Source: a bacterium | GTDB taxonomy: Bacteria > Acidobacteriota > Blastocatellia > HR10 | Reading direction: 5' to 3' | DNA length: 64,000 bases | Assembly (NCBI GenBank): GCA_041640655.1 | Contig: JBEPZV010000005.1 | Coordinates: forward strand, 1 to 64,000 | In this document: piece after piece, positions 1 through 64,000 of the stretch | Layout of the letters: each line of letters begins with the position of its first letter | Position numbering within the stretch: position 1 is the first letter of the stretch | Translations under genes and position numbers: made by a program | Notes under the pieces: model-generated | Told to the model about the DNA's origin: nothing | Database searches by the model: none | What the model saw: only the letters and a program-made list of their open reading frames with translations

Positions 1-101
1 AGGGGATCACGCGCGTCGTCTTCGATCGCGGCGGCTATCGGTACCACGGACGCGTGAAGGCGCTGGCAGAGGCCGCGCGCGAGGCGGGCCTGGAGTTCTG
101 A
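1..101 (+). CDS. rplR: 50S ribosomal protein L18, 3' end (partial)
   Basis: Frame from nt 3 reads [32 protein letters not shown]; directly upstream of rpsE. Confidence 0.97.
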
Positions 102-117
102 GCCGAGGAGGCATCCT

Positions 118-627
118 ATGGCGGTGGCCAAGCGCGAGATCATCTCGCCCGAAGGATTGAACCTGAAGGAATACGTCGTCTCGGTCAAGCGCGTGGCGAA
201 GGTCGTCAAAGGGGGGAAGAATCTCTCCTTCAGCGCCCTGGTCGTCGTCGGCAATCAGGAGGGGATCGTCGGCTTCGGCCTGGGGAAGGCGCGCGAGGTG
301 CCCGCGGCGATCAAAAAGGGCATCGAGGCGGCCAAGAAGAACCTCATGCGCATCCCCTTGAAGGGAACGACGATCCCACATCCGGTGATCGGGCACTTCG
401 GCGCGGGGAAAGTGCTCCTGCGTCCGGCGTCCGAAGGGACGGGAGTGATCGCCGGCGGTCCCGTGCGCGCCATCATGCAGGCGGCGGGCGTGCGCGATGT
501 GCTCACCAAGTCCATCGGCTCGAATAACCCGCATAACGTCGTGCGAGCGACCTTCGCCGGACTCCGCATGTTGCGCAGCGCTGAGGAGGTCGCCCGATTG
601 CGCGGGAAAGCCGTCGCCGAATTGTGA
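118..627 (+). CDS. rpsE: 30S ribosomal protein S5
   Basis: [25 protein letters not shown] motifs; GGAGG SD. Confidence 0.99.
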
Positions 628-650
628 GCGCGCTCTCGGAGGGAGGGGCT

Positions 651-863
651 ATGAGCGAGGCGAAGAAGCCGGTCAAGACGATCCGCATCCAGTACTATCG
701 GAGCGTCATCGGGCATCCGAAGAAGCATAAGATCATCGTGCGGAGCCTCGGCTTGACCAAGCTGAATCAGATCGTCGAGCGTCCGGATCATCCGGCCATT
801 CGTGGCATGGTGGCGAAGGTGCCGCATCTGGTGCGCATTCTGGAAGACGAGCCGAAGGCGTGA
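651..863 (+). CDS. rpmD: 50S ribosomal protein L30
   Basis: RSVIG...LGLTKLNQ...IRGMVAKV; ATG 651 after GGAGG; synteny. Confidence 0.96.
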   Translation: MSEAKKPVKTIRIQYYRSVIGHPKKHKIIVRSLGLTKLNQIVERPDHPAIRGMVAKVPHLVRILEDEPKA

Positions 864-918
864 GGGACGCCCTCGGTGATCGAGAGATCGCCTGGGGACC
901 CTCGTGGGGAGGGGGGAT

Positions 919-1374
919 ATGGTCTTGGGCTTGCACAACCTGAAGAGGCCGGCCGGGGCCGTGCATCGCCCCAAGCGCGTGGGGCGGGGGCCCGGATCCG
1001 GTCATGGGAAGACGGCCACGCGCGGGCATAAGGGGCAGAAGTCGCGTTCGGGATTCTCACTGCGGCCGGGATTCGAGGGCGGACAGATGCCGCTCATCCG
1101 TCGCTTGCCCAAGCGGGGATTCACGAACGAATTCAAGAAGGAGTGGGCGGAAGTGAATCTCGATGTGCTGGAGGCGAGGTTCGAGACGGGCGCGGAGGTC
1201 ACGCCGAAGGTCCTGCAGGAGCGGGGGATCGTCAAGAAGATCGGTGATGGCGTCGTCATTCTCGGGCGGGGCGAGCTGACCAAACCGTTGCGCGTCGTGG
1301 CCCATCGCTTCAGCGCCTCGGCGCGAGAGAAGATCCTCGCTGCCGGAGGGAGCGTGGAGGTGATCGCCCGATAG
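919..1374 (+). CDS. rplO: 50S ribosomal protein L15
   Basis: [31 protein letters not shown]. Confidence 0.98.
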
Positions 1375-1415
1375 CCGCCAGCGGAGCATCGGGCGGTTCA
1401 CCGCGGAGGGGGGAT

Positions 1416-2828
1416 ATGCTGGAGAATCTCATCAAGACCTTCCGCAATGTGTTCATCATCCCCGATCTCCGCAAGCGCCTGCTCTACACGCTCGCCATGC
1501 TCGTCGTCTATCGCGCGGGATCGGTGATCCTCACCCCCGGAATTGATCGCGTGGTGCTCGAGCGGCTCTGGCGCGATGTGGCGAGCAATCTGCTCGGCGT
1601 CCTCGATCTCTTCACCGGCGGGAATCTGCGCGTGGTCTCGATCTTCGCCCTCGGGGTGACGCCCTACATCACGGCCTCGATCATCATGCAGCTGATGACG
1701 GTCGTCTCCGAGCGCGTGAAGCAGATTCAGCAGGAGGGGGAACTCGGGCGCCGTAAGATCAACCAGTACACGCGCTACGTGACCGTGCTGCTGTGCTTGA
1801 TCCAGTCCACGGGGATCGCCTATTGGCTCACGCAGCAGCCCGATCTGGTGACGGGATTGAGTCCGCGGGCGTTCATCCCCCTGGCCGCGCTGACGTGGAC
1901 TACGGGGACGATCTTCATCATGTGGATCGGGGAACAGATCACCGAGCGCGGCATCGGCAACGGCATCTCGCTCATCATCTTCGCCGGGATCGTCATCGGA
2001 CTCCCGCGCGCGCTCGCGCAGATCTGGGAGCGGATCAGCCGGGCCGATCCGTTGACGACGCTCGGCATCCTGCTCATGCTCGTGGCCGGCGTGTTGATTG
2101 TCGCCGCCGTCGTCTTCGTGGAGCGCGGACAGCGGAAGATCCCCATCAGCTATGCGCGCCGCGTCGTCGGGCAGCGCATGCTCGGTGGACAGATGACGCA
2201 TCTGCCGCTGCGCGTGAACATGGGCGGTGTGATCCCGGTCATCTTCGCCGTCTCCGTCCTCTCCTTCCCGCAGACGATCGCCCAGTTCACCAATTGGACG
2301 TGGTTGCAGCGCCATGTGCAGAATTTCAATCGCGCGGGCCATCCCTTCTATGACCTCGTCTTCGTGATCGCCATCGTCTTCTTCAGCTTCTTCTACGTCT
2401 CGATCATCTTCAACACGGACGAAGTCGCCGATAATCTGCGCAAGCACGGCGGGTTCATTCCGGGCATTCGACCGGGCAAGCGCACGTCCGAGTATCTGAA
2501 CGAGATCCTGACGCGGTTGACGGCCGTCGGATCGCTCTATCTGGCGATCATCTGCTTGATCCCACAGCTCATCCTGACGGGGTTCAAGGTGCAGGAGATC
2601 CCGTGGATCGGCCCGTGGCTCTCGAACATCCTGGCGAATACGCCGGGGCTCAGTTGGATTCAAGATGGCCTGGGCTTTCAGTTCTACTTCGGGGGGACCT
2701 CGCTGCTGATCGTCGTCGGCGTGGCCATGGATACGATCGCGCAGATCGAGTCGCAGCTCATCATGCGCCACTACGATGGCTTTCTCGGACCGCGCGGCCG
2801 GCGCCTGCGCGGCCGGCGCGTCGGATGA
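1416..2828 (+). CDS. secY: Preprotein translocase subunit SecY
   Basis: [46 protein letters not shown]; multiple TM helices. Confidence 0.99.
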
Positions 2829-2838
2829 AGGGGGCGCG

Positions 2839-3510
2839 GTGGGAGCAATCGTCGTCCTCATGGGCATGCCCGGAGCCGGGAAGGGCACACAAGCGCGGTT
2901 GATCGCCGAGCGATTCGGATGGCCGCAGATCTCGACCGGCGATATCTTGCGAGAGATCGCGCAGACGGAGACGGAGTTGGGCCGTGTGGTCCGCGAGACA
3001 CAGAAGGCCGGTCAGTTGGTGAGCGATGAGATCCTGATGGAGATCATTCGCGAGCGCACATCGCGAGCCGATTGCGAGCGAGGGTATATCCTGGACGGCT
3101 ATCCGAGAACGGCGGCGCAAGCGGAGTTTCTCGATGCGCTGGCCCGAGAGCAGGGGAAGCGCGTGATCGTCATCCATATCGTCGTCTCGCGGGATTCTCT
3201 GGTGAAGCGCTTGGCGGGTCGGCGCTCGTGTCCGCGGTGTGGCGAGATTTACAATGTGTATCTCCGGCCGCCGCGCGAGGACGAAGTGTGTGATCGCTGC
3301 GGCACGCCCTTGCTGCGGCGAGCTGACGATGTCCCCGAAGCGATCGAGAAGCGCTATGATGTGTATCGGGAGAAGACGGCGCCGCTGCTCGAGTACTATC
3401 GGCAGCGCGCGGCCTTCTTCGAGGTGGACGGAGAGCGCCCGATCGAGGAGATCTTCCGGCAGATCGAGGCGATCGTGCAGGCGGCGGGGACTGGAGACGA
3501 TCCGCACTGA
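2839..3510 (+). CDS. adk: Adenylate kinase with Zn-binding LID
   Basis: GMPGAGKGTQA P-loop, ISTGDILR, LDGYPRT, CPRC...CDRC; GTG start inferred. Confidence 0.97.
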   Translation: MGAIVVLMGMPGAGKGTQARLIAERFGWPQISTGDILREIAQTETELGRVVRETQKAGQLVSDEILMEIIRERTSRADCERGYILDGYPRTAAQAEFLDALAREQGKRVIVIHIVVSRDSLVKRLAGRRSCPRCGEIYNVYLRPPREDEVCDRCGTPLLRRADDVPEAIEKRYDVYREKTAPLLEYYRQRAAFFEVDGERPIEEIFRQIEAIVQAAGTGDDPH

Positions 3511-3516
3511 ACGCCT

Positions 3517-4278
3517 ATGGTCGTGTGTCGGACCAAGGAGGAGATCGAGAAGATTCGGCGCGCCGGGCGCATCGTCGCTGAGGTCCTGCGCGATCTGCGC
3601 CAGATGGCGCAGCCGGGGGTGACCACGCGCGAGCTGGATCGCTATGCTGAGGCGAAGATTCGCGCCCGCGGGGGGATTCCCACGTTCAAGGGGTATCGGG
3701 GATTTCCCGCCTCCATCTGTACCTCGATCAACGAGGAAGTCGTGCACGGCATCCCCTCGGATCGGAAGCTGCAGGCCGGGGACATCGTAGGGATTGATTG
3801 CGGGGTGACGCTCGACGGGTACGTGGCGGATGCCGCGATCACGGTGCCCGTCGGAGAGATCTCCGAGGAGTTGCAGCGCTTGCTGCGGGTGACGGAGGAG
3901 GCCCTCTATCGGGCCATCGAGCAGGCGCGGGTGGGGAACCGGCTCTACGACATCTCCTACGCCGTCCAGTCGTATGCTGAAGCGCACGGGTATTCGGTCG
4001 TGCGGGATTTCTGCGGGCACGGCGTCGGGCGTCAGATGCACGAGGACCCGCAGGTGCCGAACTTCGGGACGCCGGGGCGTGGCTTGCGCCTGAGGCCGGG
4101 ACTGGTCCTGGCCATCGAGCCGATGCTCAATCTGGGGACGCATGAGGTGGAGATCGCCGAGGACGGATGGACCGTCCGTACTGTGGATCGGAAGCCCTCG
4201 GCGCACTTCGAGCATACGATCGCCATCACCGAACGGGGCCCGGTCATCCTGACGACGCTCGATGCTGAGCCCGGATGA
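3517..4278 (+). CDS. map: Methionine aminopeptidase type I
   Basis: [32 protein letters not shown]. Confidence 0.98.
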
Positions 4279-4281
4279 TGC

Positions 4282-4311
4282 TTGGCAGCCGTTGCCACTT
4301 TGTGGTATAGT
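4282..4311 (+). promoter_or_regulatory. Putative internal sigma70 promoter for rpmJ-rpsM-...
   Basis: TTGGCA-18nt-TATAGT with TG extension in the map-rpmJ gap. Confidence 0.5.
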
Positions 4312-4340
4312 TAGCAACTTGCGTCAAGGAGGGAAGCGCC

Positions 4341-4454
4341 ATGAAGGTCAGGGCCTCCGTCAAGCGGATCTGCGATCGCTGTCGCATCATCCGCCGCAAG
4401 GGGGTGGTGCGCGTCATTTGCACGAATCCCAAGCATAAACAGCGACAGGGGTGA
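4341..4454 (+). CDS. rpmJ: 50S ribosomal protein L36 (absent from ORF track)
   Basis: [46 protein letters not shown]. Confidence 0.98.
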
Positions 4455-4460
4455 CGACGT

Positions 4461-4844
4461 ATGGCACGAATCGCGGGCGTGGAGATTCCACCCAATAAGC
4501 GGGTGCTCATCGGCTTGACCTACATCTTCGGCATCGGGCGTTCGCGCTCGGCGCGCATTTTGCAGCAGGCGGGCGTGAACCCGGATAAGAAGGTGCGCGA
4601 TCTGACCGACGAGGAGATCACCCGCATCCGCCAGATCATTGATCAGGAGGGGAACATCGAGGGCGATTTGCGCAAGAAGATTCAGATGGACATCCGCCGC
4701 CTGATCGAGATCGGGTGCTACCGGGGATTGCGCCACCGCGTGGGGCTTCCCGTTCGCGGGCAGCGCACGCATACGAATGCGCGCACGCGGAAGGGGCCGC
4801 GTCGGGCCACCGTGCCGAAGAAGAAGGCGCCAGGGAAGAAGTGA
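4461..4844 (+). CDS. rpsM: 30S ribosomal protein S13
   Basis: [30 protein letters not shown]. Confidence 0.99.
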
Positions 4845-4862
4845 GGGGCCAGGAGGGCGACT

Positions 4863-5261
4863 ATGGCGAGGGCGGCGAAACGACGAGGAGCGAAGAAGAA
4901 AGAGAAGCGAATCGTGCCACATGGGATCGTGCATATCAAGTCCACGTTCAATAACACGATTGTGACGGTGACCGATCTGGAGGGGAACACGCTCGTGTGG
5001 GCCAGCGGTGGGACCTTGGGCTTCAAGGGCTCGCGCAAGGGGACGCCTTTCGCGGCGCAGCAGGCGGCCTTGCGCGCAGCGACCATGGCGCGCGAGCAGT
5101 GTGGCATGCGTAGTTGTGAGGTGTGGGTGAAGGGGCCGGGATCGGGACGCGAGTCGGCCATTCGGGCCGTGCATTCGGCGGGGTTGGAGATCAAGGTCAT
5201 TCGCGATGTCACGCCCATCCCCCACAACGGATGTCGTCCGCCCAAGCGGCGACGGGTATGA
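4863..5261 (+). CDS. rpsK: 30S ribosomal protein S11
   Basis: [39 protein letters not shown]. Confidence 0.99.
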
Positions 5262-5356
5262 TGAGCCGACGCGTGAGGGGGAGGGCCAGGTCACTCCATT
5301 TTTCTGACGAGGCGTGAGCGCGCGGGTGATCCCGTGCGCCCACGGGTGAGGACGGT

Positions 5357-6010
5357 ATGGCGAGATACACGGGACCGGTATGCCGATTGTGCCGTCGGGA
5401 GGGCATGAAGCTCTTCCTCAAGGGAGATCGGTGCTTCAAGCCCTCGTGCGCGATCGAGAAGCGGGGGACGTTCCCCCCGGGACAACATGGCCGCGAGATG
5501 CGTCGCGCCAAGCTCACCGGCTATGCCGAGCAGTTGCGCGAGAAACAGAAGGTCAGGCGGATCTATGGCGTCCTGGAGCGCCAGTTCCGGCGCTATTTCG
5601 AGGAGGCGTCGCGCAGCAAGGGGGTGACCGGAGAGGCGTTGCTCACGCTCCTGGAGCGGCGATTGGATAATGTCGTCTATCGCCTGGGCTTCGCGCTCTC
5701 GCGGGCGCACGCGCGGCAGTTGGTGAATCACGGGCACATTCTGGTCAAGCGCAAAGGGGTGGAGCGCACGGTGGATATCCCCTCCTTCCGCGTGCAGCCG
5801 GGTGACGAGATCAGCGTGGCGCCGGACATGCGGAAGAACGTGCATGTGCAGGAGGCGATCCAAACGGCTGCCGGGCGAACCGGACGTCCCGCGTGGCTCG
5901 AATTGGTGGATGCGGAGCAGTGTCGCGGGCGCGTCGTCGCTCTGCCGACGCGAGCCGACATCTCGCCCGACATTCGCGAGAATCTCATCGTGGAATTGTA
6001 CTCGAAGTAG
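5357..6010 (+). CDS. rpsD: 30S ribosomal protein S4
   Basis: [42 protein letters not shown]. Confidence 0.99.
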
Positions 6011-6016
6011 GGAGCT

Positions 6017-7021
6017 ATGAGCATGCCATATTGGACGGGCTTCCAACGACCGAGACGCGTGGTGTGTGATCTGGAGACCCTCACCGACCGCTACGGACGG
6101 TTCACGGCGCAGCCCTTCGAGCGCGGGTTCGGGACGACTATCGGCAACAGCTTGCGACGGGCGCTGTTGGCGGGCATCGAGGGGGCGGCCGTGACGGCCG
6201 TGCGCATCGAGGGGGTCTTGCACGAGTTCTCCCCCATCCCGGGAGTCCTCGAGGACGCCACCGATGTCATCCTGAATCTCAAGCGCATTCCGTTTCGACT
6301 GCACGCGGCCGGACCGGTGACGGTGCGGCTGCAGAAGGATACCCCCGGTGAGGTCTACTCGCGCGATATTGAGACGCCGGGTGAGGCGGAAGTCCTCGAT
6401 CCGGATATTTACATCGCGACGATCGCCGAGGGCGGCTCGCTCAACGTCGAGATGCGCGTCAAGTGGGGGCGCGGCTACGTGCCCGCCGAGCGCAACTTCG
6501 ATGATGATCTGCCGGCCGGATACATCCCCGTGGATTCGGTCCACTCTCCCATCCGGAAGGTGAACATGACCGTGGAGCCCGCGCGCATCGGTCAGGTGAC
6601 CGAGTACGATAAGCTCATTCTGGAGATCTGGACCAACGGGGCGATCAAACCGGCAGATGCCTTGGGACTGGCGGCGAAGCTGATCAAGGACCATCTCGCC
6701 ATCTTCATCAACTTCGAGGAGGAGGAAGAGGAGGCTGAGCCGGTCGTCGCGTCGGTGCCGGAGCCGCCGCCGGTGATCCCTGAGGAGGTGCTCAATCGCC
6801 CGATCGAGGAGTTGGAGCTGTCGGTTCGCGCCTTCAACTGTTTGAAGAACGCGGGGGTGTATACCGTGCGTGATCTCGTGCAGCGCACCGAGGCCGAGAT
6901 CATGCAGGTGAAGAACTTCGGCAAGAAGTCTCTCGATGAGGTGAAGAGCGTCCTGGCCAGCCTCAATCCCCCGCTCTCGCTCGGTATGAAGCTCGATGAG
7001 AAGGGACGGGTGATTCGATAG
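6017..7021 (+). CDS. rpoA: RNA polymerase subunit alpha
   Basis: [40 protein letters not shown]. Confidence 0.99.
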
Positions 7022-7033
7022 GGAGAGGGGCGT

Positions 7034-7498
7034 ATGCGCCATCGCGTGGATCATCGGAAGTTGAGACGGCCGACGGAGCATCGCCTGGCGATGCTGCGCA
7101 ATCTCTGCACATCGTTCATCATCGAGGAGCGGTTGGTGACGACGCTGGCCAAGGCGAAGGAGCTGCGCCGATTCGCGGAACGCGCCATCACATTGGCGCG
7201 GCGCAGTCTGCGGGCGGAGACGCCGGCGCAAGCGCTTCACTATCGCCGATTGGCCGCGCGGTATTTCATCGGGGGGCATGCGCAGGTCCGCTTTCGCGAG
7301 CACAAGAAGGAGCCGATTCGAACGATCGAACGCACGGCCGGTGTGAGGGCGCTCAAGAAGCTCTTCGATGAGATCGGTCCGCGGTACAGCGACCGACCGG
7401 GAGGGTATACGCGCATCCTGAAGCTCGGGATGCGGAAGGGGGATGGGGCGCAATTGGCCCTGATCGAGCTGGTCAAGGAGGAGAAGAAAGCCTCCTGA
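7034..7498 (+). CDS. rplQ: 50S ribosomal protein L17 with internal insertion
   Basis: MRHR, TTLAKAKELR, RPGGYTRILK, RKGDGA. Confidence 0.98.
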   Translation: MRHRVDHRKLRRPTEHRLAMLRNLCTSFIIEERLVTTLAKAKELRRFAERAITLARRSLRAETPAQALHYRRLAARYFIGGHAQVRFREHKKEPIRTIERTAGVRALKKLFDEIGPRYSDRPGGYTRILKLGMRKGDGAQLALIELVKEEKKAS

Positions 7499-7544
7499 GC
7501 GTGGGCCTCACGACCCTCGGACGCCGGGAACCGGAGGAGCGCTC

Positions 7545-8618
7545 ATGGATCTCCTCGCGCGGCAGGAGCGGGTGCGGCGCGCCCTCGCCGAGCGACAGCT
7601 TGAGGCGCTCCTGGTCACGCATGTGCCGAACGTTCGGTACCTCACGGGGTTCACCGGAAGCGCCGGCATCGCCCTGGTGACGCTGGAGGCGACCTATTTC
7701 ATCACGGACTCCCGATATACGCTCCAGGCTCAAAGTCAAGTCGCCGCTCGCCTCTTCCCCGCTGAGGATTCGCACGAGCGCGCGGTCGCTGACCTCATCC
7801 GAAGAGAGCGGCTTCGGAGGGTCGGACTGGAGGCCGAACGGTTGAGCGTCGCGCGATACGAGTTCCTGACCCGCGAGCTGGAGGGGAGCGTTCAGTGGGT
7901 GCCCACGCGCGGAATCGTCGAAGAATTGCGCATGGTGAAAGATGCCGAGGAGCAGCACGCCATTCGTCAGGCCGTCGAGTTGGCCGCTCGGGTCTTCTCC
8001 GAATGCCTCGCCGAAATTCGCCCGGGCGTGCGAGAGCGGGACGTCGCCGCCGAGTTGGAGTACCGGCTGCGGCGCGCCGGAGCTGAACGGCTCGCTTTCG
8101 AGACGATCGTGGCTTCGGGGGAGCGCGCGGCCTTGCCGCATGGTGTCGCTTCGGAGAAGCGGATCGGATATAATGAGTTCGTCGTGATTGACTTCGGGGT
8201 GGTCGTGGATGGATATTGCAGCGATATGACGCGCACGGTCTACGTGGGCATACCCGACGGGCGGGCGCGCGAGGTCTATCATACGGTCTTGGAGGCGCAG
8301 CTCCGGTGCGAGACGGAGATGCGCGCTGGCATGAGCGCGCGCGAGATTGACGCCCTGACGCGTGATCTCATCACGGCGCGCGGATATGGCGCGTTCTATG
8401 GGCATGCGACCGGTCATGGCATCGGCCTGGAGGTGCATGAGGCGCCGCGCCTCTCGCGGCAGAACGACGCGCCGGTACCCGCTGGCGCCGTCGTCACCGT
8501 CGAGCCCGGCATTTATCTCCCCGGATGGGGAGGCGTCCGAATCGAGGACGTGGTCATTGTCACCGAGCGCGGCAGTGAGGTTCTAACACCAACGCCGAAG
8601 GAGTTGCTCGTCATCTGA
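7545..8618 (+). CDS. Xaa-Pro peptidase (M24B)
   Basis: [43 protein letters not shown]. Confidence 0.95.
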
Positions 8619-8620
8619 CG

Positions 8621-9115
<495 letters not shown>

Positions 9116-9125
9116 CGGGGGGGAT

Positions 9126-10499
<1,374 letters not shown>

Positions 10500-10546
10500 G
10501 AGGCGCGCGGGGAAGCGCTGACGGCGCAGCGAGAAGGAGGAGGGCA

Positions 10547-10864
10547 ATGGGCGTGTTCGAGCCTCCCGTGATCTCCTCCGAGGAAGCACTCCGATTGCGG
10601 CGACAGGCGGAGCTAGCTATCGGCGAATATGTGGCGCGCGGACGCAAGGTGTATCGCGAGATGCCCTTGGCGCGGCTGCTCGGCGCGCTCGGGCGGTTCG
10701 GGATTGCCGCTGAAGAAGCCCCGCACGCGCTCCGCTTGCTGGGGGCGCAGGTCATCGAGATCCCCAGCTTCGTCGCCAAGTACAATTATCGCGTGACCTT
10801 CTCCGAGGACGTGCTCGCGCAGTGTCGTCGCGCGTACGAGGAGTATCGCCGCTCGATGTCCTGA
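10547..10864 (+). CDS. Hypothetical protein (105 aa)
   Basis: Strong AAGGAGG SD before ATG 10547; fills accC-tenA gap. Confidence 0.7.
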   Translation: MGVFEPPVISSEEALRLRRQAELAIGEYVARGRKVYREMPLARLLGALGRFGIAAEEAPHALRLLGAQVIEIPSFVAKYNYRVTFSEDVLAQCRRAYEEYRRSMS

Positions 10865-10968
10865 GGGTGCGTTCGGGGCAACCTCCGCTTGGCTCGCCTC
10901 GCCGCTTGAATCTCACTGCCGCCGGCGGGTGTTCGAGGTCGCGCGTTTCTCTTTCGAGGAGGTGTCAG

Positions 10969-11628
10969 ATGACGGCCTTCCATGAGGAATTGCGGGCTCA
11001 GGCCGAGCCTTTATGGCGGGCGATACAGGGACATCGGTTCCTCGCGGAGACGGCTGCGGGGACGATCCCGCCGCCGACGTTCGCGCGCTGGATGCAGCAG
11101 GATTATCTCTTCGTCCGGGAGGCCATCCCCTTCCTGGGCGTTCTTCTGGCCAGAGCGCCCACGTCGCTGCGTCGTTCGCTCGGGGAGGCGATCGCGGCTC
11201 TTCATCGCGAGCTGGAGGTCTTCGAGCGGCTGGCGCGGGAGCATCAGATCGCGCTCGAGGGCATTCGCATGTTGCCGACGTGCCACGCCTACGTGCAATT
11301 CCTCCTGGCCACAGCCTATGGGCGCTCGTTCCCCGAAGCCTTCACCGTGCTCTACGCTGCGGAGAAGGCGTATCTGGACGCTTGGAGCTGGGTGAAGCAG
11401 CAGCAGCGCGCGGCGAGCCCGTGGCAAGCATTCATCGAGAACTGGACGAGCCCGGCCTTTCGCGAGTACGTGGAGTGGCTCGGCCAGGCGCTCGATACGT
11501 TGGCCGAAGGGGTCCCGGAGGCCGCACGCGCGGCGATGCGTGAGCTCTTTCTGCTGACGGCTCAGTATGAACTGCGCTTTTGGGACATGGCGTGGGCGGG
11601 GGAGCACTGGCCGGTGGAGTTTCCGTGA
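10969..11628 (+). CDS. tenA: TenA family protein (thiamine salvage; Cys-less TenA_E-like)
   Basis: QQDYLF, ENWTS, YELRFWDMAW; GAGGAGG SD. Confidence 0.85.
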   Translation: MTAFHEELRAQAEPLWRAIQGHRFLAETAAGTIPPPTFARWMQQDYLFVREAIPFLGVLLARAPTSLRRSLGEAIAALHRELEVFERLAREHQIALEGIRMLPTCHAYVQFLLATAYGRSFPEAFTVLYAAEKAYLDAWSWVKQQQRAASPWQAFIENWTSPAFREYVEWLGQALDTLAEGVPEAARAAMRELFLLTAQYELRFWDMAWAGEHWPVEFP

Positions 11629-11659
11629 GCGGAAGTGAAAACGGCCAGCCAGCACATCC

Positions 11660-12589
11660 TCACTCGACCTCGCCGCGCGCTTCTTCGAGCAGGCGGAAGA
11701 AGCTCTCGTATCGGCGGGGATGGATGTGCCCCTCTTCCACCGCCGCGCGCACGGCGCATTCCGGTTCGACCGTGTGCGAACAGTCAGCGAATCGGCATCC
11801 GGCGCCGTATCGGGCGATCTCCACGAAGAATCGTCGGACATCCTCCTCGGTCAGGTCCCAGAGACTGAATTGCCGAATCCCGGGCGTATCAATGACGTAG
11901 CCCCCATCGGGGAGACGCACGAGTTCGGCAGCCGTCGTCGTATGCCGGCCGCGTCCCGTGCGGGGGTTCACCTCGCCAACCTTCACCTGGATGCCGGGGA
12001 CCAGAACGCGGAGCAGGGACGATTTGCCCACTCCCGAATGTCCGGCGAAGACCGAGGTCTTGTCCCGAAGGTGCTCGCGCAACTCATCAATGCCCTGCCC
12101 CGTCTTCGCGCTCGTCAAGATGACCGGATAGCCGAGCGCGCGATACATCTGCAGGACGTCGCGCAGCTCCTCCAGGCCCTCCAAGTCCACCTTGTTCACG
12201 CAGATGATCGGATTCAGATCCCCCTTGGCCGCCGCCACCAAATACCGGTCAATGAGCCCCGGGCGAAAGGGCGGATCGGTGACCGAGGAGACGATGACGA
12301 GATTATCTATGTTGGCGGCGACGACCTGCTCGCTCTCTCGCGTCCCCGTGGAGACTTTGCGCGAGAGTTTCGTCCGGCGAGGATGCAGATCGGTGATCAC
12401 GCCCTCTCGTTTCGCCTCATCCACGACCTCCACAGTGACCTCATCGCCGACGACGATGGGATTGGTCGTCTTCAGCCTCTTCGCTAGACTCTCGCGCGCA
12501 TAGCAGTGATAGAGCCCCTCGGGCGTCTCCACCCAGTAGTGTCCCCGGATCGCTTTCAAGACCTTGCCGCTGCGATTCCCTCCACTCAT
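11660..12589 (-). CDS. rsgA: Ribosome small subunit-dependent GTPase A
   Basis: NKVD, GHSGVGKSS, GRHTT, DTPG, CRFADCSH..EPECAV. Confidence 0.97.
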   Translation of the reverse strand: MSGGNRSGKVLKAIRGHYWVETPEGLYHCYARESLAKRLKTTNPIVVGDEVTVEVVDEAKREGVITDLHPRRTKLSRKVSTGTRESEQVVAANIDNLVIVSSVTDPPFRPGLIDRYLVAAAKGDLNPIICVNKVDLEGLEELRDVLQMYRALGYPVILTSAKTGQGIDELREHLRDKTSVFAGHSGVGKSSLLRVLVPGIQVKVGEVNPRTGRGRHTTTAAELVRLPDGGYVIDTPGIRQFSLWDLTEEDVRRFFVEIARYGAGCRFADCSHTVEPECAVRAAVEEGHIHPRRYESFFRLLEEARGEVE

Positions 12590-12756
12590 ACCGGGCTTGC
12601 GTTCTTAAGGGTAGCGTCTGCCGGTGATGAAGGCAAGGAGGGGACGGTGAAGCGGGCGCAGGCATTCGCGCGATGTTGACGGGCTGTCGCGTCGTCTGTC
12701 ATTATACGTTCTGTTTCGATCGGGGGGATTCGCCGTCGAAAGGAGTGAAAGCGCAT

Positions 12757-15096
12757 ATGGAGGGGGAGAATCGAGATCACGGGGAGCGCAAAGGGAGATG
12801 TCCGCGCGCTCGAGGGCTCGGACTCATCCTCATCCTCGGACTTCTCCAAAGCGGTGGAGGGGCGCTCGCCGTGAGCGCTCAGCGCGGGTCTGCTCCGTCG
12901 GGCATCGAGACGCAGAAAGCGACAGGTCCGGAGGAAGCGCGAGCGGAAGGATTTCGTCGCGGAGAGTATCGCCTGCGGGCCGAGCGCCTGCGAGATGGGG
13001 AGCGGATCACTCTGGACGGGCTCCTGAACGAAGCCGTGTGGCACCGCGCCGATGTCGCCGACGGCTTCGTTCAAACCGAGCCGCGCGAGGGGGAGCCGGC
13101 GACCGAGCCGACCGAGGCTCGCGTCGCCTATGATCGCGAGACGCTCTACATCGGCATCATCGCCTACGACAGCGAGATCCGGCGCCTCATCATCAGTGAG
13201 TTGCGGAAGGATTTCAACCTCTCCAACGGCGATGTGGTTCAGGTCGTGCTCGATACTTTCTTTGATCGGCGGAACGGATACGAGTTCGCCACCAATCCCG
13301 GTGGGGCGAAATGGGATGCGCAGATGACCAACGAGGGGCGCGAGGTGAATTCGGATTGGGATGGCATCTGGCATGTCCGCACGCAGATCAACGAGCGGGC
13401 GTGGACGGTGGAGATGGCCATTCCCTTCCGAACGCTCAAATTCCGGGAGGGGGATGTGCAGGTCTGGGGGATCAACTTCATGCGCCGCATCCGGCGCAAG
13501 AACGAGGAGACCTATTGGGCGCCCATCCCCCGCATGTTCAACAGCATTCATTACGTCTCTCGCGCGGGCGTGCTCGAGGGAATCGAGGGGATTCGTCGGG
13601 GGACGGATTTCCGCATCAAGCCGTATGTGGTCGGGAGCTGGGCCGATTTCGCGACCGGTGCGCCGTCCCCTCATCGCGTCTTCAAGGGCGATGGCGGTGT
13701 GGATGCGAAATGGGGCGTGACTTCGGGGATGACCCTCGATCTCACGTATAACACCGATTTCTCGCAGGTCGAGGCCGATGAACAGCAGATCAATCTCACG
13801 CGGTTCAGCCTCTTCTTCCCCGAGAAGCGCGATTTCTTCCTGGAGGGATCGGGCATCTTCCGATTCGGCCCGGGCGAACAGCGGATGGGGATGGCCGGTG
13901 GGGGAGGTGGGATGGGGCGGCTGGGCGCCGTGCGGAATGACCTCATTCTCTTCTTCAGCCGACGCATCGGCCTCTCCGAAAACGGGGAGCCGATCCCCCT
14001 GCGCGCTGGCGTGCGCCTGACCGGACGCGCCGGGCCGTACGAGTTGGGATTTCTGAACATTCAGCAGGAGGCCTTGGGCTCCTCGCCGTCAACGAACTTC
14101 CTCGTCACGCGCGTGCGCCGCAACGTCTTGGCGAATTCCGATCTGGGCTTCATGTTCATGAACGTGGCGCGCCCTCACGGGTTCAACCGCATCTACGGGG
14201 GAGACGCGAACTTCCGCTTCTTCCAGAATCTGAATCTGCACGGGTACATGGCGAAGGCGGCTGCACCGGGCCTTCGCGAGGGCACAGAGGCCTGGCGCGT
14301 GGGCATGAGTTGGCGGAACAACTTCTGGGACATGCGCCATTCCTTCACGAGCATCGGGGAGAACTTCAAGAACGATCTGGGGTTCATCCCGCGCCTGGGT
14401 ATTCGAAAGGCCTCGGACTTCATCGGTCTTCACTGGAGGCCGCGCGCCATCAGCCGCACGGTTCGGGAGATCTTCCCCCACTGGCAGATCGATTACATCA
14501 TGACGCCCTCGGGGCGGTTGGATACGCGGCTGGTGGACTATCATCTGCCCGTCACGTTTCAGAACGGCACCTTCCTCGAAGTGGGCGTGAATTCGACCTA
14601 CGAGCGGTTGGTGGAACCTTTTCGCATCCATCCCACGGCGGTCGTCCCCATCGGTCGCTATAGCTTCAACGAGTATTTCTTCCTCCTCAACAGCGACCGC
14701 AGCCAGCCGCTCTCGGTGAGCCTTCGCCTGGGGACCGGCCCATTCTATGATGGGTATCGGCAGAGTTACTCGAGCGGGGTGGACGTGCGCGCGAAGTATC
14801 GGTTCACGGCGAGCCTCAATTACGCGCGCAATAACATTCGCCTCTTGACCGGTCGGTTTCACACCGATCTGCTCACGCTGCGCGCGGCGTATTCGTTCAG
14901 CACTTCGATCTTCCTCAACGCCCTCATTCAGTACAACAGCGTCGCGCGCACCTGGTCGTCCAACATCCGATTCAATATCATCCATCGCCCGTTGAGCGAT
15001 CTCTTCATCGTGTACAACGAGCGGCGGGAAGCGGGCACGGGTCGCCTCCTGGATCGCACTCTCGTGGTGAAGTTCACCTACCTGTTCAACTTCTGA
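12757..15096 (+). CDS. Exported CBM9-like/DUF5916 family outer-membrane protein
   Basis: Signal-like N-terminus; ITLDGLLNE..W, TYNTDFSQVEAD, FFPEKRDFFLEG, FFSRRIG; C-terminal Phe. Confidence 0.85.
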   Translation: MEGENRDHGERKGRCPRARGLGLILILGLLQSGGGALAVSAQRGSAPSGIETQKATGPEEARAEGFRRGEYRLRAERLRDGERITLDGLLNEAVWHRADVADGFVQTEPREGEPATEPTEARVAYDRETLYIGIIAYDSEIRRLIISELRKDFNLSNGDVVQVVLDTFFDRRNGYEFATNPGGAKWDAQMTNEGREVNSDWDGIWHVRTQINERAWTVEMAIPFRTLKFREGDVQVWGINFMRRIRRKNEETYWAPIPRMFNSIHYVSRAGVLEGIEGIRRGTDFRIKPYVVGSWADFATGAPSPHRVFKGDGGVDAKWGVTSGMTLDLTYNTDFSQVEADEQQINLTRFSLFFPEKRDFFLEGSGIFRFGPGEQRMGMAGGGGGMGRLGAVRNDLILFFSRRIGLSENGEPIPLRAGVRLTGRAGPYELGFLNIQQEALGSSPSTNFLVTRVRRNVLANSDLGFMFMNVARPHGFNRIYGGDANFRFFQNLNLHGYMAKAAAPGLREGTEAWRVGMSWRNNFWDMRHSFTSIGENFKNDLGFIPRLGIRKASDFIGLHWRPRAISRTVREIFPHWQIDYIMTPSGRLDTRLVDYHLPVTFQNGTFLEVGVNSTYERLVEPFRIHPTAVVPIGRYSFNEYFFLLNSDRSQPLSVSLRLGTGPFYDGYRQSYSSGVDVRAKYRFTASLNYARNNIRLLTGRFHTDLLTLRAAYSFSTSIFLNALIQYNSVARTWSSNIRFNIIHRPLSDLFIVYNERREAGTGRLLDRTLVVKFTYLFNF

Positions 15097-15145
15097 GGCG
15101 CGCTTTTGAGGGGGGCCTTCGCGCTCTCCATCGAACGAGTGAGGG

Positions 15146-15736
15146 TCACCGCTGGTTGTCGTTCTCCTCTCGCCCCTTGGGGGGAGCGGTCAGAATCTGG
15201 CGCAGGCGCAGACGGGCTTTGTGAAGTTGAGATTTGGTCGTCCCGACGCTGATGCCGAGCATCCGCGCGATCTCCTCGTGTTCGTATCCCTCGACGTCAT
15301 GCAGGATGAAGACCGTGCGATAGCCCGGCGGGAGCGCTTGGATGGCGCGCTCCAAGGCCAGGCGATCCAACACGCGGTTCCGCCGCTCGCGCGCCGCGTG
15401 ATCGGTCATGATCTTGATCTGCTCATCATCCTCGGCCTGCTCATGACGCACCGTGCTCTTGCGCAGGTGCATGAGTGCCGCATTAACGGTCAGCCGATAG
15501 AGCCAGGTCGTGAAGGCGGAGTCTCCACGGAACGTCTTGAGCTTCCGGTACACCTGCAGGAAGACCTCCTGCGTCACATCCTCGGCATCCGTCGGATCCC
15601 CTAAGATGCGGAGGCAAAGGGAGTACACGCGGCGGCTGTAGTGACGATACAGATGCTCGAAGGCTTGCTCGTCTCCAGCCGCCGAGGCTTGGATCAGTTG
15701 CCATTCCGAGATCGGTTGTGCGATGTCCAGGCTCAT
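15146..15736 (-). CDS. ECF RNA polymerase sigma factor
   Basis: DAEDVTQEVF, FTTWLYRL, LPPGYR, EEIARMLGISVGTTKSQLHKAR; GAGGAG SD before ATG 15736. Confidence 0.95.
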   Translation of the reverse strand: MSLDIAQPISEWQLIQASAAGDEQAFEHLYRHYSRRVYSLCLRILGDPTDAEDVTQEVFLQVYRKLKTFRGDSAFTTWLYRLTVNAALMHLRKSTVRHEQAEDDEQIKIMTDHAARERRNRVLDRLALERAIQALPPGYRTVFILHDVEGYEHEEIARMLGISVGTTKSQLHKARLRLRQILTAPPKGREENDNQR

Positions 15737-15800
15737 GGCGCTCCTCGTCACTTCGTCTTCTACGATCGAACGATGCGCATCGGTTTCACGCGACACCTAT

Positions 15801-15829
15801 ACAGACGGAGAGTCCGCCCGAAAAGTTCC
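15801..15829 (-). promoter_or_regulatory. ECF (sigmaE-type) promoter, probably autoregulatory
   Basis: Minus strand GGAACTT-ttcgggcggactctc-CGTCTGT upstream of the ECF gene. Confidence 0.7.
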
Positions 15830-15861
15830 AGATTTTTGAGATTCGGATCGCGGGAACACCT

Positions 15862-16764
15862 TCACTTCGAGGGAGAGGCTTCAGGCAGGACATAGCGGTA
15901 CGGGACTTCCGCCCCCCCGGCGAGGATGCGCACGCGGCGATTCCCCATGAACTCCGAAGCGGGGACCGTCACTTCGTACGTGCCGATCTGGCCCGGTCCG
16001 AGCCGAGACGGGCGAACCGGGACGACGCGCGTCTCGATCAACCGGCTCTCGCGTTTGATGAGGGAGAGTTCGACGTACACGTCTTCGAAGGTCTTCGAGT
16101 CCGAGACATTGCGGACCGTCCCTCGGAACGTGAGGCGTCCGCCTTTTTCCTCCACCTGATTGGAGTACGAGACTTCCAGGTCTCTCGGCGGCGGCGCAGG
16201 TTCAGGCGGCGGAGGGGGGGGCAGAAGACCCAGTCGAATCCCTATCCAGGCGGCGTATGGTTTGAGCGCGGATCGGACCGAAGGGATCAGGAGAGCCACC
16301 GTGAACCCGGCGAGCGCGCCTGCGCCAACAAGCACCACGCGACGACGGAATCTTCGCCGGCGTTCGAGAAGCTCCTCGAGCTCGCGCTTCAAGCGCGCCC
16401 GCTCCAGCTCGGGAGGGAGGGCGCGGCTGACCCAGAGACTCCCCCGGTGCCCCCCCGCGCGACGAGCGAGCGGTGTGGCCGCGGGCGTTCCCACGGCCTC
16501 GCGAGTCCTCGTCTTCTCAGGCTGAGACCGTTGGGGAGCATGCGCAGCTGCCGTCGTGACGAGCACCGATGCGTCCTCATCGTCGGATGTCCCCGAGGGG
16601 GAGGGAGCGGGCGTCGGCCTCGATTCCTCCCATGCGGATGCGCCCGCGCTCTGCACACGCGTCGTCGCTTTCCGCCGCTCGCGCCCATACGACCAGAAGA
16701 GGAGGAGCGCGAGGCCCATCGCCAGGCCCAAGAGGACGAAGATGAGTCCGTCGCCCGTGGTCAT
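15862..16764 (-). CDS. Hypothetical membrane protein with C-terminal Ig-like (FxLYD-like) domain
   Basis: Two hydrophobic helices, poly-Pro linker, GTVRN...LGPGQ beta-rich domain. Confidence 0.7.
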   Translation of the reverse strand: MTTGDGLIFVLLGLAMGLALLLFWSYGRERRKATTRVQSAGASAWEESRPTPAPSPSGTSDDEDASVLVTTAAAHAPQRSQPEKTRTREAVGTPAATPLARRAGGHRGSLWVSRALPPELERARLKRELEELLERRRRFRRRVVLVGAGALAGFTVALLIPSVRSALKPYAAWIGIRLGLLPPPPPPEPAPPPRDLEVSYSNQVEEKGGRLTFRGTVRNVSDSKTFEDVYVELSLIKRESRLIETRVVPVRPSRLGPGQIGTYEVTVPASEFMGNRRVRILAGGAEVPYRYVLPEASPSK

Positions 16765-17369
16765 TTCAGTTCCACACGTTCGCGCAGCGCGCGCAGGATG
16801 TTATTCTCGATGACTCCGCGCGATCGGCATCGCACCCAGGTGCTGCTCATGAGGTCTTGGGTGAGCCCCTCGATCTCGGCCGCGACGGTGACCGCCGTCG
16901 CGTTGGACTCAATGAGGTTGACGCGAATCTCCAGGCGATACCGCGCGCGCGTCCAGTTGTGCAGATCACCGTCCGGGAGATCGGCCACGCGCAACAGTTC
17001 GTTCTTCGTGTGGATGCCCTTGCTGAAAACGTACCACTCGGTCCGGAAAAGCCCCGTGCGCGGCCGACTCTCTCGCTCATCGAGCGGCAGTTCCAACTCT
17101 TTCAGCAACTCTGTGACCGCTGCTGAGATGATCTCCGGCGACGCGGAGAATCGGTACGGATTGGGGAGGACCTCCTCGTGCCCTTTTCCCCCGAAGGTGA
17201 TCGCCGTGCCTTTGGGCCGTTCGGGAGTCGTGGGATTGGGCGGCGCGCGACGCGGGTCCTGCCGAAGCGATGGCGCGCTCGCCGACGGGGCCGAGAGGAG
17301 ACCGGACCCAACGGGGAACCCTATCAGCCAGAGCCCCACGGCGATCATGACCGGCGCCCATCGCTTCAT
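16761..17369 (-). CDS. Exported hypothetical protein (BamC-like helix-grip domain possible)
   Basis: Signal peptide MKRWAPV...; GLFRTEW, RYRLEIRV; ATGA overlap with downstream gene. Confidence 0.65.
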   Translation of the reverse strand: MKRWAPVMIAVGLWLIGFPVGSGLLSAPSASAPSLRQDPRRAPPNPTTPERPKGTAITFGGKGHEEVLPNPYRFSASPEIISAAVTELLKELELPLDERESRPRTGLFRTEWYVFSKGIHTKNELLRVADLPDGDLHNWTRARYRLEIRVNLIESNATAVTVAAEIEGLTQDLMSSTWVRCRSRGVIENNILRALRERVELK

Positions 17370-17505
17370 GCGCGGCTCCTTCTCCCGGCATGTATGGTAG
17401 ACCGCCCGCGCAGCTTTCGGCAATGGTCCACTGCCGCCGCGCTCAGTGCGAGAGATACCCCCCTTCTTCCGCGGACCAGTCGCCTTCGGCCGTCCGAACG
17501 CTTCA

Positions 17506-19563
17506 TCACGATCCCGGCGCTTTCAGGTAGGTATCGAACCATTCGATCACCGTCCGATACCACAGCTCGCTATTTTGCGGCTTCAGGATCCAGTGGCCCT
17601 CATCCGGGAAGAGCAAGAGCTTCGACGGCACGTTCCGACGCTGCAGGGCGGTGAACATCTGCAGGCCCTCGCTCACCGGCACGCGGAAATCCAGCTCTCC
17701 GTGGATGACGAGCGTTGGCGTCTTGAAATTCTGCGCGAAATTGTGCGGGGACCACCGCTCGTACAGCTCCTTATTCGTCCACGGCGTGCCGCGAAATTCC
17801 CATTCGGGGAACCACAGCTCCTCGGTCGAGCCGTACATGCTGATCAGGTTGAAGACGCCCGCATGCGAGACGAGCGCGCGGAAGCGATCCGTCTGCCCGG
17901 CGATCCAGTTGACGAGATAGCCGCCGTAAGAACCGCCGGCCGCACCGATGCGATTCGGATCCACGTAGCCGAGGCTGATGACATAATCCACGCCGCGCAT
18001 CACGTCCTCATAGACCTTGCCTCCCCAATCGCCGCTGATCTCATCAATGAACTTTTGTCCGAAGCCGATGCTGCCCCGTGGATTCGGCATGAAGATGACG
18101 TAGCCCGCCGCGGCGAACAGTTGCGCGTTCCAGCGATAATGGAAGACATCGGCCCAGACGCTTTGCGGCCCGCCGTGCAGGAGCACGATCATCGGGTATG
18201 TCTTCGCAGGATCGAAACCGGGCGGGGTGATGATCCATCCGTGCACGCGCGCCCCATCGGCGCCCGTGTACCAGATCGAGCGGACCTCTCCCCATTGGAT
18301 CGCCGCGAGCCGCTCCGCATTCATTCGGGTCAGAGGCGCGAGCTGGCTGCCATCCACGTTCACGCGATAGAGCTCGGCCGGTTGCGAGAAACCGTGTCGC
18401 AAGAAGATGAGCGTCTTCCCATCCGGCGTGATCTGCAGGCCCTCATTCGCTCCTGTCGGGACGAGTTTGCGGATCTCCCCTGTGGCGAGCGCCACGGTGT
18501 AGATCGGGAAGGCGCCGCCTTCGGCGACGGTGAAGTAGAGGCGTTGGCTATCGGGCGCCCACACGAACTCTTCGACCCAATGATCGAGGGCCTCGGTCAG
18601 ACTTCGCGTGCGTCCGGTCTGGCGATCGTAGAGCATCAGGCGCCATCGGTCGGATTCGAATCCCGGGCGTTCTTGCGCGCGATAGGCGATATAGCGCCCG
18701 TCAGGAGAGTAGAGGGGGGAATTGTCCGCCGCCGGATTGGTCGTCAGACGTCGGGGTTCGCCTCCGCGAACGGGGACGATCCACAGATCGCTGTTGGTGC
18801 TGATGGCTTCGTCGCGACCGTCCTTTCGCGCGAAGCAGAGTTCGCTCCCGTCAGGCGAGAAGGCGTAATCCTCGGGGCCGCCCAGGGAGAAGGGCGGGAC
18901 ATCGTGATCGCCCGGCGTGAGATCGCGCGCCGTGCCCCCCGCCGCGGGGATGACGAAGAGATGACGGCGCTTGCCGTCCTTCCAGGTGTCCCAGTGCCGG
19001 TAGAGCAAGCGAGTGTAGAGGCGCGCTTTGACCGGACTTCGCGCGCGCTCCTGCTCGCGCTGATGAGTACACGTCTCATCCGGGCAATCGGGATAGACCT
19101 CGGCCGTGAAGGCCAGATGCCGACCATCCGGAGACCAGAGCACCCCGGACGCTCCCGTCGGAAAACGCGTGAGCCGTTCGGGCTCACCGCCGGTGACGTC
19201 CATCACCCAGATCTGCGATGTCCCATCGCGCGTCGAAATGAACGCGAGCTTCCGTCCATCGGGCGACCATCGCGGACGCGCGTCCGCAGCCGGATGCGTC
19301 GTGAGCTGACGCGGCTCCCCTCCCGCTGTCGGCACGAGCCAGATGTCTGTATTCCGCGTGTTCTGCGCTTTGTCTATGGTCGTCACCGTGAACGCGACCC
19401 AGCGCCCGTCGGGTGAGACCTGCGGATCCCCCAGTCGTCGGATCGCCATCAGATCATCGAAGGTGAAGGGACGCCCTCCAGCAGCGGCGTGCCGAGGAAG
19501 AGTCAAAAGGGCGAGGAGGGTGAGAGCCGAGAAGATCCTCGCCGTTCGCACGGCCTGGCGCAT
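17506..19563 (-). CDS. S9 family peptidase with TolB-like propeller
   Basis: Signal peptide; repeated WSPDG; HGGP; GGSYGG nucleophile; DFRVP; DEGH. Confidence 0.95.
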   Translation of the reverse strand: MRQAVRTARIFSALTLLALLTLPRHAAAGGRPFTFDDLMAIRRLGDPQVSPDGRWVAFTVTTIDKAQNTRNTDIWLVPTAGGEPRQLTTHPAADARPRWSPDGRKLAFISTRDGTSQIWVMDVTGGEPERLTRFPTGASGVLWSPDGRHLAFTAEVYPDCPDETCTHQREQERARSPVKARLYTRLLYRHWDTWKDGKRRHLFVIPAAGGTARDLTPGDHDVPPFSLGGPEDYAFSPDGSELCFARKDGRDEAISTNSDLWIVPVRGGEPRRLTTNPAADNSPLYSPDGRYIAYRAQERPGFESDRWRLMLYDRQTGRTRSLTEALDHWVEEFVWAPDSQRLYFTVAEGGAFPIYTVALATGEIRKLVPTGANEGLQITPDGKTLIFLRHGFSQPAELYRVNVDGSQLAPLTRMNAERLAAIQWGEVRSIWYTGADGARVHGWIITPPGFDPAKTYPMIVLLHGGPQSVWADVFHYRWNAQLFAAAGYVIFMPNPRGSIGFGQKFIDEISGDWGGKVYEDVMRGVDYVISLGYVDPNRIGAAGGSYGGYLVNWIAGQTDRFRALVSHAGVFNLISMYGSTEELWFPEWEFRGTPWTNKELYERWSPHNFAQNFKTPTLVIHGELDFRVPVSEGLQMFTALQRRNVPSKLLLFPDEGHWILKPQNSELWYRTVIEWFDTYLKAPGS

Positions 19564-19640
19564 AGACAGCCTCCTTGCGGTGGACTCATATCGAGGGAGA
19601 GATTGTGACCGAGAACCGGTCGAGAGCGCAAATCGCACCT

Positions 19641-20876
19641 TCAGGACACGCCAACCAGCGCCAGCGCGATGAGCAGCGCGCGTTTCAGGCCGAGGGCGCG
19701 ATCTTCGGGCGCATACCATTCCTGGAGCGTATGCACGTTCCCCGCCTCGCCGCCGGTGCCGATGGCGATGGCCGGTACGCCTCGCGCGATGGGGAGATTG
19801 GCGTCGGTCGAAGCGCACTCCAGCCGGGGGACGCGACCGAGCCAGCGCGTGACCTCGCACGCGATCTGAACGATCTGGGCTTCAGGAGGGACGACTCCGG
19901 CTGGCCGATCCCCGAGCACTTCGATGCGATACTCCAGCCGCGCGAGATCGTCGCCGCTGCGACGTCGCGGTCGCTCCAAACGGACGGCGTGCTCCAGAGA
20001 TTCGCGAAGATAGTGTTCGATCCGCGCGATCTCCGCCGCCGACGTCGAGCGCACGTCCACGTCTAAGTACGCCGTTTGGGGGATCGCGTTGATGGCCTCG
20101 CCGCCGGCGATGCGCGTGAGGCTGATGCTCGTCCGTGGGGTGTCGGGCAGGGGGAAGCTCATCAACCGCAGCGCCGTGCGCACCAGGGGGTGAATGGGAT
20201 TCGGCGCGCCGAAATCCCCCCAGCTGTGTCCGCCCGGGCCGCGCACGTGGAGGCGATAGCGGCGCGATCCGAGCGCGTGATGGACGATGCCCTCAACCCC
20301 GGCACCTTCGAGCGCCAGAAACGCACTGATCGCGGGGATGCGCTCGGCGCCCTCGAAGAGATACCGCACGCCGCGAAGATCGCCCTCACCCTCTTCACCC
20401 ACCGTCCCGAGAAACAGCAGCGAGCCCGTGGTTCGGACCGCCGCCGCATTCAGGGCTTCTCCGAGCGCGAGCAGCGCCGCCAGCCCGCACGCATTATCGC
20501 TGATGCCCGGCGCGTGCAGTCGTCCGTTCTCCCAGCGGACGCGGATCATCGTCCCCGCAGGGAAGACCGTATCCAAATGCGCGGCGAGCACGACCAGGGG
20601 AGCGGCGTGCCATCCCGGCCGCCATCCGCGGACGTTGCCGACGCCGTCAATGTGGACGCCCACAAGCCCCAGATCACGAAACCGCTCGCGCAGATAAGCG
20701 GCGCGCGCCGCCTCGCCGAAGGGGGGAGCTGGGATCTCGCAGATTCGGATCTGCTCGCGCGTGACCTCTTCAGTGTGCGCCTCCAGCCAGGCCAGAGCGC
20801 GACGCACACTCGACTGCTGCAGGACAACGCTCAGGCGGGCATCCGTGGGGATCGTCGAGCAGCTCACATCACTCAT
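19641..20876 (-). CDS. M20/M25/M40 family metallo-hydrolase
   Basis: AHLDTVF, PGISDN, GEEGEG, GPGGHSW, STDAN, HTLQEW. Confidence 0.9.
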   Translation of the reverse strand: MSDVSCSTIPTDARLSVVLQQSSVRRALAWLEAHTEEVTREQIRICEIPAPPFGEAARAAYLRERFRDLGLVGVHIDGVGNVRGWRPGWHAAPLVVLAAHLDTVFPAGTMIRVRWENGRLHAPGISDNACGLAALLALGEALNAAAVRTTGSLLFLGTVGEEGEGDLRGVRYLFEGAERIPAISAFLALEGAGVEGIVHHALGSRRYRLHVRGPGGHSWGDFGAPNPIHPLVRTALRLMSFPLPDTPRTSISLTRIAGGEAINAIPQTAYLDVDVRSTSAAEIARIEHYLRESLEHAVRLERPRRRSGDDLARLEYRIEVLGDRPAGVVPPEAQIVQIACEVTRWLGRVPRLECASTDANLPIARGVPAIAIGTGGEAGNVHTLQEWYAPEDRALGLKRALLIALALVGVS

Positions 20877-22119
20877 GACGCGCGCGCGATACCTCCTCCG
20901 CGGGTTCTGCGATGAGCGCCCACACCTCCTCTTCGGTGAGGACGCGCGCGGACTGCTTCGCCGCGGCGAAGATGCGCTCGACGCGCTCCTCGGTCGGCTC
21001 GATCCCCCGCTTCTGCAGCCAGAAGATCACATTCGACTTCCCGCTCATCGGTCCGATCTCGATCGTTTGCTCCAACCCGAACCAGTGGGCCGGAACGCTC
21101 GAATAGACGGTGTTGGCCAGCTCGACGTCGTTCTTCCGGTATGCCTTGATGACGGCCGCCGCGTGCACGCCCGTCCCCGTGCGGAAGGCATCGCGCCCGA
21201 CGACGGGATAATTGAAGGGGATCTGGATGCCGCAGGCGCGGGCCACAGCCCGACAGTAATCGCCGAGCTTCGAGAGATCGCGGCGAATGTATCCCATCAG
21301 TTGCAGGTTCACGAGCAGTTGATCCATCGGCGTATTCCCGCAGCGCTCGCCGATGCCGAGCGCGCACCCGTGCACGCGATGCGCCCCCGCCTCGATGGCG
21401 GCGATCGTGTTGATGACGCCCAGCCCTCGATCCATGTGGCCGTGGAAGTCAATCTTCACGTCCTCGCCCGTCTCCGCGACCACCTGCCTGATGAACCCAA
21501 TGAGCGCGTGAACGCCGCGCGGCGTCGCATGCCCCACCGTATCGGCCACGCAGATCCGACGCGCGCCGCACTCGATGGCCGTCCGATAGAGCTTGCGGAG
21601 CGTCTCCGGATGCGCCCGCGTCGTATCCTCAGTGACGTACATGACGGGCAGTCCATGACGGACGGCGAAGGTGACGGCCTCCTCGGTGGCGCGCAACATC
21701 ATGTCGAGCGTCCAATCCTCCGCGTACTGCCGAATCGGACTCGACCCGATGAAGGTGCAGCACTCGATGGGAATGCCCACTTTCTCCGAGATGTCAATGA
21801 CCGGCTCAATATCCGCGCGCACCGTGCGCGCGGCGCAGTTGGGACGGATCGGGAGGCGGGAGTCCACGATCTCCTTCGCCAATCGCGTCACCGTCTCCAC
21901 GACGTGCGGCCCGGCGCCCGGCAGCCCCAGATCCGCCGACTCGATCCCCAGGCTCGCCATCAGGTGCAGGATCTCGATCTTCTCCTCAATGGTGGGGTTG
22001 GTCACCGAGGGCGACTGCAGGCCATCGCGCAGCGTCTCGTCATCGAACTCGATCTCCCGCACGGTCGGGACATCGCCCCCCACGCGGTTCCAATCGTAGA
22101 TGAGCGGATGCTCATCCAT
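20869..22119 (-). CDS. LeuA-family DRE-TIM synthase (isopropylmalate/homocitrate/citramalate synthase-like) without regulatory domain
   Basis: DETLRDGLQ, DTVG, HGHMDRG, GIGERCGN, GPMSGKSN. Confidence 0.9.
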   Translation of the reverse strand: MDEHPLIYDWNRVGGDVPTVREIEFDDETLRDGLQSPSVTNPTIEEKIEILHLMASLGIESADLGLPGAGPHVVETVTRLAKEIVDSRLPIRPNCAARTVRADIEPVIDISEKVGIPIECCTFIGSSPIRQYAEDWTLDMMLRATEEAVTFAVRHGLPVMYVTEDTTRAHPETLRKLYRTAIECGARRICVADTVGHATPRGVHALIGFIRQVVAETGEDVKIDFHGHMDRGLGVINTIAAIEAGAHRVHGCALGIGERCGNTPMDQLLVNLQLMGYIRRDLSKLGDYCRAVARACGIQIPFNYPVVGRDAFRTGTGVHAAAVIKAYRKNDVELANTVYSSVPAHWFGLEQTIEIGPMSGKSNVIFWLQKRGIEPTEERVERIFAAAKQSARVLTEEEVWALIAEPAEEVSRARHE

Positions 22120-22188
22120 AGCGCTCGCCTCCTCTCCTCGCCCAGGATGGTGAGAACATTCAACCAACGATCGCCTGCCGCTGTCAAG

Positions 22189-23874
22189 CTAGGGCGAGGC
22201 CGGGTAGGAGCCGAGGATCTTCAGGAAATCCGTCATCCGGCGCACCTCCTCAATCGCCGCCGCGATCGTCGGGTCTTCGAGACTCCCCTCCAGGTCCACG
22301 TAGAAGACGTACTCCCAGGGGCGACCGGCGATCGGCCGGGATTCGAGCTTCACCAGATTGATGTTCCTGTCGGCGAAGACCTTGAGCGTGCGCAGCAACG
22401 CCCCCGGCACATTCGGCGTACTGTAGATGAGCGAGGTCTTGTTCGCCTTCTCCGTGATCACATGCTCGGCGGAGATGACCAGGAAGCGCGTGTAATTGCG
22501 CGGATCGGATTCGATGCTCTCCACGAGCACGGCCATGCCGAAGTGTTTGGCCGCATCGAGGCTGGCGATGGCCGCCGCATCGCGCAGGCCGTTCTCCTTG
22601 ATGTGCTTGACCGCGCCGGCCGTGTCCGAGACCTGATGGATCTCCCATTCCGGATGCGCCGCGAGGAAGAGATGACATTGCGCCATCGCCTGCGGATGCA
22701 CGTACACGCGACGGATCTCTTCGAGTCGCACGCCGTCATGCGCGATGAGATTGTGGATGATCCGCAGCTTCAGCTCACCCACGATGGCCACGTCATACTC
22801 CAGGAGCAGATCGTAGTTCTCGTGGATGCTTCCGGTCAGAGAATTCTCAATGGGAACGACGCCGTAATGGACGCGGCGGTGCGCGACGGCTTCGAAGACC
22901 TCGCGGAACGTCGCCTGCGGGACGGGCCGCGCGTTCTCGCCGAAGTACTGGAAGACGGCCTTCTCGCTGAAGGCGCCCGGCTCGCCCTGATAGGCGACCC
23001 GCAGCGGCGAGACCTTCACCCACGCGGCCGGTACAACCGGTTTGTACGAGAGGTCGAGTTGCCGCCCGACGACCGGCGCGATCACCTCCAGATCGCGCAT
23101 GAGCTTCTCCAGCTGCTCGAAGTACAGGCTCTGCGGGCCGTCCGAGAGCGCCTTCTCCGGCTCCGGATGCACCTCGACGATGATCCCATCGGCTCCGGCC
23201 GCGATCGCCGCCAGCGCCATCGCCGCCACGTGCTGCCGATTGCCCGTGCCGTGGCTCGGGTCCACAATGATGGGCAAGTGCGTCTTCGTCTTGAGGACGG
23301 GAATCAGACTGAGGTCGAGCGTGAAGCGGGAGTGATCCGAGAACGTGCGAATCCCCCGCTCGCAGAGGACGACGTTCTCGTTGCCCCGCACGAGGATATA
23401 TTCGGCCGCGGCCAGGAATTCCTCGAGCGTGGCGGCCATCCCCCGCTTGAGGAGGACGGGCTTGCGCTGTTCGCCCACGGCCTTGAGCAGCTCGAAGTTC
23501 TGCATGTTGCGCGCGCCGATCTGCAACATATCGGCATAGGCGGCGACCAGCTCCACATGCTCCGGCGAGAGGACTTCGGTCACCACCGGCAATCCCGTCC
23601 GCTCGCGCGCTTCGGCCAGAATCTTCAATCCCTCTTCCCCAAGCCCTTGGAAACTGTAGGGCGATGTGCGGGGCTTGAACGCTCCGCCGCGCAGCATCGT
23701 GACGCCCATGCGTTTGACGCGCTCGGCGACGTCCAACATCATCTCCCGATTCTCCACCGCGCACGGCCCGGCGATGACGACGAATTTCTCGCCGCCGATG
23801 ATCCGGTCACCGACGCGCACCAGCGTCCGTTCCTTCTTCGCCTCCCAGTTGACGAGCTTCAGTTGAACGGCCAT
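22189..23874 (-). CDS. Bifunctional DAHP synthase (type I-beta) / prephenate dehydratase with ACT domain
   Basis: [37 protein letters not shown]; then [28 protein letters not shown]. Confidence 0.93.
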
Positions 23875-23964
23875 CGCTCTGCCTCCTTGAGATGGAATGC
23901 CCCGACGACCCCTCGCGCGAGATCGTCGGATTCAGTCGGTGGGGATGTCGTTGTCGGAGGGGAA

Positions 23965-24063
23965 TCAGCCGCGCTCGTCCGCTCGCGGCGGACGAAAGCG
24001 AAACAGGGCCGGGAAGAAGCAGCGTGGGCGAAGAGGCCACATCGTCCGAGAAGCCTTCACCAT
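23965..24063 (-). CDS. Putative Phe-rich leader peptide (MVKASRTMWPLRPRCFFPALFRFRPPRADERG; alternative ATG at 24090)
   Basis: Short ORF between promoter and DAHPS-PDT gene; 4 Phe in 8 codons plus one Trp; AAGGAGG upstream. Confidence 0.55.
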   Translation of the reverse strand: MVKASRTMWPLRPRCFFPALFRFRPPRADERG

Positions 24064-24125
24064 TTCTCGCGTGATGGCCACCTCCTTCATCCTTCGGCCC
24101 TCGATCGCAAAAGATGTGAGGACTT

Positions 24126-24154
24126 AGTATGCGAGGGGATTTGGCAGATGTCAA
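24126..24154 (-). promoter_or_regulatory. sigma70 promoter for leader + DAHPS-PDT
   Basis: TTGACA-17nt-CATACT on minus strand. Confidence 0.8.
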
Positions 24155-24249
24155 GACGGGGCGAGTGAAGTCGGTGGATCGCTGGACAGAGCGCGGCCTC
24201 TTCTGCTATGTTCCCGCCCGAGATCGGATCTCAGACGAGGAGGGGGACG

Positions 24250-25944
24250 ATGCGGCGGATGGTCATCTTCGCGAGTCTTTTCCTCTCACTTTTGATCGGG
24301 CGAATCCCCGGGCAAGCGCCCACGTATGACATCCTCATTCGCGGAGGGCGGGTCATAGATGGAACGGGGAATCCCTGGTTTTCTGCCGACGTCGCCGTCA
24401 AAGACGGGCGCATCGTGGCCATCGGGCGATTGGAGGGGGCGACGGCCACCCGCGTCATTGATGCGCGTGGGTTGTACGTCGTGCCCGGATTCATTGATCT
24501 GCACTCGCACGCGGACGAGGGATTGGGCTCACCGCGCACCCGGGCGAATCCGAATATGATCATGCAGGGCGTGACGACGGTCGTCGTCAATCAAGATGGA
24601 CGATCGCCGTGGCCGATCGCCGAGCAGAAGGCGCTCTATGAGCGTCAGGGGATCGGGACCAACGTCGTCCTCATGGTCGGGCATGGGACGGTGCGCAGTC
24701 TCGTCATGAAGGAGGATATTCGACGGCCAGCGACTCCGGAAGAGATCGAGCGGATGAAGGCACTCGTGCGGCAGGGATTGGAGGAGGGCGCCTTTGGATT
24801 GAGCGCCGGACTGGAGTATGTGCCCGGTCGTTGGAGCACGACCGAAGAGCTGGTCGAGTTGGCGAAGGTCGTCGCCGCCTATGGCGGATTCTATATCGCG
24901 CATCAGCGAAGCGAAGGGCGCGATCCGATGTGGAAGAACGCGTCCGATCCGACGCCCTCAGGGGATCTGCTGCAGGCGGTGAAGGAGACGATCGAGATCA
25001 GCGCCCGATCGGGTGTCGTGGCCGTCGCGTCCCACTTGAAGGCGAAGGGGGCCTCGTACTGGGGCAGCAGCTATGCCGCCGTGCGCTTGATCGCCGAAGC
25101 GCGAGAGCGAGGTCTGCCCGTTTACGCCGATCAATATCCGTACGATACGACAGGGACAGATGGACAAACGGTGTTGATCCCTCTGTGGGCGCTGGCGGAG
25201 GAAGGCGTGGACGTGGGCGGGCAGCTCGGTCAGCTCGCGCGCGGGCGGGCCGAAGTGTTCGCGCGCCTCAAGGAGAATCTGCGGCGTCGCCTCGCCGATC
25301 CGAAGGTGCGCGAGACGATCCGCGCGGACATCGCCCATGAGATTGACCGTCGCGGCGGCGCGGATCGCATCATCGTTTACGAGTTCCCGGACCCGAAGTT
25401 TGTCGGGAAATCGCTCGGCGAGATCGCGCGCGAACGCGGCGAAGACCCGGTGGATACGGCCCTGTGGATGCAGCTGAACGGGCTGGATCGCCCGGGCGGA
25501 GCGCGTATGCGCGGTTTCTCCCTCTCGGAGCTGGACATCGAGCACATCATGCGGCAGGAGTTCACGGCGACCTGCAGCGATGCCGGCACGGTCGCCTTCG
25601 GTGAGGGGATTCCGCATCCGCGATACTACGGGGCCTTCCCGCGAAAGATTCGACGATATGTCTTCGAGCGAGGGGTGATCTCCCTGCCGTTCGCCATTCG
25701 CTCGATGACGTCGCTCCCGGCGCAGATCATCGGCCTGCGCGATCGCGGCTTGTTGCGCGAGGGGTATTGGGCCGACATCACCATCTTCGATCCGGAGAAG
25801 ATCGCCGACCGCGCGACCTATGAGAATCCGCATCAATATGCCGAGGGCATTCGCTATGTCTTGGTCAACGGCGAATTCGTGGTGGATGAGGGGAAGATCA
25901 CGGGGAAGCTCCCGGGCAAAGTCCTGACCCCCGCGCGGCGATAA
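24250..25944 (+). CDS. N-acyl-D-amino acid deacylase / amidohydrolase, exported
   Basis: Signal peptide; DGTG; PGFIDLHSHAD; GLEYVPG; HPRYYGAFPR. Confidence 0.92.
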   Translation: MRRMVIFASLFLSLLIGRIPGQAPTYDILIRGGRVIDGTGNPWFSADVAVKDGRIVAIGRLEGATATRVIDARGLYVVPGFIDLHSHADEGLGSPRTRANPNMIMQGVTTVVVNQDGRSPWPIAEQKALYERQGIGTNVVLMVGHGTVRSLVMKEDIRRPATPEEIERMKALVRQGLEEGAFGLSAGLEYVPGRWSTTEELVELAKVVAAYGGFYIAHQRSEGRDPMWKNASDPTPSGDLLQAVKETIEISARSGVVAVASHLKAKGASYWGSSYAAVRLIAEARERGLPVYADQYPYDTTGTDGQTVLIPLWALAEEGVDVGGQLGQLARGRAEVFARLKENLRRRLADPKVRETIRADIAHEIDRRGGADRIIVYEFPDPKFVGKSLGEIARERGEDPVDTALWMQLNGLDRPGGARMRGFSLSELDIEHIMRQEFTATCSDAGTVAFGEGIPHPRYYGAFPRKIRRYVFERGVISLPFAIRSMTSLPAQIIGLRDRGLLREGYWADITIFDPEKIADRATYENPHQYAEGIRYVLVNGEFVVDEGKITGKLPGKVLTPARR

Positions 25945-26023
25945 ACCCACGTCCCGGTGGAACAGGAACGGTCGCGAGAGCACGCTCGCCGGGCCCATCC
26001 ACGAACGTTCTCGATCCTCGGCC

Positions 26024-26953
26024 TCAGGGGCCGAGCAGGCGCAGGAGGATGGCCTTCTGGATGTGGAGGCGGTTCTCGGCCTGATCGAAGACGATGCTGT
26101 GCGGGCCGTCAATGACATCCCCGGTCACCTCGGCGCCGCGTTCGGCCGGCAGACAATGCATGAACACGACGTCGGGACGAGCCTGCTGCAGAAGGTCCGC
26201 GGTCACCTGGAACGGACGGAGGCGTCGCTCGCGTGCCGAGCGCTCTTCCGGCGGGATGTGGTAGCTCATCCACGTATCCGTGTAGACGATGTCAGCCTGA
26301 GCGACGGCCGCCCGCGCCTCGTGCAGGACTTCGATGACGGCTCCGGTCTCGCGAGCGGCTGCGCGCGCGCGTTGGAGAACCGTGGGATCGGGCTCGAAGT
26401 CGGGTCCTTCAGGGCAGCCCACACTCACGTTGAGACCGACCTTGGCGCCCCCCAGCAGCAGCGAATGGGTCACGTTGTTGTGCCCATCGCCCACGTAGGC
26501 GAGCTTGAGGCCGCGCCATCGGCCCTTCTTCTCGAGGATGGTCATCAGGTCGCCGAGCACCTGACAGGGATGCTCGTGATCGGTCAATCCGTTGATGACC
26601 GGCACGCTCGCATGCGCGGCCAGCTCCTCCAGATCGGCCTGCTGAAACAGGCGCGCCATGATCGCGTCCACATAGCGCGAGACCGTGCGCGCCACGTCGG
26701 CCAGGCTCTCTTTCCCCTTGCCCCAGGGAGACGTGCCGAGATCGTAGTAGATGGCGTGGCCGCCCATCTGCAGCATGGCCACCTCGAATGAGAGGCGCGT
26801 GCGCAGCGATGGTTTTTGGAAGAGCATGAGGAGCACGCGCCCTTGCAGAGCGTGCGCGACCTGACGGGGATCGCGTTTGATCTGTAGGCCCTGCTCGATG
26901 GTCTCTTCGATCCACTCGCGCGGCCAATCGGCCAGGGAGAGAAGGTGTCGCAT
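26024..26953 (-). CDS. argF: Ornithine carbamoyltransferase (probably catabolic)
   Basis: KPSLRTR, HPCQ, DTWMSYH, FMHCLP, QAENR. Confidence 0.93.
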   Translation of the reverse strand: MRHLLSLADWPREWIEETIEQGLQIKRDPRQVAHALQGRVLLMLFQKPSLRTRLSFEVAMLQMGGHAIYYDLGTSPWGKGKESLADVARTVSRYVDAIMARLFQQADLEELAAHASVPVINGLTDHEHPCQVLGDLMTILEKKGRWRGLKLAYVGDGHNNVTHSLLLGGAKVGLNVSVGCPEGPDFEPDPTVLQRARAAARETGAVIEVLHEARAAVAQADIVYTDTWMSYHIPPEERSARERRLRPFQVTADLLQQARPDVVFMHCLPAERGAEVTGDVIDGPHSIVFDQAENRLHIQKAILLRLLGP

Positions 26954-26965
26954 CGGGACCTCCTT

Positions 26966-27904
26966 TCACTCCGGATAGATGTGCGTTCCCGCCTGCTCGC
27001 GGAGAGCTGCCGCCGCCAGCTCCGGTCGCGTGATGATGACCTCGCGGCCGCCGCGCTGGAGAAAAGCGATGGCGGCTTCGATCTTCGGCCCCATGCTCCC
27101 CGGCGCGAAATGTCCTTCGGCCAGATAGTGTTGGGCTTCGGCCAGCGTCATCCGCTGGATGGCGCGCTCCTGGGGAGTGCCGAAATAGAGTTTCACCGTC
27201 TCGACGGCCGTCAGGTCAATCAACCGATCCGCCCGCAGGGCCGTCGCCAGCAGGCTCGACGCCAGGTCCTTATCCACGACAGCTTCGATGCCCACAAGCG
27301 TTCCATCCTCAGCGGCCACGGGAATTCCGCCGCCTCCCGCGGCCACGACGATCACGCCGTCCTCAAACAGGCGGGTGATCACCTCCTGCTCGATGATGCG
27401 AAGCGGCACCGGCGAGGGGACGGCGCGACGATAGCCGCGGTGCGCGTCTTCCGCGAGAACGTATCCCCTCCGCTTCAGTTCCTCGGCTTGCGCCGCCGTG
27501 TAGAACGGGCCGATGGGTTTGGTCGGCATCTGCAGGCGCGGATCCTGACGATCCACGACCACCTGCGTGAGGACGGTCGCGATCGGCCGCGCGATGCCGC
27601 GACGACGAAGCAGATTGTGCAGGGTGCGCTGAATGAGATACCCCATCTCGCCCTGCGACTGGGCGACGCAGACATCCAGCGGCAGATCGTATGCTTTCCC
27701 TCGCGCTTCCTCGACGCGAATGAGGATGTTGCCGACCTGCGGGCCGTTGCCGTGCGTGAGGGCGATCCGATGCCCCTCGTGGATCAATTCGACCACGCCG
27801 CCGAGTGAGGCCTCCAGATTCGCCAATTGTTCGGGAATCGTCCCGGCTTGCCCCGGTGTGATCAAGGCGTTGCCGCCGAGCGCGATGACGAGTCGTTCGC
27901 TCAT
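26966..27904 (-). CDS. arcC: Carbamate kinase
   Basis: IALGGNAL, THGNGPQVG, PTKPIG, GGGGIPV, EAVVDKD, GSMGPK; real start MSERL at 27904. Confidence 0.97.
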   Translation of the reverse strand: MSERLVIALGGNALITPGQAGTIPEQLANLEASLGGVVELIHEGHRIALTHGNGPQVGNILIRVEEARGKAYDLPLDVCVAQSQGEMGYLIQRTLHNLLRRRGIARPIATVLTQVVVDRQDPRLQMPTKPIGPFYTAAQAEELKRRGYVLAEDAHRGYRRAVPSPVPLRIIEQEVITRLFEDGVIVVAAGGGGIPVAAEDGTLVGIEAVVDKDLASSLLATALRADRLIDLTAVETVKLYFGTPQERAIQRMTLAEAQHYLAEGHFAPGSMGPKIEAAIAFLQRGGREVIITRPELAAAALREQAGTHIYPE

Positions 27905-29232
27905 CGTCGGTTCATCCTGGCGAGGAAGTCCCGTAAGACCTCGTGAAGCGTCGGCGAGCCGACTTCCTCCAGCTCGTAAGCGACGCGGCACGTCGGATGC
28001 CGCATCTGCAGGACGCGACGCAGATCCACAGGCGTGGCTACGAGCACGACGTCGCAGGGCACGCGATTGATCGTCTCTTCGAGTTCGCGCATCTGTTCGA
28101 GGCCGTAGCCCATTGCCGGCAGCAGCGGCCCGATGTGCGGATACTCGGCGAACGTCTCGCGGATGCTGCCGACCGCGTACGGGCGCGGATCCACCAGCTC
28201 GCGGGCGCCGAACTGTCGGGCGGCGAGCACGCCCGCTCCGTAACTCATCTCGCCGTGCGTCAGCGTCGGTCCATCCTCCACCACAAGCACGCGGCGATCG
28301 CGAATCGCCTCGGGCGCGTCCACGACGATTGTCAGGCCGGCCTCGATGACCATCGCCGTCGGGTTGAAAGCGCGAATATTTCGTCGAACGGTCTCCACAT
28401 CTTCCGGGCGCGCCGTGTTGACCTTGCTGATGATGAGGACATCGGCCCGCAGGAAATTCACTTCTCCGGGGAAGTACCCGCGCTCGTGTCCGGGCCGATG
28501 CGGATCCACGAGCACGATCTCCAGATCGGGCACGAAGAAGGGGAGATCGTTGTTCCCCCCGTCCCAGAGCAGGATGTCGGCCTCGGCCTCCGCCTGGCGC
28601 AGAATCCGCTCGTAATCCACGCCGGCGTAGACGATCACGCCGTTGCGCAGATGCGGTTCGTACTCCTCCATCTCCTCGATGGTGCACTTGTAGCGGCGCA
28701 GATCCTCGAGCGTCTCGAACCGTTGCACGACTTGCTGAGAGAGGTCGCCATAGGGCATGGGATGGCGCACGACGACGACGCGACAGCCCATCTCCCGAAG
28801 GAGCCGAGCGATCTTACGGCTCGCCGGACTCTTGCCGCAGCCCGTGCGCACGGCGCAGACGGAGATGACGGGCCGATCGGCGCGCAGCATCGTGGCGCGC
28901 GGCCCGAGCACGCGGAAGTCGGCGCCGTGCGCCAGCGCCCGCGCGGCCGCATGCATGACGTGCTCATGCGAGACATCGCTGTAGGAGAAGACGACCTGAT
29001 CAATCTCGTGCTCTTCGATCAACCGCTCCAAGTCCTCTTCCGGGTAGATGGGCAGCCCTTCGGGGTACAACTCGCCCGCCAGCTCGGGCGGATAGCGCCG
29101 CCCCTCGATGTTGGGGATCTGCGCCGCCGTGAAGGCGACGACCTCGTACTGCGGATCGTCGCGGAAGACGACATTGAAATTGTGAAAGTCTCGACCGGCT
29201 GCTCCCATGATGAGGATGCGCGTGCGCTTCAT
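27901..29232 (-). CDS. arcE: Arginine synthetase (ArcE)-like P-loop ligase (often annotated GTPase / cDPG synthetase-like)
   Basis: GAAGRDFHNFN, AVRTGCGKS, RHPMPYG, WDGGNND, EDGPTLTHG, LPAMGY; coupled to arcC and OTC. Confidence 0.8.
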   Translation of the reverse strand: MKRTRILIMGAAGRDFHNFNVVFRDDPQYEVVAFTAAQIPNIEGRRYPPELAGELYPEGLPIYPEEDLERLIEEHEIDQVVFSYSDVSHEHVMHAAARALAHGADFRVLGPRATMLRADRPVISVCAVRTGCGKSPASRKIARLLREMGCRVVVVRHPMPYGDLSQQVVQRFETLEDLRRYKCTIEEMEEYEPHLRNGVIVYAGVDYERILRQAEAEADILLWDGGNNDLPFFVPDLEIVLVDPHRPGHERGYFPGEVNFLRADVLIISKVNTARPEDVETVRRNIRAFNPTAMVIEAGLTIVVDAPEAIRDRRVLVVEDGPTLTHGEMSYGAGVLAARQFGARELVDPRPYAVGSIRETFAEYPHIGPLLPAMGYGLEQMRELEETINRVPCDVVLVATPVDLRRVLQMRHPTCRVAYELEEVGSPTLHEVLRDFLARMNRR

Positions 29233-29271
29233 AGGCCTCGTCTCCGTGTGCCGTGCTGTCGCCAGGATTCG

Positions 29272-30585
29272 TCAGATCACGCTCCCTTCAGGAACGACCG
29301 CATTCTTGGGGATGATCACGATGCCCTCGCGAATGTAGTAGTTTGGGCCATCGGCCTGCTGCGCCCCCGCTTCGTTCACAATGCGCGCGCGGGCGCCAAT
29401 GCGCACATTGCGATCCAGAATGGCGCGCCGAATGACGGCCCCTTCGCCGATGCCGATCTCCGGAAGGCCGCGCGCGCGATCCCGCTCCTGCTCCTCGGGC
29501 GAGGGGAAGAATTCCGCGCCGAACGCGATCACGCCGTCCACGTGAGCGCCGCGCTCCACCCGGCTGCGCAATCCGAGGATCGAGCGATGCACGCGCGCGC
29601 CCGTGAGCCGCGAGCCGTCGGCGATCAGGGAATCCACGATCTCGCTCTCCCGGAGTGTGGCCGGGGGGAGATAACGCGGTCGCGTATAGATCGGCGCATT
29701 CGGATCGTGCATGACAAGCGGTGGGTTCGGCGCGAGCATCCGCATGTGCGCTTCGTAATAGGCGCCGATCGTGCTCACATCATCCCAATACCCACGATGC
29801 CAATACGCATAGACGCGGAAGCGGGCGACGGCCAGCGGAAGCGCCTCCAAGCCGAAATCGAAGGGAGCGCTGGTCTGCTCCAACAGGGAGGCGAGCACGT
29901 CTCGCTTGAAGAGATAAACCCCTGTGGCGATCAGGAACATCTGCGGGTCATGCGCCAGGCGGCATTCGCGTAAGGTCTCCTGGCGCGGTTCCTCCTCGTA
30001 GCGGAGGACGCGCCAATCGGACAGACGGAGAGAATGCACGTCCGAGCCGGCGATCTTCACGACGCCTCGCGTGCGCGCCAACGCCTCATCCGCGAGGACG
30101 ACGACCAGCGTGAGATCGGCTTCCGCTTCCAAATGGAAGGCGACGAGCTCCTGGAGCGCGAGAGTGCTCACGTGATCACCGGGCAGAATCAGCACGTGGT
30201 GCGCGGGCCATGGCTCGAAGTGTCGCCAGGCGCGTCGGATCGCGTCCGTCGAACTGCGGTACCACTGGTGACTCTCCCAGGTCTGCTCGGCCGCGATGAT
30301 CTCGACGAATTCGGTGGATTCGGCGAACCGTCCCACCCGATACGTCTGCATCACGTGCCGATTGAGCGAGACCGAATTGAATTGCGTGAGCACGTAGATG
30401 CGGCGGAGCCCGGCATGCAGGCACCGGCTGAGGGCCAGATCAATGAGCCGATAGTGCCCCAGGAACGGCAGAGCCGCTTTGGCGCGCTCCGCGGTCAAGG
30501 GGAAGAGACGAGCACCCTGCCCGAGCCCTAACACGATCGTCAACACCTGCTGCCCGAAGGCGCGTGTGGTCGCCACCCCGTTCAT
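29272..30585 (-). CDS. Glucose-1-phosphate adenylyltransferase family protein, degenerate (GlgC/GlgD-like)
   Basis: RLFPLT.ERAK, YRLID, LTQFNSVSLNRH, C-terminal beta-helix; several conserved motifs altered. Confidence 0.85.
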   Translation of the reverse strand: MNGVATTRAFGQQVLTIVLGLGQGARLFPLTAERAKAALPFLGHYRLIDLALSRCLHAGLRRIYVLTQFNSVSLNRHVMQTYRVGRFAESTEFVEIIAAEQTWESHQWYRSSTDAIRRAWRHFEPWPAHHVLILPGDHVSTLALQELVAFHLEAEADLTLVVVLADEALARTRGVVKIAGSDVHSLRLSDWRVLRYEEEPRQETLRECRLAHDPQMFLIATGVYLFKRDVLASLLEQTSAPFDFGLEALPLAVARFRVYAYWHRGYWDDVSTIGAYYEAHMRMLAPNPPLVMHDPNAPIYTRPRYLPPATLRESEIVDSLIADGSRLTGARVHRSILGLRSRVERGAHVDGVIAFGAEFFPSPEEQERDRARGLPEIGIGEGAVIRRAILDRNVRIGARARIVNEAGAQQADGPNYYIREGIVIIPKNAVVPEGSVI

Positions 30586-30748
30586 GCCGCTCTCATTTTA
30601 GCCCATGAGCGCGCTCGGGCGCTACGACCCTTCCTCGATCTCCGGCGCATCGGGAATAAATCTCCCCCGTTGGTGTGTATTCTGATGTGGGAGCTTTCCG
30701 AAGAAGGTCCAGGCCGTGAGGAGGACAGACATCATGAACGGAGGAGAC

Positions 30749-31975
30749 ATGCGGCGTGCGAAGCTACTCGCCCTGGGCCTGATCATCGCGGGCTTCGGCC
30801 TGGGGCTCGGTGGGGCGAGGGCCACGTCCCCCGTCCCGCAGAAGTTTCAGATTCGCATCCCCTTGGGGATCCCGGCCGACCTCTGGGAGATGATGATCCC
30901 GGCGGATAATCCGATGACCGAGGCCAAGGTGGCCCTCGGTCGCGATCTCTATTTCGAGAAGCGGCTCTCGGTGGACAACACCGTCAGTTGCGCGACCTGT
31001 CACGATCCGCGGTTCGCGTTCACCGACGGCAAGCCGGTCTCCGAAGGGGTGGGCGGGAAAAAAGGCGCGCGCAACGCGCCGACGGTCTTGAACGCCATGT
31101 TCAATGAGGAGCAGTTCTGGGATGGGCGGGTGAAGACCCTCGAGGAGCAGGTCCTGCAACCGCTCATCAATCCCGTCGAGATGGCCATGCCCTCGCATGA
31201 GGCGGTCGTCGCCAAGGTGCGGGGGATTCCCGAATACGCGCAGCGCTTCCGGGAGGTCTTCGGCGGTCCCAATCCCGTGACCATCGAGAACATCGCGAAG
31301 GCGATCGCGGCCTTCGAGCGCACGCTCCTTTCGGGAGATTCACCCTTTGACCGCTTCATGGCGGGTGATCCCAAGGCGATCAGCGAGGCGGCCAAACGCG
31401 GATGGGAACTCTTCAAAGGGAAAGCCCGCTGCATCACCTGCCATGAGTTCAACCCTTCCTCGCCCTTCTTCACCGACTTCAAGTACCACAACATCGGCAT
31501 CGGCATGAAGGCCACGCGGAATTTCGAAGCGCTCGCGCGGCAGATTCAACAGATGGCGCAGGAGAATCGGCTGACGAAGGAGGCCTTAGATCGGCTCGCC
31601 CTCACCGAGGGCTTCTCCGAATTGGGCCGATTTCTCGTGACGCGTCAGCCCAAGGACGTGGGCGCGTTCAAGACCTCGCCGTTGCGCGACATCGAGCTGA
31701 CGGCTCCTTACATGCACGATGGGAGTCTGAAGACGCTCCGCGAGGTGATTGATTTCTACGACAAAGGGGGTGAGCCCAATCCGAATCTCGATGGCGGGAT
31801 TGTGAAGCTCAATCTCACCGAGCAGGAGAAGGCGGATTTGGAGGAATTCCTGAAGAGTTTGACCAGTGATTGGGTGCGGCGGGTCGCTCGCGGAGAGATC
31901 AAGCTGGCCGCCGAGCCCACTTCCGGGAATCCGACGCCGACGGTGGCGCGCGGTTCTCGGTCTTGGAGGAGGTGA
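30749..31975 (+). CDS. Diheme cytochrome c peroxidase/MauG-family protein
   Basis: Signal peptide; CATCH and CITCH; RNAPT, QFWDGR, FKT.PLR, TAPYMHDG. Confidence 0.93.
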   Translation: MRRAKLLALGLIIAGFGLGLGGARATSPVPQKFQIRIPLGIPADLWEMMIPADNPMTEAKVALGRDLYFEKRLSVDNTVSCATCHDPRFAFTDGKPVSEGVGGKKGARNAPTVLNAMFNEEQFWDGRVKTLEEQVLQPLINPVEMAMPSHEAVVAKVRGIPEYAQRFREVFGGPNPVTIENIAKAIAAFERTLLSGDSPFDRFMAGDPKAISEAAKRGWELFKGKARCITCHEFNPSSPFFTDFKYHNIGIGMKATRNFEALARQIQQMAQENRLTKEALDRLALTEGFSELGRFLVTRQPKDVGAFKTSPLRDIELTAPYMHDGSLKTLREVIDFYDKGGEPNPNLDGGIVKLNLTEQEKADLEEFLKSLTSDWVRRVARGEIKLAAEPTSGNPTPTVARGSRSWRR

Positions 31976-31980
31976 TCGTT

Positions 31981-33105
31981 ATGTGGCCCTTGAAATGGAA
32001 GAAGCGAGAACAGGAATATCGTCAGCAGCGCGAGGAGTTCTTCGAGGCCGTGAAGCGACTCAACCGCCGAGAGTTCATGAAGATCGCCGGTCTGTCGGCG
32101 GCGGTCTTCACGGCGAAGCAGGTCGTTCCCCCCCATTCGTTCCAAGTCGTGGACGTCGTGCGGGCCGATCCGCAGGAGAAGCCGCTCTTCCGCTTCGCCT
32201 ACATCTCCGACACGCATCTCTATGAGCGGGAGTTGAACGAGCGCTTCGTCAACGCGGCGCTTCGGGCCGTGCGCGACGTCAATGCGCTGGATCCGCCTCC
32301 TGATTTCGTCCTCTTCGGAGGGGATCTGGCGCAGCTCGGACAACCGAAGGAGTTGGAGTTGGGGAAGCAAATCCTGAGCGAGCTGAAGGTGCCCGTGAAG
32401 ATGATGGTCGGCGAGCATGATTGGTTCCTCGATATGGGCGAGAAGTGGCGTGAGCTGTTCGGGCCCGAGAATTACTCGTTCGACCACAAGGGGGTGCACT
32501 TCATCGTCCTGATGAGCGTGAACGAGAAGGACTTCTGGACCGAGCGGAAGATGACGCCGATGGAGCGCATGCTCACGGTCGCGCAGCTCGACAATCCCAT
32601 CCAGAGTCGGTTCGAGGTGGGCGAAGAAGGGCGCGAGTGGCTGCGGCGCGATCTGGCGCGGGTCTCCAAGGACACGCCCATCATCATCTTCTCCCACTCG
32701 CCGCTCTACAAGTACTATCGCCCGTGGAACTTCTGGACCGAGGACGCCGAGGCGATTCACGAGATGCTCTTCCCCTTCAAGTCGGTGACGGTCATTCACG
32801 GCCACACGCATCAGCTGCTGACTCATCGGATTCAGAACATTCACTTCCACGGGATGCTCTCGACGGCGTGGCCGTGGCCTTACGCTCCGGAGGGCTTGCC
32901 CAAGTTGACCGTGCCCATGGAGCGGCCCGATCCCTTCGATGAGGCCGATGGGACGGGGTGGGGCACGGTGGACGTGCATCGTGATGGCTATGTGGACAAG
33001 CACTACAACCTCTGGAGCCGAAATCCGATCACGGTCGCCAAGGCATATCTGGAATCGTGGGGCAAGGAGGCCGTCCCTCCGATTCCCGAATTTCCACCGT
33101 ATTAG
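31981..33105 (+). CDS. Calcineurin-like metallophosphoesterase with Tat-type signal
   Basis: NRREFMK; DTH, GGDL, GEHD, SHSP, HGHTH. Confidence 0.9.
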   Translation: MWPLKWKKREQEYRQQREEFFEAVKRLNRREFMKIAGLSAAVFTAKQVVPPHSFQVVDVVRADPQEKPLFRFAYISDTHLYERELNERFVNAALRAVRDVNALDPPPDFVLFGGDLAQLGQPKELELGKQILSELKVPVKMMVGEHDWFLDMGEKWRELFGPENYSFDHKGVHFIVLMSVNEKDFWTERKMTPMERMLTVAQLDNPIQSRFEVGEEGREWLRRDLARVSKDTPIIIFSHSPLYKYYRPWNFWTEDAEAIHEMLFPFKSVTVIHGHTHQLLTHRIQNIHFHGMLSTAWPWPYAPEGLPKLTVPMERPDPFDEADGTGWGTVDVHRDGYVDKHYNLWSRNPITVAKAYLESWGKEAVPPIPEFPPY

Positions 33106-33118
33106 ATGGGAGGAGGCG

Positions 33119-33724
33119 ATGAGGACAGCGAAATGGTTTCTCCTGGTCGCGGGGATTCTGGGGATCGCGCTTGTCGCGACATCGTGGGATCGGTCGGCCG
33201 CCGGCGCGCAGGAGTCGAAGCCATCCGGCGGCTCCGATCGCCTCGTCGTGCAGCTCTGTGATGGCGAGACGAAATTGGAGATCGCCGATGCGCGCGCGGG
33301 CGAGGTCCTGCCGCCCGAGAAAGCGCGCGAAGTGGCGCGCCGCATGATGGCCGCCTACGCCGAACAGCAGGCCAAGCAAGTCTCCAAATGGACGGCGCGC
33401 GATCGCTTGACGTGGGAGCGCGAGCAGAAGCGCGTGATCGAGGAGGGGTACAAGCTCTTCCATGATTGGAAGGCGCTGGGGGGCACCATCGGCATCTCCT
33501 GCGATATGTGCCATCCAGATGCGGCGGCGACGCATCCGGAGACCTATCCGAAGTTCCAGACCCAGCTCAAGCGCGTGGCCACCTTGCGCGACATGATCAA
33601 CTGGTGCATCGAGAATCCCATGAAGGGGAAGCCCCTGCCGCCGGACGATCCGCGCATGATCGCGCTCGAAGCCTATATCACGAGCACGCGCAAGGGCGTG
33701 CCACTCGAGCCTGGGAAACATTGA
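33119..33724 (+). CDS. Exported monoheme cytochrome c, TsdA/SoxA-like domain
   Basis: Signal peptide; CDMCH; YPKF...LRDMINWCIENPMKG...MIALEAY. Confidence 0.85.
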   Translation: MRTAKWFLLVAGILGIALVATSWDRSAAGAQESKPSGGSDRLVVQLCDGETKLEIADARAGEVLPPEKAREVARRMMAAYAEQQAKQVSKWTARDRLTWEREQKRVIEEGYKLFHDWKALGGTIGISCDMCHPDAAATHPETYPKFQTQLKRVATLRDMINWCIENPMKGKPLPPDDPRMIALEAYITSTRKGVPLEPGKH

Positions 33725-33729
33725 CGCTC

Positions 33730-33764
33730 GAAGGGCTCGGCGCGCGCTCGCGCCGGGGCCCTTT
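33730..33764. terminator. GC-rich hairpin between convergent genes
   Basis: gaagggctcggcgcg-cgct-cgcgccggggcccttt. Confidence 0.55.
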
Positions 33765-33833
33765 CAGGCGTGTGAGCGGAATAGGGACCCGACGGGGCGC
33801 GCGCGGCCTCTGGGCTATTTGTCGGGCGGAATC

Positions 33834-33852
33834 GCCGACCGGCCCGGTCGGC
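33834..33852 (-). promoter_or_regulatory. SECIS-like hairpin for U74
   Basis: gccgaccg-ggc-cggtcggc perfect 8-bp stem starting 11 nt after UGA 33866-33864. Confidence 0.7.
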
Positions 33853-33854
33853 CT

Positions 33855-34085
33855 TCACACCCCTCAGGTCCCTCCGAAGCCGATGGTCACCCGCTCGCCT
33901 TCCACGATCACGGGCACGCTGCGCTTGCCCCCCGAATAGTGGAGCATGCGTTGGAAGGCCGACTCGTCCTTCTGCACGTTGAAGTAGTGGACGTCGTATC
34001 CGCGTTGGCCGTAGTCCTCACGGGCGGCCGTCGTATACGGTCAGGTGTCTTTGCCGAAGATGAGCACGATCTTCTTCTGCTCCAT
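33855..34085 (-). CDS. UXX-star family glutaredoxin-like selenoprotein with two Sec (U15, U74); absent from ORF track
   Basis: MEQKKIVLIFGKDT-U-PYTTAAREDYGQRGYDVHYFNVQKDESAFQRMLHYSGGKRSVPVIVEGERVTIGFGGT-U-GV*; GGAGGTGAGGAG SD; glutaredoxin VP motif continues across the UGA. Confidence 0.9.
34007..34029 (-). promoter_or_regulatory. SECIS-like hairpin for U15
   Basis: ggccg-cccgtgaggacta-cggcc starting 11 nt after UGA 34043-34041. Confidence 0.55.
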
Positions 34086-34117
34086 CACTCCTCACCTCCG
34101 CTTCCCAGGCATCTGGC

Positions 34118-37348
<3,231 letters not shown>

Positions 37349-37443
37349 AGCCCCCGTTCGCGCGAATGGAGAGTATGGCGTATTGTGGCTCGAGAGAGCA
37401 AGAGGAAGGGCGGATCCTGATCTGGGCGGTTTCCATTCCCTTA

Positions 37444-37473
37444 TTGACAAATCAGGCCGCTTTATGCTATCTA
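37444..37473 (+). promoter_or_regulatory. Putative sigma70 promoter for the MltD-like gene
   Basis: TTGACA followed by TG-c-TATCTA. Confidence 0.5.
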
Positions 37474-37541
37474 GTGGCGCTGCCATGAAGATACGGAAGC
37501 GCCGGTTGTGGTCTTTTTTTCTGCCGCGAGGGGAAGAGCAT

Positions 37542-39404
37542 ATGTTACGACGGGTCGTCAGCGGACTCATCGGGATACAGCTTGGCCTTTTTTCGAGCGT
37601 CGCGGCCTTGTCGCCGGTGAGGGGGGAGTTCGAGGCTCGCGCTGCGGCTGCGCCACAGGGGGAGCTGCGCCCGGAAGCCTCTCCGCCATCGGCTCAGGAG
37701 GCGCAGCTCCATGCCCTCATTCAGCGCGCTGAGGCTCTGTTTCGACAAGGGGAGGCGGCCTACCGCCAGGGGGATTTCGTGCGCGCGCGCGAGGCGTTCG
37801 ATCGCGCGGTGGACGTGATCTTGGAGGCGCGCGTGAACGTGTCCGCCTATCCGCAGCTCCTGGCGTACTATCGTTCGCTGATCGAGCGCATCCACGCTTA
37901 TCAATTGGAAGCCGCCATGCAGGGCGCGGAGTTCCGACAACAGTATGAGCCGTCGCTCTTGGAGGAGCTGGCCAAGATCGAGTTGGGGAGAGAAGACATC
38001 GAGGCAGGGGCGCGCGAGACGGAGGAGATCACGCTGGACTTTCCGGTGACGATCACCCCTGAAGTCCGGCAGTTCATCCACTACTTCACGCGGAACCCCA
38101 AAGGGCGGGCGACGATGGAGGTGGGCTTGCGGCGCGCCGGGCGATATCTGGAGTTGGCGCGGCGCATCTTCCAGGAGGAAGGGGTCCCGCTGGACCTGGT
38201 GTGGCTGGCTCAGGCCGAGAGCAATTGGCGCCCCCATGCCCGCTCTCCGATGAATGCGCAGGGGATTTGGCAGTTCATTCCGGGGACGGGGGCCAAGTAT
38301 GGATTGCGGCAGACCAGTTGGCTGGACGAACGTTCCGGGCTGGAGCAGCCCACGCGCGCCGCCGCCCGCTACTTGAAGTTCCTCTATGAGCGCTACTTGG
38401 ATTGGCCCCTGGCCCTGGCCGCCTATAACTGTGGGGAGGCGACCGTGGATCGAGCGATCGCCGCCTCCGGATATGCCGATTTCTGGTATCTGCACCGCAA
38501 TCGCCTGCTGCCGGCTGAGACCCGCAATTATGTTCCCATCATCTTGGCGATCATCGCGATCGCGAAGAATCCGGAGCGCTACGGCTTCACCGACATTGAG
38601 CCGGAGCCGACTCTGGAGTATGAGACCGTGCCCGTCCAAGGACCGATTGACGTGCGCTTGATCGCCGAGGCAGTAGGCACGACGCCCGAGCACATCCGTG
38701 ACCTCAATCCCGAACTCAAGCGTGGATACGTGCCGCTGGGAGAGACCTACACGGTGCGTGTGCCGGTGGGTACGGGCGAGCAGCTGATCGCCCTGCTGGA
38801 GCGTGTGCCCGTGGGGAATCGAGATTCTTGGCGCATCCACAGCGTCGCGGAAGGGGAGACGCTTCAGAGCATCGCCGAGGAACATCGCGTGAGCGCCGAA
38901 GAGATCGCGCGGGTGAACGATTTGGGGGCTGAAGCGAGGCTCCCGGCGGGCACGCGACTGATCATCCCGACGTCGGTGCGGCGCCAGCCTCTCAGGAGCG
39001 TGCCGGGCGTAGAGCTGGCGCGCCTCTCGGTCGTACGCCTGACCATCCGCGTGCGTCCGGGAGATACGATGACGCGCATCGCGGCGCGCTACGGCCTCTC
39101 GGCTCGTGATATCGCGCGCCTCAACGGCCTGAGCCCGCGAGCGAAATTGCGCGCTGGTCAAACGCTGGTCATCGCCGTGCCCTCGGAGCGAGTGAAACGA
39201 TCGAACGTGTCCAGGACGTCTTCTCGAACCAAGAGTCTCGCTCCCGCGCGCGGACGTCGCTTTACATATCGCGTGCGTCCTGGGGATACGCTCCTGGAGA
39301 TCGCCAATCGGTATGAGGTGACAGTCGCTGATCTTCGTCGGTGGAACCGCCTCTCGGGCGACCTCATCAAACCCGGACAGATCTTGGTGATCTATCGGCA
39401 GTGA
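37542..39404 (+). CDS. Membrane-bound lytic murein transglycosylase D-like (SLT + LysM repeats)
   Basis: [23 protein letters not shown]; three LysM-like repeats (GETL, PGDTM, PGDTL). Confidence 0.93.
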
Positions 39405-41188
39405 GGGCGTTCCTTCTCTCTGTCAAGGCATTGGCGGAGGGCGTGCGCCAGTGACCGCAGATCATAGGGCTTCAGGAGCCATCCGTCGGCCGCCTCCCAA
39501 GGGAAGTCTTTGAGCTGATCCTTCGAGCCGTAGCCCGTCATGGCGAGAATCCGCACCTGCGGATTGATCCGGCGTAATTCCTCAAGGACGCGAGCACCGC
39601 TGATCTCCGGCAGTACGACGTCCAGGAGGACGAGCCGAATCTCCTCACGATGTCGGGCATAAACTTCAATGGTTTCTCGACCATCGCGCGCGATCCAGAC
39701 GCGGTAGCCGAGGCGCTCAAGCAGGCTCTGCCCGAGTTTCAAGATCGTCGGATCATCCTCGACGAGCAAGAGCGCCTCGCCACCTCCGGCGGGTATTTGC
39801 TCTTCTGCTTCAGCACTGGCGCCAGCTGCCGACTCTTCGGCAATGGGCCAAAAGATGTGAAAGCTCGTGCCCTGTCCCGGTTCGCTCTCGACCTCGATCC
39901 ATCCGCCATAAGAGTGGACGATCTCCCGGACGATGGAGAGACCGAGGCCGGTCCCCGTCCTCTTGGTTGTGAAGAAAGGGTCGAAGATGCGGGGGAGGAT
40001 GTCTGGGGCGATCCCGGCGCCTGTATCGCTGACGGAGAGGCGAACGTAGGGGCGGTGTTGCACACGTGTGCGAATCGGGGCGCGAAAAGTCTCTGGCCAC
40101 ACCCGTTCCGTATGCAGGCGAAGGCGTCCACCCTGCGGCATGGCATCGCGCGCGTTGAGGATGAGATTGAGCAGGACTTGCTGAACGTGGGTCGGATTGG
40201 CCTCTATGGTGATCGCTTCAGGAGCCAGGTCGAGTTCAATCTGGATACTCTCGGGGATCGTGCGACGCAGAAACGCCGTGAAGTCCTTCACAAGGGCATG
40301 AAGCGCGCACGTCCGTTCGGCGCTCTCCTCAGGGCGGCCCAGCAGCAACAATTGCCGCACCAGATCGCGCGCGCGTTGACTCAAGGTGAGAACCTGATGC
40401 AGGTGGAGGACGGTCTCTTCACGATCCCCACGCTCCGATCCCAGTTGCGCGAGCGCCAACTCCGTGAACCCCAGAATGCCCGTGAGCAGGTTGTTGAAAT
40501 CATGAGCGATGCCGGTCGTCAAGGCACCGAGCGCTTCCATCTTCTGCGCGTGCCGAAGCTTCCGGTGTAGTTGCTGAATGACCTCTTCGCGACGGCTTCG
40601 CTCCAGCTCCTTCGCCAGACAGCTTCCTATGAGCTCAAGCAGCGCGCGCTCGGTTTGGGTGAATTGCCGGGGCTCGGCGGCATAAACGGCCACGATGCCG
40701 AGGACTTCGCCACCGACGCGCTCTTTGAGCGGCAGGCCCAGATAGCACTCCGCCCTCCCGGTTCGCAGCACCTCATCCTGCGGGAAGAGCCTCCACGCAT
40801 TTCGATCACACGTATAGGGATGCCCCTCATCAAGGATTCGCTCGATCGGCGTCCCTTGAATGGGGAGCGTTCCATTATGCTCGATGAACCCGCCGCGATA
40901 CCAGCTCAAAACCTGAAGCGTTCGCGCATCTCCTTCATAACGGCCCAGGAGGACGCCGGAGACTCCAAGCAGCTCGGCCACGGCGGTCACAGCGCCATCA
41001 AAGAACGCCTGCCCTGGGCCGCAGCTCAGTATCCCGTGGATGCGCTCGAGCACTTTCACGACACCCGCATGTTCACTCATACATTCGAACGTTTTGTCTA
41101 TATGCTCCGCGAAGGTACTAATCTCACAACAGACTTCCCTCTCACGCGCTTGGCGATTTCTCTCGCTAATGTGGTCATATTGCCCCAC
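39392..41188 (-). CDS. Hybrid sensor histidine kinase (GAF-HisKA-HATPase-REC)
   Basis: GIAHDFNNLL, NARDAM, DTGAG, PFFTTK, GTGLGL, LLVEDD, LLDVVLP, LKPY. Confidence 0.95.
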   Translation of the reverse strand: MGQYDHISERNRQAREREVCCEISTFAEHIDKTFECMSEHAGVVKVLERIHGILSCGPGQAFFDGAVTAVAELLGVSGVLLGRYEGDARTLQVLSWYRGGFIEHNGTLPIQGTPIERILDEGHPYTCDRNAWRLFPQDEVLRTGRAECYLGLPLKERVGGEVLGIVAVYAAEPRQFTQTERALLELIGSCLAKELERSRREEVIQQLHRKLRHAQKMEALGALTTGIAHDFNNLLTGILGFTELALAQLGSERGDREETVLHLHQVLTLSQRARDLVRQLLLLGRPEESAERTCALHALVKDFTAFLRRTIPESIQIELDLAPEAITIEANPTHVQQVLLNLILNARDAMPQGGRLRLHTERVWPETFRAPIRTRVQHRPYVRLSVSDTGAGIAPDILPRIFDPFFTTKRTGTGLGLSIVREIVHSYGGWIEVESEPGQGTSFHIFWPIAEESAAGASAEAEEQIPAGGGEALLLVEDDPTILKLGQSLLERLGYRVWIARDGRETIEVYARHREEIRLVLLDVVLPEISGARVLEELRRINPQVRILAMTGYGSKDQLKDFPWEAADGWLLKPYDLRSLAHALRQCLDREKERPHCR

Positions 41189-41194
41189 TTTCTG

Positions 41195-42157
41195 TCATGT
41201 CTTCGAGGTGAGGATTTCCGCGAGGCGCGTGGGAGCGATATTCCCCCCGCTCAGGAGGGCGACGGTCGGACCCTGTGGAGTCACGCGTCCTGAGCGGAGC
41301 GCGGCAATACCGACGGCTCCCGAGGGCTCGACGACGAGCTTCTCCTCGCGCGCGAGCCAAGCGACAGCTTCTGCGACCGCTTCGTCGGTGACCAGGACGA
41401 TGTCGTCCACGTATCGTTGGATGAGCGAGAACATGAGCGTCCCTGGGCGCGTGGCCGTCAGCGCATCGCAGATGGTGCGGGTCTCGGGGATCGAGACGAT
41501 CGTCCCGGCCTTGAAAGAGAGATAGGTAGCATTGGAGCCCTCCGGTTGAACGCCGATGACCGAAGCGCGAGGATTTCGTTCCTTCACAGCGAGTGCGATG
41601 CCGGCGATCAATCCTCCGGTGCTGATAGGCACGAGGATGGTCAACGTCTCCGGGAGTTGCTCCAGGATCTCGGCTCCGATCGTGCCGTGCCCGATGACGA
41701 CGTTGGGGTCCTCCAGATGGTTGATCGCGATGAGCCCGCGTTCGGTCTCCAATCGCCGCAGCGTCTCAAAGCGCGCTTCGAATCGGTCTTCGCACCAGAC
41801 GATCTCCCCGCCGAAGCGAGCCGTGCGCTCGGCTTTGAAGGGGGACGTCTTGCGCATCATCACCAGAACCGTAGGGACGCCGAGCTGCTGGCCCATGTAG
41901 GCGAAGGCCGTGGCGAAGTTGCCCGAGGACGTGAGGGCGACGCCACGCCGTCGCGCGTCCTCGCCCAGGCGATGGAGCAGGGTGAAAGCCGCGCGCGCCT
42001 TGTAACTCCCTGTGATCTGCAGGTTCTCGCATTTCAACCAGATCGGATGGCCGAATGTGGCCGACAGCTCTTCGCTCCGAAGAAGCGGCGTTCGCCGAAT
42101 ATAGGGCGGAAGCTCCGCGCGCGCCCGCTCGATGTCAGACCCGGTGACCTCGCTCAT
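41195..42157 (-). CDS. PLP-dependent threonine/serine dehydratase or serine racemase family
   Basis: KCENLQITGSYKAR, SSGN, GGLIAG, VEPSGA, LSGGN. Confidence 0.92.
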   Translation of the reverse strand: MSEVTGSDIERARAELPPYIRRTPLLRSEELSATFGHPIWLKCENLQITGSYKARAAFTLLHRLGEDARRRGVALTSSGNFATAFAYMGQQLGVPTVLVMMRKTSPFKAERTARFGGEIVWCEDRFEARFETLRRLETERGLIAINHLEDPNVVIGHGTIGAEILEQLPETLTILVPISTGGLIAGIALAVKERNPRASVIGVQPEGSNATYLSFKAGTIVSIPETRTICDALTATRPGTLMFSLIQRYVDDIVLVTDEAVAEAVAWLAREEKLVVEPSGAVGIAALRSGRVTPQGPTVALLSGGNIAPTRLAEILTSKT

Positions 42158-42347
42158 CGCTCTCCCTCCCGACGGGGCCGATTATACCACATCAGGTCGA
42201 AATCTTAGGGAACTTGCCCTCCCCATTCCGCGTTGATATGCTTGGTTCGCAGGTTATGAACGGAGGGCTTCCAGGAGGCGAGCCGCCTGGCGATCTTCGT
42301 CGAGTGTGGTTTCGCCTTCGGGAGGTGCCCGATCGGGAGGGGGACCG

Positions 42348-43718
42348 ATGAGCGTCCGAAAAAATCTTCGCACCTTTGTGGTGATCATCGCTTTAGCGAC
42401 CACCGCAGTGGCTCAGAGGCCGAAGGCCGTTAAGGTCAACTTCACGGACGTGCGCTTGGACAATGGCCTGCGGGTGATCTTGGTGGAGGATCACAGCGCG
42501 CCGGTCGTCTCGCTCTGCGTCACGTACAATGTGGGATCGCGCAACGAGCGTCCGGGACGTACGGGATTCGCGCACTTGTTCGAGCACATGATGTTTCAAG
42601 GTTCGGAGAACGTGGGCAAGGGCGAGCATTTCTACCTCATCTTCAACAACGGTGGGACGATGAACGGAACGACCAACGAAGAGCGGACGAATTACTTCCA
42701 GACGGTACCGGCCAATCAGCTCGATCTGGTGCTCTTTCTGGAGGCCGATCGCATGCGAAGCCTCGACGTGAGCCAGGAGAATCTCGACAATCAGCGGCAG
42801 GTCGTGCAGGAGGAGCGGCGGCTCGGCGTGGACAATCAGCCCTATGGGCGCAGTCGAGAGAAGTTGCAGGAGCTGCTCTACGACAACTTCGCCTACAAGC
42901 ATTCGGTCATTGGTTCGATGGCGGATCTCAACGCGGCGACGCTCGAGGACGTCCGGGAATTCTTTCGCATCTACTACGCCCCGAATAACGCCGTGTTGAC
43001 GCTCGTGGGGGATTTCCGGACAGCGGAAGCGCTGGCGAAGATCCGGCAGTATTTCGGGAAGATCCCGCGCCAGCCCAATCCTCCGCCGGTAGATGTGACC
43101 GAGCCCAGGTTGACGGCGGAACGGCGGGCGACGGTCGAGGATCCGCTGGCGCGGCTCCCGCGCCTGGACATCGCCTTCAAGACGGTGCCAGGGAATACGC
43201 CGGACTTCTACGCGCTTCAGATTCTGGCGAACGTCCTGCATGGTGGGCAGAGCTCGCGGCTCTATCAGAAGCTCGTGCGGGAGAAGGAGCTGGTGACGCA
43301 GGTCGGGGGATTCATGGACGAGAAACGCGGCCCGGGGGGATTTTACATCACGGCGACGCTCCGGCCGGGCAAGCGCGTGGAGGACGTCGAGGCGGTGATC
43401 GCCGAGGAGATCGAGCGCGTGCGACGCGAGCCCATCGCCGATTGGGAGTTGGCGAAGGCCAAGAATACGGCCCGCCGCGCCTTCATCAGCGCGATCGCCA
43501 GTTCGCTCTCGCGCGCCATCTTGCTCGGCCAATATGCCGTCTACTATGGCGATCCCAACCTGATCAACACCCGGCTTGATCGGCTCATGGCCGTCACCAA
43601 AGAGGATGTGCGGCGCGTGGCGGAGCGCTATTTGCGCCCGGACAATCGCGTCATCGTCATCACTATGCCCAAGGCCGCGCCGCTGCCCACATCCGGTCAG
43701 GAGGAGGGAGGACGATGA
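42348..43718 (+). CDS. M16 zinc peptidase, catalytic subunit
   Basis: GFAHLFEHMMF (HxxEH), NGTT, YYAPNNA. Confidence 0.95.
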   Translation: MSVRKNLRTFVVIIALATTAVAQRPKAVKVNFTDVRLDNGLRVILVEDHSAPVVSLCVTYNVGSRNERPGRTGFAHLFEHMMFQGSENVGKGEHFYLIFNNGGTMNGTTNEERTNYFQTVPANQLDLVLFLEADRMRSLDVSQENLDNQRQVVQEERRLGVDNQPYGRSREKLQELLYDNFAYKHSVIGSMADLNAATLEDVREFFRIYYAPNNAVLTLVGDFRTAEALAKIRQYFGKIPRQPNPPPVDVTEPRLTAERRATVEDPLARLPRLDIAFKTVPGNTPDFYALQILANVLHGGQSSRLYQKLVREKELVTQVGGFMDEKRGPGGFYITATLRPGKRVEDVEAVIAEEIERVRREPIADWELAKAKNTARRAFISAIASSLSRAILLGQYAVYYGDPNLINTRLDRLMAVTKEDVRRVAERYLRPDNRVIVITMPKAAPLPTSGQEEGGR

Positions 43719-45211
43719 ACACTCGACGGTGGAGCCTTTCGCTGGGCGTAGTGCTTGTGCTCTCCGGCTCGTGGGTGAGAGCGCAGGCGCCGAGTGGACC
43801 ACAACTGCCCGGTCCGGCGACTCAATCTTTGAAGGGCGTGGTTCTGAAGAGGAAGGCGCCGATCAATCGCGAGATCCTGCGCGTGCGCTTGCCGCGGCCG
43901 CAAGAGGCGCGGCTCAAGAACGGCCTGGAGGTCCTGCTTCTTGAGGACCATCGTATCCCGACGTTCTCGATGCAGATGGTGATCCTCAGCGGAGGATTGG
44001 CCGATCCGTCCGATCATCGAGGACTGGCGCAGTTCACGGCGGCGCTCTTGCGCGAGGGGACGAAGCGACGCACGAGCCGAGAGATCGCGGAACAATTGGA
44101 GGCGCTGGGAGCGAGCTTCACGGCAGCCAGCGGTCTCTCGTCATTGACGAGTGTGGTGAGCGTCTCCGGACTGGTCGAGAGCATGGACGAGGTGCTCGAT
44201 CTCTTCGCCGACATCATTCGGAACCCCACGTTCCCGCCCGAAGAGGTCGAGCGGTATAAGACGCGCACGCTCGCGCAGCTTCAGCTTCAGCGGACGATCC
44301 CACAGCTTCTCGCTCAGGAGCGCTTCAATCGCGCGCTCTATGGGGAGCATCCGGCCGGATGGACGATCCCTCCGGTGGATTCGATCCGGCGGCTCACCTC
44401 GGACGCGCTCGCTCGCTTCCATGCCGCGCACTATCGCCCGAACAACGCCTTCCTGGCCGTCGTCGGTGATGTGACGCTTCGCGAACTGCTTCCCAAGCTC
44501 GAGCGGTTCTTCGGGGATTGGGAACCCGCCGAGGTCCCCCCGCTGATGATCCCCTCGGTCACTCCGCCCTCAGCGCGAAAAGTCTATCTCGTTCACCGGC
44601 CGGAGTCGGTGCAGACCGTCCTGCAATTGGGCGTGTTGGGGATCACGCGCACGGATCCGGATTATTTCGCCGTGCTCGTCGCCAATCGCATCTTCGGAGA
44701 CGGGCCGGCGGCGCGCCTCTTTCTGAACCTGCGCGAGGACAAGGGGTACACGTACGGAGCCTACAGCACCTTCACCAGCTCGAAGTTCCCCGGTGTTTGG
44801 GGGGCGGGCGCTGCCGTCCGAACCGAAGTGACCGAGGGCGCGATGCGAGAATTCCTCTATGAGTTGCAGCGCCTGCGCGAAGAGCCCGTCTCGGCCGAGG
44901 AGCTGGAGAATGCCAAGCGGGCGCTCGTCGGCAGCTTCGCCCTCTCGCTCGAGCGTCCAGAGGAGCTGCTGCAGAACATCATCACGCAGAAGATCTACAA
45001 TCTGCCCGCCGATTATTGGGACACATATCCGCAGAAGGTCTTCGCCGTCACGGCTGAGGATGTGCAGCGGGTCGCGCGAAAGTACTTCGATCTGGAGCGC
45101 ATGCAGATTGTCGCCGTCGGCGATGCGCGGCGCATCCGTGAAGTCCTGGCTCAATATGGACCGCTCGAGGTCTTGGATGCGGAAGGGCGTCCCCTCTCTG
45201 CGCTCAACTGA
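43715..45211 (+). CDS. M16 peptidase, non-catalytic partner subunit
   Basis: No HxxEH; RLFLNLREDKGYTY motif; ATGA coupling. Confidence 0.92.
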   Translation: MNTRRWSLSLGVVLVLSGSWVRAQAPSGPQLPGPATQSLKGVVLKRKAPINREILRVRLPRPQEARLKNGLEVLLLEDHRIPTFSMQMVILSGGLADPSDHRGLAQFTAALLREGTKRRTSREIAEQLEALGASFTAASGLSSLTSVVSVSGLVESMDEVLDLFADIIRNPTFPPEEVERYKTRTLAQLQLQRTIPQLLAQERFNRALYGEHPAGWTIPPVDSIRRLTSDALARFHAAHYRPNNAFLAVVGDVTLRELLPKLERFFGDWEPAEVPPLMIPSVTPPSARKVYLVHRPESVQTVLQLGVLGITRTDPDYFAVLVANRIFGDGPAARLFLNLREDKGYTYGAYSTFTSSKFPGVWGAGAAVRTEVTEGAMREFLYELQRLREEPVSAEELENAKRALVGSFALSLERPEELLQNIITQKIYNLPADYWDTYPQKVFAVTAEDVQRVARKYFDLERMQIVAVGDARRIREVLAQYGPLEVLDAEGRPLSALN

Positions 45212-45284
45212 AGGGCGGCAAGGGCTATCGGCCGAGGGCGCGTGATCTGCCAGCTGGAACCAGAGAACAGGCGAGACGCGCTCG

Positions 45285-45968
45285 ATGAGAGATGGTCTCA
45301 CGCATCTCCGCGTGGAGGAGCAGCGCGGATACTGGATCGTCGTTCTGGACTGCGCGCGCGGCTCCGCACCTGGAGCGCCGAATGTGATCAGTCTCGCTGT
45401 GCTCGCCGACGTGCAGGCTCTTGTCGAGGAGGTCGAGCGACGGAGGGACATCGCGGCGGTGATCCTCACGGGAACGGAAGCTGGAGGATTTGCCGCGGGC
45501 GCTGATCTCCGCGAACTCCATCGTCTGACGCCCCAAGAGGCATTCGCTTTCTCTCGGCGGGGTCAGCTCCTGTTTCGTCGCCTTGAACGCGCGCGACCGC
45601 TCTTCATCGCTGCCATTGATGGGTACTGCATAGGCGGCGGGTTGGATCTGGCGCTCGCGTGCGATCTGCGGTACGCGACGACACGCTCCGTCTTCGCCCA
45701 TCCGGGCGCGCGCCTGGGGTTATTGACGGGGTGGGGGGGGACAGCCCGCTTGCCGCGCGTCCTCGGACGGGCTGAAGCCTTGCGCCTCTTCCTCACGGCG
45801 GAGCCCATCTCGGCTGCTGAAGCGTTGCGTCTGGGGCTCATCCATCGGATGACGGATGGAGATGTCCTCGCGCTCGCTCGTCGGAGGGCGGAGGCGGCCG
45901 TCCGCCTCGGTCCTCATGCGGTCTCCCACGTGAAGGGAGTCCTCGAGGCGGCCACGGAATATCGGTGA
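45285..45968 (+). CDS. Enoyl-CoA hydratase/isomerase family protein
   Basis: FAAGADL, AAIDGYCIGGG, GWGGTARLPR. Confidence 0.88.
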   Translation: MRDGLTHLRVEEQRGYWIVVLDCARGSAPGAPNVISLAVLADVQALVEEVERRRDIAAVILTGTEAGGFAAGADLRELHRLTPQEAFAFSRRGQLLFRRLERARPLFIAAIDGYCIGGGLDLALACDLRYATTRSVFAHPGARLGLLTGWGGTARLPRVLGRAEALRLFLTAEPISAAEALRLGLIHRMTDGDVLALARRRAEAAVRLGPHAVSHVKGVLEAATEYR

Positions 45969-46081
45969 GGGCATGGACTTCGATGTGAAACGAATGCTCA
46001 GGGGGAACACCCTGTCAGCTTGGCCCCGCTTCGTCGCTCGCGATATACTTAAGGCGCGACGCGCTCTGGGAAGAAAACGGG

Positions 46082-46543
46082 ATGCCTACAGTCTTAGAGC
46101 TGTACGGGAAGTTGAAGCCCAAGTTGGGAGAAGAGGAAACGCGCGCTCTCCTTGAGTTCGTGGAGACCTCGATCGAGCGCAGGGCAGCGACCAAGGAAGA
46201 CCTGCGGCAAACGGGGGCTGAGCTTCGGGAAGAAATCCGAAAGACGGAAGCTGCCCTGAAGGGAGACATTCGCCAGGTCGAGGGGGAACTTCGGGAAGAA
46301 ATTCAGCGACTGGAGGGGGAGCTGCGAAAAATAGAGATGGGATTGCGGAGCGAGATCCACCGACTGGAAGGGGAATTGCAGAAGATGGGAACAGGGCTTC
46401 GGGGGGAGATCCATCGGTTGGATCAGAAAATCGACGGGGCGAAGGTGGAGTTGCTCCAATGGACATTTGGCTTTTGGGTCGGGAATATCGCCGTCCTCTC
46501 CGGGATTATGTTCGCCTTGTTTCGCGCCTTCATCGGAACATAG
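46082..46543 (+). CDS. DUF1640/CCDC90-like coiled-coil protein with C-terminal membrane anchor
   Basis: ATKEDL motif, LRxEI repeats, LLQWTFGFW hydrophobic tail. Confidence 0.8.
   Translation: MPTVLELYGKLKPKLGEEETRALLEFVETSIERRAATKEDLRQTGAELREEIRKTEAALKGDIRQVEGELREEIQRLEGELRKIEMGLRSEIHRLEGELQKMGTGLRGEIHRLDQKIDGAKVELLQWTFGFWVGNIAVLSGIMFALFRAFIGT
46223..46417 (+). repeat. Degenerate intragenic tandem repeats (54-nt units at 46289, 46343, 46397)
   Basis: LREEIQRLEGELRKIEMG / LRSEIHRLEGELQKMGTG / LRGEIHR; cttcgggaagaaat exact at 46223 and 46289. Confidence 0.75.
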
Positions 46544-46772
46544 TCGCTTCGTCTCCGAATTGAGGCCGTCCCCCGTATGGGCGAAGCGTGGACCTTGGCG
46601 CTCACGTGAACGTGATCTCGTGCGAGGAGTGCACAGCAACTTGCAGGGCCTCATCTGGCGTGGCCCAGTGGTTGCGCCTGTTGGTATGCTCCCAAGCAGG
46701 GAGCTGAGGCGAGCACCGGCGCAGGAAATCCGCAGTGGCTGGCGCTCTTTGTCGCCGAGAGGGAGGTGAGGG

Positions 46773-47255
46773 ATGGCGCGACGTCATGAGAGCCTGATCC
46801 CGCTCTCGCATGGGCACCATCACGGACTGGTCCTGAGCCTTCGCGTGAAGCGCGCATTCGCTCGCGGCTCGCCCGATGCGGAAGGACTCCGGGAGCTGAC
46901 GCGCGCGGTCGTCGCCTTCTTCGAGAGTGATCTTGTGCCGCACTTCGCTGCCGAGGAGGAGGGGCTCTTCCCCATTATGGAGGCGAACCTTGGACGCCTC
47001 GCGCTCATTGAGGAATTGCGCGAGGAACACAGCCGCTTCCGCGCCTGGGTCGAAGAGTTGCGCCGCTCGATGGAGACTGCTTCTTCAGCGGAGGCGCTTC
47101 AGGCCTTCGGTGCGCTTCTTCACGATCATATTCGGAAGGAGGAGCGGGTCTTGTTCCCGATCTTCGAGCAGCGAATGCCACCGGAGGAGGCCCGACGAGC
47201 AGGCGAAGCGATCGCGGGGCGGTTGGCCATCCTCTCCCCACGCGATGGGGGATGA
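46773..47255 (+). CDS. Hemerythrin (HHE) domain protein
   Basis: LSHGHHHGL, HFAAEE..LFP, EEH, HIRKEERVLFP. Confidence 0.9.
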   Translation: MARRHESLIPLSHGHHHGLVLSLRVKRAFARGSPDAEGLRELTRAVVAFFESDLVPHFAAEEEGLFPIMEANLGRLALIEELREEHSRFRAWVEELRRSMETASSAEALQAFGALLHDHIRKEERVLFPIFEQRMPPEEARRAGEAIAGRLAILSPRDGG

Positions 47256-47279
47256 CGTCTGGCCACCGCTCGATGTATA

Positions 47280-48074
47280 ATGGCGGCGTCTATGCCGAGG
47301 CCGACGCCGAGACGCGATGTGCTCGTCGCCATCATGAACAATCGGCGCGACTTGGAGATCGCGCGCCTGCAGCATTGGTATCGCATCCCCGTTCGGAGCG
47401 CGCCCAAGAACATCGAGGAGGCTCAGTGGCTCGCCTTCTATCAAACGGCGGCGTTCGGCGAGGAGCGCTGGGCCATTCGTTATTACGCGCCGATCCTCGG
47501 GCGCTCGATCGTGAAACGGCGGGAGCTGTTCCCCGATCAGCCGGATCATCCTCGGGCGGAGCATGAATATTACAAGCTGGAGCTTGGAGAGCTTCGATGC
47601 CTGGAACGTCCGATCATCAGTCGGCGCGGACGCCGCATCGTCTTCATCCCGACGACGTGGGAGAAGTTCTGCCGTGCTGAGGAGATCAATGATCTTTTTC
47701 ACGAGAGCCCGCTCGAAGACGCGCTCTATGCGGCGCTGAAGCGGCATCGGATCGAGAGTGAGCGTCAGTTCTTCGTCCGCATCGGGGACGCGCGCTACTG
47801 CCTGGACTTCGCCATCTTCTGCCGTCGGGGGAACATCGACGTCGAGTGCGATGGCGACGCGTGGCATTCGGATCCAAAGGTCCTTCATCGAGATCGGCAG
47901 CGCAATAATGTGCTGACGAGCGCCGGATGGGCGGTCCTGCGCTTCGGGAGTCGCGAGCTGAGCGTCCAGATGAGGACTTGCCTTCACCTGATCCGCGCGA
48001 CGATCCGCACACAAGGAGGGCTTCTGCGCGCCGAGGGCGCGCTCGCTGCCCGCACATCGCGGCGTTCCGCTTGA
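47280..48074 (+). CDS. DUF559/Vsr-like endonuclease with N-terminal PUA/EVE-like domain
   Basis: ESPLE, LDFA, VECDGDAWH, DRQRNN.L..AGWAVLRF; N-terminal LVAI...WYRIP...LAFYQ. Confidence 0.82.
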   Translation: MAASMPRPTPRRDVLVAIMNNRRDLEIARLQHWYRIPVRSAPKNIEEAQWLAFYQTAAFGEERWAIRYYAPILGRSIVKRRELFPDQPDHPRAEHEYYKLELGELRCLERPIISRRGRRIVFIPTTWEKFCRAEEINDLFHESPLEDALYAALKRHRIESERQFFVRIGDARYCLDFAIFCRRGNIDVECDGDAWHSDPKVLHRDRQRNNVLTSAGWAVLRFGSRELSVQMRTCLHLIRATIRTQGGLLRAEGALAARTSRRSA

Positions 48075-48076
48075 CC

Positions 48077-50287
48077 TCACCGGCGCTCAGGCTCTTCGGG
48101 CTTCGAGGCCTCCTCTCGCAACGTGTCCAGCAGGACCTTCCAATCGAGCCACGGTTCTTTCCCCTTGATCCACTTCTCGAACCACTGGAACTCGGCGACC
48201 ATCTTCACCAACTGATACCGCGGATTCGTCAGCGCGTGCGGCATGCCCGGATAGATGATGAATTCGGTCGGTACGCCCAGCTTCTTCAACGCCATGTGCA
48301 GTTCTTCACTCTGAGGGCGCGGCACGCGCGGGTCCGCTTCCCCCACATGGATCAGCGTCGGCGTCTTTGCGCGCGTGATGTACCGGATGGGCGAGACCGC
48401 GACATAGTGATCCCAGTTCTCGTACGGTCGCCCTTTGAAGTAGAACTCGCGGGGGACTTGCACGTCGGTCTGGGCGTACATGGAGATCCAATTCACGGCT
48501 CCGGCCCCTGTGGAGATCGCCTTGAAGCGATCGGTCTGCACGAGCGTCCAATTGGAGAAATGGCCGCCGGCGCTCCATCCCATCATGCCGAGCTTCTCCG
48601 GATCGGCGATGCCCCGCGCGATCAGTTCATCCACGCCGGTCATGATGTCCTCATATCCCTGCCGGAAATAGTCGCCCGCGATCTGCATCTTGAACCGCTC
48701 ACCGTAGTTCGATGAGCCGCGATAGTTGGGTTGAAAGACGGCGTAGCCATTGGCCGCGAAGACGTGCACGTATGTGCCGTAGCTTCCCGAGAACGAATTC
48801 ATGTAAGCGGCTGCCGGCCCGCCATGCAGCTGGACGATGAGGGGATACCGCCGTCCGGGCTCATATCCGACCGGCTTGATGAGGAGACCCTCGACCATCT
48901 GCCCGTCGGTACTCCTCCAGCGGATGGTCTCGTATTCCCCGAGGGCGATCTCCTCGATCTGCGGATTCGCGCGCGTCAGGCGCGTCCATTGGGATCGCTG
49001 CCCCACCTTGTCGAGCGTGGTGATGTAGAAGTCGGGCGGATTCTCTGGATCGGTGAAGGTCAACAGTACCCATCCGGTATCCTCATCGAACGTGGCCGAG
49101 AGAACGCCCGTCTCACGGGTGAGCTGCGTGACGCGCCCCGTCTCCACGGAGATGGCGAAGAGATGTGCGTTGACCCCAACGCCTTCGGTGAAGTAGAGCA
49201 TTTTGCCGTCCCGACTCCAGAAGCCCAGGGAGACATCGCCGTCGAAATCGGTCTCCACCTCGCGCACCGGTCCTCCGCGCGCCGGCGCGAGATAAATGCG
49301 GAGATTGCGCATGTAGGTGAAATCATCGGGAGCCGTGAAGGCCAGCCATACGCCGTCGGGGGAGAAACTCATGGTCCCCTCGCTCACCCCGTTTCGCGTG
49401 AGCCGCTCGACGACACCGGTCGTCAGATCGAGCCGGTAGACCTCGGCCTCTTCGCCCGTCGCATATCGGGAGGTCGAAGCCCCGCGGAAGGCGATGGTGC
49501 GATGGTCCTTGGAGATCACGAAAGCGGCGACGCTATACTCCGAACCCGAGGTCCAGCGCCTCACGGCCTTGGTCTCGACATCTACGGCCCACAAGTGAGC
49601 CGGGGGCTTCGGCTGATCCACGAGGCGCACGTCGAACTTCTTCTCCCGCCGCTCCCGATCGAGCTTGTCCAAGAAGTCGGGCGAGGTGAAATAGATGAGC
49701 CGGCTGTCCGGGCTCCACTCCCATCGCAGGACACCCGTCTCATGCGTGGTCAGCGGAATGGGCCTCTCCGCATCGAAGCGAGCGGGCAAAAGCCACAATT
49801 GGCGTTCGCCCTCCTTCCCGGCCGTGAAGGCCAGCCAGCGGCCATCGCGGCTGAAGGCGAAGCGCTCCACACCATCCTTGTGGTCTGTCACCCGGCGCGC
49901 TTCGCCGCCATCCGGGCGCATGACGTAAAGCTGCGTGTTCCCCTCGCGATCCGAGAGGAAGGCGAAGAATGTCCCATCGCGAGACCACGCGGGACTGTGC
50001 TCGTCCTTGTTCGTCGTGAAGGTCAGTTGGCGCGAGGGGCCGCCGGCGGTCGAGACGAGAAAGAGGTCGCGGAAGCGTTTGCCCTCCTTCCAATTGAGCG
50101 TCGTCACTGTGTAGAGCAGCCACTTTCCGTCTGGAGAGAGCGCCGGATCACCGACTGTGCGCAACTCCAGAACGTCCATGAACGTCATCCCGCGCTTCGG
50201 GCGCTGGGCCGCGGCGACGTGATTCATCACTACAAGCGGCATGCACCAGGCGAGAACCCAGGTGATTACCCGACGGTACTGCCCCAT
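48077..50287 (-). CDS. S9 family peptidase with propeller domain
   Basis: Signal peptide; HGGP, NYRGS, GWSAGG nucleophile, DPRVP, MPH. Confidence 0.95.
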   Translation of the reverse strand: MGQYRRVITWVLAWCMPLVVMNHVAAAQRPKRGMTFMDVLELRTVGDPALSPDGKWLLYTVTTLNWKEGKRFRDLFLVSTAGGPSRQLTFTTNKDEHSPAWSRDGTFFAFLSDREGNTQLYVMRPDGGEARRVTDHKDGVERFAFSRDGRWLAFTAGKEGERQLWLLPARFDAERPIPLTTHETGVLRWEWSPDSRLIYFTSPDFLDKLDRERREKKFDVRLVDQPKPPAHLWAVDVETKAVRRWTSGSEYSVAAFVISKDHRTIAFRGASTSRYATGEEAEVYRLDLTTGVVERLTRNGVSEGTMSFSPDGVWLAFTAPDDFTYMRNLRIYLAPARGGPVREVETDFDGDVSLGFWSRDGKMLYFTEGVGVNAHLFAISVETGRVTQLTRETGVLSATFDEDTGWVLLTFTDPENPPDFYITTLDKVGQRSQWTRLTRANPQIEEIALGEYETIRWRSTDGQMVEGLLIKPVGYEPGRRYPLIVQLHGGPAAAYMNSFSGSYGTYVHVFAANGYAVFQPNYRGSSNYGERFKMQIAGDYFRQGYEDIMTGVDELIARGIADPEKLGMMGWSAGGHFSNWTLVQTDRFKAISTGAGAVNWISMYAQTDVQVPREFYFKGRPYENWDHYVAVSPIRYITRAKTPTLIHVGEADPRVPRPQSEELHMALKKLGVPTEFIIYPGMPHALTNPRYQLVKMVAEFQWFEKWIKGKEPWLDWKVLLDTLREEASKPEEPERR

Positions 50288-50332
50288 AGGTCGTTCCCTC
50301 CCATGAGTCAAACTCCCCTGCGTTCCGCCAAA

Positions 50333-50384
50333 CCATAGAGTATCGCGGCGGGGCTTGTCAAAAGGCGAAACCGCTGCGTATAAT
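50333..50384. promoter_or_regulatory. Overlapping divergent sigma70 promoters
   Basis: Plus: TTGTCA-18nt-TATAAT (50355-50384); minus: TTGACA-17nt-TATGGT (50361-50333). Confidence 0.65.
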
Positions 50385-50553
50385 CCCGCCGCATCTCGCG
50401 CGGAGGCGACCGATGTCGAGCCCACATCCGGCACAACAGGAGGGGATTCGCGGAGTTTGCCTGGTGCGGAATTATGGCCAGCGTAATGCGTCGCTCTGCA
50501 GCTGGTATCATCGCGGGTTCTCACGGGACAAAAGTGCGGGGTGAAGTGAGGAC

Positions 50554-51711
50554 ATGGCCTCTTATCGAATCCCGTTCAACAAACCCTCGCTCCTCGGAAA
50601 CGAGCTGAACTATATGGCAGAAGCCGTCCGATTGCACCATATCTCCGGCGATGGGCACTATACGAGACGGTGTCAGGCTCTTCTCGAACAGGTGCTTCAG
50701 GCGCCGAGGGTTCTCCTCACCCCGTCGGGGACGCACGCCTTGGAGTTGATCGCCCTGTTGTTGGATGTTCGAGAGGGGGATGAGGTGATCGTTCCGTCCT
50801 TCACCTTCGTCTCCACGGCCAATGCGTTCGTCCTGCGGGGGGCGCGGCCCGTCTTCGCCGACATTCGCCCGGACACGCTCAATCTGGATGAGACCCAACT
50901 CGAACGGCTCATCACGCCGCGCACGCGGGCCATCGTCGTCGTGCACTACGCGGGGGTGGGGTGCGAGATGGAGGCCATTCTGGAGATCGCCCGGCGTCAC
51001 GGCGTGGCTGTGGTCGAGGACAACGCGCACGGGTTGTTCGGCGCCTACAAGGGGAAGCCGCTCGGCACGTTCGGATGTCTGGCTGCCCTGAGCTTCCACG
51101 AGACGAAGAACATCACCTGCGGCGAGGGTGGAGCGCTCATCATCAACGATCCGCAGTACATCGAGCGCGCGGAGATCATCCGGGAAAAAGGGACCGACCG
51201 CGCGCGCTTCTTCCGGGGCGAAGTGGACAAGTACACCTGGGTTGATGTGGGATCGAGCTATCTCTTGTCGGACCTCTTGGCGGCATTCCTCTACGCGCAA
51301 CTCGAAGTTCGCGAGCAGATTCAGGCTAAACGCCGTCGCATCTGGGAGTACTATGCCGAGCATTTGACGGAGTGGGCCGAGGCGCACGGCGTTCGGCTCC
51401 CCTATGTTCCGCCGCATTGTCAGCCATCGTATCACCTGTTCTATCTGCTCATGCCCTCGCTGGAGGAGCGGCAGGCGTTGATCGCGCACCTGAAGGCGCG
51501 CAGCATCCTGAGCGTCTTCCATTATCAACCATTGCATCTGTCAGAGATGGGCCGGCGTTTCGGGGGGCATCCCGGTCAATGCCCTGTCACAGAAGACGTC
51601 AGCGATCGCCTGCTTCGCCTGCCGTTCTATAACTCCATGACGGAGGAGGAGCTCGCGGCTGTTGTGTCGGCTCTCAAAGACTTCGACGGGTGGGCGAGGA
51701 GGACGAGTTGA
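50554..51711 (+). CDS. rffA: dTDP-4-amino-4,6-dideoxygalactose transaminase (DegT/DnrJ family)
   Basis: IPFNKP, SFTFVSTANAF, SFHETKN, GEGG, VDKYTW.D.GSSY. Confidence 0.93.
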   Translation: MASYRIPFNKPSLLGNELNYMAEAVRLHHISGDGHYTRRCQALLEQVLQAPRVLLTPSGTHALELIALLLDVREGDEVIVPSFTFVSTANAFVLRGARPVFADIRPDTLNLDETQLERLITPRTRAIVVVHYAGVGCEMEAILEIARRHGVAVVEDNAHGLFGAYKGKPLGTFGCLAALSFHETKNITCGEGGALIINDPQYIERAEIIREKGTDRARFFRGEVDKYTWVDVGSSYLLSDLLAAFLYAQLEVREQIQAKRRRIWEYYAEHLTEWAEAHGVRLPYVPPHCQPSYHLFYLLMPSLEERQALIAHLKARSILSVFHYQPLHLSEMGRRFGGHPGQCPVTEDVSDRLLRLPFYNSMTEEELAAVVSALKDFDGWARRTS

Positions 51712-51863
51712 CCCCCTGGGATTCCTGATCTCGCGCGCCTGTGGAGGTGGCCTCTCCTTCGTTCCGGCGGTGACTCTTCCCGGTGGCTCCTGCCTCGCGG
51801 GGTTATCGGAACGGTCTATTTCCAGTACGAGTCCATGAGGAGCACTTTGCTCCCATCGGCCGT

Positions 51864-53969
51864 TCAGGGCGGAGAGACGAGCACTACCGGGATTTGAATC
51901 ATGTTGTTGTCTTCGTCCGTCTCCGCGACGCTTCGCTTCGAGTCGGCGGTGATGCGGATCGCGGCGGGTCCCGGAGGAACGGGGATGGGCAGCGGGAAAC
52001 CGGGGAGTTGAACGACCGGCGGGACAGAGAGCGTGACGAGGAAGGGGGCGAAGCGACCGCGACCCAGGCGTGGTGTCTCCACGGTTCGAAGAGGAGCGTG
52101 GAGTTGGAGGGGGAAGGGGCCGATGGTGATCGTGAACACCAGGCTGATCTCGTGCGTTGCCGGATCGGCCGTGCCTTCGCCCTGATTGGCGATGAGGAAA
52201 AAGAGCGCCGTCGGTGCGCCGATCACGAGCGTCGGGGGATCACCCGGAGCGAGGAAGCGCGCGGCTTCTACGACCAAATCAGGGAGCGGCGCCTTGAGCT
52301 GGATCGGGAATTCCACGGTGTTGTCCGCCTCGTTCGACTCGCGCACATCGCCGCGCGGGCGTTCATCAGTCGGCGGGTCCGCTTCCAGACGTACGAGCGC
52401 GGGGCCTGCCTCGGCTTGCGCGGGCACGCGCAGCGCGAAATCTGCGGGAGGGAATTCGGAGCGTCCCGCCTCAATCGGACGGCGCGTTCGAAACTCCGCC
52501 TGTGCGAGTTGTCGTCCGTTCTGGATCAACGCGGCGCGCACGCGCACACCGGCCGGAGCGGGAGCGCGATCGTGCGGATGATCCCGCACATTCGCGATGC
52601 GGAACCGGAGGTTCACGCTTTGACCGAGCAGCACCTCCTGAGGGACGGAGACCTCGAGCAGGCGCAGGTTCGGCAGGTCTATGTGGAAACTCGCGCGCGG
52701 GGACTCTTCATCCGTGTCCGTCGTCGCTTCTTCGGAAACCCGCTCGATGTTGAACTGCACGATCGCTTCACCCTCCTCGACGTCCGGGGGAATGAGAAGC
52801 TGCGGCGTCGGAAGAGTCGAGGGTCCCTCAGACGCTTCTTGAGCAGCACCGATACGGAGGCTTCCTCCGCAGGGGGCGAGCGCAACGTTCGGCAATCGGA
52901 TTGTGTCAGGCTCCACGCGCAACGGCGTCTCACCGGCGCGCGCGCTCAGGCGCACTTCGAGCATCGGGCTCGTCCCCTGTTGATTCCCGCGGTTGATGAG
53001 GGTGAAACCGAGGGCGGCCGTCTCTCCGGGGAGGACGGAATCCCCCGGCGCTCGATCCGGTGGGGCGATGCTGACGTCCTCCACCTTCACATCGGCGCCC
53101 GTGCCGATCACGAGGAAGCGGCGCTCGGCGAGCGCTTCCGGCTGCAGGAGGAAATCGAGGACTAAGCGTCGTCCAGGGATGAGCGTGGGCGTCGGGACCT
53201 CCACGGGTTCCATCGAGCGGAGGCGTCGCCGTTCTCCGGCTGCGAGACGACCGAGTCGCAGGCGCCCGCTCGCCAGGAGGGTCTGAGACTCGCGCTCCCG
53301 CAGCTCATAGAGGAGTTGCGCATCGTCTACCGGATTGAAGGTCACGTTCTGAATTTCCAGCTCGAACCCGACGGCGGTCGCTCCCTGGCAATCGGGGAGC
53401 ACCGTGGGGAAGACCGTGAGATTGCGCATACGGAGCCGGGCGACGGTGACCTCTTGTGCCGGTGAGAGGGGAAGAGAGACCCCGTGAGTGGAGCGTACAT
53501 GAGCCAGTACGGCGAGACGCCGACGACCAACGGACAGCGCGCGCGAGCTGGCCACTCGGAAAGAGCGCGTCAGGAGACGTTGCCCGCGAGGGGCGATCGC
53601 TTCGGGGGCGATCTCCGAGGGCGCGGGTGCCTCCGGAGGGAGGATTTCGAGAACGGTCTCCCCATCGGGGCTCAGGACGAGGAGGTGAAGAGCTTCGACC
53701 TGGACGGTTTCGTCTCGATCGTTCTGCAGCAGCACGCGCGCGGTCACCAGATCGCCGGGAGCGAGAATCCGGGGATGCAGGTCGCGAAGGTGCACGCGAA
53801 GTCCGATCGGAGCCGATTCGCCGAAGGTGACGACCGGGTCGTGCGTCGCGCTCACCGGGGGCGCGATGGCGTTCAGCAGGAGCGCCCAGAGAATGGTCAG
53901 GCGACCGAACGATCGTGCCGCTTGATCCCGCACGAGGGGAAACCTAGCGAGTTTCGCGCGCGCGCGCAA
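51864..53969 (-). CDS. Secreted multi-Ig (CARDB-domain) protein; start uncertain
   Basis: Signal-like segment; LPDLVV, NQG, ESNEADN, ETDEDNN motifs. Confidence 0.75.
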   Translation of the reverse strand: MRARAKLARFPLVRDQAARSFGRLTILWALLLNAIAPPVSATHDPVVTFGESAPIGLRVHLRDLHPRILAPGDLVTARVLLQNDRDETVQVEALHLLVLSPDGETVLEILPPEAPAPSEIAPEAIAPRGQRLLTRSFRVASSRALSVGRRRLAVLAHVRSTHGVSLPLSPAQEVTVARLRMRNLTVFPTVLPDCQGATAVGFELEIQNVTFNPVDDAQLLYELRERESQTLLASGRLRLGRLAAGERRRLRSMEPVEVPTPTLIPGRRLVLDFLLQPEALAERRFLVIGTGADVKVEDVSIAPPDRAPGDSVLPGETAALGFTLINRGNQQGTSPMLEVRLSARAGETPLRVEPDTIRLPNVALAPCGGSLRIGAAQEASEGPSTLPTPQLLIPPDVEEGEAIVQFNIERVSEEATTDTDEESPRASFHIDLPNLRLLEVSVPQEVLLGQSVNLRFRIANVRDHPHDRAPAPAGVRVRAALIQNGRQLAQAEFRTRRPIEAGRSEFPPADFALRVPAQAEAGPALVRLEADPPTDERPRGDVRESNEADNTVEFPIQLKAPLPDLVVEAARFLAPGDPPTLVIGAPTALFFLIANQGEGTADPATHEISLVFTITIGPFPLQLHAPLRTVETPRLGRGRFAPFLVTLSVPPVVQLPGFPLPIPVPPGPAAIRITADSKRSVAETDEDNNMIQIPVVLVSPP

Positions 53970-54021
53970 GGCGCGTCAGGAGAGATGAAATCCGCGGGCG
54001 CGTGATATGGGGAATAACGCA

Positions 54022-54056
54022 GATCCCTCGGCCATGAGCATCATCGCCGAGGGATC
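54022..54056. terminator. Inverted repeat, probable terminator of the Spy/CpxP-like gene
   Basis: gatccctcggc ... gccgagggatc, 11-bp perfect stem. Confidence 0.6.
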
Positions 54057-54090
54057 GCCGCTCACGACAGGGCGTTCGTGACATCCCGAA

Positions 54091-54558
54091 CTATCGGGGA
54101 GGCCCGGGGAACCTATTGGCCCGAGCGCCCAGAAGGCCCCATCGGGGTCCACGCAGCGGTGGGCGCGTCTGCCGCCATTCGCTCAGCTTCTGCTTCTGCT
54201 CCGGCGTGAGCACGGCCTCGATGTCCGCGCGCAGCTTCTGATTCTTCTCTCGAAGTTGCCGTTGCAGCGCGCGACGTTCCAAGAGGAGTTGTCCGACGGT
54301 TGTGGCGTCGGGGTTCGGAGCCTCCAGAGCATTGCGCAGCTCATGCGTCTTCGCCCGCAGCTCCTGTTGCAGCGGGAAGACGTCGTTGCGGTGAGTTCTG
54401 ATCAGCTCTTGAATCCGGGTGACTTGCTCGGGCGTGAGTCCGAGGCGCTCCCTCAAGCGCAGCACCTCGGCCGGGCGCTGTGCCCATGCGACCCCTCCTC
54501 CCCAGATCATGCCCAGGAGCACGAGCCCTGAGATCGCCATCAGTTTGCCTCGCATCAT
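54091..54558 (-). CDS. Spy/CpxP/ZraP-family periplasmic protein
   Basis: Signal peptide; two LTPEQ (LTxxQ) motifs. Confidence 0.88.
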   Translation of the reverse strand: MMRGKLMAISGLVLLGMIWGGGVAWAQRPAEVLRLRERLGLTPEQVTRIQELIRTHRNDVFPLQQELRAKTHELRNALEAPNPDATTVGQLLLERRALQRQLREKNQKLRADIEAVLTPEQKQKLSEWRQTRPPLRGPRWGLLGARANRFPGPPR

Positions 54559-54785
54559 CACTTCCTCCTTTCCTCCGCGCCTTCCGAATTCATGGCGAGT
54601 CGGTCGCGCTTCCTCTTGCGACCGTTTCCACCTTTATAGGATGGGGCTGTGGCCGAAAAAGTTTGAAAATCCCATGTGTGCGGAGCGCCGATGTGGCGGG
54701 GGCGTCATTGGAGGTCATGGGGGAGCGGGGCTATACTCTCTGCTTTAAGCCCATGGTGTCAGACGGGGCGTGGGGAGGGGGACCG

Positions 54786-55532
54786 ATGGATGCGGTGATC
54801 TTCGGAGGGATGGCAGCGCTCGCCAATATCGTGGGCGGATTCTGGGTGACGTGGCCGCGTCTGAGCGCGCGTCGCTCGCTGCTCTTGTACCCTCTGGCTT
54901 TGGGTGCCGGATTCCTCTTGGCCGCCGTCTTCCTGAAGGTGCTGCCGACCAGCCTGGATTTGGATCTCTGGCGAGGGCATTCCACCCCCCCGCTGATCCT
55001 GGTCTTGGCCGGATACTTGCTCATCCAATTGTTCGAGCACACGGTGGCGCCGCATTTTCATTTCGGAGAGGAGACGCATGTGGAGGCGCTCTCGGGGCGG
55101 CATGTCGTCTGGGCCGCAGTCGGGGGGGTGGCGCTTCACGCATTCTTTGACGGCGTCGCCATCGCCGCCGGATTTCATGTGGAGCATCGGTTGGGCGTGC
55201 TCCTCTTCATCGCCATCCTCTTGCACAAACTGCCGGAGGGGTTCACCGTCGCTTCGATCGTGCTCGCTTCGGGTCGCTCGCGCCGCGCCGCGCGATGGGC
55301 GAGCGCCACTGTGGCGGTGGCCACGCTCGTGGGCGTGCTCCTGGTCGGCGTCGCGCGCGGAGTGATCCCGTATGCCCTGCCCCTCTCGGCCGGCGTGACG
55401 CTCTATGTCGCGGCCTCCGACCTGATCCCGGAGATCAATCGGGAGACGCGCAGCACGTCCTCGCTCGTTGTCTTCCTCGGCGTCGCGCTCTATTATATGA
55501 CCGAGAAGATGCTCGAGGCATTCGGCCTATGA
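54786..55532 (+). CDS. ZIP family metal transporter
   Basis: HFHFGEETH loop, LHAFFDG, LHKLPEG, YVAASDLIPE. Confidence 0.93.
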   Translation: MDAVIFGGMAALANIVGGFWVTWPRLSARRSLLLYPLALGAGFLLAAVFLKVLPTSLDLDLWRGHSTPPLILVLAGYLLIQLFEHTVAPHFHFGEETHVEALSGRHVVWAAVGGVALHAFFDGVAIAAGFHVEHRLGVLLFIAILLHKLPEGFTVASIVLASGRSRRAARWASATVAVATLVGVLLVGVARGVIPYALPLSAGVTLYVAASDLIPEINRETRSTSSLVVFLGVALYYMTEKMLEAFGL

Positions 55533-57388
55533 CGCTCGCGGAGAAGATCCGGCGGCTTCCCGAGGCGCCTGGGTGTTATCTCTATCGCGACAGCAGCGGA
55601 GCGATCATCTACATCGGGAAGGCCAAGAATCTGCGCCATCGCGTGCGCCAGTATTTTCATGCCTCGCGCTGGCGGGATGTGAAGACCTCGGAGCTGGTGG
55701 CTCAGATCGCGGACCTCGAATACATCGTCACCGACACGGAGGTGGAAGCGCTCATTCTGGAGAGCCATCTCATCAAGCAGCACCAGCCGCGATTCAACGC
55801 GCTGCTGAAGGACGACAAGCACTATCCGCACCTGAAGCTGACCATCAACGAACCGTTCCCCCGCGTGCTGAAGGTGCGGAAGATCGAGCGCGATGGAGCG
55901 CTCTACTTCGGCCCCTACTTGCCCGCTTCGCTCGCCGATCAGCTGCTTGATCTCATTCAACGGGAGTTTCGGCTGCGCCCCTGTTCGGACGAAGTCTTCC
56001 ACACCTATCGGCGGAAGGGGCGGCCATGCTTGCAATATCAGATCAAGCGCTGTTTGGGTCCGTGCGTGGAAGGGCTCTTCGGTCGCGAGCAGTATTGGGA
56101 AGCCGTGCGCGATGTGCGCATGTTCCTGGAGGGGAAGAATCGGGATCTCGCGCGGAGCTTGCGCGAGCGCATGGAGCGAGCCGCCGAGGACTTGCGGTTC
56201 GAGGCGGCCGCCCGGTATCGCGATCTCCTGCGCGTTGTGGAGCGGCTCAGTGAGGAGCAGAAGATGGCGCTCACGACCGAGGTGGACGCGGACATCTTCG
56301 GTCTGCACACGGATGGACGGCGCCTGGCCCTCTGCCTCTTCACCATGCGCGCGGGGAAGATCATCGGCAAGCGCGATTTCTATTGGGAGGAGTTGCCGCC
56401 CGGGGATCTCGAGGGCTTCCTGGCGCAGGTGCTCGTGCAGTATTACGCCGCGGGTGAGTACGTCCCGGCGGAGATCGTTCTGCCCATCCCCATCGAGGAT
56501 CGCCCCTTGATCGAGAACTGGTTGAGCCAGAAGAAGGGGCGGCGCGTGCGCGTGTATGAGCCGAAGCGAGGAACGAGGCGGGAGCTGGTCGCGCTCGCCG
56601 CGCAGAATGCGAAGCTCGCCTTCGAGGAGCGCTTCCGCGTGCTCCGCCCGGAGACGTCGCGCGTCCTGGAGGAAGTGGCGCGCGCCCTGGATCTGCCGCG
56701 GCTGCCGGAGCGGATCGAAGCGTTCGATGTTTCGCATCTGCAGGGGACGGAGATGGTCGCCTCGCTCGTGGTCTGCGAGAGCGGGACGATGCGCAAGAGC
56801 GAGTATCGCCAGTACATCGTGAGGACGGCGCGCGAGGGGGATGACTATGCAGCGCTACGCGAGGTCGTCCATCGGCGATATGCGCGCCTGCTTCGCGAGG
56901 CGCGCCCGCTTCCTGACCTTGTGCTCATTGATGGAGGGAAAGGACAACTGCGCGCCGCGGTGGAAGCGCTTGAGGCGTTGAACCTGGGGGAGCTGCCGGT
57001 CGCGGCGATCGCCAAGCGGGAAGAGGTCCTCTACGTCAAGGGACGGACGGATCCGCTCGTCCTCGATCGTCATTCGCCCGCGCTACACCTGATCCAGATG
57101 ATTCGCGATGAGGCGCATCGGTTCGCCGTGACCTTCCATCGGCGACGTCGGCGGCAGCGCGATTTCGCTTCGGAATTGCTGGCGATCCCCGGGATCGGGG
57201 AGAAGCGGAAGGAACTTCTGCTGCGGAATTTCGGGAGCGTGTCGCGCATTCGGCGGGCGACGATCCAGGAGCTGCGCCCCTTCGTGGGGGAACAGCTCGC
57301 GCGTCGCATCGTCGAGCATTTTGCCGCGTCCGAGCAGTCTTCTGAGGAGGAGGCGGGAGTTCTGGAGATCGGACCACCGAGTGGATGA
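55529..57388 (+). CDS. uvrC: Excinuclease ABC subunit C
   Basis: GIY-YIG (PGCY..YIGKAKNL), FDVSH, LIDGGKGQ, RDEAHRFA, HhH. Confidence 0.98.
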   Translation: MTLAEKIRRLPEAPGCYLYRDSSGAIIYIGKAKNLRHRVRQYFHASRWRDVKTSELVAQIADLEYIVTDTEVEALILESHLIKQHQPRFNALLKDDKHYPHLKLTINEPFPRVLKVRKIERDGALYFGPYLPASLADQLLDLIQREFRLRPCSDEVFHTYRRKGRPCLQYQIKRCLGPCVEGLFGREQYWEAVRDVRMFLEGKNRDLARSLRERMERAAEDLRFEAAARYRDLLRVVERLSEEQKMALTTEVDADIFGLHTDGRRLALCLFTMRAGKIIGKRDFYWEELPPGDLEGFLAQVLVQYYAAGEYVPAEIVLPIPIEDRPLIENWLSQKKGRRVRVYEPKRGTRRELVALAAQNAKLAFEERFRVLRPETSRVLEEVARALDLPRLPERIEAFDVSHLQGTEMVASLVVCESGTMRKSEYRQYIVRTAREGDDYAALREVVHRRYARLLREARPLPDLVLIDGGKGQLRAAVEALEALNLGELPVAAIAKREEVLYVKGRTDPLVLDRHSPALHLIQMIRDEAHRFAVTFHRRRRRQRDFASELLAIPGIGEKRKELLLRNFGSVSRIRRATIQELRPFVGEQLARRIVEHFAASEQSSEEEAGVLEIGPPSG

Positions 57389-57399
57389 GGCTCCTCGCG

Positions 57400-58239
57400 T
57401 CAGCTCGATGTCCGCGTCCCCGATGAGGGCCACAGGGGCTCCGGGGACCATGACTGCACGCCGAAGATGTCCCGATACGCGACGGCCATAGCGCAGATGA
57501 CCCACGGCGCCGTGATGAACACGCCGACGAGGCATCCGAGCAAGCCTGCCGTCAGCAGCAGCATGAGGACGACGCCCAAGACCCAGAACATCACCCATTG
57601 GCGCGAGACGACGACCCTCCAAGCTTCGTTCAACGCCGAGGCGATATCCATTTTGCGGTCCAGGATCAAGGGGTAGACGAAGGCGAAGAGGGCGAAGGCC
57701 AGGGGGGAGAACGCGAGCGAGATGAGCCCCATCAGGGGGGCGCGCTCCGTGAGCCCTCCGAGCGAGGAGTGGATGAAGACCTCGATGAGCCAGGCCAGAA
57801 AGGCGAGCCCGAACTGCTCGAACCCTTTGAAGAGGTCGCCGAGTTGAATCTTCTCACCCCGCATGGCCTGAAAGGCCATGAAATAGAGGCCCAGCAGGAA
57901 GGGGCCTGTCGTGATGGTGAGCGTCACCAGGGAGAGGAAGGCAGCGACGAGCGCAGCCAGGGCGAACGTCGGCCACTGCCGCGCGAAGATCGCCCATCCC
58001 TCCGAGAGCCATCGCCCCACATCCACGCGAACTTCCGATGGCGGAGGCGAGCCGGAGGGGATCGCGGGGGGGACATAGGCCGGTCCAGTCGGTCGCGGCT
58101 CCAGGGGGGAAGTGGGTGGAGCTTCCAGGACTCGCGTGGGGATGTCCTCGGAGGGGGATTCCGACAGGCGCGCTCCGCACCGACGGCAGAAGCGCGCCTC
58201 TGCCGGTGATTCCGCCCCGCACCGTGGACAGATGACCAT
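57400..58239 (-). CDS. Zinc-ribbon integral membrane protein
   Basis: CPRCG...FCRRCG, Pro-rich linker, several TM helices. Confidence 0.8.
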   Translation of the reverse strand: MVICPRCGAESPAEARFCRRCGARLSESPSEDIPTRVLEAPPTSPLEPRPTGPAYVPPAIPSGSPPPSEVRVDVGRWLSEGWAIFARQWPTFALAALVAAFLSLVTLTITTGPFLLGLYFMAFQAMRGEKIQLGDLFKGFEQFGLAFLAWLIEVFIHSSLGGLTERAPLMGLISLAFSPLAFALFAFVYPLILDRKMDIASALNEAWRVVVSRQWVMFWVLGVVLMLLLTAGLLGCLVGVFITAPWVICAMAVAYRDIFGVQSWSPEPLWPSSGTRTSS

Positions 58240-58333
58240 CCTCACTCTCGCTCTCGGCGCGCGAGAGGGCGCGGCATCACCTCGGCGGCCGCTGAGGGAG
58301 AAGCATCCGTTCGTCCCCTCTCGCTCACGGGCG

Positions 58334-58498
58334 TCAGCTCTTCTTCGAAGTCACGGCATAGAAGGCCGCCGGTTGTTGTTCGACCTTTCGGCTTCCGCAC
58401 TTGGGGCACTTCACCTTCTTCTTCTCATACTCGGCGATGCTCATCGTCACCGTGAACTTTCGATTGCATTGCGTGCAGCGGTACTCGTACACCGGCAT
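58334..58498 (-). CDS. FmdB-family zinc-ribbon small protein (54 aa; absent from ORF track)
   Basis: MPVYEYRCTQC...CPKCGS...TSKKS*; GAGGAGGTG SD. Confidence 0.9.
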   Translation of the reverse strand: MPVYEYRCTQCNRKFTVTMSIAEYEKKKVKCPKCGSRKVEQQPAAFYAVTSKKS

Positions 58499-58735
58499 AG
58501 CGTCACCTCCTCATGTTCGGTTTGATGTCCCCATCCGGCGTTCTCGCGGCCGCTTCGCCTTCGGCTCCGATCCGGAGTGAAGTCAAGCGGCCATTACCAT
58601 CATAGCACATTCGGGCATTCAGTAAAGGAGGCGACGCCTGCAGAAGCGGAAGCCCCGCAGCGATGGGGACGTTCGCCACGGGGGTTTGGATTCGCAGAGG
58701 GTTTCACTATAATACGCTTGGCGAGACGCTCAGCT

Positions 58736-59602
58736 ATGGAGATCATCAAAAGCGCCGCGCGCATGCAAGCCGTCGCTCGGAAGTGCCGGGCTGAGGGACG
58801 GACGATCGGCCTGATTCCGACGGCTGGGCATTTGCATGAGGGGCATTTGAGCCTCATTCGTCGCGCGCACGAGTTGGCGGAGGTCATTGTCGTCTCGATC
58901 GCTCCTCCATCGCTAGGGGGTGAAGAGAGGCCTGGGGAGGAGCGCAAGGAGGGGGGGGAGAAACGCGTGCGGTATCTCTCGGATGACGTCGAGGTGCTCT
59001 CCCCCTTGGGCGTGCATTATGTCTTCGCTCCGGAGCGTGCGGAGCTGTTCGGCGAGGAGACGCGCACGGAGGTGGTCGTCCGGGGGTTGAGCGAACGCTT
59101 CTACGGGGCGACCCATCCGGAGCATTACGTCCGGCTGGCGACCTATTTGATGATCCTCTTCAACGTCGTTCATCCGCACTTCGTCATCTTCGGGTGGAAG
59201 GATGCGCAGCAAGTCGCGATCGTGCGCCGGATGGTCCGAGACCTCCATGTGGATGTCGAGATCGTCGTCTGCCCGATCGTGCGCGAGGCCGATGGACTGG
59301 CGGTCGCGCCCGAGAACGCTCGGCTCACCGAGCGCGAGCGGCAGATGGCGCGCGTGCTCCCCCAAGCGCTGGAGAAAGCTCAGGTGCTCGTGGCCGCCGG
59401 AGAGCGAAACACGGCGAACATCCTCCGCGCGATGCGCGAGATGATCGAAGCGCATTCCGCGATCCGCATCGAGTATCTCGCCATTGTGGATAGCGAGACG
59501 CTGGAGCCGATCGCCCTTCTGGAGGAACGCCCCGCCCTGGTGATGCTGGCGGCACTGATCGGGAAGGTGCGGCTGAGCGATAACGTCCTCTTGAACATTT
59601 GA
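58736..59602 (+). CDS. panC: Pantoate-beta-alanine ligase-like protein, divergent
   Basis: PT.G.LHEGH, G.KDAQQ, PIVREADGLA, VRLSDN. Confidence 0.8.
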   Translation: MEIIKSAARMQAVARKCRAEGRTIGLIPTAGHLHEGHLSLIRRAHELAEVIVVSIAPPSLGGEERPGEERKEGGEKRVRYLSDDVEVLSPLGVHYVFAPERAELFGEETRTEVVVRGLSERFYGATHPEHYVRLATYLMILFNVVHPHFVIFGWKDAQQVAIVRRMVRDLHVDVEIVVCPIVREADGLAVAPENARLTERERQMARVLPQALEKAQVLVAAGERNTANILRAMREMIEAHSAIRIEYLAIVDSETLEPIALLEERPALVMLAALIGKVRLSDNVLLNI

Positions 59603-59751
59603 GAGCCGTCTTGCTATCGTCGGCATCGGGCAATAAAGTTATAGAGGCGTTCGGAAGTGACCTCGAAGCGATCGCGCGTCAGACGTGCACGCGCGTTCGA
59701 TTTCTCCTCGCCGTCCACCGGGAGGCGAGGGAGGCGGAGGAGGGAGGGCGT

Positions 59752-59979
59752 ATGAGGAGAAAGGCGATCATGGACGCCGCTTTGTGGATCGTCACCGCGG
59801 TGTGCTTGATCCTCTCGATGGTGTACTTCTTCAAATGGAAGGCTGCGCCGAACCCCACCGATGAGGGGCATGTGAGCCAGTGGGTGTGGATCACGTTGGT
59901 CATCATCGCCATGGTGTGCATCCTCATCTGGTTCTTCACCCGAGGTAAAGAGGAGGAGATCAGCATCACGCGAGGGTGA
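59752..59979 (+). CDS. Small two-TM membrane protein
   Basis: Two hydrophobic helices; GGAGG SD; ends EEEISITRG. Confidence 0.75.
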   Translation: MRRKAIMDAALWIVTAVCLILSMVYFFKWKAAPNPTDEGHVSQWVWITLVIIAMVCILIWFFTRGKEEEISITRG

Positions 59980-60265
59980 GCCGTCGTCTCTGAAGAGCGT
60001 CCTGGGCGATCGCGCAGGAGATCCACAGGGGTCCGCCCTCGGGCCATCGTGGTGGGAGAGGCACAGGGGGGTCACGAAAGCCACGACGTTTCGAGGGGGG
60101 CGCTCTCCAAAGGGTCGGGGTTGCGGCGATCACCGGTCATGGATGGGCAGCGGATCGTTCGCCCAGAGATCAGGGTTCTCCATGCGCGTGAGTTTCGGAG
60201 GTCGTGAGGAAGGAGCATCCGGTATGGGCAATTCATGGGTGAGCGCGGTGCTGTGGGGAGGCTCC

Positions 60266-60508
60266 ATGGGGCTCGCCGTTCAAGCCTCGCGGATCGCGGA
60301 GAAGTTGAACATCTGGGATTTGATCTCGACGGCGACGTATGGGCTCTTGGGGATCGCCCTCTCGGTCGTCGGATATTTGATCTTCGACCTGATCACCCCC
60401 TTCTCCCTGGGGAAGGAATTGGTCGAGGATAAGAACATCGCCGTGGGGATCGTCGTCGCCGGGATCATCATCGGGATCTCGATCATCATCGCGGCCGCCG
60501 TCTCGTGA
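60266..60508 (+). CDS. DUF350 family membrane protein (alternative start 60224)
   Basis: DLITPF..GKELVEDKNIAVGIV..GII..ISIIIAAA. Confidence 0.88.
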   Translation: MGLAVQASRIAEKLNIWDLISTATYGLLGIALSVVGYLIFDLITPFSLGKELVEDKNIAVGIVVAGIIIGISIIIAAAVS

Positions 60509-60511
60509 GTC

Positions 60512-61753
60512 ATGGCGCGATTTTGCTCGGAGTGCGGTATCCCGCTTCCCGATCAGGCGTCGTTCTGCCCGAGTTGCGGAGCTTCCGCGCTCGATCAATG
60601 GTTGGCCTCGCGCGAGGTCATTCCGGTGGTAGAACCTCTGCCGGAGACGACGGAACTGGCCCCGGAGCTGCGGAGCGAAGAGGAAGCGCCGCAGGGGCCT
60701 TTGCCAGAAGCAGGGGGGGCGGAACCTGTGCTCGGTGAAGCGGAGGCGGCAGAGGATCAGACCGCTCAAGCCGTGAGGGCGGGACCGACTCCCACGATCG
60801 CGCTCCTCGAGATGATTCGCGCTTTGCGCTTCCTCTTCGACCGTCAGCGGATGCTCTGGTATGGATCGGGCGCGATGTTCGGGTGGATGCTTCTGGCCGT
60901 CTTTCACCTGTTCGCTTATGTGGCGGGCGAAGAGTCGCCGAGATTGGCCCTGGGGTGGCGCCTCAGCGGATGGGGGATCGCTCTTGCGACGCTCGCCGTG
61001 ACGTCGGCGATCCTGGCGGCGTCGTTGATCGCCGATGTCGGGCCACGATGGCAACTCTTCTGGAGACCTCCCTCGCGAATCCTGCAGCGAACGCCCGCGA
61101 TTGTCGGGCCCGTATTTCTCTTTCTCGGGATCGCCGGGGCGAGCATCCTGATCCTCGTGGCCCTCGGAATGCTCGCACGTCATGGCGCGGTCGGGCGCGT
61201 CCTGTGGGCGCTTCTCTTGATCCCACAGTTCCTCGCCGCGCTCGTGGTCGTGCTGGCGGGGATCGGACTTCTTGCGGCGCTCGTCTATGGACCGGCTTTG
61301 GCGGTAACCGATGGGGGGACGTTCTCGCAAACGCTCTATCGGCTCGCTCTCCTCTTCACCCGCGAGGGCGCACGCGCCCTGGGTTATCTCCTCTTCGGAT
61401 TCGGTGGAAGCAGTGTGCTATGGGTCCTGAGTGAGGGAGGAATGGGACTGATGATCTCCGGGATCGAGCGGATCGCCGTGTGGGCGAGTCAGGGGCAGGT
61501 CGCGCCAATTCTGGTCGTCGGGAGAGAACTTGTCTCGGCGTGCGTGCCTGGAAGCTCCTGGTTTCTTATCGGTGCATCCGTTCCGGTCCCCTCGGTGCTC
61601 GATCCCGATGTTCATCTGGCGGGCTTCCTTTGGGCGATTTCAGTCATCGTCCTCACCGGAGTGGGAGCGGCGATCCCGCTCTTTCTCCTGAGCGGCTTTG
61701 GGGCGGTGGTGGCGTGGGCGCTGCTTGGACGCTTGGCCCGAGCACCTGAATAG
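60512..61753 (+). CDS. Zinc-ribbon multi-pass membrane protein
   Basis: FCSECG...FCPSCG, acidic linker, multiple TM helices. Confidence 0.75.
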   Translation: MARFCSECGIPLPDQASFCPSCGASALDQWLASREVIPVVEPLPETTELAPELRSEEEAPQGPLPEAGGAEPVLGEAEAAEDQTAQAVRAGPTPTIALLEMIRALRFLFDRQRMLWYGSGAMFGWMLLAVFHLFAYVAGEESPRLALGWRLSGWGIALATLAVTSAILAASLIADVGPRWQLFWRPPSRILQRTPAIVGPVFLFLGIAGASILILVALGMLARHGAVGRVLWALLLIPQFLAALVVVLAGIGLLAALVYGPALAVTDGGTFSQTLYRLALLFTREGARALGYLLFGFGGSSVLWVLSEGGMGLMISGIERIAVWASQGQVAPILVVGRELVSACVPGSSWFLIGASVPVPSVLDPDVHLAGFLWAISVIVLTGVGAAIPLFLLSGFGAVVAWALLGRLARAPE

Positions 61754-61839
61754 AAACGGCGCACATCGCCGCCGCTCACCCGAGCGGAGATGGCCAGAAA
61801 GAGGCGCTCCCGACTGAGCGAACGCCGAGCCGGCCAGCA

Positions 61840-62934
61840 TCAGGGATTTCGCCGCCTCAGCGTGGGCTTCTCCGGCGAAGGTGGAGGGTTTTCGGAAGAC
61901 TCCGTCTTCGTCTTCTCCTCCCCCGAAGATTCCGCCGGCGGTTGGTCTTGTCCCTGTGGGCGACGCTTCAACGTGGGTCGGCCGCGTTCCTCCGGAGCGC
62001 TTGCGGGCGCTCGCTTCTCGTCCAATCGCCGATGTAAGCCCTGGAGTCGGATGAGTCGCTCCTTGACCTTGTTGAACTCGGACGTGGTGATGATGTACTC
62101 CTCTCGCTCAGGGAAGCGCGCGATCAGGTCCTTCACGACTTCGATGCGATCGGGCGTGGGCGGATGCGACATGAAGAGTTTCGAGATGCCCCCGGGACGC
62201 GTCTTCTGCATCGCGTTGATCTTCTCGAAGAAGGTCAACAGTCCGTTCGGGTCGTACCCGGCTGCCCAAAGATACTGCGCGCCCAGAATGTCGGCTTCCT
62301 TCTCCGCTCCACGGCTGAACTTGAAGAACGCCGCATAGATGCCCAGATCCGATCCCATCAGGATGAGCTGACCAAGGCCGTAGTACCCCCCGCCGGTGAA
62401 AATGATCAGCGGAATCTGGAGGAAACTCAGCAGCTGTGTCTTCGTGAAGTTCTCCAGGGCGTGCCGCGCCGCGACGTGCGCGATCTCATGCGCCATCACG
62501 CCGGCCAGCTCCGATTCATTCTCGGCGGCCGCGATCAGACCCGTGTTCACGTAGAAGAACCCGCCGGGCAGCGCGAACGCGTTCACCTCGTCCGAGACGA
62601 TGACTTTGATCGTGAAGGGGACCTTCGCATCCGAATGAAGGACGAGATTCTGGCCGACGCGATTGATGTACTCGCTGATGATCGGATCATCCAGAATCTG
62701 CATGTAGCGGTCAACTTCGGCAGCCAGTTGTCGCCCCAACTGCACCTCGCGCTCGAGGCTGTAGAAGTTCCATTGTCGCTTGTTGATATCGCGTTTGCCG
62801 ATGAGGCGCGGATCCTCCTTCGGGCTGAGCGGTTTGGTCGTCTTCTGGGAGGATTGGCTCCACGCCGAGGGGCCGACGAGCAGTCCCAGGGCGAGCGCTG
62901 CGATGATGGCCTTTTTCCACCACCTGATGTTCAT
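61840..62934 (-). CDS. M48 family metalloprotease (BepA-like), exported
   Basis: NAFALPGG, HEIAH, EKEAD, SHP; signal peptide. Confidence 0.94.
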   Translation of the reverse strand: MNIRWWKKAIIAALALGLLVGPSAWSQSSQKTTKPLSPKEDPRLIGKRDINKRQWNFYSLEREVQLGRQLAAEVDRYMQILDDPIISEYINRVGQNLVLHSDAKVPFTIKVIVSDEVNAFALPGGFFYVNTGLIAAAENESELAGVMAHEIAHVAARHALENFTKTQLLSFLQIPLIIFTGGGYYGLGQLILMGSDLGIYAAFFKFSRGAEKEADILGAQYLWAAGYDPNGLLTFFEKINAMQKTRPGGISKLFMSHPPTPDRIEVVKDLIARFPEREEYIITTSEFNKVKERLIRLQGLHRRLDEKRAPASAPEERGRPTLKRRPQGQDQPPAESSGEEKTKTESSENPPPSPEKPTLRRRNP

Positions 62935-63086
62935 ACTCGCGCTCCTTTTTCGGATCCTGCCGAAGGAGAATTATACACCCGGTGGGGAGCGCGCGGTATC
63001 TCCAGAGTGATTAATTTTTCTTCATCTGCGCGAGACGGCTCGGGACCGGTTTCGGTCTCGTGGGCAGGGGGGATATAATGTTCTCG

Positions 63087-63531
<445 letters not shown>

Positions 63532-63582
63532 GTGCCGCTGTCCTTCGGGGATTCACCCAAAGCTCCGGCAGCCTTGCGGCCA

Positions 63583-64000
63583 TCACGTGGACGGTGCGGG
63601 AGAGAAGCCTTTTCGGCGAACCTTCTCCCACGCCGGCTCTCGGCCGCGCAGCAGATCCCACAGAACGCCCACTTGCCACAGGGCGAGCAGTTGGCGATAT
63701 CCGAGATGCGAGAGAATGGTGAACAGCAGCAGCTTCAGCGTGTCCTTCGTGCTATAGGTGAAGAGCGAATGGTACCCCGAACGATACGCGGCCTCCGACC
63801 AGATGCCGAAGAGGATCGCCGACGTGGAGACGAAAATTCCGTAGAGAATCGCCGAGAGGAAGAAGAGGATCGCGTATTCGACGCTCAGGAGGCCCAAGGG
63901 GATGCAGATGAGAAGGATCACATAGCCGCCGAGTTCGATCACGGGGCCGAGGATCTCGAAGAGCAATTGATAGGGCATGGCCAGCCATCCCGTCCGTCCG
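63583..64000 (-). CDS. GT2-family glycosyltransferase, C-terminal membrane part (partial)
   Basis: FEILGPVIELGGY, GYRQ, W...RKGF tail typical of PgaC/IcaA-like GT2. Confidence 0.7.
   Translation of the reverse strand, partial: GRTGWLAMPYQLLFEILGPVIELGGYVILLICIPLGLLSVEYAILFFLSAILYGIFVSTSAILFGIWSEAAYRSGYHSLFTYSTKDTLKLLLFTILSHLGYRQLLALWQVGVLWDLLRGREPAWEKVRRKGFSPAPST

Follow-up and report, generated by a model that had tools for sequence, protein, structure and literature searches.

The window, by which we mean the whole 64,000-nucleotide stretch of bacterial DNA analyzed, contains on its minus strand a compact cluster of three open reading frames. Read in the direction of the genes, these are a P-loop protein gene that we assign to arcE, the carbamate kinase gene arcC, and a gene for an OTC-type carbamoyltransferase. 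Two further genes on the same strand, glgC-like and carB, bear on the interpretation. The features are the following:

29272 to 30585, minus strand: glgC-like glucose-1-phosphate adenylyltransferase gene (NF002772, 432 bits, under the cutoff of 537), ending 39 nt upstream of arcE
27901 to 29232, minus strand: arcE, arginine synthetase family protein of 443 aa (P0001)
26966 to 27904, minus strand: arcC, carbamate kinase of 312 aa (P0002)
26954 to 26965, minus strand: 12-nt gap separating arcC from the carbamoyltransferase gene, with a Shine-Dalgarno-like AAGGAGG read from the sequence
26024 to 26953, minus strand: OTC-type carbamoyltransferase gene, 309 aa (P0003)
34118 to 37570, minus strand: carB, carbamoyl-phosphate synthase large subunit (NF003671, 1728.8 bits, cutoff 599)

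The stop codon of arcE overlaps the start codon of arcC in the tetranucleotide ATGA (nt 27904..27901). Because of this overlap, and of the ribosome-binding site in the 12-nt spacer, coupled translation of the three enzymes is suggested, and the cluster is presumably co-transcribed. Scans around the cluster found no promoter-like site and no Rfam element, the terminator-like matches were all intragenic, and an inverted-repeat scan gave nothing usable. The glgC-like gene may belong to a common transcript with arcE. The host bacterium is probably heat-loving.

To examine the gene content of the window, the three proteins of the cluster were searched with both NCBIfam and Pfam, together with 43 more ORFs in the former case and 25 in the latter, some of them scanned with both. 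Among the scanned ORFs neither search identified arcA, argG, or argH, nor was an amidinotransferase-type protein or arcD found; the lack of arcA in the window, already pointed out in the initial annotation, says little about the genome. Within the cluster itself, the ORF scans revealed no arginine/ornithine transporter or regulator and no further arginine-biosynthesis gene.

The second and third genes, named carbamate kinase and OTC in the initial annotation, were recognized by curated models. P0002 scored just over the cutoff of TIGR00746 (363.2 bits, cutoff 358.25) and well over that of NF009007 (360.6 bits, cutoff 266), and 1e19 is its closest match among solved structures (298 bits). P0003 passed the two OTC models TIGR00658 (358.9, cutoff 280.85) and NF001986 (372.6, cutoff 306), while remaining under the cutoffs of the sister families putrescine carbamoyltransferase (267.8 vs. 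500) and N-acetylornithine carbamoyltransferase (195.7 vs. 288); its best solved relatives are 1a1s and 1pvv (318 bits). The carbamoyl-phosphate motifs FQKPSLRT, HPCQ, and HCLP are all present, including the lysine of FxKxSxRT and the cysteine of HCLP that are typical of OTCs (for the definitions of SxRT, HPxQ, HxLP, and the OTC-type Lys and Cys, see PMC4581275). The position and the family scores of this gene therefore agree with its initial designation as an OTC lying 12 nt after arcC, but the designation has to be qualified at one site, since the protein does not carry DxxxSMG. Its 240's (SMG) loop instead reads DTWMSYH (nt 26278..26258), in which D226 and S230 are kept, Met-Gly is replaced by Tyr-His, and one extra residue is present. 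The SMG motif is conserved in all eight arcE-linked OTCs aligned from other loci and in the solved 1a1s, 1pvv, and 4ep1, which leaves P0003 as the only one of nine aligned arcE-linked proteins without it.

The assignment of the first gene rests on several lines of evidence. The motifs GAAGRDFHNFN and WDGGNND that had drawn attention to this protein are indeed read in its sequence, the former in the N-terminal domain (residues 10-20, nt 29205..29173) and the latter in the P-loop domain (residues 223-229, nt 28566..28546), which also contains a Walker-A-like RTGCGKS (residues 129-135, nt 28848..28828). P0001 is 65% identical to a Pyrococcus horikoshii OT3 protein over 441 aa, with 0 gaps (631 bits), and 66% identical to a protein of Thermococcus sp. 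M39; these two Thermococcales comparators stand in for TK2200, the T. kodakarensis ArcE, a search with P0143 having retrieved three Thermococcus sp. proteins and one from P. horikoshii, none from T. kodakarensis. With the crenarchaeal representative P0136 as query, matches came from Hyperthermus, Ignisphaera, and Pyrodictium and none from Thermococcales; P0001 shares 51% identity with the protein of H. butylicus (E = 3e-165) and 49% with that of I. aggregans (E = 7e-167). SI Table S1 of PMC11032458 scores arcE = 1 for each of P. horikoshii, H. butylicus, and I. aggregans. The family criterion given in that work is a BLASTP match to TK2200 with E < 1e-100 and a length > 380 aa (SI, Fig. S10 legend). 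We assumed that the proteins compared here are the arcE homologs of their own species, an assumption backed by the weak match of the P. horikoshii protein to cyclic-2,3-DPG (cDPG) synthetase (39 bits).

In an alignment of 44 family members, P0001 has the consensus residue in 68 of the 69 columns conserved at ≥90%, the only deviation being L60 where the family has an isoleucine, and it possesses all family-wide motifs (G-x-x-G-R-D-x-H-x-F, T-G-x-G-K-S, R-H-P-M, E-E-x-E-E, and W-D-G-G-N-N-D). A FastTree analysis of 51 rows placed P0001 and the Thermococcales clade together inside a single 21-row clade (support 91). Scores within the family range from 425 to 1000 bits, and the closest named relatives of P0001, 92% identical, come from Blastocatellia MAGs. 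Membership in the ArcE family, which the initial annotation had proposed, is thus supported by sequence and, as detailed below, by predicted fold; that P0001 is an ArcE-family enzyme with arginine/citrulline activity appears highly probable.

An entirely different identity has nonetheless to be considered, because relatives of this protein appear in public records as "cyclic 2,3-diphosphoglycerate synthase," "GTPase," or "tetraacyldisaccharide 4'-kinase." P0001 could accordingly be a cDPG synthetase, a GTPase/metallochaperone, or an LpxK-type kinase whose adjacency to arcC is fortuitous. Its weak matches to the LpxK profile (19.3 bits, under the cutoff of 27) and to cobW profiles go in this direction, as do the solved structures closest to its AlphaFold model (pLDDT 93.9, pTM 0.91). 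The top fold match is cDPG synthetase (E = 2.5e-17, 14-15% identity, TM-score 0.44), and LpxK 4ehy also matches (E = 8.2e-9, TM-score 0.65 on target). All these similarities are, however, remote. The initial annotation had raised the possibility that the protein clusters with cDPG synthetases, but in a sequence search the solved enzyme 9sxb matched P0001 with only 22.7 bits (E = 4e-4). The P. horikoshii protein is equally distant from cDPG synthetase, and the profile of 44 ArcE members reaches 66 bits against it. These scores contrast with the 425 to 1000 bits seen within the family and with the 631 bits between P0001 and the P. horikoshii protein. LpxK (4EHY) is also a structural neighbor of the TK2200 model (PMC11032458), and the same work used cDPG synthase homologs as an outgroup to ArcE. 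Together with a linkage to arcC, OTC, and argS that recurs across phyla, and with a carbamate kinase fusion (see below), these data make a fortuitous neighbor of unrelated function exceedingly improbable.

The names just cited also explain how such a protein escapes attention. P0001 matches no Pfam or NCBIfam family over cutoff, and the same holds for the Thermococcales ArcE-family proteins. In the ESM Atlas, the clusters retrieved are all labeled "putative GTPase," roughly one-third of their members bear cobW, and no structure is provided; "arginine synthetase" is absent among the source names of the relatives retrieved in our protein searches. Because there is no model in either collection and the public names are misleading, routine annotation misses ArcE, as the initial annotation had foreseen, and the pathway will consequently be missed in reconstructions of Acidobacteriota, Nitrospirota, Chloroflexota, and many others.

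Gene neighborhoods were compared in the best 80 related loci from other species, a set that includes no Blastocatellia or Thermococcales locus. In 18 of these 80 loci, carbamate kinase comes directly after arcE in the same orientation, with a gap of ≤35 nt in 12 of the 18. OTC is linked to arcE in 8 of the 80, and both partners are present in 6, four of which show the arcE-arcC-OTC order found here. The arcE-arcC arrangement is beyond chance, because a single-copy and non-universal arcC recurs behind arcE. There is also a natural fusion, P0128, which joins ArcE to a carbamate kinase that shares 50% identity with P0002. In 14 of the 80 loci, the gene immediately preceding arcE is argS, for arginyl-tRNA synthetase, a hint that in other lineages the role may be biosynthetic or homeostatic; 45 of the 80 display no arginine-related neighbor. 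The glgC-like gene and a convergent amidohydrolase gene were considered as pathway members and rejected, each adjoining arcE in none of the best 80 loci. Homologs of arcE in many bacteria, Acidobacteria among them, and a linkage to arcB/arcC had already been described by Michimori et al. (2024, PMC11032458).

We consider it likely that the three genes encode the arginine synthetase pathway as it operates in Thermococcus kodakarensis. ArcE would convert L-arginine, ADP, and Pi into L-citrulline, NH3, and ATP in a reversible reaction, the OTC-type carbamoyltransferase would split citrulline by phosphorolysis into ornithine and carbamoyl phosphate, and carbamate kinase would transfer the phosphate of the latter to ADP. 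The net gain would be 2 ATP per arginine, as compared with 1 via the arginine deiminase (ADI) route. Both the activity of P0001 and the direction of the flux are inferred here from sequence.

Dethiobiotin synthetase and cobyrinic acid a,c-diamide synthase activate a carbonyl or carboxyl group by phosphorylation, nitrogen being added afterwards, and CTP synthase combines the same fold class with the same phosphorylation chemistry. The first two enzymes are found among the lower-ranked fold matches of the P0001 model (1dts, E = 5.7e-5, and 5if9, E = 6.3e-4), and although these relationships are remote (12-15% identity), the nucleotide-binding core is similar. The formal chemistry of ArcE (carbonyl + ATP + NH3 giving C=N + ADP + Pi) also resembles that of these P-loop enzymes. 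Because the fold class is common to them, an analogous mechanism can be proposed for ArcE: the ureido oxygen of citrulline would first be phosphorylated by ATP, the phosphate would next be displaced by ammonia, and arginine breakdown would follow the reverse path. PMC11032458 offers no mechanism for ArcE.

As regards direction, we lean toward a mainly catabolic use in the host, which we judge likelier because the partner of ArcE is a carbamate kinase and carB is located 5 kb away. The opposite has also been considered, namely that ArcE forms arginine out of citrulline, ATP, and free ammonia and takes the place of ArgG/ArgH, with the OTC-type enzyme supplying citrulline. In this case the cluster would either complete arginine biosynthesis or buffer the arginine pool reversibly. 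According to PMC11032458, the reaction runs both ways and can serve T. kodakarensis for synthesis, and bacteria with arcE but without argG/argH are named there. Moreover, ArcE spends one ATP-to-ADP step as compared with two ATP equivalents for ArgG/ArgH (PMC13763154), the carB product might supply carbamoyl phosphate, and the argS-arcE loci described above point the same way. On the other hand, the translationally coupled partner is the carbamoyl-phosphate breakdown enzyme of the deiminase pathway, and the equilibrium constant of 10.1 at 80 °C favors citrulline and ATP (both from PMC11032458). With carB present, a carbamate kinase would be needless for synthesis, and the cluster includes no further arginine-biosynthesis gene. 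A biosynthetic or buffering use of the cluster is on balance unlikely for this locus.

The unusual loop of P0003 opens two other possibilities. Because the second-substrate loop is changed (SYH for SMG, plus one insertion), the cluster might act on a relative of arginine and citrulline, the carbamoyltransferase preferring another amine and ArcE being possibly co-adapted. According to PMC4581275 (Section 8), specificity for the second substrate is determined by the 240's loop, and the DxxxSMG motif tells OTCase apart from the remaining transcarbamylases; P0003 is the only SMG-less protein in our alignment. But P0003 retains D226, S230, and the OTC-type Lys and Cys, its scores separate it from the putrescine and N-acetylornithine enzymes, and ArcE itself is strongly conserved, with 68 of 69 conserved columns and 65% identity to Thermococcales proteins; a different substrate is thus quite improbable. 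There is also room for a physically associated ArcE-carbamate kinase(-carbamoyltransferase) assembly, either bidirectional or with a substrate different from ornithine/citrulline, which could handle labile carbamoyl phosphate at high temperature, because the SYH loop and insertion coincide with the ArcE-carbamate kinase coupling and with the fusion seen elsewhere. We see a small chance that this is so; if it were, a thermophilic bacterium would combine ATP-sparing, aspartate-independent arginine synthesis with 2-ATP catabolism.

The preferred reading, an arginine synthetase pathway, finds its closest known counterpart in the pathway of T. kodakarensis (ArcE, ArcB, and ArcC), whose arginine synthetase TK2200 (Michimori, Yokooji, and Atomi 2024, PMC11032458) belongs to the same family, has a similar length, and shares the LpxK structural neighbor. 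The archaeal origin and the reaction Arg + ADP + Pi = citrulline + NH3 + ATP, both given in the initial annotation, agree with this source. The partners, carbamate kinase and OTC, are the same, and no arcA lies nearby here. The bacterial locus differs in that its three genes are contiguous and overlapping, in that the activity of its ArcE is predicted, and in that its OTC-type protein is devoid of the SMG motif. It differs further by carB, predicted to be a conventional source of carbamoyl phosphate in the host, whereas T. kodakarensis is described in PMC13260591 as having no CPS and using the pathway for carbamoyl phosphate.

The ADI pathway (arcABC) ends, like the present one, with OTC and carbamate kinase, and it too turns arginine into ornithine, CO2, and 2 NH3 with a gain of ATP (PMC11032458). 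It starts, however, with the hydrolytic ArcA and yields 1 ATP, whereas here an energy-conserving P-loop enzyme would raise the yield; likewise, arcA adjoins arcB/arcC in the former, whereas in this window arcE is upstream of arcC and neither arcA nor arcD was found among the scanned ORFs. As to cDPG synthetase (Methanothermus fervidus 8ork/8oru; 9sxb), the closest solved fold and the database namesake of the ArcE family, it is likewise built of an N-terminal domain and an LpxK-like P-loop domain (PMC10690619) but differs in substrate and gene neighborhood, in addition to its low identity and score.

The enzyme family, its bacterial spread, and its linkage to arcB/arcC were already published in the 2024 paper, and the biology itself is not new. 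A search of the full-text literature from 2024 on for "arginine synthetase" gave only the T. kodakarensis work and one modeling paper, with no assayed bacterial ArcE, and a single enzyme, archaeal, is curated for the reaction. Arginine synthetase shifts the energy balance of arginine fermentation to 2 ATP per arginine and, in the other direction, leads from citrulline to arginine in a single step and without aspartate, a route that is already being modeled for arginine production (PMC13763154). The compact arcE-arcC-OTC cluster of this probably thermophilic bacterium offers a convenient second test case.

The window (G+C about 64%) carries three closely packed minus-strand genes between 29232 and 26024, listed here with the other genes considered below.

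Features of the window discussed in the text
37570..34118, minus strand: carB, from a profile scan of open reading frames (ORFs)
30585..29272, minus strand: glgC-like gene, upstream of arcE in the same direction, 39 nt off
29232..27901, minus strand: arcE, translated ORF of 443 aa (P0001)
27904..26966, minus strand: arcC, carbamate kinase of 312 aa (P0002; TIGR00746 and NF009007)
26953..26024, minus strand: ornithine carbamoyltransferase (OTC)-type carbamoyltransferase of 309 aa (P0003; TIGR00658 and NF001986)
24208..25944, convergent: amidohydrolase, downstream of the cluster
17506..19860 and 48077..50524, both minus strand: large Dpp5-like S9 dipeptidyl peptidases with TolB-like propellers

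The TGA stop of arcE and the ATG of arcC have three bases in common (ATGA, 27904..27901), and AAGGAGG lies inside the 12-nt spacer separating arcC from the P0003 gene. P0001 contains GAAGRDFHNFN (residues 10-20), a Walker-A-like RTGCGKS (129-135) and WDGGNND (223-229). P0002 scores 363.2 bits with TIGR00746 (cutoff 358.25) and 360.6 with NF009007 (cutoff 266), and P0003 lies above the curated OTC cutoffs of TIGR00658 (358.9; cutoff 280.85) and NF001986 (372.6; cutoff 306). Because coordinates, motifs, overlap, spacer and profile scores all agree, the initial annotation, which had described the ATGA overlap, the 12-nt spacer, the motifs and the carbamate kinase and OTC identities, is exact. Scans around the cluster revealed neither a promoter-like site nor a convincing terminator nor any Rfam element.

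Several other arrangements were seen in the window. The carB gene (34118..37570, minus strand) has no adjoining carA, the neighbouring scanned ORF being an MltD/LysM-type protein on the opposite strand. Three adjoining plus-strand genes at 30716..33724, divergent from glgC, encode a di-haem enzyme resembling MauG/MbnH, a metallophosphoesterase and a protein whose cytochrome c domain is of SoxA/TsdA type. At 22189..23874 (minus strand), a single 561-aa ORF combines a DAHP synthase domain (residues 4-272; NF006421, 448 bits) with a prephenate dehydratase domain (292-560; NF008865, 250 bits).

By profile search, P0001 matched no NCBIfam model and, in Pfam, only LpxK below threshold (19.3 bits, cutoff 27); these libraries currently hold no ArcE model and leave the Thermococcales proteins likewise unrecognised. 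A search of a 5.8-billion-protein set gave at least 8000 significant candidates. Among the matches listed, the closest were 92% identical and included proteins from Blastocatellia metagenome-assembled genomes (MAGs) labelled 'cyclic 2,3-diphosphoglycerate synthase', and relatives at about 70% identity were labelled 'GTPase', 'predicted GTPase' or 'tetraacyldisaccharide 4'-kinase'. The expectation that standard annotation would miss this gene was therefore correct, there being no profile match and the public names being of cDPG synthase, GTPase or LpxK type. When 1.84 billion cluster representatives were searched with phmmer and no filter, 3878 reached E <= 0.001, 726 of them E <= 1e-30. One of these representatives, the 806-aa P0229, is an ArcE relative with intein and LAGLIDADG domains, which precede the part aligning to P0001 residues 153-439.

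P0001 is 65% identical to a Pyrococcus horikoshii OT3 protein (441 residues without gaps, 631 bits), 66% to a protein of Thermococcus sp. M39 (436 residues), 51% to one of Hyperthermus butylicus (E 3e-165) and 49% to one of Ignisphaera aggregans (E 7e-167). The three of these looked up in SI Table S1 of PMC11032458, P. horikoshii, H. butylicus and I. aggregans, are listed there as arcE-positive species. The comparison covers these archaeal ArcE-family proteins, relatives of the Thermococcus kodakarensis enzyme TK2200. In a FastTree phylogeny of 51 rows, P0001 had a Blastocatellia protein as sister inside an Acidobacteriota/Nitrospirota group and shared a 21-row clade with the Thermococcales proteins (support 91), crenarchaeal proteins falling outside; IQ-TREE in quick mode, with the Thermococcales rows left out, gave it the same neighbours. 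P0001 has the consensus residue at 68 of the 69 columns in which at least 90% of 44 aligned members agree. Identity to the Thermococcales proteins, conserved columns and tree clade together place this P-loop protein in the ArcE family, as first proposed; the initial observation is confirmed, and its interpretation as a probable arginine synthetase is supported.

One very unlikely alternative, a cyclic 2,3-diphosphoglycerate synthetase (cDPGS), agrees with some public names and with the fold. The AlphaFold2 model of P0001 is confident (pLDDT 93.9, pTM 0.91; 44-sequence alignment), and its top solved match is the M. fervidus cDPGS 8oru/8ork (E about 1e-17, 14-15% identity, TM-score 0.44), followed by LpxK 4ehy (E 8e-9, TM-score 0.65 on target) and, at lower rank, by HypB, dethiobiotin synthetase, SRP GTPases, MeaB and cobyrinic acid a,c-diamide synthase; the PDB copy searched contained no ArcE structure. 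P0001 as a cDPGS was rejected, its alignment with solved cDPGS 9sxb reaching 22.7 bits versus 631 bits with the P. horikoshii ArcE-family protein. The latter scores 39 bits with 9sxb, and true cDPG synthetases are equally distant from both proteins. In cDPGS, as described in PMC10690619, an N-terminal domain helps form the partner protomer's substrate site and accompanies a P-loop domain like that of LpxK. The invariant motif near the N terminus of ArcE may, by the same token, form part of the pocket for arginine/citrulline. In the chemistry proposed here, the citrulline ureido oxygen would be phosphorylated by ATP and the phosphate then displaced by ammonia; the ArcE paper proposes no mechanism (PMC11032458).

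The best solved relatives of the partner enzymes are 1e19 for P0002 (298 bits) and 1a1s/1pvv for P0003 (318 bits), both Pyrococcus furiosus proteins. P0003 retains other OTC-type marks (FxKxSxRT with Lys, HPCQ and HCLP). Its SLRTR in place of STRTR is not unusual, since it is found in six of eight arcE-linked OTCs (locus L071 has SLRTH and L047 STRTR). Its 240's loop (26258..26278, minus strand) reads DTWMSYH plus one inserted residue in place of the DxxxSMG hallmark, the SMG being kept in all eight arcE-linked OTCs from other loci and all three solved OTCs aligned. DxxxSMG is reported to set OTCases apart, its Asp, Ser and Met being ornithine ligands (PMC4581275).

Genome contigs were scanned with two conserved peptide patterns, and neighbours were scored by tblastn in the best 80 loci of at least 600 rows (58-69% identity), a set that is not a random sample because it consists mostly of MAGs, many from Chloroflexota.

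Neighbours of arcE in the 80 loci
Carbamate kinase: 18/80, in every case downstream and co-directional, at most 35 nt away in 12
OTC: 8/80, downstream
Carbamate kinase and OTC together: 6/80; L007, L049, L068 and L075 in the window order, L017 and L033 with OTC first
Arginyl-tRNA synthetase (argS): 14/80, directly upstream on the same strand (L006, L013, L014, L022, L025, L028, L030, L036, L045, L067, L073, L077, L079, L080)
Arginyl-tRNA synthetase, weak and distant: 1/80 (L008), 2.7 kb downstream on the opposite strand
At least one arginine-related neighbour: 35/80; none in the other 45
glgC or amidohydrolase: 0/80

The glgC-like gene and the amidohydrolase were accordingly rejected as conserved partners. 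The argS-arcE loci, mostly from Chloroflexota and with neither carbamate kinase nor OTC nearby in any, tie the family to arginine in a second and distinct way. In one of 150 representatives listed, P0128 (766 aa), carbamate kinase (residues 1-310; 50% identity to P0002, TIGR00746 337 bits) is fused to an ArcE domain (328-758), in the reverse of the window gene order. In the same survey, a succinyl-CoA-synthetase-beta-like gene follows arcE-arcC in seven loci (L016, L038, L039, L046, L069, L072, L078), an aldehyde dehydrogenase precedes arcE in L016, L038 and L039 (65-100% identity to the L016 query) with weaker matches (27-29%) upstream in L043, L069 and L072, and four loci have a nucleoside diphosphate kinase in the vicinity.

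The family, its reaction and pathway, its bacterial distribution and its arcB/arcC linkage are already published. The paper of Michimori, Yokooji and Atomi (2024; PMC11032458) identifies ArcE as TK2200, gives its reversible reaction (Arg + ADP + Pi = Cit + NH3 + ATP), counts as homologs proteins longer than 380 aa whose BLASTP match to TK2200 has E < 1e-100, treats cDPG synthase homologs as remote relatives serving as outgroup, mentions annotation as hypothetical proteins or putative GTPases, notes arcB and/or arcC near some homologs, and reports ArcE in many bacteria, naming Acidobacteria (Koribacter), Nitrospira and Chloroflexi. Cooperativity toward ADP has been described for the TK2200 protein. 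In a full-text literature search from 2024 on, subscription journals aside, the only papers concerned with this enzyme were three T. kodakarensis studies, one of them a related one, and one modelling paper. What is new here is a compact bacterial arcE-arcC-OTC example with a linkage count, the joining of carbamate kinase and ArcE in one protein, the link to argS, the aberrant loop of P0003 and the confirmed profile-library gap, Thermococcales members included.

Together, ArcE, the carbamoyltransferase and carbamate kinase would turn arginine into ornithine, CO2 and two molecules of NH3 while forming two ATP at substrate level. We somewhat favour this catabolic direction in the window organism, because the ATGA overlap would couple the translation of ArcE to that of carbamate kinase, carB is a source of carbamoyl phosphate independent of the arcE route, unlike in T. 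kodakarensis, where carbamoyl phosphate has to come from that route (abstract of PMC13260591), the published equilibrium lies toward citrulline and ATP (PMC11032458) and the window is rich in peptidases. The route may instead be biosynthetic or reversible, and arcE paired with argS in Chloroflexota hints at such uses of ArcE in other lineages. Neither arginine deiminase nor argininosuccinate synthetase or argininosuccinate lyase was found in any of the window ORFs scanned with NCBIfam (three cluster proteins and 43 further ORFs) and Pfam (the three and 25 window ORFs, partly overlapping the NCBIfam set), which bears out, for these ORFs, the earlier remark that arcA is missing from the window.

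Besides the S9 pair, the peptidases are a Xaa-Pro aminopeptidase, two M16 enzymes and one each of M20 and M48, a set compatible with a peptide-degrading lifestyle. Across 43 confident window ORFs (17,439 aa), I+V+Y+W+R+E+L make up 0.449 of the residues, Arg 9.9% and Lys 3.1%; by the Zeldovich formula, the composition points to a thermophile. Such a reading fits the high similarity of P0001, P0002 and P0003 to Thermococcales proteins.

Follow-up and report, generated by a model that had tools for sequence, protein, structure and literature searches.

Three co-oriented genes in the window (the whole 64,000-nucleotide stretch of DNA that was analysed, from an acidobacterium of the class Blastocatellia) encode a dihaem enzyme, a dimetal protein and a monohaem cytochrome, and their conservation as a triad far exceeds chance. 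We tentatively favour the view that this triad is a stress-induced, probably H2O2-linked periplasmic haem-dimetal oxidoreductase under the control of an ECF sigma factor, in which the protein of metallophosphoesterase fold is a redox enzyme rather than a hydrolase.

Gene A (30749..31975, + strand) encodes a MauG/MbnH-type dihaem enzyme of 408 aa with predicted Sec export, as judged from its open reading frame, translation and Pfam match. Gene B (31981..33105, +) encodes a metallophosphoesterase-fold dimetal protein of 374 aa with predicted Tat export, in which GEHD replaces GNH(D/E), and gene C (33119..33724, +) encodes a c-type cytochrome of 201 aa with one haem and the SoxA/TsdA fold, also predicted to be exported. 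The gaps are 5 nt between A and B and 13 nt between B and C, and a GGAGG-type ribosome site lies 5' of each of the three starts. The reading frames and translations confirm the tight packing given in a preliminary description of this DNA, and its three family assignments agree with Pfam (CCP_MauG for A, Metallophos for B and SoxA-TsdA_cyt-c for C). The export signals that it had read on all three proteins can likewise be predicted, from hydrophobic N-termini in A and C and from a twin-arginine motif in B.

On the 5' side, an ECF-type promoter-like motif, GGAATAAA-N15-TGT (30653..30678, +), lies 71 nt from the ATG of gene A. On the 3' side, the preliminary description had the group end in a hairpin. 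There is indeed a G+C-rich inverted repeat past the stop of gene C (about 33724..33771, +; −33.4 kcal/mol), but it is a weak terminator candidate, given that 27 of 200 shuffled sequences fold equally well (z −1.24), that it has no U tract and that it is not among the calls of the terminator scan. An intrinsic terminator after gene C is thus unsupported by both the shuffle test and the scan. The upstream flank is glgC, in divergent orientation, and the downstream flank consists of a small selenoprotein gene and carB, which are convergent; because these are unrelated housekeeping genes, the triad stands as a discrete unit. Contigs from an RNA library span parts of A, B and C and bridge the A-B and B-C junctions, in a library that may contain DNA and whose contigs cannot prove a transcript. 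The same contigs (X1) give no cover on glgC (29200-30606) or on parts of B, and they cannot show absence, starts or levels.

The dihaem enzyme and the dimetal protein

By its sequence, the product of gene A is of the MauG/MbnH type, without the distal His of ordinary peroxidases. It matches Pfam CCP_MauG at 1.6e-61, and its two CxxCH motifs, which read CATCH and CITCH, correspond to the haem sites C81-x-x-C84-H85 and C228-x-x-C231-H232, both invariant in 29 sequences. In an ungapped alignment Tyr337 falls on MauG chain index 294 (the Tyr294 position), and it is the predicted sixth ligand. The same residue lines up with Met in the P. pantotrophus peroxidase (2c1u), has an equivalent in 76 of 77 gene A orthologues and does not vary in alignment A2. 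Where bCCP has its distal His, in the IGHGW loop of 1nml, A has Val, so that at both positions A departs from the canonical dihaem cytochrome c peroxidases. Scores are best against the NCBIfam models for MbnH (TIGR04039; 261.7 bits, cut-off 362.85) and MauG (TIGR03791; 245 bits, cut-off 443.85), each below its cut-off, and further matches include a bCCP (6e-55), 6e1c (3e-54) and BthA (PDB 6nx0, E 6e-13). There is no methylamine dehydrogenase gene among the neighbours of the triad and no mau operon context for A, and the place that MbnP would take beside an MbnH is occupied by B and C.

Gene B matches Pfam Metallophos (PF00149; 5.5e-17, 63.3 bits, cut-off 21.5), with all of the ligand positions D77, H79, D115, E145, H239, H275 and H277 conserved. 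The canonical motif III of metallophosphoesterases is GNH(D/E), in which Asn is a metal ligand. GpdQ carries GNHD in alignment with B, whereas B itself reads G144-E145-H146-D147, with Glu145 at the usual Asn position. This Glu is conserved at a level of at least 90% in an alignment of 40 relatives, and distant relatives have Q, G, T or A in place of the His of the motif, which is catalytic in GNH(D/E). Given the Asn-to-Glu change and the loss of His in these relatives, B looks like no ordinary phosphatase.

The AlphaFold2 model of B (pLDDT 86.9) is nearest in fold to GpdQ (Foldseek, E 3.8e-15) and Rv0805, followed by purple acid phosphatases, and the ESM Atlas places B solely in clusters named 'metallophosphoesterase'. 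GpdQ, Rv0805 and CpdA, all class III phosphodiesterases, are its best matches in fold and sequence and have the D-x-H, GD, H and GHxH motifs in common with it; B differs from them in the Glu of motif III, a Tat signal, a long conserved N-region, a Trp-rich C-terminal extension and its obligatory haem-protein neighbours. Purple acid phosphatases carry the motif GDxxY, the Tyr of which is an Fe(III) ligand, whereas B has G114-D115-L-A-Q118 with an invariant Q118. Export of B is predicted from a Tat motif, N-R29-R30-E-F32-M-K, followed by the hydrophobic stretch IAGLSAAVFTA; among 40 relatives R29 and R30 are invariant and F32 is invariant or nearly so. The protein is rich in invariant Trp and Tyr residues and is more than 60% identical between phyla. 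At E ≤ 1e-10 it has 4918 relatives.

Two natural fusions of A and B, P0276 and P0277 (744 and 745 aa), join a CCP_MauG to a Metallophos domain, with the twin-arginine motif lost in the linker, and they argue for direct coupling of the two proteins. These are the only two fused proteins found. None of 70 metagenome loci holding both parts is fused, so fusion is not the rule, and a third candidate, P0278, was discarded as a garbled frameshift product.

Distant Tat-type relatives of B occur without an A-type gene, and an electron carrier is directly adjacent in 14 of the 23 such loci examined. The carriers are cupredoxins (6 loci), class I cytochromes c (3) and a Rieske protein (1), together with dihaem cytochromes (three by Pfam, two by motif), and no other enzymes were found in the operons of the relatives that have carriers. 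Homologous ECF and anti-sigma pairs are also present with these distant relatives. The co-encoding of a carrier is in itself no proof of a redox-active B; SoxB, for one, has its gene among cytochrome genes and yet is a hydrolase.

The relatives bear directly on the possibility that A is a maturase of B. MauG matures pre-methylamine dehydrogenase and MbnH acts on MbnP, and A might likewise use H2O2 and a bis-Fe(IV) state to oxidise residues of B (or C) once after export, leaving either a cofactor built from protein residues or a metal site in oxidised form, with which B would then act alone. The MauG-type Tyr ligand and missing distal His of A, its best scores against the MbnH and MauG models, the many invariant aromatics of B and the existence of A-B fusions are all in line with such a role. 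In addition, in the available text of the report on BthA, this related enzyme has a putative purple acid phosphatase as its constant neighbour, and the authors suggest that it oxidises this partner (PMC6405878). However, relatives of B without an A-type gene keep the same metal ligands, Glu included, which indicates that the fold needs no such maturation, and most of the conserved aromatics of B are common to them as well. Maturation would also leave no role for C, which is conserved as much as A, and it would be unusual for a maturase that turns over once to be fused for good to its own substrate. We therefore regard a maturase as improbable: A-less relatives that have the same metal site and adjoin electron carriers are better accommodated if B is itself a redox enzyme.

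The Cys-ligated cytochrome and the conservation of the triad

Gene C matches Pfam SoxA-TsdA_cyt-c (PF21342; 1.9e-14, 53.9 bits, cut-off 27), and TsdA and SoxA are its best Foldseek matches. It has a single CxxCH, C128-D-M-C131-H132, and Cys163, aligned to the Cys96 ligand of TsdA, is the predicted haem ligand; the haem-domain motif is kept in 72 of 75 orthologues. The potential of a His/Cys haem should be low (PMC6879331), which makes C awkward as a simple electron shuttle. An N-terminal beta-hairpin domain carries an invariant Cys47-Asp48, and Cys47 is invariant in 29 sequences. The domain is missing from a whole metagenomic clade, and Cys47 was accordingly rejected as a universal carrier cysteine.

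SoxB is a Tat-exported dimetal enzyme of the metallophosphoesterase superfamily, and the preliminary description had offered, as one possibility, a Sox-independent module for sulfur oxyanions. What stands of this proposal is the SoxA/TsdA fold and Cys ligand of C, beside a Tat-type enzyme of the same dimetal superfamily; C would conjugate thiosulfate to a Cys in the manner of SoxAX and TsdA, with Cys47 as a conceivable carrier, B would hydrolyse the sulfonate in the manner of SoxB, and A would take the electrons. The remaining evidence weakens it. Thiosulfate is bound in TsdA and SoxA by Arg109, Arg119 and Ser127 (precursor numbering), with Arg119 invariant in both (PMC4423706), but a single pairwise alignment maps these residues to Q149, M159 and P167 of C, all of them invariant. 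Of the two haem domains of SoxA, C aligns better with the N-terminal, non-catalytic one (21.1 bits) than with the catalytic one (14.6 bits). It remains below the cut-off of the SoxA equivalog TIGR04484 (47.7 against 110), has no second haem domain and has no SoxX nearby. The domain with Cys47 is dispensed with by an entire clade, B has no match to the SoxB model (NCBIfam, E ≤ 0.1), and no SoxX, SoxYZ or rhodanese gene is conserved in the flanks of 80 genome loci. Thiosulfate chemistry of this kind thus appears very unlikely for the triad.

The order and strand of A-B-C are kept in 72 of 80 genome loci, which were found through B on one-genome-per-species contigs. Of the eight loci without a full triad, seven are cut by a contig end and one (L032) has no A, although its upstream sequence extends for 6 kb. 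Relatives show the arrangement at 17 of their 20 distinct loci. A scan of metagenomes found C downstream at 73 of 80 loci, and each of the remaining seven has less than 300 nt left. The triad is carried by Acidobacteriota, Myxococcota, Binatia, Kryptonia, Methylocella/Methylocystis and others, spread over at least six phyla, and strains of Myxococcus, Corallococcus or Cystobacter are among the carriers. The preliminary description had held that absence of the triad from other genomes would speak against a dedicated periplasmic module; the gene neighbourhoods are clearly conserved, and the fixed order, the discrete unit and the predicted export of all three proteins support such a module. Its remark that no functional characterisation of the triad was known also agrees with our literature searches, which found no paper on A-B-C, the nearest case being BthA beside PhosA in the available text of that report (PMC6405878).

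It is highly doubtful that the association is a loose one, with A and C as an ordinary H2O2 peroxidase and its donor cytochrome and B as an independent exported phosphodiesterase in the same operon: BthA is a good peroxidase despite its Tyr ligand, according to the available text (PMC6405878), the nearest folds to B belong to real phosphodiesterases (GpdQ and Rv0805) and peroxide-stress genes stand beside some loci, but against this are the gene order fixed across at least six phyla, with the high identity of B between them, the A-B fusions, the change of Asn to Glu in B and loss of the catalytic His in its relatives, the pairing of those relatives with cupredoxins, cytochromes or a Rieske protein, and a low-potential His/Cys haem that would be an unusual peroxidase donor.

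Sigma factor, anti-sigma factor and stress context

The 3.13 Mb genome contains exactly two copies of the motif found before gene A. The second copy, at G000:C65:7372-7397, lies before an ECF sigma gene, and a control with the reversed pattern gave 0 matches. The same motif is 5' of both A and the sigma gene in four genomes of the same genus (G001, G003, G004 and G006) and 5' of A in G007, and GGAATAA(A) recurs 5' of A in other Acidobacteriota, in Kryptonia and in some Myxococcota. A promoter-like motif common to the sigma gene and its target is the mark of an ECF regulon; here its promoter activity is predicted.

At 20-21 of 80 loci the triad has an ECF sigma and anti-sigma pair next to it; in the source genome the pair is unlinked. 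The sigma factor has Sigma70_r2 and r4 domains, and the anti-sigma factor has a zf-HC2 domain and one membrane span and ends in a periplasmic CxxCH, conserved in 20 of 20 cases. The domains, the single span and an autoregulated promoter with a GGAA-type -35 are those of known ECF sigma/ZAS zf-HC2 anti-sigma systems, from which the pair differs in the CxxCH; our literature searches found no description of a ZAS-type anti-sigma factor with this ending, and the ESM Atlas returned unnamed clusters for the sensor domain. A homologue of the anti-sigma factor is present in 15 of 18 genomes with core B. Strict co-occurrence was rejected, since it is missing from the other three and present in 8 of 23 genomes without core B. 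This regulatory layer, an ECF sigma factor with an anti-sigma factor bearing a putative haem motif, is new beyond the preliminary description.

Among loci without an adjacent ECF pair, a Fur-family regulator lies directly 5' in three (L044, L076 and L086), and the one that was scanned with NCBIfam, from L044, fits PerR models best, at scores below the cut-off. Ferritin/Dps-like genes are present in L088, L090 and L092, with Dps matches below curated cut-offs, and a KatG-type peroxidase is encoded downstream in L086. Such a stress-gene context is found in a minority of loci.

Related systems and a possible mechanism

The known system closest to A-B is BthA/PhosA of Burkholderia, in which, as far as the available text of the report goes, the gene of a His/Tyr MauG-type dihaem enzyme invariably adjoins that of an exported metallophosphoesterase-superfamily protein; oxidation of the partner has been proposed by its authors, and neither a third cytochrome nor ECF control is reported there (PMC6405878). 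A is only distantly related to BthA, and B, with its GDLAQ in place of a GDxxY Tyr, is nearer to GpdQ and Rv0805 than to purple acid phosphatases. MauG and MbnH share with A two c-type haems, the Tyr position, the absence of a distal His, an adjacent partner gene and H2O2 as the oxidant, but here the partners are a dimetal protein and a cytochrome rather than methylamine dehydrogenase or MbnP, and the equivalog cut-offs are missed. SoxAX/SoxB and TsdA differ from the triad in that C has one haem and no substrate-binding arginines, B is not SoxB and SoxX/SoxYZ are absent.

Two further candidates were set aside. The Co(II)-induced MauG-like peroxidase GSU1538 of Geobacter has no phosphoesterase neighbour described in the available text of its report (PMC7726332), and the curA copper cluster of Myxococcus encodes cupredoxin_1 and PF13442 proteins and no relative of B (PMC3707914). 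By analogy, the curA cluster is at most a hint that carriers may belong to metal-stress modules.

We propose that the dedicated ECF sigma factor would turn on the triad, its paired anti-sigma factor bearing the periplasmic c-type haem motif. B would be the catalytic dimetal subunit, a redox centre and not a hydrolase, and would trade electrons both with A, through its two haems, and with C, through its Cys-ligated haem. The five-coordinate haem of A most likely binds H2O2, which, in the available texts, is taken as oxidant by MauG-type enzymes (PMC11892367; PMC6405878), and the module may therefore be a 'substrate:H2O2 oxidoreductase'. Judging by how its site is shaped, B could act on a metal ion or a small oxyanion, and a role in peroxide, redox or metal stress may be envisaged. 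A bolder proposal, and one that we think rather unlikely as it stands, is that the Tat GE(H)D branch forms a new class of periplasmic dimetal oxidoreductases, its hydrolase scaffold having been recruited to redox chemistry as in the flavodiiron proteins. In the triad the enzyme would be driven by a MauG-type partner in a high-valent state generated with H2O2 and would oxidise, for example, phosphite, arsenite, sulfite, Fe(II) or Mn(II), and the anti-sigma factor would be a new covalent-haem sensor.

Few partners of MauG-type dihaem enzymes are known and, as far as the available literature extends, BthA/PhosA is the one published pairing with a phosphatase fold, with no known function. The triad is a much more widespread version of such a pairing, present in lineages from soil, hot springs and sediments, in methanotrophs and in culturable myxobacteria, and it has a clear regulatory handle, with one sigma factor and one apparent target operon in the source genome. 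If the anti-sigma factor does bear haem, it would represent a new type of sensor. If B is a redox enzyme, the range of reactions of a hydrolase fold that is among the best studied would be wider, and the triad would be a new periplasmic stress defence.

Organisation and conservation of the triad

ORF calls and translations bear out three forward-strand genes where the preliminary description had placed them: gene A for a MauG-type dihaem enzyme (30749-31975; 408 aa; Pfam CCP_MauG, 1.6e-61), gene B for a protein of metallophosphoesterase fold (31981-33105; 374 aa; Metallophos, 5.5e-17) and gene C for a SoxA/TsdA-type cytochrome (33119-33724; 201 aa; SoxA-TsdA_cyt-c, 1.9e-14). Gaps of 5 nt (A/B) and 13 nt (B/C) separate them, and a GGAGG-type ribosome site precedes every start. 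The flanking genes, divergent glgC upstream and a small, likely selenoprotein gene and carB, both convergent, downstream, are unrelated housekeeping genes, so that the triad forms a discrete unit. The hairpin reported to close it is present as a G+C-rich inverted repeat after C, but is weak as a terminator: folds just as good arise in 27 of 200 shuffles, a U tract is missing, and the terminator scan does not include the repeat among its hits. In one metatranscriptomic run, 52% of the words sampled from the triad region were found, and contigs of that RNA library cover parts of A, B and C and bridge both the A/B (31306-32205) and the B/C junction (33024-33614), although DNA carry-over is possible in such a library and the contigs are no proof of a single transcript.

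The selenoprotein candidate is a glutaredoxin-like small ORF on the reverse strand (33864-34088), with an in-frame TGA at the active-site position (GKDT-U-PYT). With Cys read for Sec, it scores 114.6 bits against the NCBIfam model 'UXX-star selenoprotein family 1' (cut-off 72); ORF lists made with table 11 miss it.

To judge by how its close relatives are named, the host is a Blastocatellia-like acidobacterium. A relative of B (E <= 0.001) occurs in 21 of 41 genomes of the host's class, 18 of which have a close one. The order A-B-C is kept in 17 of the 20 distinct loci taken from host-class genomes; one of the others ends with its contig, and two are second copies, of B alone and of B plus C. 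Scanning a single genome for each species brought up at least 580 relatives; of the 80 best loci, 72 have the three genes in order, a contig end cuts seven, and A is missing in one (L032). These 80 loci span Acidobacteriota, Myxococcota (including Corallococcus, Myxococcus, Cystobacter, Archangium and Hyalangium), Binatia, Kryptonia, Methylocella/Methylocystis and Thermodesulfobacteriota, with B more than 60% identical throughout. A further 80 loci came from metagenomes searched with a fused form as the seed; C lies downstream in 73, and fewer than 300 nt remain in the other seven. The triad is thus clearly conserved across genomes, a point on which the preliminary description had staked its proposal.

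Enzyme A and the metal site of B

The structures closest to A are bCCP entries and 6e1c ('di-heme enzyme'), and its top NCBIfam models, MbnH and MauG, both scored below cut-off. In alignment, A has a Val where bCCP has the His of its IGHGW loop, and in an ungapped alignment Tyr337 of A falls on MauG index 294, where the P. pantotrophus peroxidase has Met. An equivalent of Tyr337 is found in 76 of 77 orthologues, and the residue is invariant in a 29-sequence alignment. According to the BthA paper, mutation of MauG Tyr294 or BthA Tyr463 abolishes the bis-Fe(IV) signature (PMC6405878). Because of the position and conservation of Tyr337, the Val in place of the bCCP His and the sub-cut-off MbnH and MauG scores, A is assigned from its sequence to a MauG-type subfamily of its own, and the CCP_MauG match agrees with the family first proposed.

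In B, the dimetal ligand positions of the fold are all kept (D77, H79, D115, H239, H275 and H277). Motif III reads G-E145-H-D as against GNH(D/E), with the Glu conserved in at least 90% of sequences and the following His changed to Q, G, T or A in distant relatives. GDLAQ stands where purple acid phosphatases have GDxxY, and the tyrosine is missing. The AlphaFold2 prediction, confident at a pLDDT of 86.9, comes closest in fold to GpdQ and Rv0805, with purple acid phosphatases next. Both arginines of the Tat motif, R29 and R30, are invariant. Ahead of this motif lies a long conserved helical N-region (31981-32070) with an invariant R17, an uncommon feature among Tat signals. The region resembles the signal peptides by which Tat substrates with cofactors bind chaperones; the triad operon contains no chaperone gene.

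A search for longer relatives yielded two genuine natural A-B fusion proteins, P0276 and P0277 (metagenome; 744 and 745 aa). Such fusion is rare, since none of 70 metagenome loci with both parts has them fused. The twin-arginine motif is decayed in both proteins, which implies that the dimetal domain would be Sec-exported in this lineage.

Regulators and distant relatives of B

Apart from the triad, flank clustering of the 80 genome loci revealed only two recurrent genes: 21 loci have one for an ECF sigma factor, and 20 have one for a zf-HC2 anti-sigma factor. Every one of the 20 triad-linked anti-sigma factors, from several phyla, carries a periplasmic C-terminal CxxCH, and regulators of this type may be haem-based periplasmic sensors. 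In the window's own genome (G000) the pair lies at locus L108, outside the window and unlinked to the triad, with the sigma gene at C65:7476-8114 and the anti-sigma gene at C65:8111-8947. The product of the latter, P0275, has C-M-V-C-H in its periplasmic C-terminus; its local motif SCxxCHPxA is similar to the haem site of protein C (ISCDMCHPDA).

The motif GGAATAAA-N15-TGT is found upstream of this sigma gene and again ahead of gene A, 71 nt from its ATG. A pattern search of the whole genome (3.13 Mb) returned exactly these two sites, from which the pattern itself had been derived, and the reversed control none. When tried elsewhere, it appeared ahead of both gene A and the sigma gene in four other genomes of the genus (G001, G003, G004 and G006), with one extra site each in G001 and G003 and none in G004 and G006, and ahead of gene A in G007. 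Other Acidobacteriota, Kryptonia and some Myxococcota have GGAATAA(A) upstream of gene A. The anti-sigma factor is present in 15 of 18 genomes with a B of triad type and has a homologue in 8 of 23 without one; the co-occurrence is good, not strict. In one genome without the core triad (L111:11700-12911; G033:C15:201634-202284), a haem-type homologue (56% identical) adjoins a 403-aa protein with two CxxCH and a weak DHOR (dihaem oxidoreductase) match. This family of regulators may control other dihaem enzymes too.

At triad loci where no ECF pair adjoins, most of 84 same-strand neighbour ORFs remained unmatched in a Pfam scan. At L044, L076 and L086, A is immediately preceded by a Fur-family regulator gene; that of L044, the one scanned against NCBIfam, fits PerR models best, below cut-off. 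Ferritin/Dps-like genes occur at L088, L090 and L092, a KatG-type peroxidase downstream of C in L086, DUF892 at L096 and a LysR regulator at L058. In L040 (Vitiosangium) and L052 (Archangium), a hemocyanin/tyrosinase copper-domain protein of about 740 aa is encoded on the same strand directly upstream of A.

Distant relatives of B, a sister clade at loci L111-L113 and L116-L138 of Acidobacteriota genomes, are about 300 aa long, have a Tat signal and share ~39% identity with its N-terminal half. The relative at L111, used as query, matched in 23 of 301 Acidobacteriota genomes (E <= 1e-20), three of them via core B itself; L120, from an unpublished genome, was excluded from the set. Of the 23 loci examined, 14 have an electron-carrier gene next to the relative, the other nine being loci with no carrier identified or flanks unscanned, and with flanks of just 1.5 kb for most. 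The carriers are cupredoxins (L111, L113, L123, L127, L132, L138), class I cytochromes c (L111, L112, L122), dihaem Haem_bd plus Cytochrom_C proteins by Pfam (L125, L126, L133), dihaem proteins by two CxxCH motifs only (L131, L134) and a Rieske protein (L116). No A-type gene and no other enzyme was found in these operons among the loci examined. At many of them an ECF and anti-sigma pair lies divergent, and in one case the anti-sigma factor is a full-length homologue of the triad type that lacks the CxxCH tail. At L132, an ArsR-family gene follows the relative and its cupredoxin.

Possible functions of the triad

Judging from sequence, the interpretation with the best support is that the triad is a stress-induced periplasmic redox module, to which we give slightly less than an even chance. 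In it, catalysis would fall to the dimetal subunit B, connected to the haems of both A and C, and the oxidant would probably be H2O2, acting at A. The fixed synteny, the A-B fusions, the altered metal site of B and the MauG-type features of A argue for such a module, as does the occurrence of B relatives next to electron carriers and alongside the same regulator family.

It is rather unlikely that A instead oxidises its partner B in a MauG-like maturation, as had also been proposed. Among published systems, the nearest comes from Burkholderia, where BthA is paired with a putative purple acid phosphatase, PhosA, and no function has been assigned (PMC6405878); the preliminary description was right that BthA is encoded beside a partner gene. 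On the points compared, the structure matches of A and the missing GDxxY of B, neither protein is an orthologue of its Burkholderia counterpart.

A Sox-independent sulfur-oxyanion module, the other original proposal, draws on gene C, for which Foldseek ranks TsdA and SoxA at the top and whose Cys163 aligns with the haem 1 ligand of A. vinosum TsdA, Cys96. Yet the thiosulfate-binding Arg109, Arg119 and Ser127 of TsdA (precursor numbering, in which the ligand is Cys123; PMC4423706) correspond to Q149, M159 and P167, all three invariant in C, and, within SoxA, C aligns better to the non-catalytic N-terminal haem domain than to the catalytic domain. Its N-terminal beta-hairpin-plus-helix domain (33230-33380; residues about 38-86), with Cys47-Asp48 (LCDG) invariant in 29 genome sequences, is dispensable, being missing in a metagenomic clade where C has about 135-142 aa. 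Together with the lack of SoxB, SoxX and SoxYZ, these features weaken the proposal and make it improbable. An ordinary peroxidase and phosphatase loosely sharing an operon are hard to reconcile with the conservation of the triad and seem equally improbable; what probability remains is left to functions outside these readings.

A literature search, mostly of freely readable journals and main texts, found no paper on the triad, on a redox-active metallophosphoesterase or on a CxxCH-bearing anti-sigma factor, and as far as we have seen the triad is uncharacterised in print. It belongs to a known general kind, that of a MauG-type enzyme with a partner protein.

Follow-up and report, generated by a model that had tools for sequence, protein, structure and literature searches.

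The window analysed here, a 64,000-nt stretch of contig JBEPZV010000005.1 (assembly GCA_041640655.1; Acidobacteriota, Blastocatellia), carries on its minus strand, directly behind carB, a small frame that opens with ATG at 34085 and runs for 76 codons when TGA is read as selenocysteine (Sec). The frame was read directly from the sequence, and its match to the family model NF041114 (E = 9e-35) means that it is not a chance frame. The parts of the locus are the following:

33855..34085, minus strand: coding sequence of a UXX-star family 1 selenoprotein, 76 codons plus stop, with predicted Sec at codons 15 and 74
34095..34099, minus strand: Shine-Dalgarno-like GGAGG, 9 nt upstream of the ATG, from the sequence
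34041..34043, minus strand: UGA codon 15, predicted Sec of the redox motif U-P-Y-T, in the context K-D-T-U-P-Y-T
34007..34029, minus strand: proposed SECIS 1, inside the coding region, from the RNAfold MFE structure and a conserved motif
33864..33866, minus strand: UGA codon 74, predicted Sec, three residues from the C-terminus, in the context G-G-T-U-G-V
33855..33857, minus strand: true stop UGA, 9 nt on from where the Sec-74 codon begins, that codon being followed by GGG GTG TGA (G-V-stop)
33834..33852, minus strand: SECIS 2, wholly in the 3' UTR, from the RNAfold MFE structure and a positional hairpin in relatives
34118..37570, minus strand: carB, the upstream neighbour (NF003671), given as context and not part of the element

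An earlier note on this DNA had described a strong Shine-Dalgarno sequence before ATG 34085 and in-frame UGAs at codon 15 (T-U-P-Y-T) and codon 74, the latter followed by G-V-UGA. All of this is found in the minus-strand sequence, with GGAGG at 34099-34095 separated by a 9-nt spacer from the start codon.

The identity of the upstream gene is clear (NF003671, 1728.8 bits against a cut-off of 599). Its stop lies at 34120-34118, which leaves 32 nt between that stop and ATG 34085. Within the 1150-codon open frame 34118-37570 (minus strand), the carB profile match sets in only at residue 75, so the real start probably lies ~220 nt further downstream than 37570; a divergent MltD/LysM-like gene at 37290-39404 (plus strand; 209.1 bits, cut-off 508) is overlapped by the long frame. 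On the other side, a convergent ORF at 32939-33724 (plus strand) has a weak match to the c-type cytochrome SoxA (46.2 bits, cut-off 110). The ends of the two convergent genes are separated by a GC-rich palindrome at 33725-33800, which folds on the plus strand into a long hairpin that directly succeeds the stop at 33724 and leads into a short U-run, and on the minus strand has a shuffle z of -2.14 over its 76-nt window; it may act as a bidirectional terminator.

Profile searches place the protein in the UXX-star selenoprotein family 1, the assignment that the earlier note had made. Residues 7-76 align to positions 1-70 of the 70-position equivalog model NF041114 with 118.7 bits (cut-off 72), and the parent model NF041212 (96.7 bits, cut-off 66) and the Pfam Glutaredoxin profile PF00462 (38.5, cut-off 22.9) are also exceeded. 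The six-frame search of the genome recovered the family gene once, with 104.3 bits and 2 in-frame TGA codons. The locus and the family have in common the U-P-Y-T motif, the Sec codon three residues from the end, the protein size, the glutaredoxin fold and the pair of TGA codons, and the locus differs from the family in no essential respect, the place directly after carB being the one feature particular to this genome (1 of 30 loci). Judged by its profile scores, the gene is therefore a regular representative of a family already catalogued, and the two-Sec architecture is likewise catalogued and not new. A 2026 review (PMC13188914), in its available text, lists the family as 'Distant Grx-like protein 1' with a UxxT motif and 2 Sec, crediting Zhang & Gladyshev 2008, and cites Haft & Tolstoy 2025 (mSystems) for the UXX-star families; the part of the 2008 paper available (PMC2398784) lists a 'Grx-like' UxxC family, with no mention there of the two-Sec form. 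The same review text agrees with the earlier note that the function is unknown, and raises metals or unknown substrates as possible binding partners of the Sec residues in the UXX-star family (PMC13188914).

The related UXX-star families 2 and 3 and the HUGP/GUXX-star fusion (NF041211, NF047338 and NF045501, under the parent NF041212) also have a glutaredoxin-like domain that ends in Sec or Cys plus two residues, and because the domain ends in this way, their SECIS must sit past the stop, as it does here. The protein scores under the cut-offs of all three models (54.2 vs 100, 50.2 vs 97 and 56.5 vs 325, respectively), and family 2 appears in the table of the review as having one Sec and the motif GxGU (PMC13188914, available text). 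An identity as a classical glutaredoxin 3 or NrdH equivalog was rejected, with TIGR02181 at 36.8 (cut-off 90), TIGR02194 at 16.6 (cut-off 85.75) and a motif UPYT instead of CPYC; in the profile search of this protein, all glutaredoxin and NrdH equivalog models remained far under their cut-offs.

The AlphaFold2 model, built from a 28-row alignment, has a pLDDT of 89.1 and a pTM of 0.78, and comprises beta1 (6-11), alpha1 (16-27), beta2 (31-36), alpha2 (41-51), beta3 (59-62) and beta4 (65-68), followed by an unstructured tail (69-76), with the last block showing the lowest confidence (pLDDT 79). In a Foldseek search, the closest solved folds were glutaredoxins and NrdH-redoxins (3ic4, 7c10/7c12 and 1h75; TM 0.69-0.73), and 3ic4 is also the best solved match by sequence (E = 2.2e-4). 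Classical dithiol glutaredoxins and NrdH-redoxins (PF00462; 3ic4, 7c10, 1h75) thus share with this protein the fold, the placement of the active site where helix 1 begins, and a V-P motif with the cis-Pro; however, here the resolving Cys is replaced by Thr, the C-terminal helix is missing and an extra C-terminal Sec tail is present.

Recoding of two UGA codons presupposes a Sec machinery, which the earlier note had assumed the organism to possess and had proposed to search for as selA, selB, selC and selD. The assembly (3.13 Mb in 128 contigs, 89.8% complete) contains every component above its cut-off: a tRNA-Sec with 75.2 bits against a gathering score of 47, which ARAGORN also calls as tRNA-SeC with anticodon tca, selA (586.5 bits), selB (372.1 bits) and selD (365.4 bits). 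The selD match contains one in-frame TGA inside it (G000 contig C2:48263-49189, L018), so the selenophosphate synthetase is probably itself a selenoprotein. Selenium insertion at UGA-15 and UGA-74 is a prediction, and the comparison with relatives bears on each site separately.

The distribution of the family was assessed in a sample of 401 genomes of the phylum, including this one, by counting the matches above the NF041114 cut-off. Such a match occurs in 58 of the 401 genomes, with 2 in-frame TGA in 49 of the 58 rows and 1 TGA in the other 9. Within the same class, the 37 other sampled genomes all lack a match above the cut-off (the best reaching 60.3 bits), as against 57 of 363 in the rest of the phylum, and this patchy distribution may point to horizontal acquisition. 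Thirty of the 58 loci (L025-L054, with L035 being the present one) were inspected closely. The C-terminal site is TGA in all 30, and the stop follows after two sense codons. Of the same loci, 21 have TGA at the first site and 9 have a Cys codon there (TGT/TGC); as true stop, 22 use TGA, 7 TAG and 1 TAA. Leaving aside L034 and L040, which come from genomes flagged as unpublished, the C-terminal TGA is found in 28/28, the first site is TGA in 19 and Cys in 9, and the stops are distributed 21/6/1. In the 28-row alignment, Val-76 and the G-G preceding the Sec are invariant; past the true stop, the translated sequence of the family loci is not conserved as protein.

Below the cut-off, L057 and L058 (from G149 and G271, both of this genome's class) end in G-R-G-C plus two residues and a stop, so that a Cys/Sec pair at the C-terminal site also exists in the wider superfamily. 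Another below-cut-off glutaredoxin-like relative, L059 (G221), ends in G-R-G-U plus three residues and TGA. From their sequences, these three are probably the Cys and Sec forms of a sister UXX-star family. A further locus, L060 (G100:C26:16950-17360), matches only the C-terminal 42 profile positions and has a disrupted N-terminal part with extra TGA codons; it may be a decayed or frameshifted member. The earlier note had named, as grounds against its reading, a genome without selABCD and homologues without Cys or UGA at both positions; what was found is a genome with the machinery and relatives that keep TGA or Cys at both sites.

These observations bear on the simplest alternative, a decayed glutaredoxin pseudogene in which the in-frame TGAs are inactivating mutations. 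Ordinary ORF lists do split the frame into pieces, as a pseudogene would have it, but in 49 of the phylum's 58 matches above the cut-off, two in-frame TGA codons stand at the same two positions, the profile match is full-length without a frameshift, the genome has a complete Sec machinery, and population variants, described below, fall on third codon positions. We give this alternative practically no credence.

With both UGAs read as Sec, each would have its own RNA element. According to the earlier note, each internal UGA is followed by a hairpin that begins exactly 11 nt downstream, and the RNAfold MFE structures agree, with both hairpins starting at nt 15 as counted from the U of the UGA. 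That the second lies beyond the true stop is equally correct (33852-33834, against a stop at 33857-33855); since only two sense codons follow Sec-74, the hairpin falls past the stop. It has an 8-bp stem and a GGC loop, and its start is 11 nt from UGA-74 and 2 nt from the stop, downstream of both. The two elements fared differently in the SECIS-type folding that the note had proposed: hairpin 2 is more stable than shuffled sequences (-27.9 kcal/mol for its window, z -2.67, with 3 of 200 shuffles folding as well), whereas hairpin 1 is not (-17.2 kcal/mol for the 59-nt window, z -0.57, 51 of 200 shuffles). A bacterial SECIS model quoted in the available text of the review (PMC13188914) specifies a loop of 3-9 nt, an upper stem of 4-16 bp, a G in the first two loop positions and a UGA-to-loop distance of 16-37 nt. 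Hairpin 2 fits this model with its 8-bp stem and a GGC loop at nt 23, 19 nt after UGA-74. An Rfam scan of 33600-34300 with E up to 10 returned zero matches.

The MAFFT alignment of the 3' regions left the hairpins out of register, and hairpins were searched sequence by sequence. A contiguous hairpin of at least 5 bp starting 9-14 nt after the UGA was found in 27 of the 30 loci, the exceptions being L037, with a 4-bp stem only, and two loci in which the hairpin starts earlier, at 5 and 7 nt. The SECIS 2 loop starts at nt 19-26 in 29/30 and contains a G in all 30, and the stem sequences differ widely among loci. In a positional test that demanded an energy of at most -8 kcal/mol, a start at nt 13-18 and a loop that begins at nt 19-26 and contains a G, 26 of the 30 loci passed (25/28 without the unpublished genomes), compared with 63 of 2175 other TGA trinucleotides in the same loci, a contrast that is descriptive and not a probability, the criteria having been set after seeing the data and the loci being related. 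The loci that failed were L034, L037, L049 and L051. Across the 30 SECIS 2 windows, the shuffle z averages -1.32 and falls below -2 in 9, a modest signal, as expected in GC-rich sequence. The element would thus be a stable hairpin just past the stop, ~20 nt after UGA-74, that recruits SelB.

A hairpin right after the end of a gene is also a common position for a terminator, and the gene is the last on its strand before the convergent gene ending at 33724. Both facts would suit a reading in which only UGA-15 is recoded and translation ends at UGA-74 with a 73-residue protein, so that hairpin 2 is a terminator or an RNA-stability element and not a SECIS. Against this, all 30 loci retain a TGA that is separated from the stop by exactly two sense codons, with an invariant Val in the last position, related families have Cys at that site followed by two residues and a stop (L057, L058), the distance of hairpin 2 from UGA-74 is constrained among loci, and the hairpin is not followed by a T-run, with no minus-strand terminator-like site found in 33500-34500. 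We regard the 73-residue product as very improbable, and take hairpin 2 as the SECIS of UGA-74 in what follows.

A precedent for this arrangement comes from recombinant thioredoxin reductase: in the available text of PMC10778597, a bacterial SECIS positioned within the 3' UTR is functional in E. coli for proteins whose Sec is C-terminal. As here, a Sec near the C-terminus is combined with a SelB-directing hairpin past the stop, but that construct is engineered, whereas the present gene is natural, its stop is also a UGA and it has a second, internal Sec (PMC10778597, available text).

SECIS 1 is of a different kind. Its hairpin starts at nt 15 from the U of UGA-15, corresponding to an 11-nt spacer, in the RNAfold MFE structure, and at this locus consists of a 5-bp lower stem separated by an internal loop from an apical mini-helix CC/GG that closes the tetraloop GUGA (nt 21-28). 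The loop is G-led and begins at nt 23, 19 nt after UGA-15; the shared apical helix amounts to 2 bp only. Folding energies do not set Sec-forms apart from Cys-forms (mean z -0.43, n = 21, and -0.31, n = 9, respectively), and thermodynamic stability was dropped as evidence for hairpin 1. RNAalifold run on hairpin 1 yielded only a 2-bp consensus helix, with zero compensatory changes. The sequence of the motif, in contrast to its stability, does separate the two forms. A G at nt 23 is present in 21/21 Sec-forms, and for the Arg codon, 18 of these 21 use CGT and 3 use CGG, compared with 2 of the 9 Cys-forms that use CGT. The full motif of CC + GNRA + GG at nt 21-28, with the 12-mers read by eye, occurs in 18/21 Sec-forms (16/19 without the unpublished loci) and in 0/9 Cys-forms. 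The Cys-forms act as a natural control, implying that the synonymous sites are constrained only where a UGA must be recoded. We take GUGA and GGGA to be GNRA tetraloops, and the G-led loop presumably parallels the loop bases G23/U24 of the E. coli fdhF SECIS. SECIS 1 is thereby a candidate, a small conserved motif whose status rests on conserved sequence and position. In this capacity, a small sequence-conserved hairpin embedded in the A-A-R-E-D codons, ~20 nt past UGA-15, would recruit SelB.

The earlier note had also pointed out that the second element must tell apart two UGAs that lie three codons apart. The puzzle is real: at this locus, the apical loop of hairpin 2 begins 19 nt after UGA-74, a distance that shrinks to 10 nt when counted from the stop UGA. 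Among the relatives, 22 have a TGA stop, and in these the loop start varies between nt 19 and nt 25, which puts it at 15-21 nt from the Sec codon and at 6-12 nt from the stop; the latter distance is under the 16-nt lower bound of the bacterial SECIS model. The known bacterial spacing rule (16-37 nt) would then answer why the stop UGA is not recoded: with the stop UGA in the A site, the loop would be ~10 nt away and the hairpin at or inside the mRNA entry channel of the ribosome, so that recoding would fail. Stop usage is not unusual, with TGA in 22/30 family loci (73%) and in 1018 of 1299 long ORFs of this genome (78%), the latter taken from a crude set of stop-to-stop, non-overlapping frames of at least 300 codons, and hence there is no sign that a UGA stop is avoided or preferred.

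Partial read-through of UGA-77, as Sec or otherwise, would give a longer product, and it has in its favour that the same codon is recoded only 9 nt earlier and that the frame, if the TGA is read through, continues open over 25 codons or more. Yet 8 of the 30 relatives have TAG or TAA at this place, the residues beyond are not conserved, and the loop, ~10 nt away, falls short of the 16-37 nt that the bacterial SECIS model sets (PMC13188914, available text). Such read-through appears extremely improbable to us, even more so than the 73-residue product, and termination at UGA-77 is the reading retained.

The earlier note had further suggested that the gene may be co-transcribed with carB, 32 nt upstream. 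This is plausible, given the short gap, the absence of any promoter-like or minus-strand terminator-like site found in 33500-34500 and an RNA-library contig that bridges the junction; the linkage itself is not conserved, as carB adjoins the family gene in 1/30 loci, this genome only. No neighbour common to the family was found within the ~1.5 kb flanks of the 30 loci. The largest cluster of neighbouring stop-to-stop ORFs (23 loci) was rejected as antisense low-complexity frames by eye, and the next one shrank to 5 closely related Cys-form loci by tblastn.

The metatranscriptome X20 (public runs) holds a third of the sampled words. Its contigs from a ~97%-identical relative cover 33906-34382 (13 differences in 477) and 33673-33927 (6 in 255), and thus bridge the carB junction and span the 3' end of the gene with hairpin 2, although these contigs may stem from carried-over DNA and establish neither transcription nor its strand or the transcript ends, nor does a contig over two genes establish a single transcript. 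Four differences lie inside the gene across the RNA-run contigs, one on the contig of the ~97% relative and three on a more divergent contig, and each of the four affects the third position of its codon; the TGA codons and both hairpins are free of listed differences. Record 17 of X20, from a more divergent strain, contains the last 73 nt of the gene (33855-33927) with 7 differences and diverges completely right after the stop; this divergence past 33855 implies that the 3' element differs between strains.

Taken as a whole, the locus is very probably best explained as a UXX-star family 1 gene in which two UGAs are translated as Sec, each with its own RNA element, and the stop UGA is spared by its position. 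What the protein does with its two Sec residues is a matter of proposal. Sec-15, in a U-P-Y-T motif that has Thr where the resolving Cys would usually stand, and Sec-74, carried by the flexible C-terminal tail, could form a diselenide redox pair, and thereby a split active site; in the Cys-15 forms, a selenenylsulfide would take the place of the diselenide. Thioredoxin reductase, with its mobile C-terminal Sec tail, is comparable in principle. Because Sec is found in 30/30 loci at the C-terminal site while site 15 tolerates Cys, we propose that the C-terminal Sec is the indispensable partner. A more far-reaching version, in which an intramolecular diselenide between Sec residues 59 positions apart makes the protein a very low-potential 'split-site' redox carrier or a soft-metal binder, and the UGAs are discriminated purely by hairpin spacing, is offered tentatively, and we consider it rather unlikely.

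In practical terms, the finding corrects the genome annotation, given that ordinary gene finders would miss or shorten this small redox selenoprotein. The family represents a natural case of a bacterial SECIS located wholly within the 3' UTR, and with its Sec-UGA and stop-UGA at a distance of only 9 nt it might be used as a small reporter system for the way in which SelB spacing determines recoding specificity; neither point is new. If discrimination by spacing is true, the family would offer a minimal system, given by nature, in which to test the distance rule for bacterial SECIS elements.
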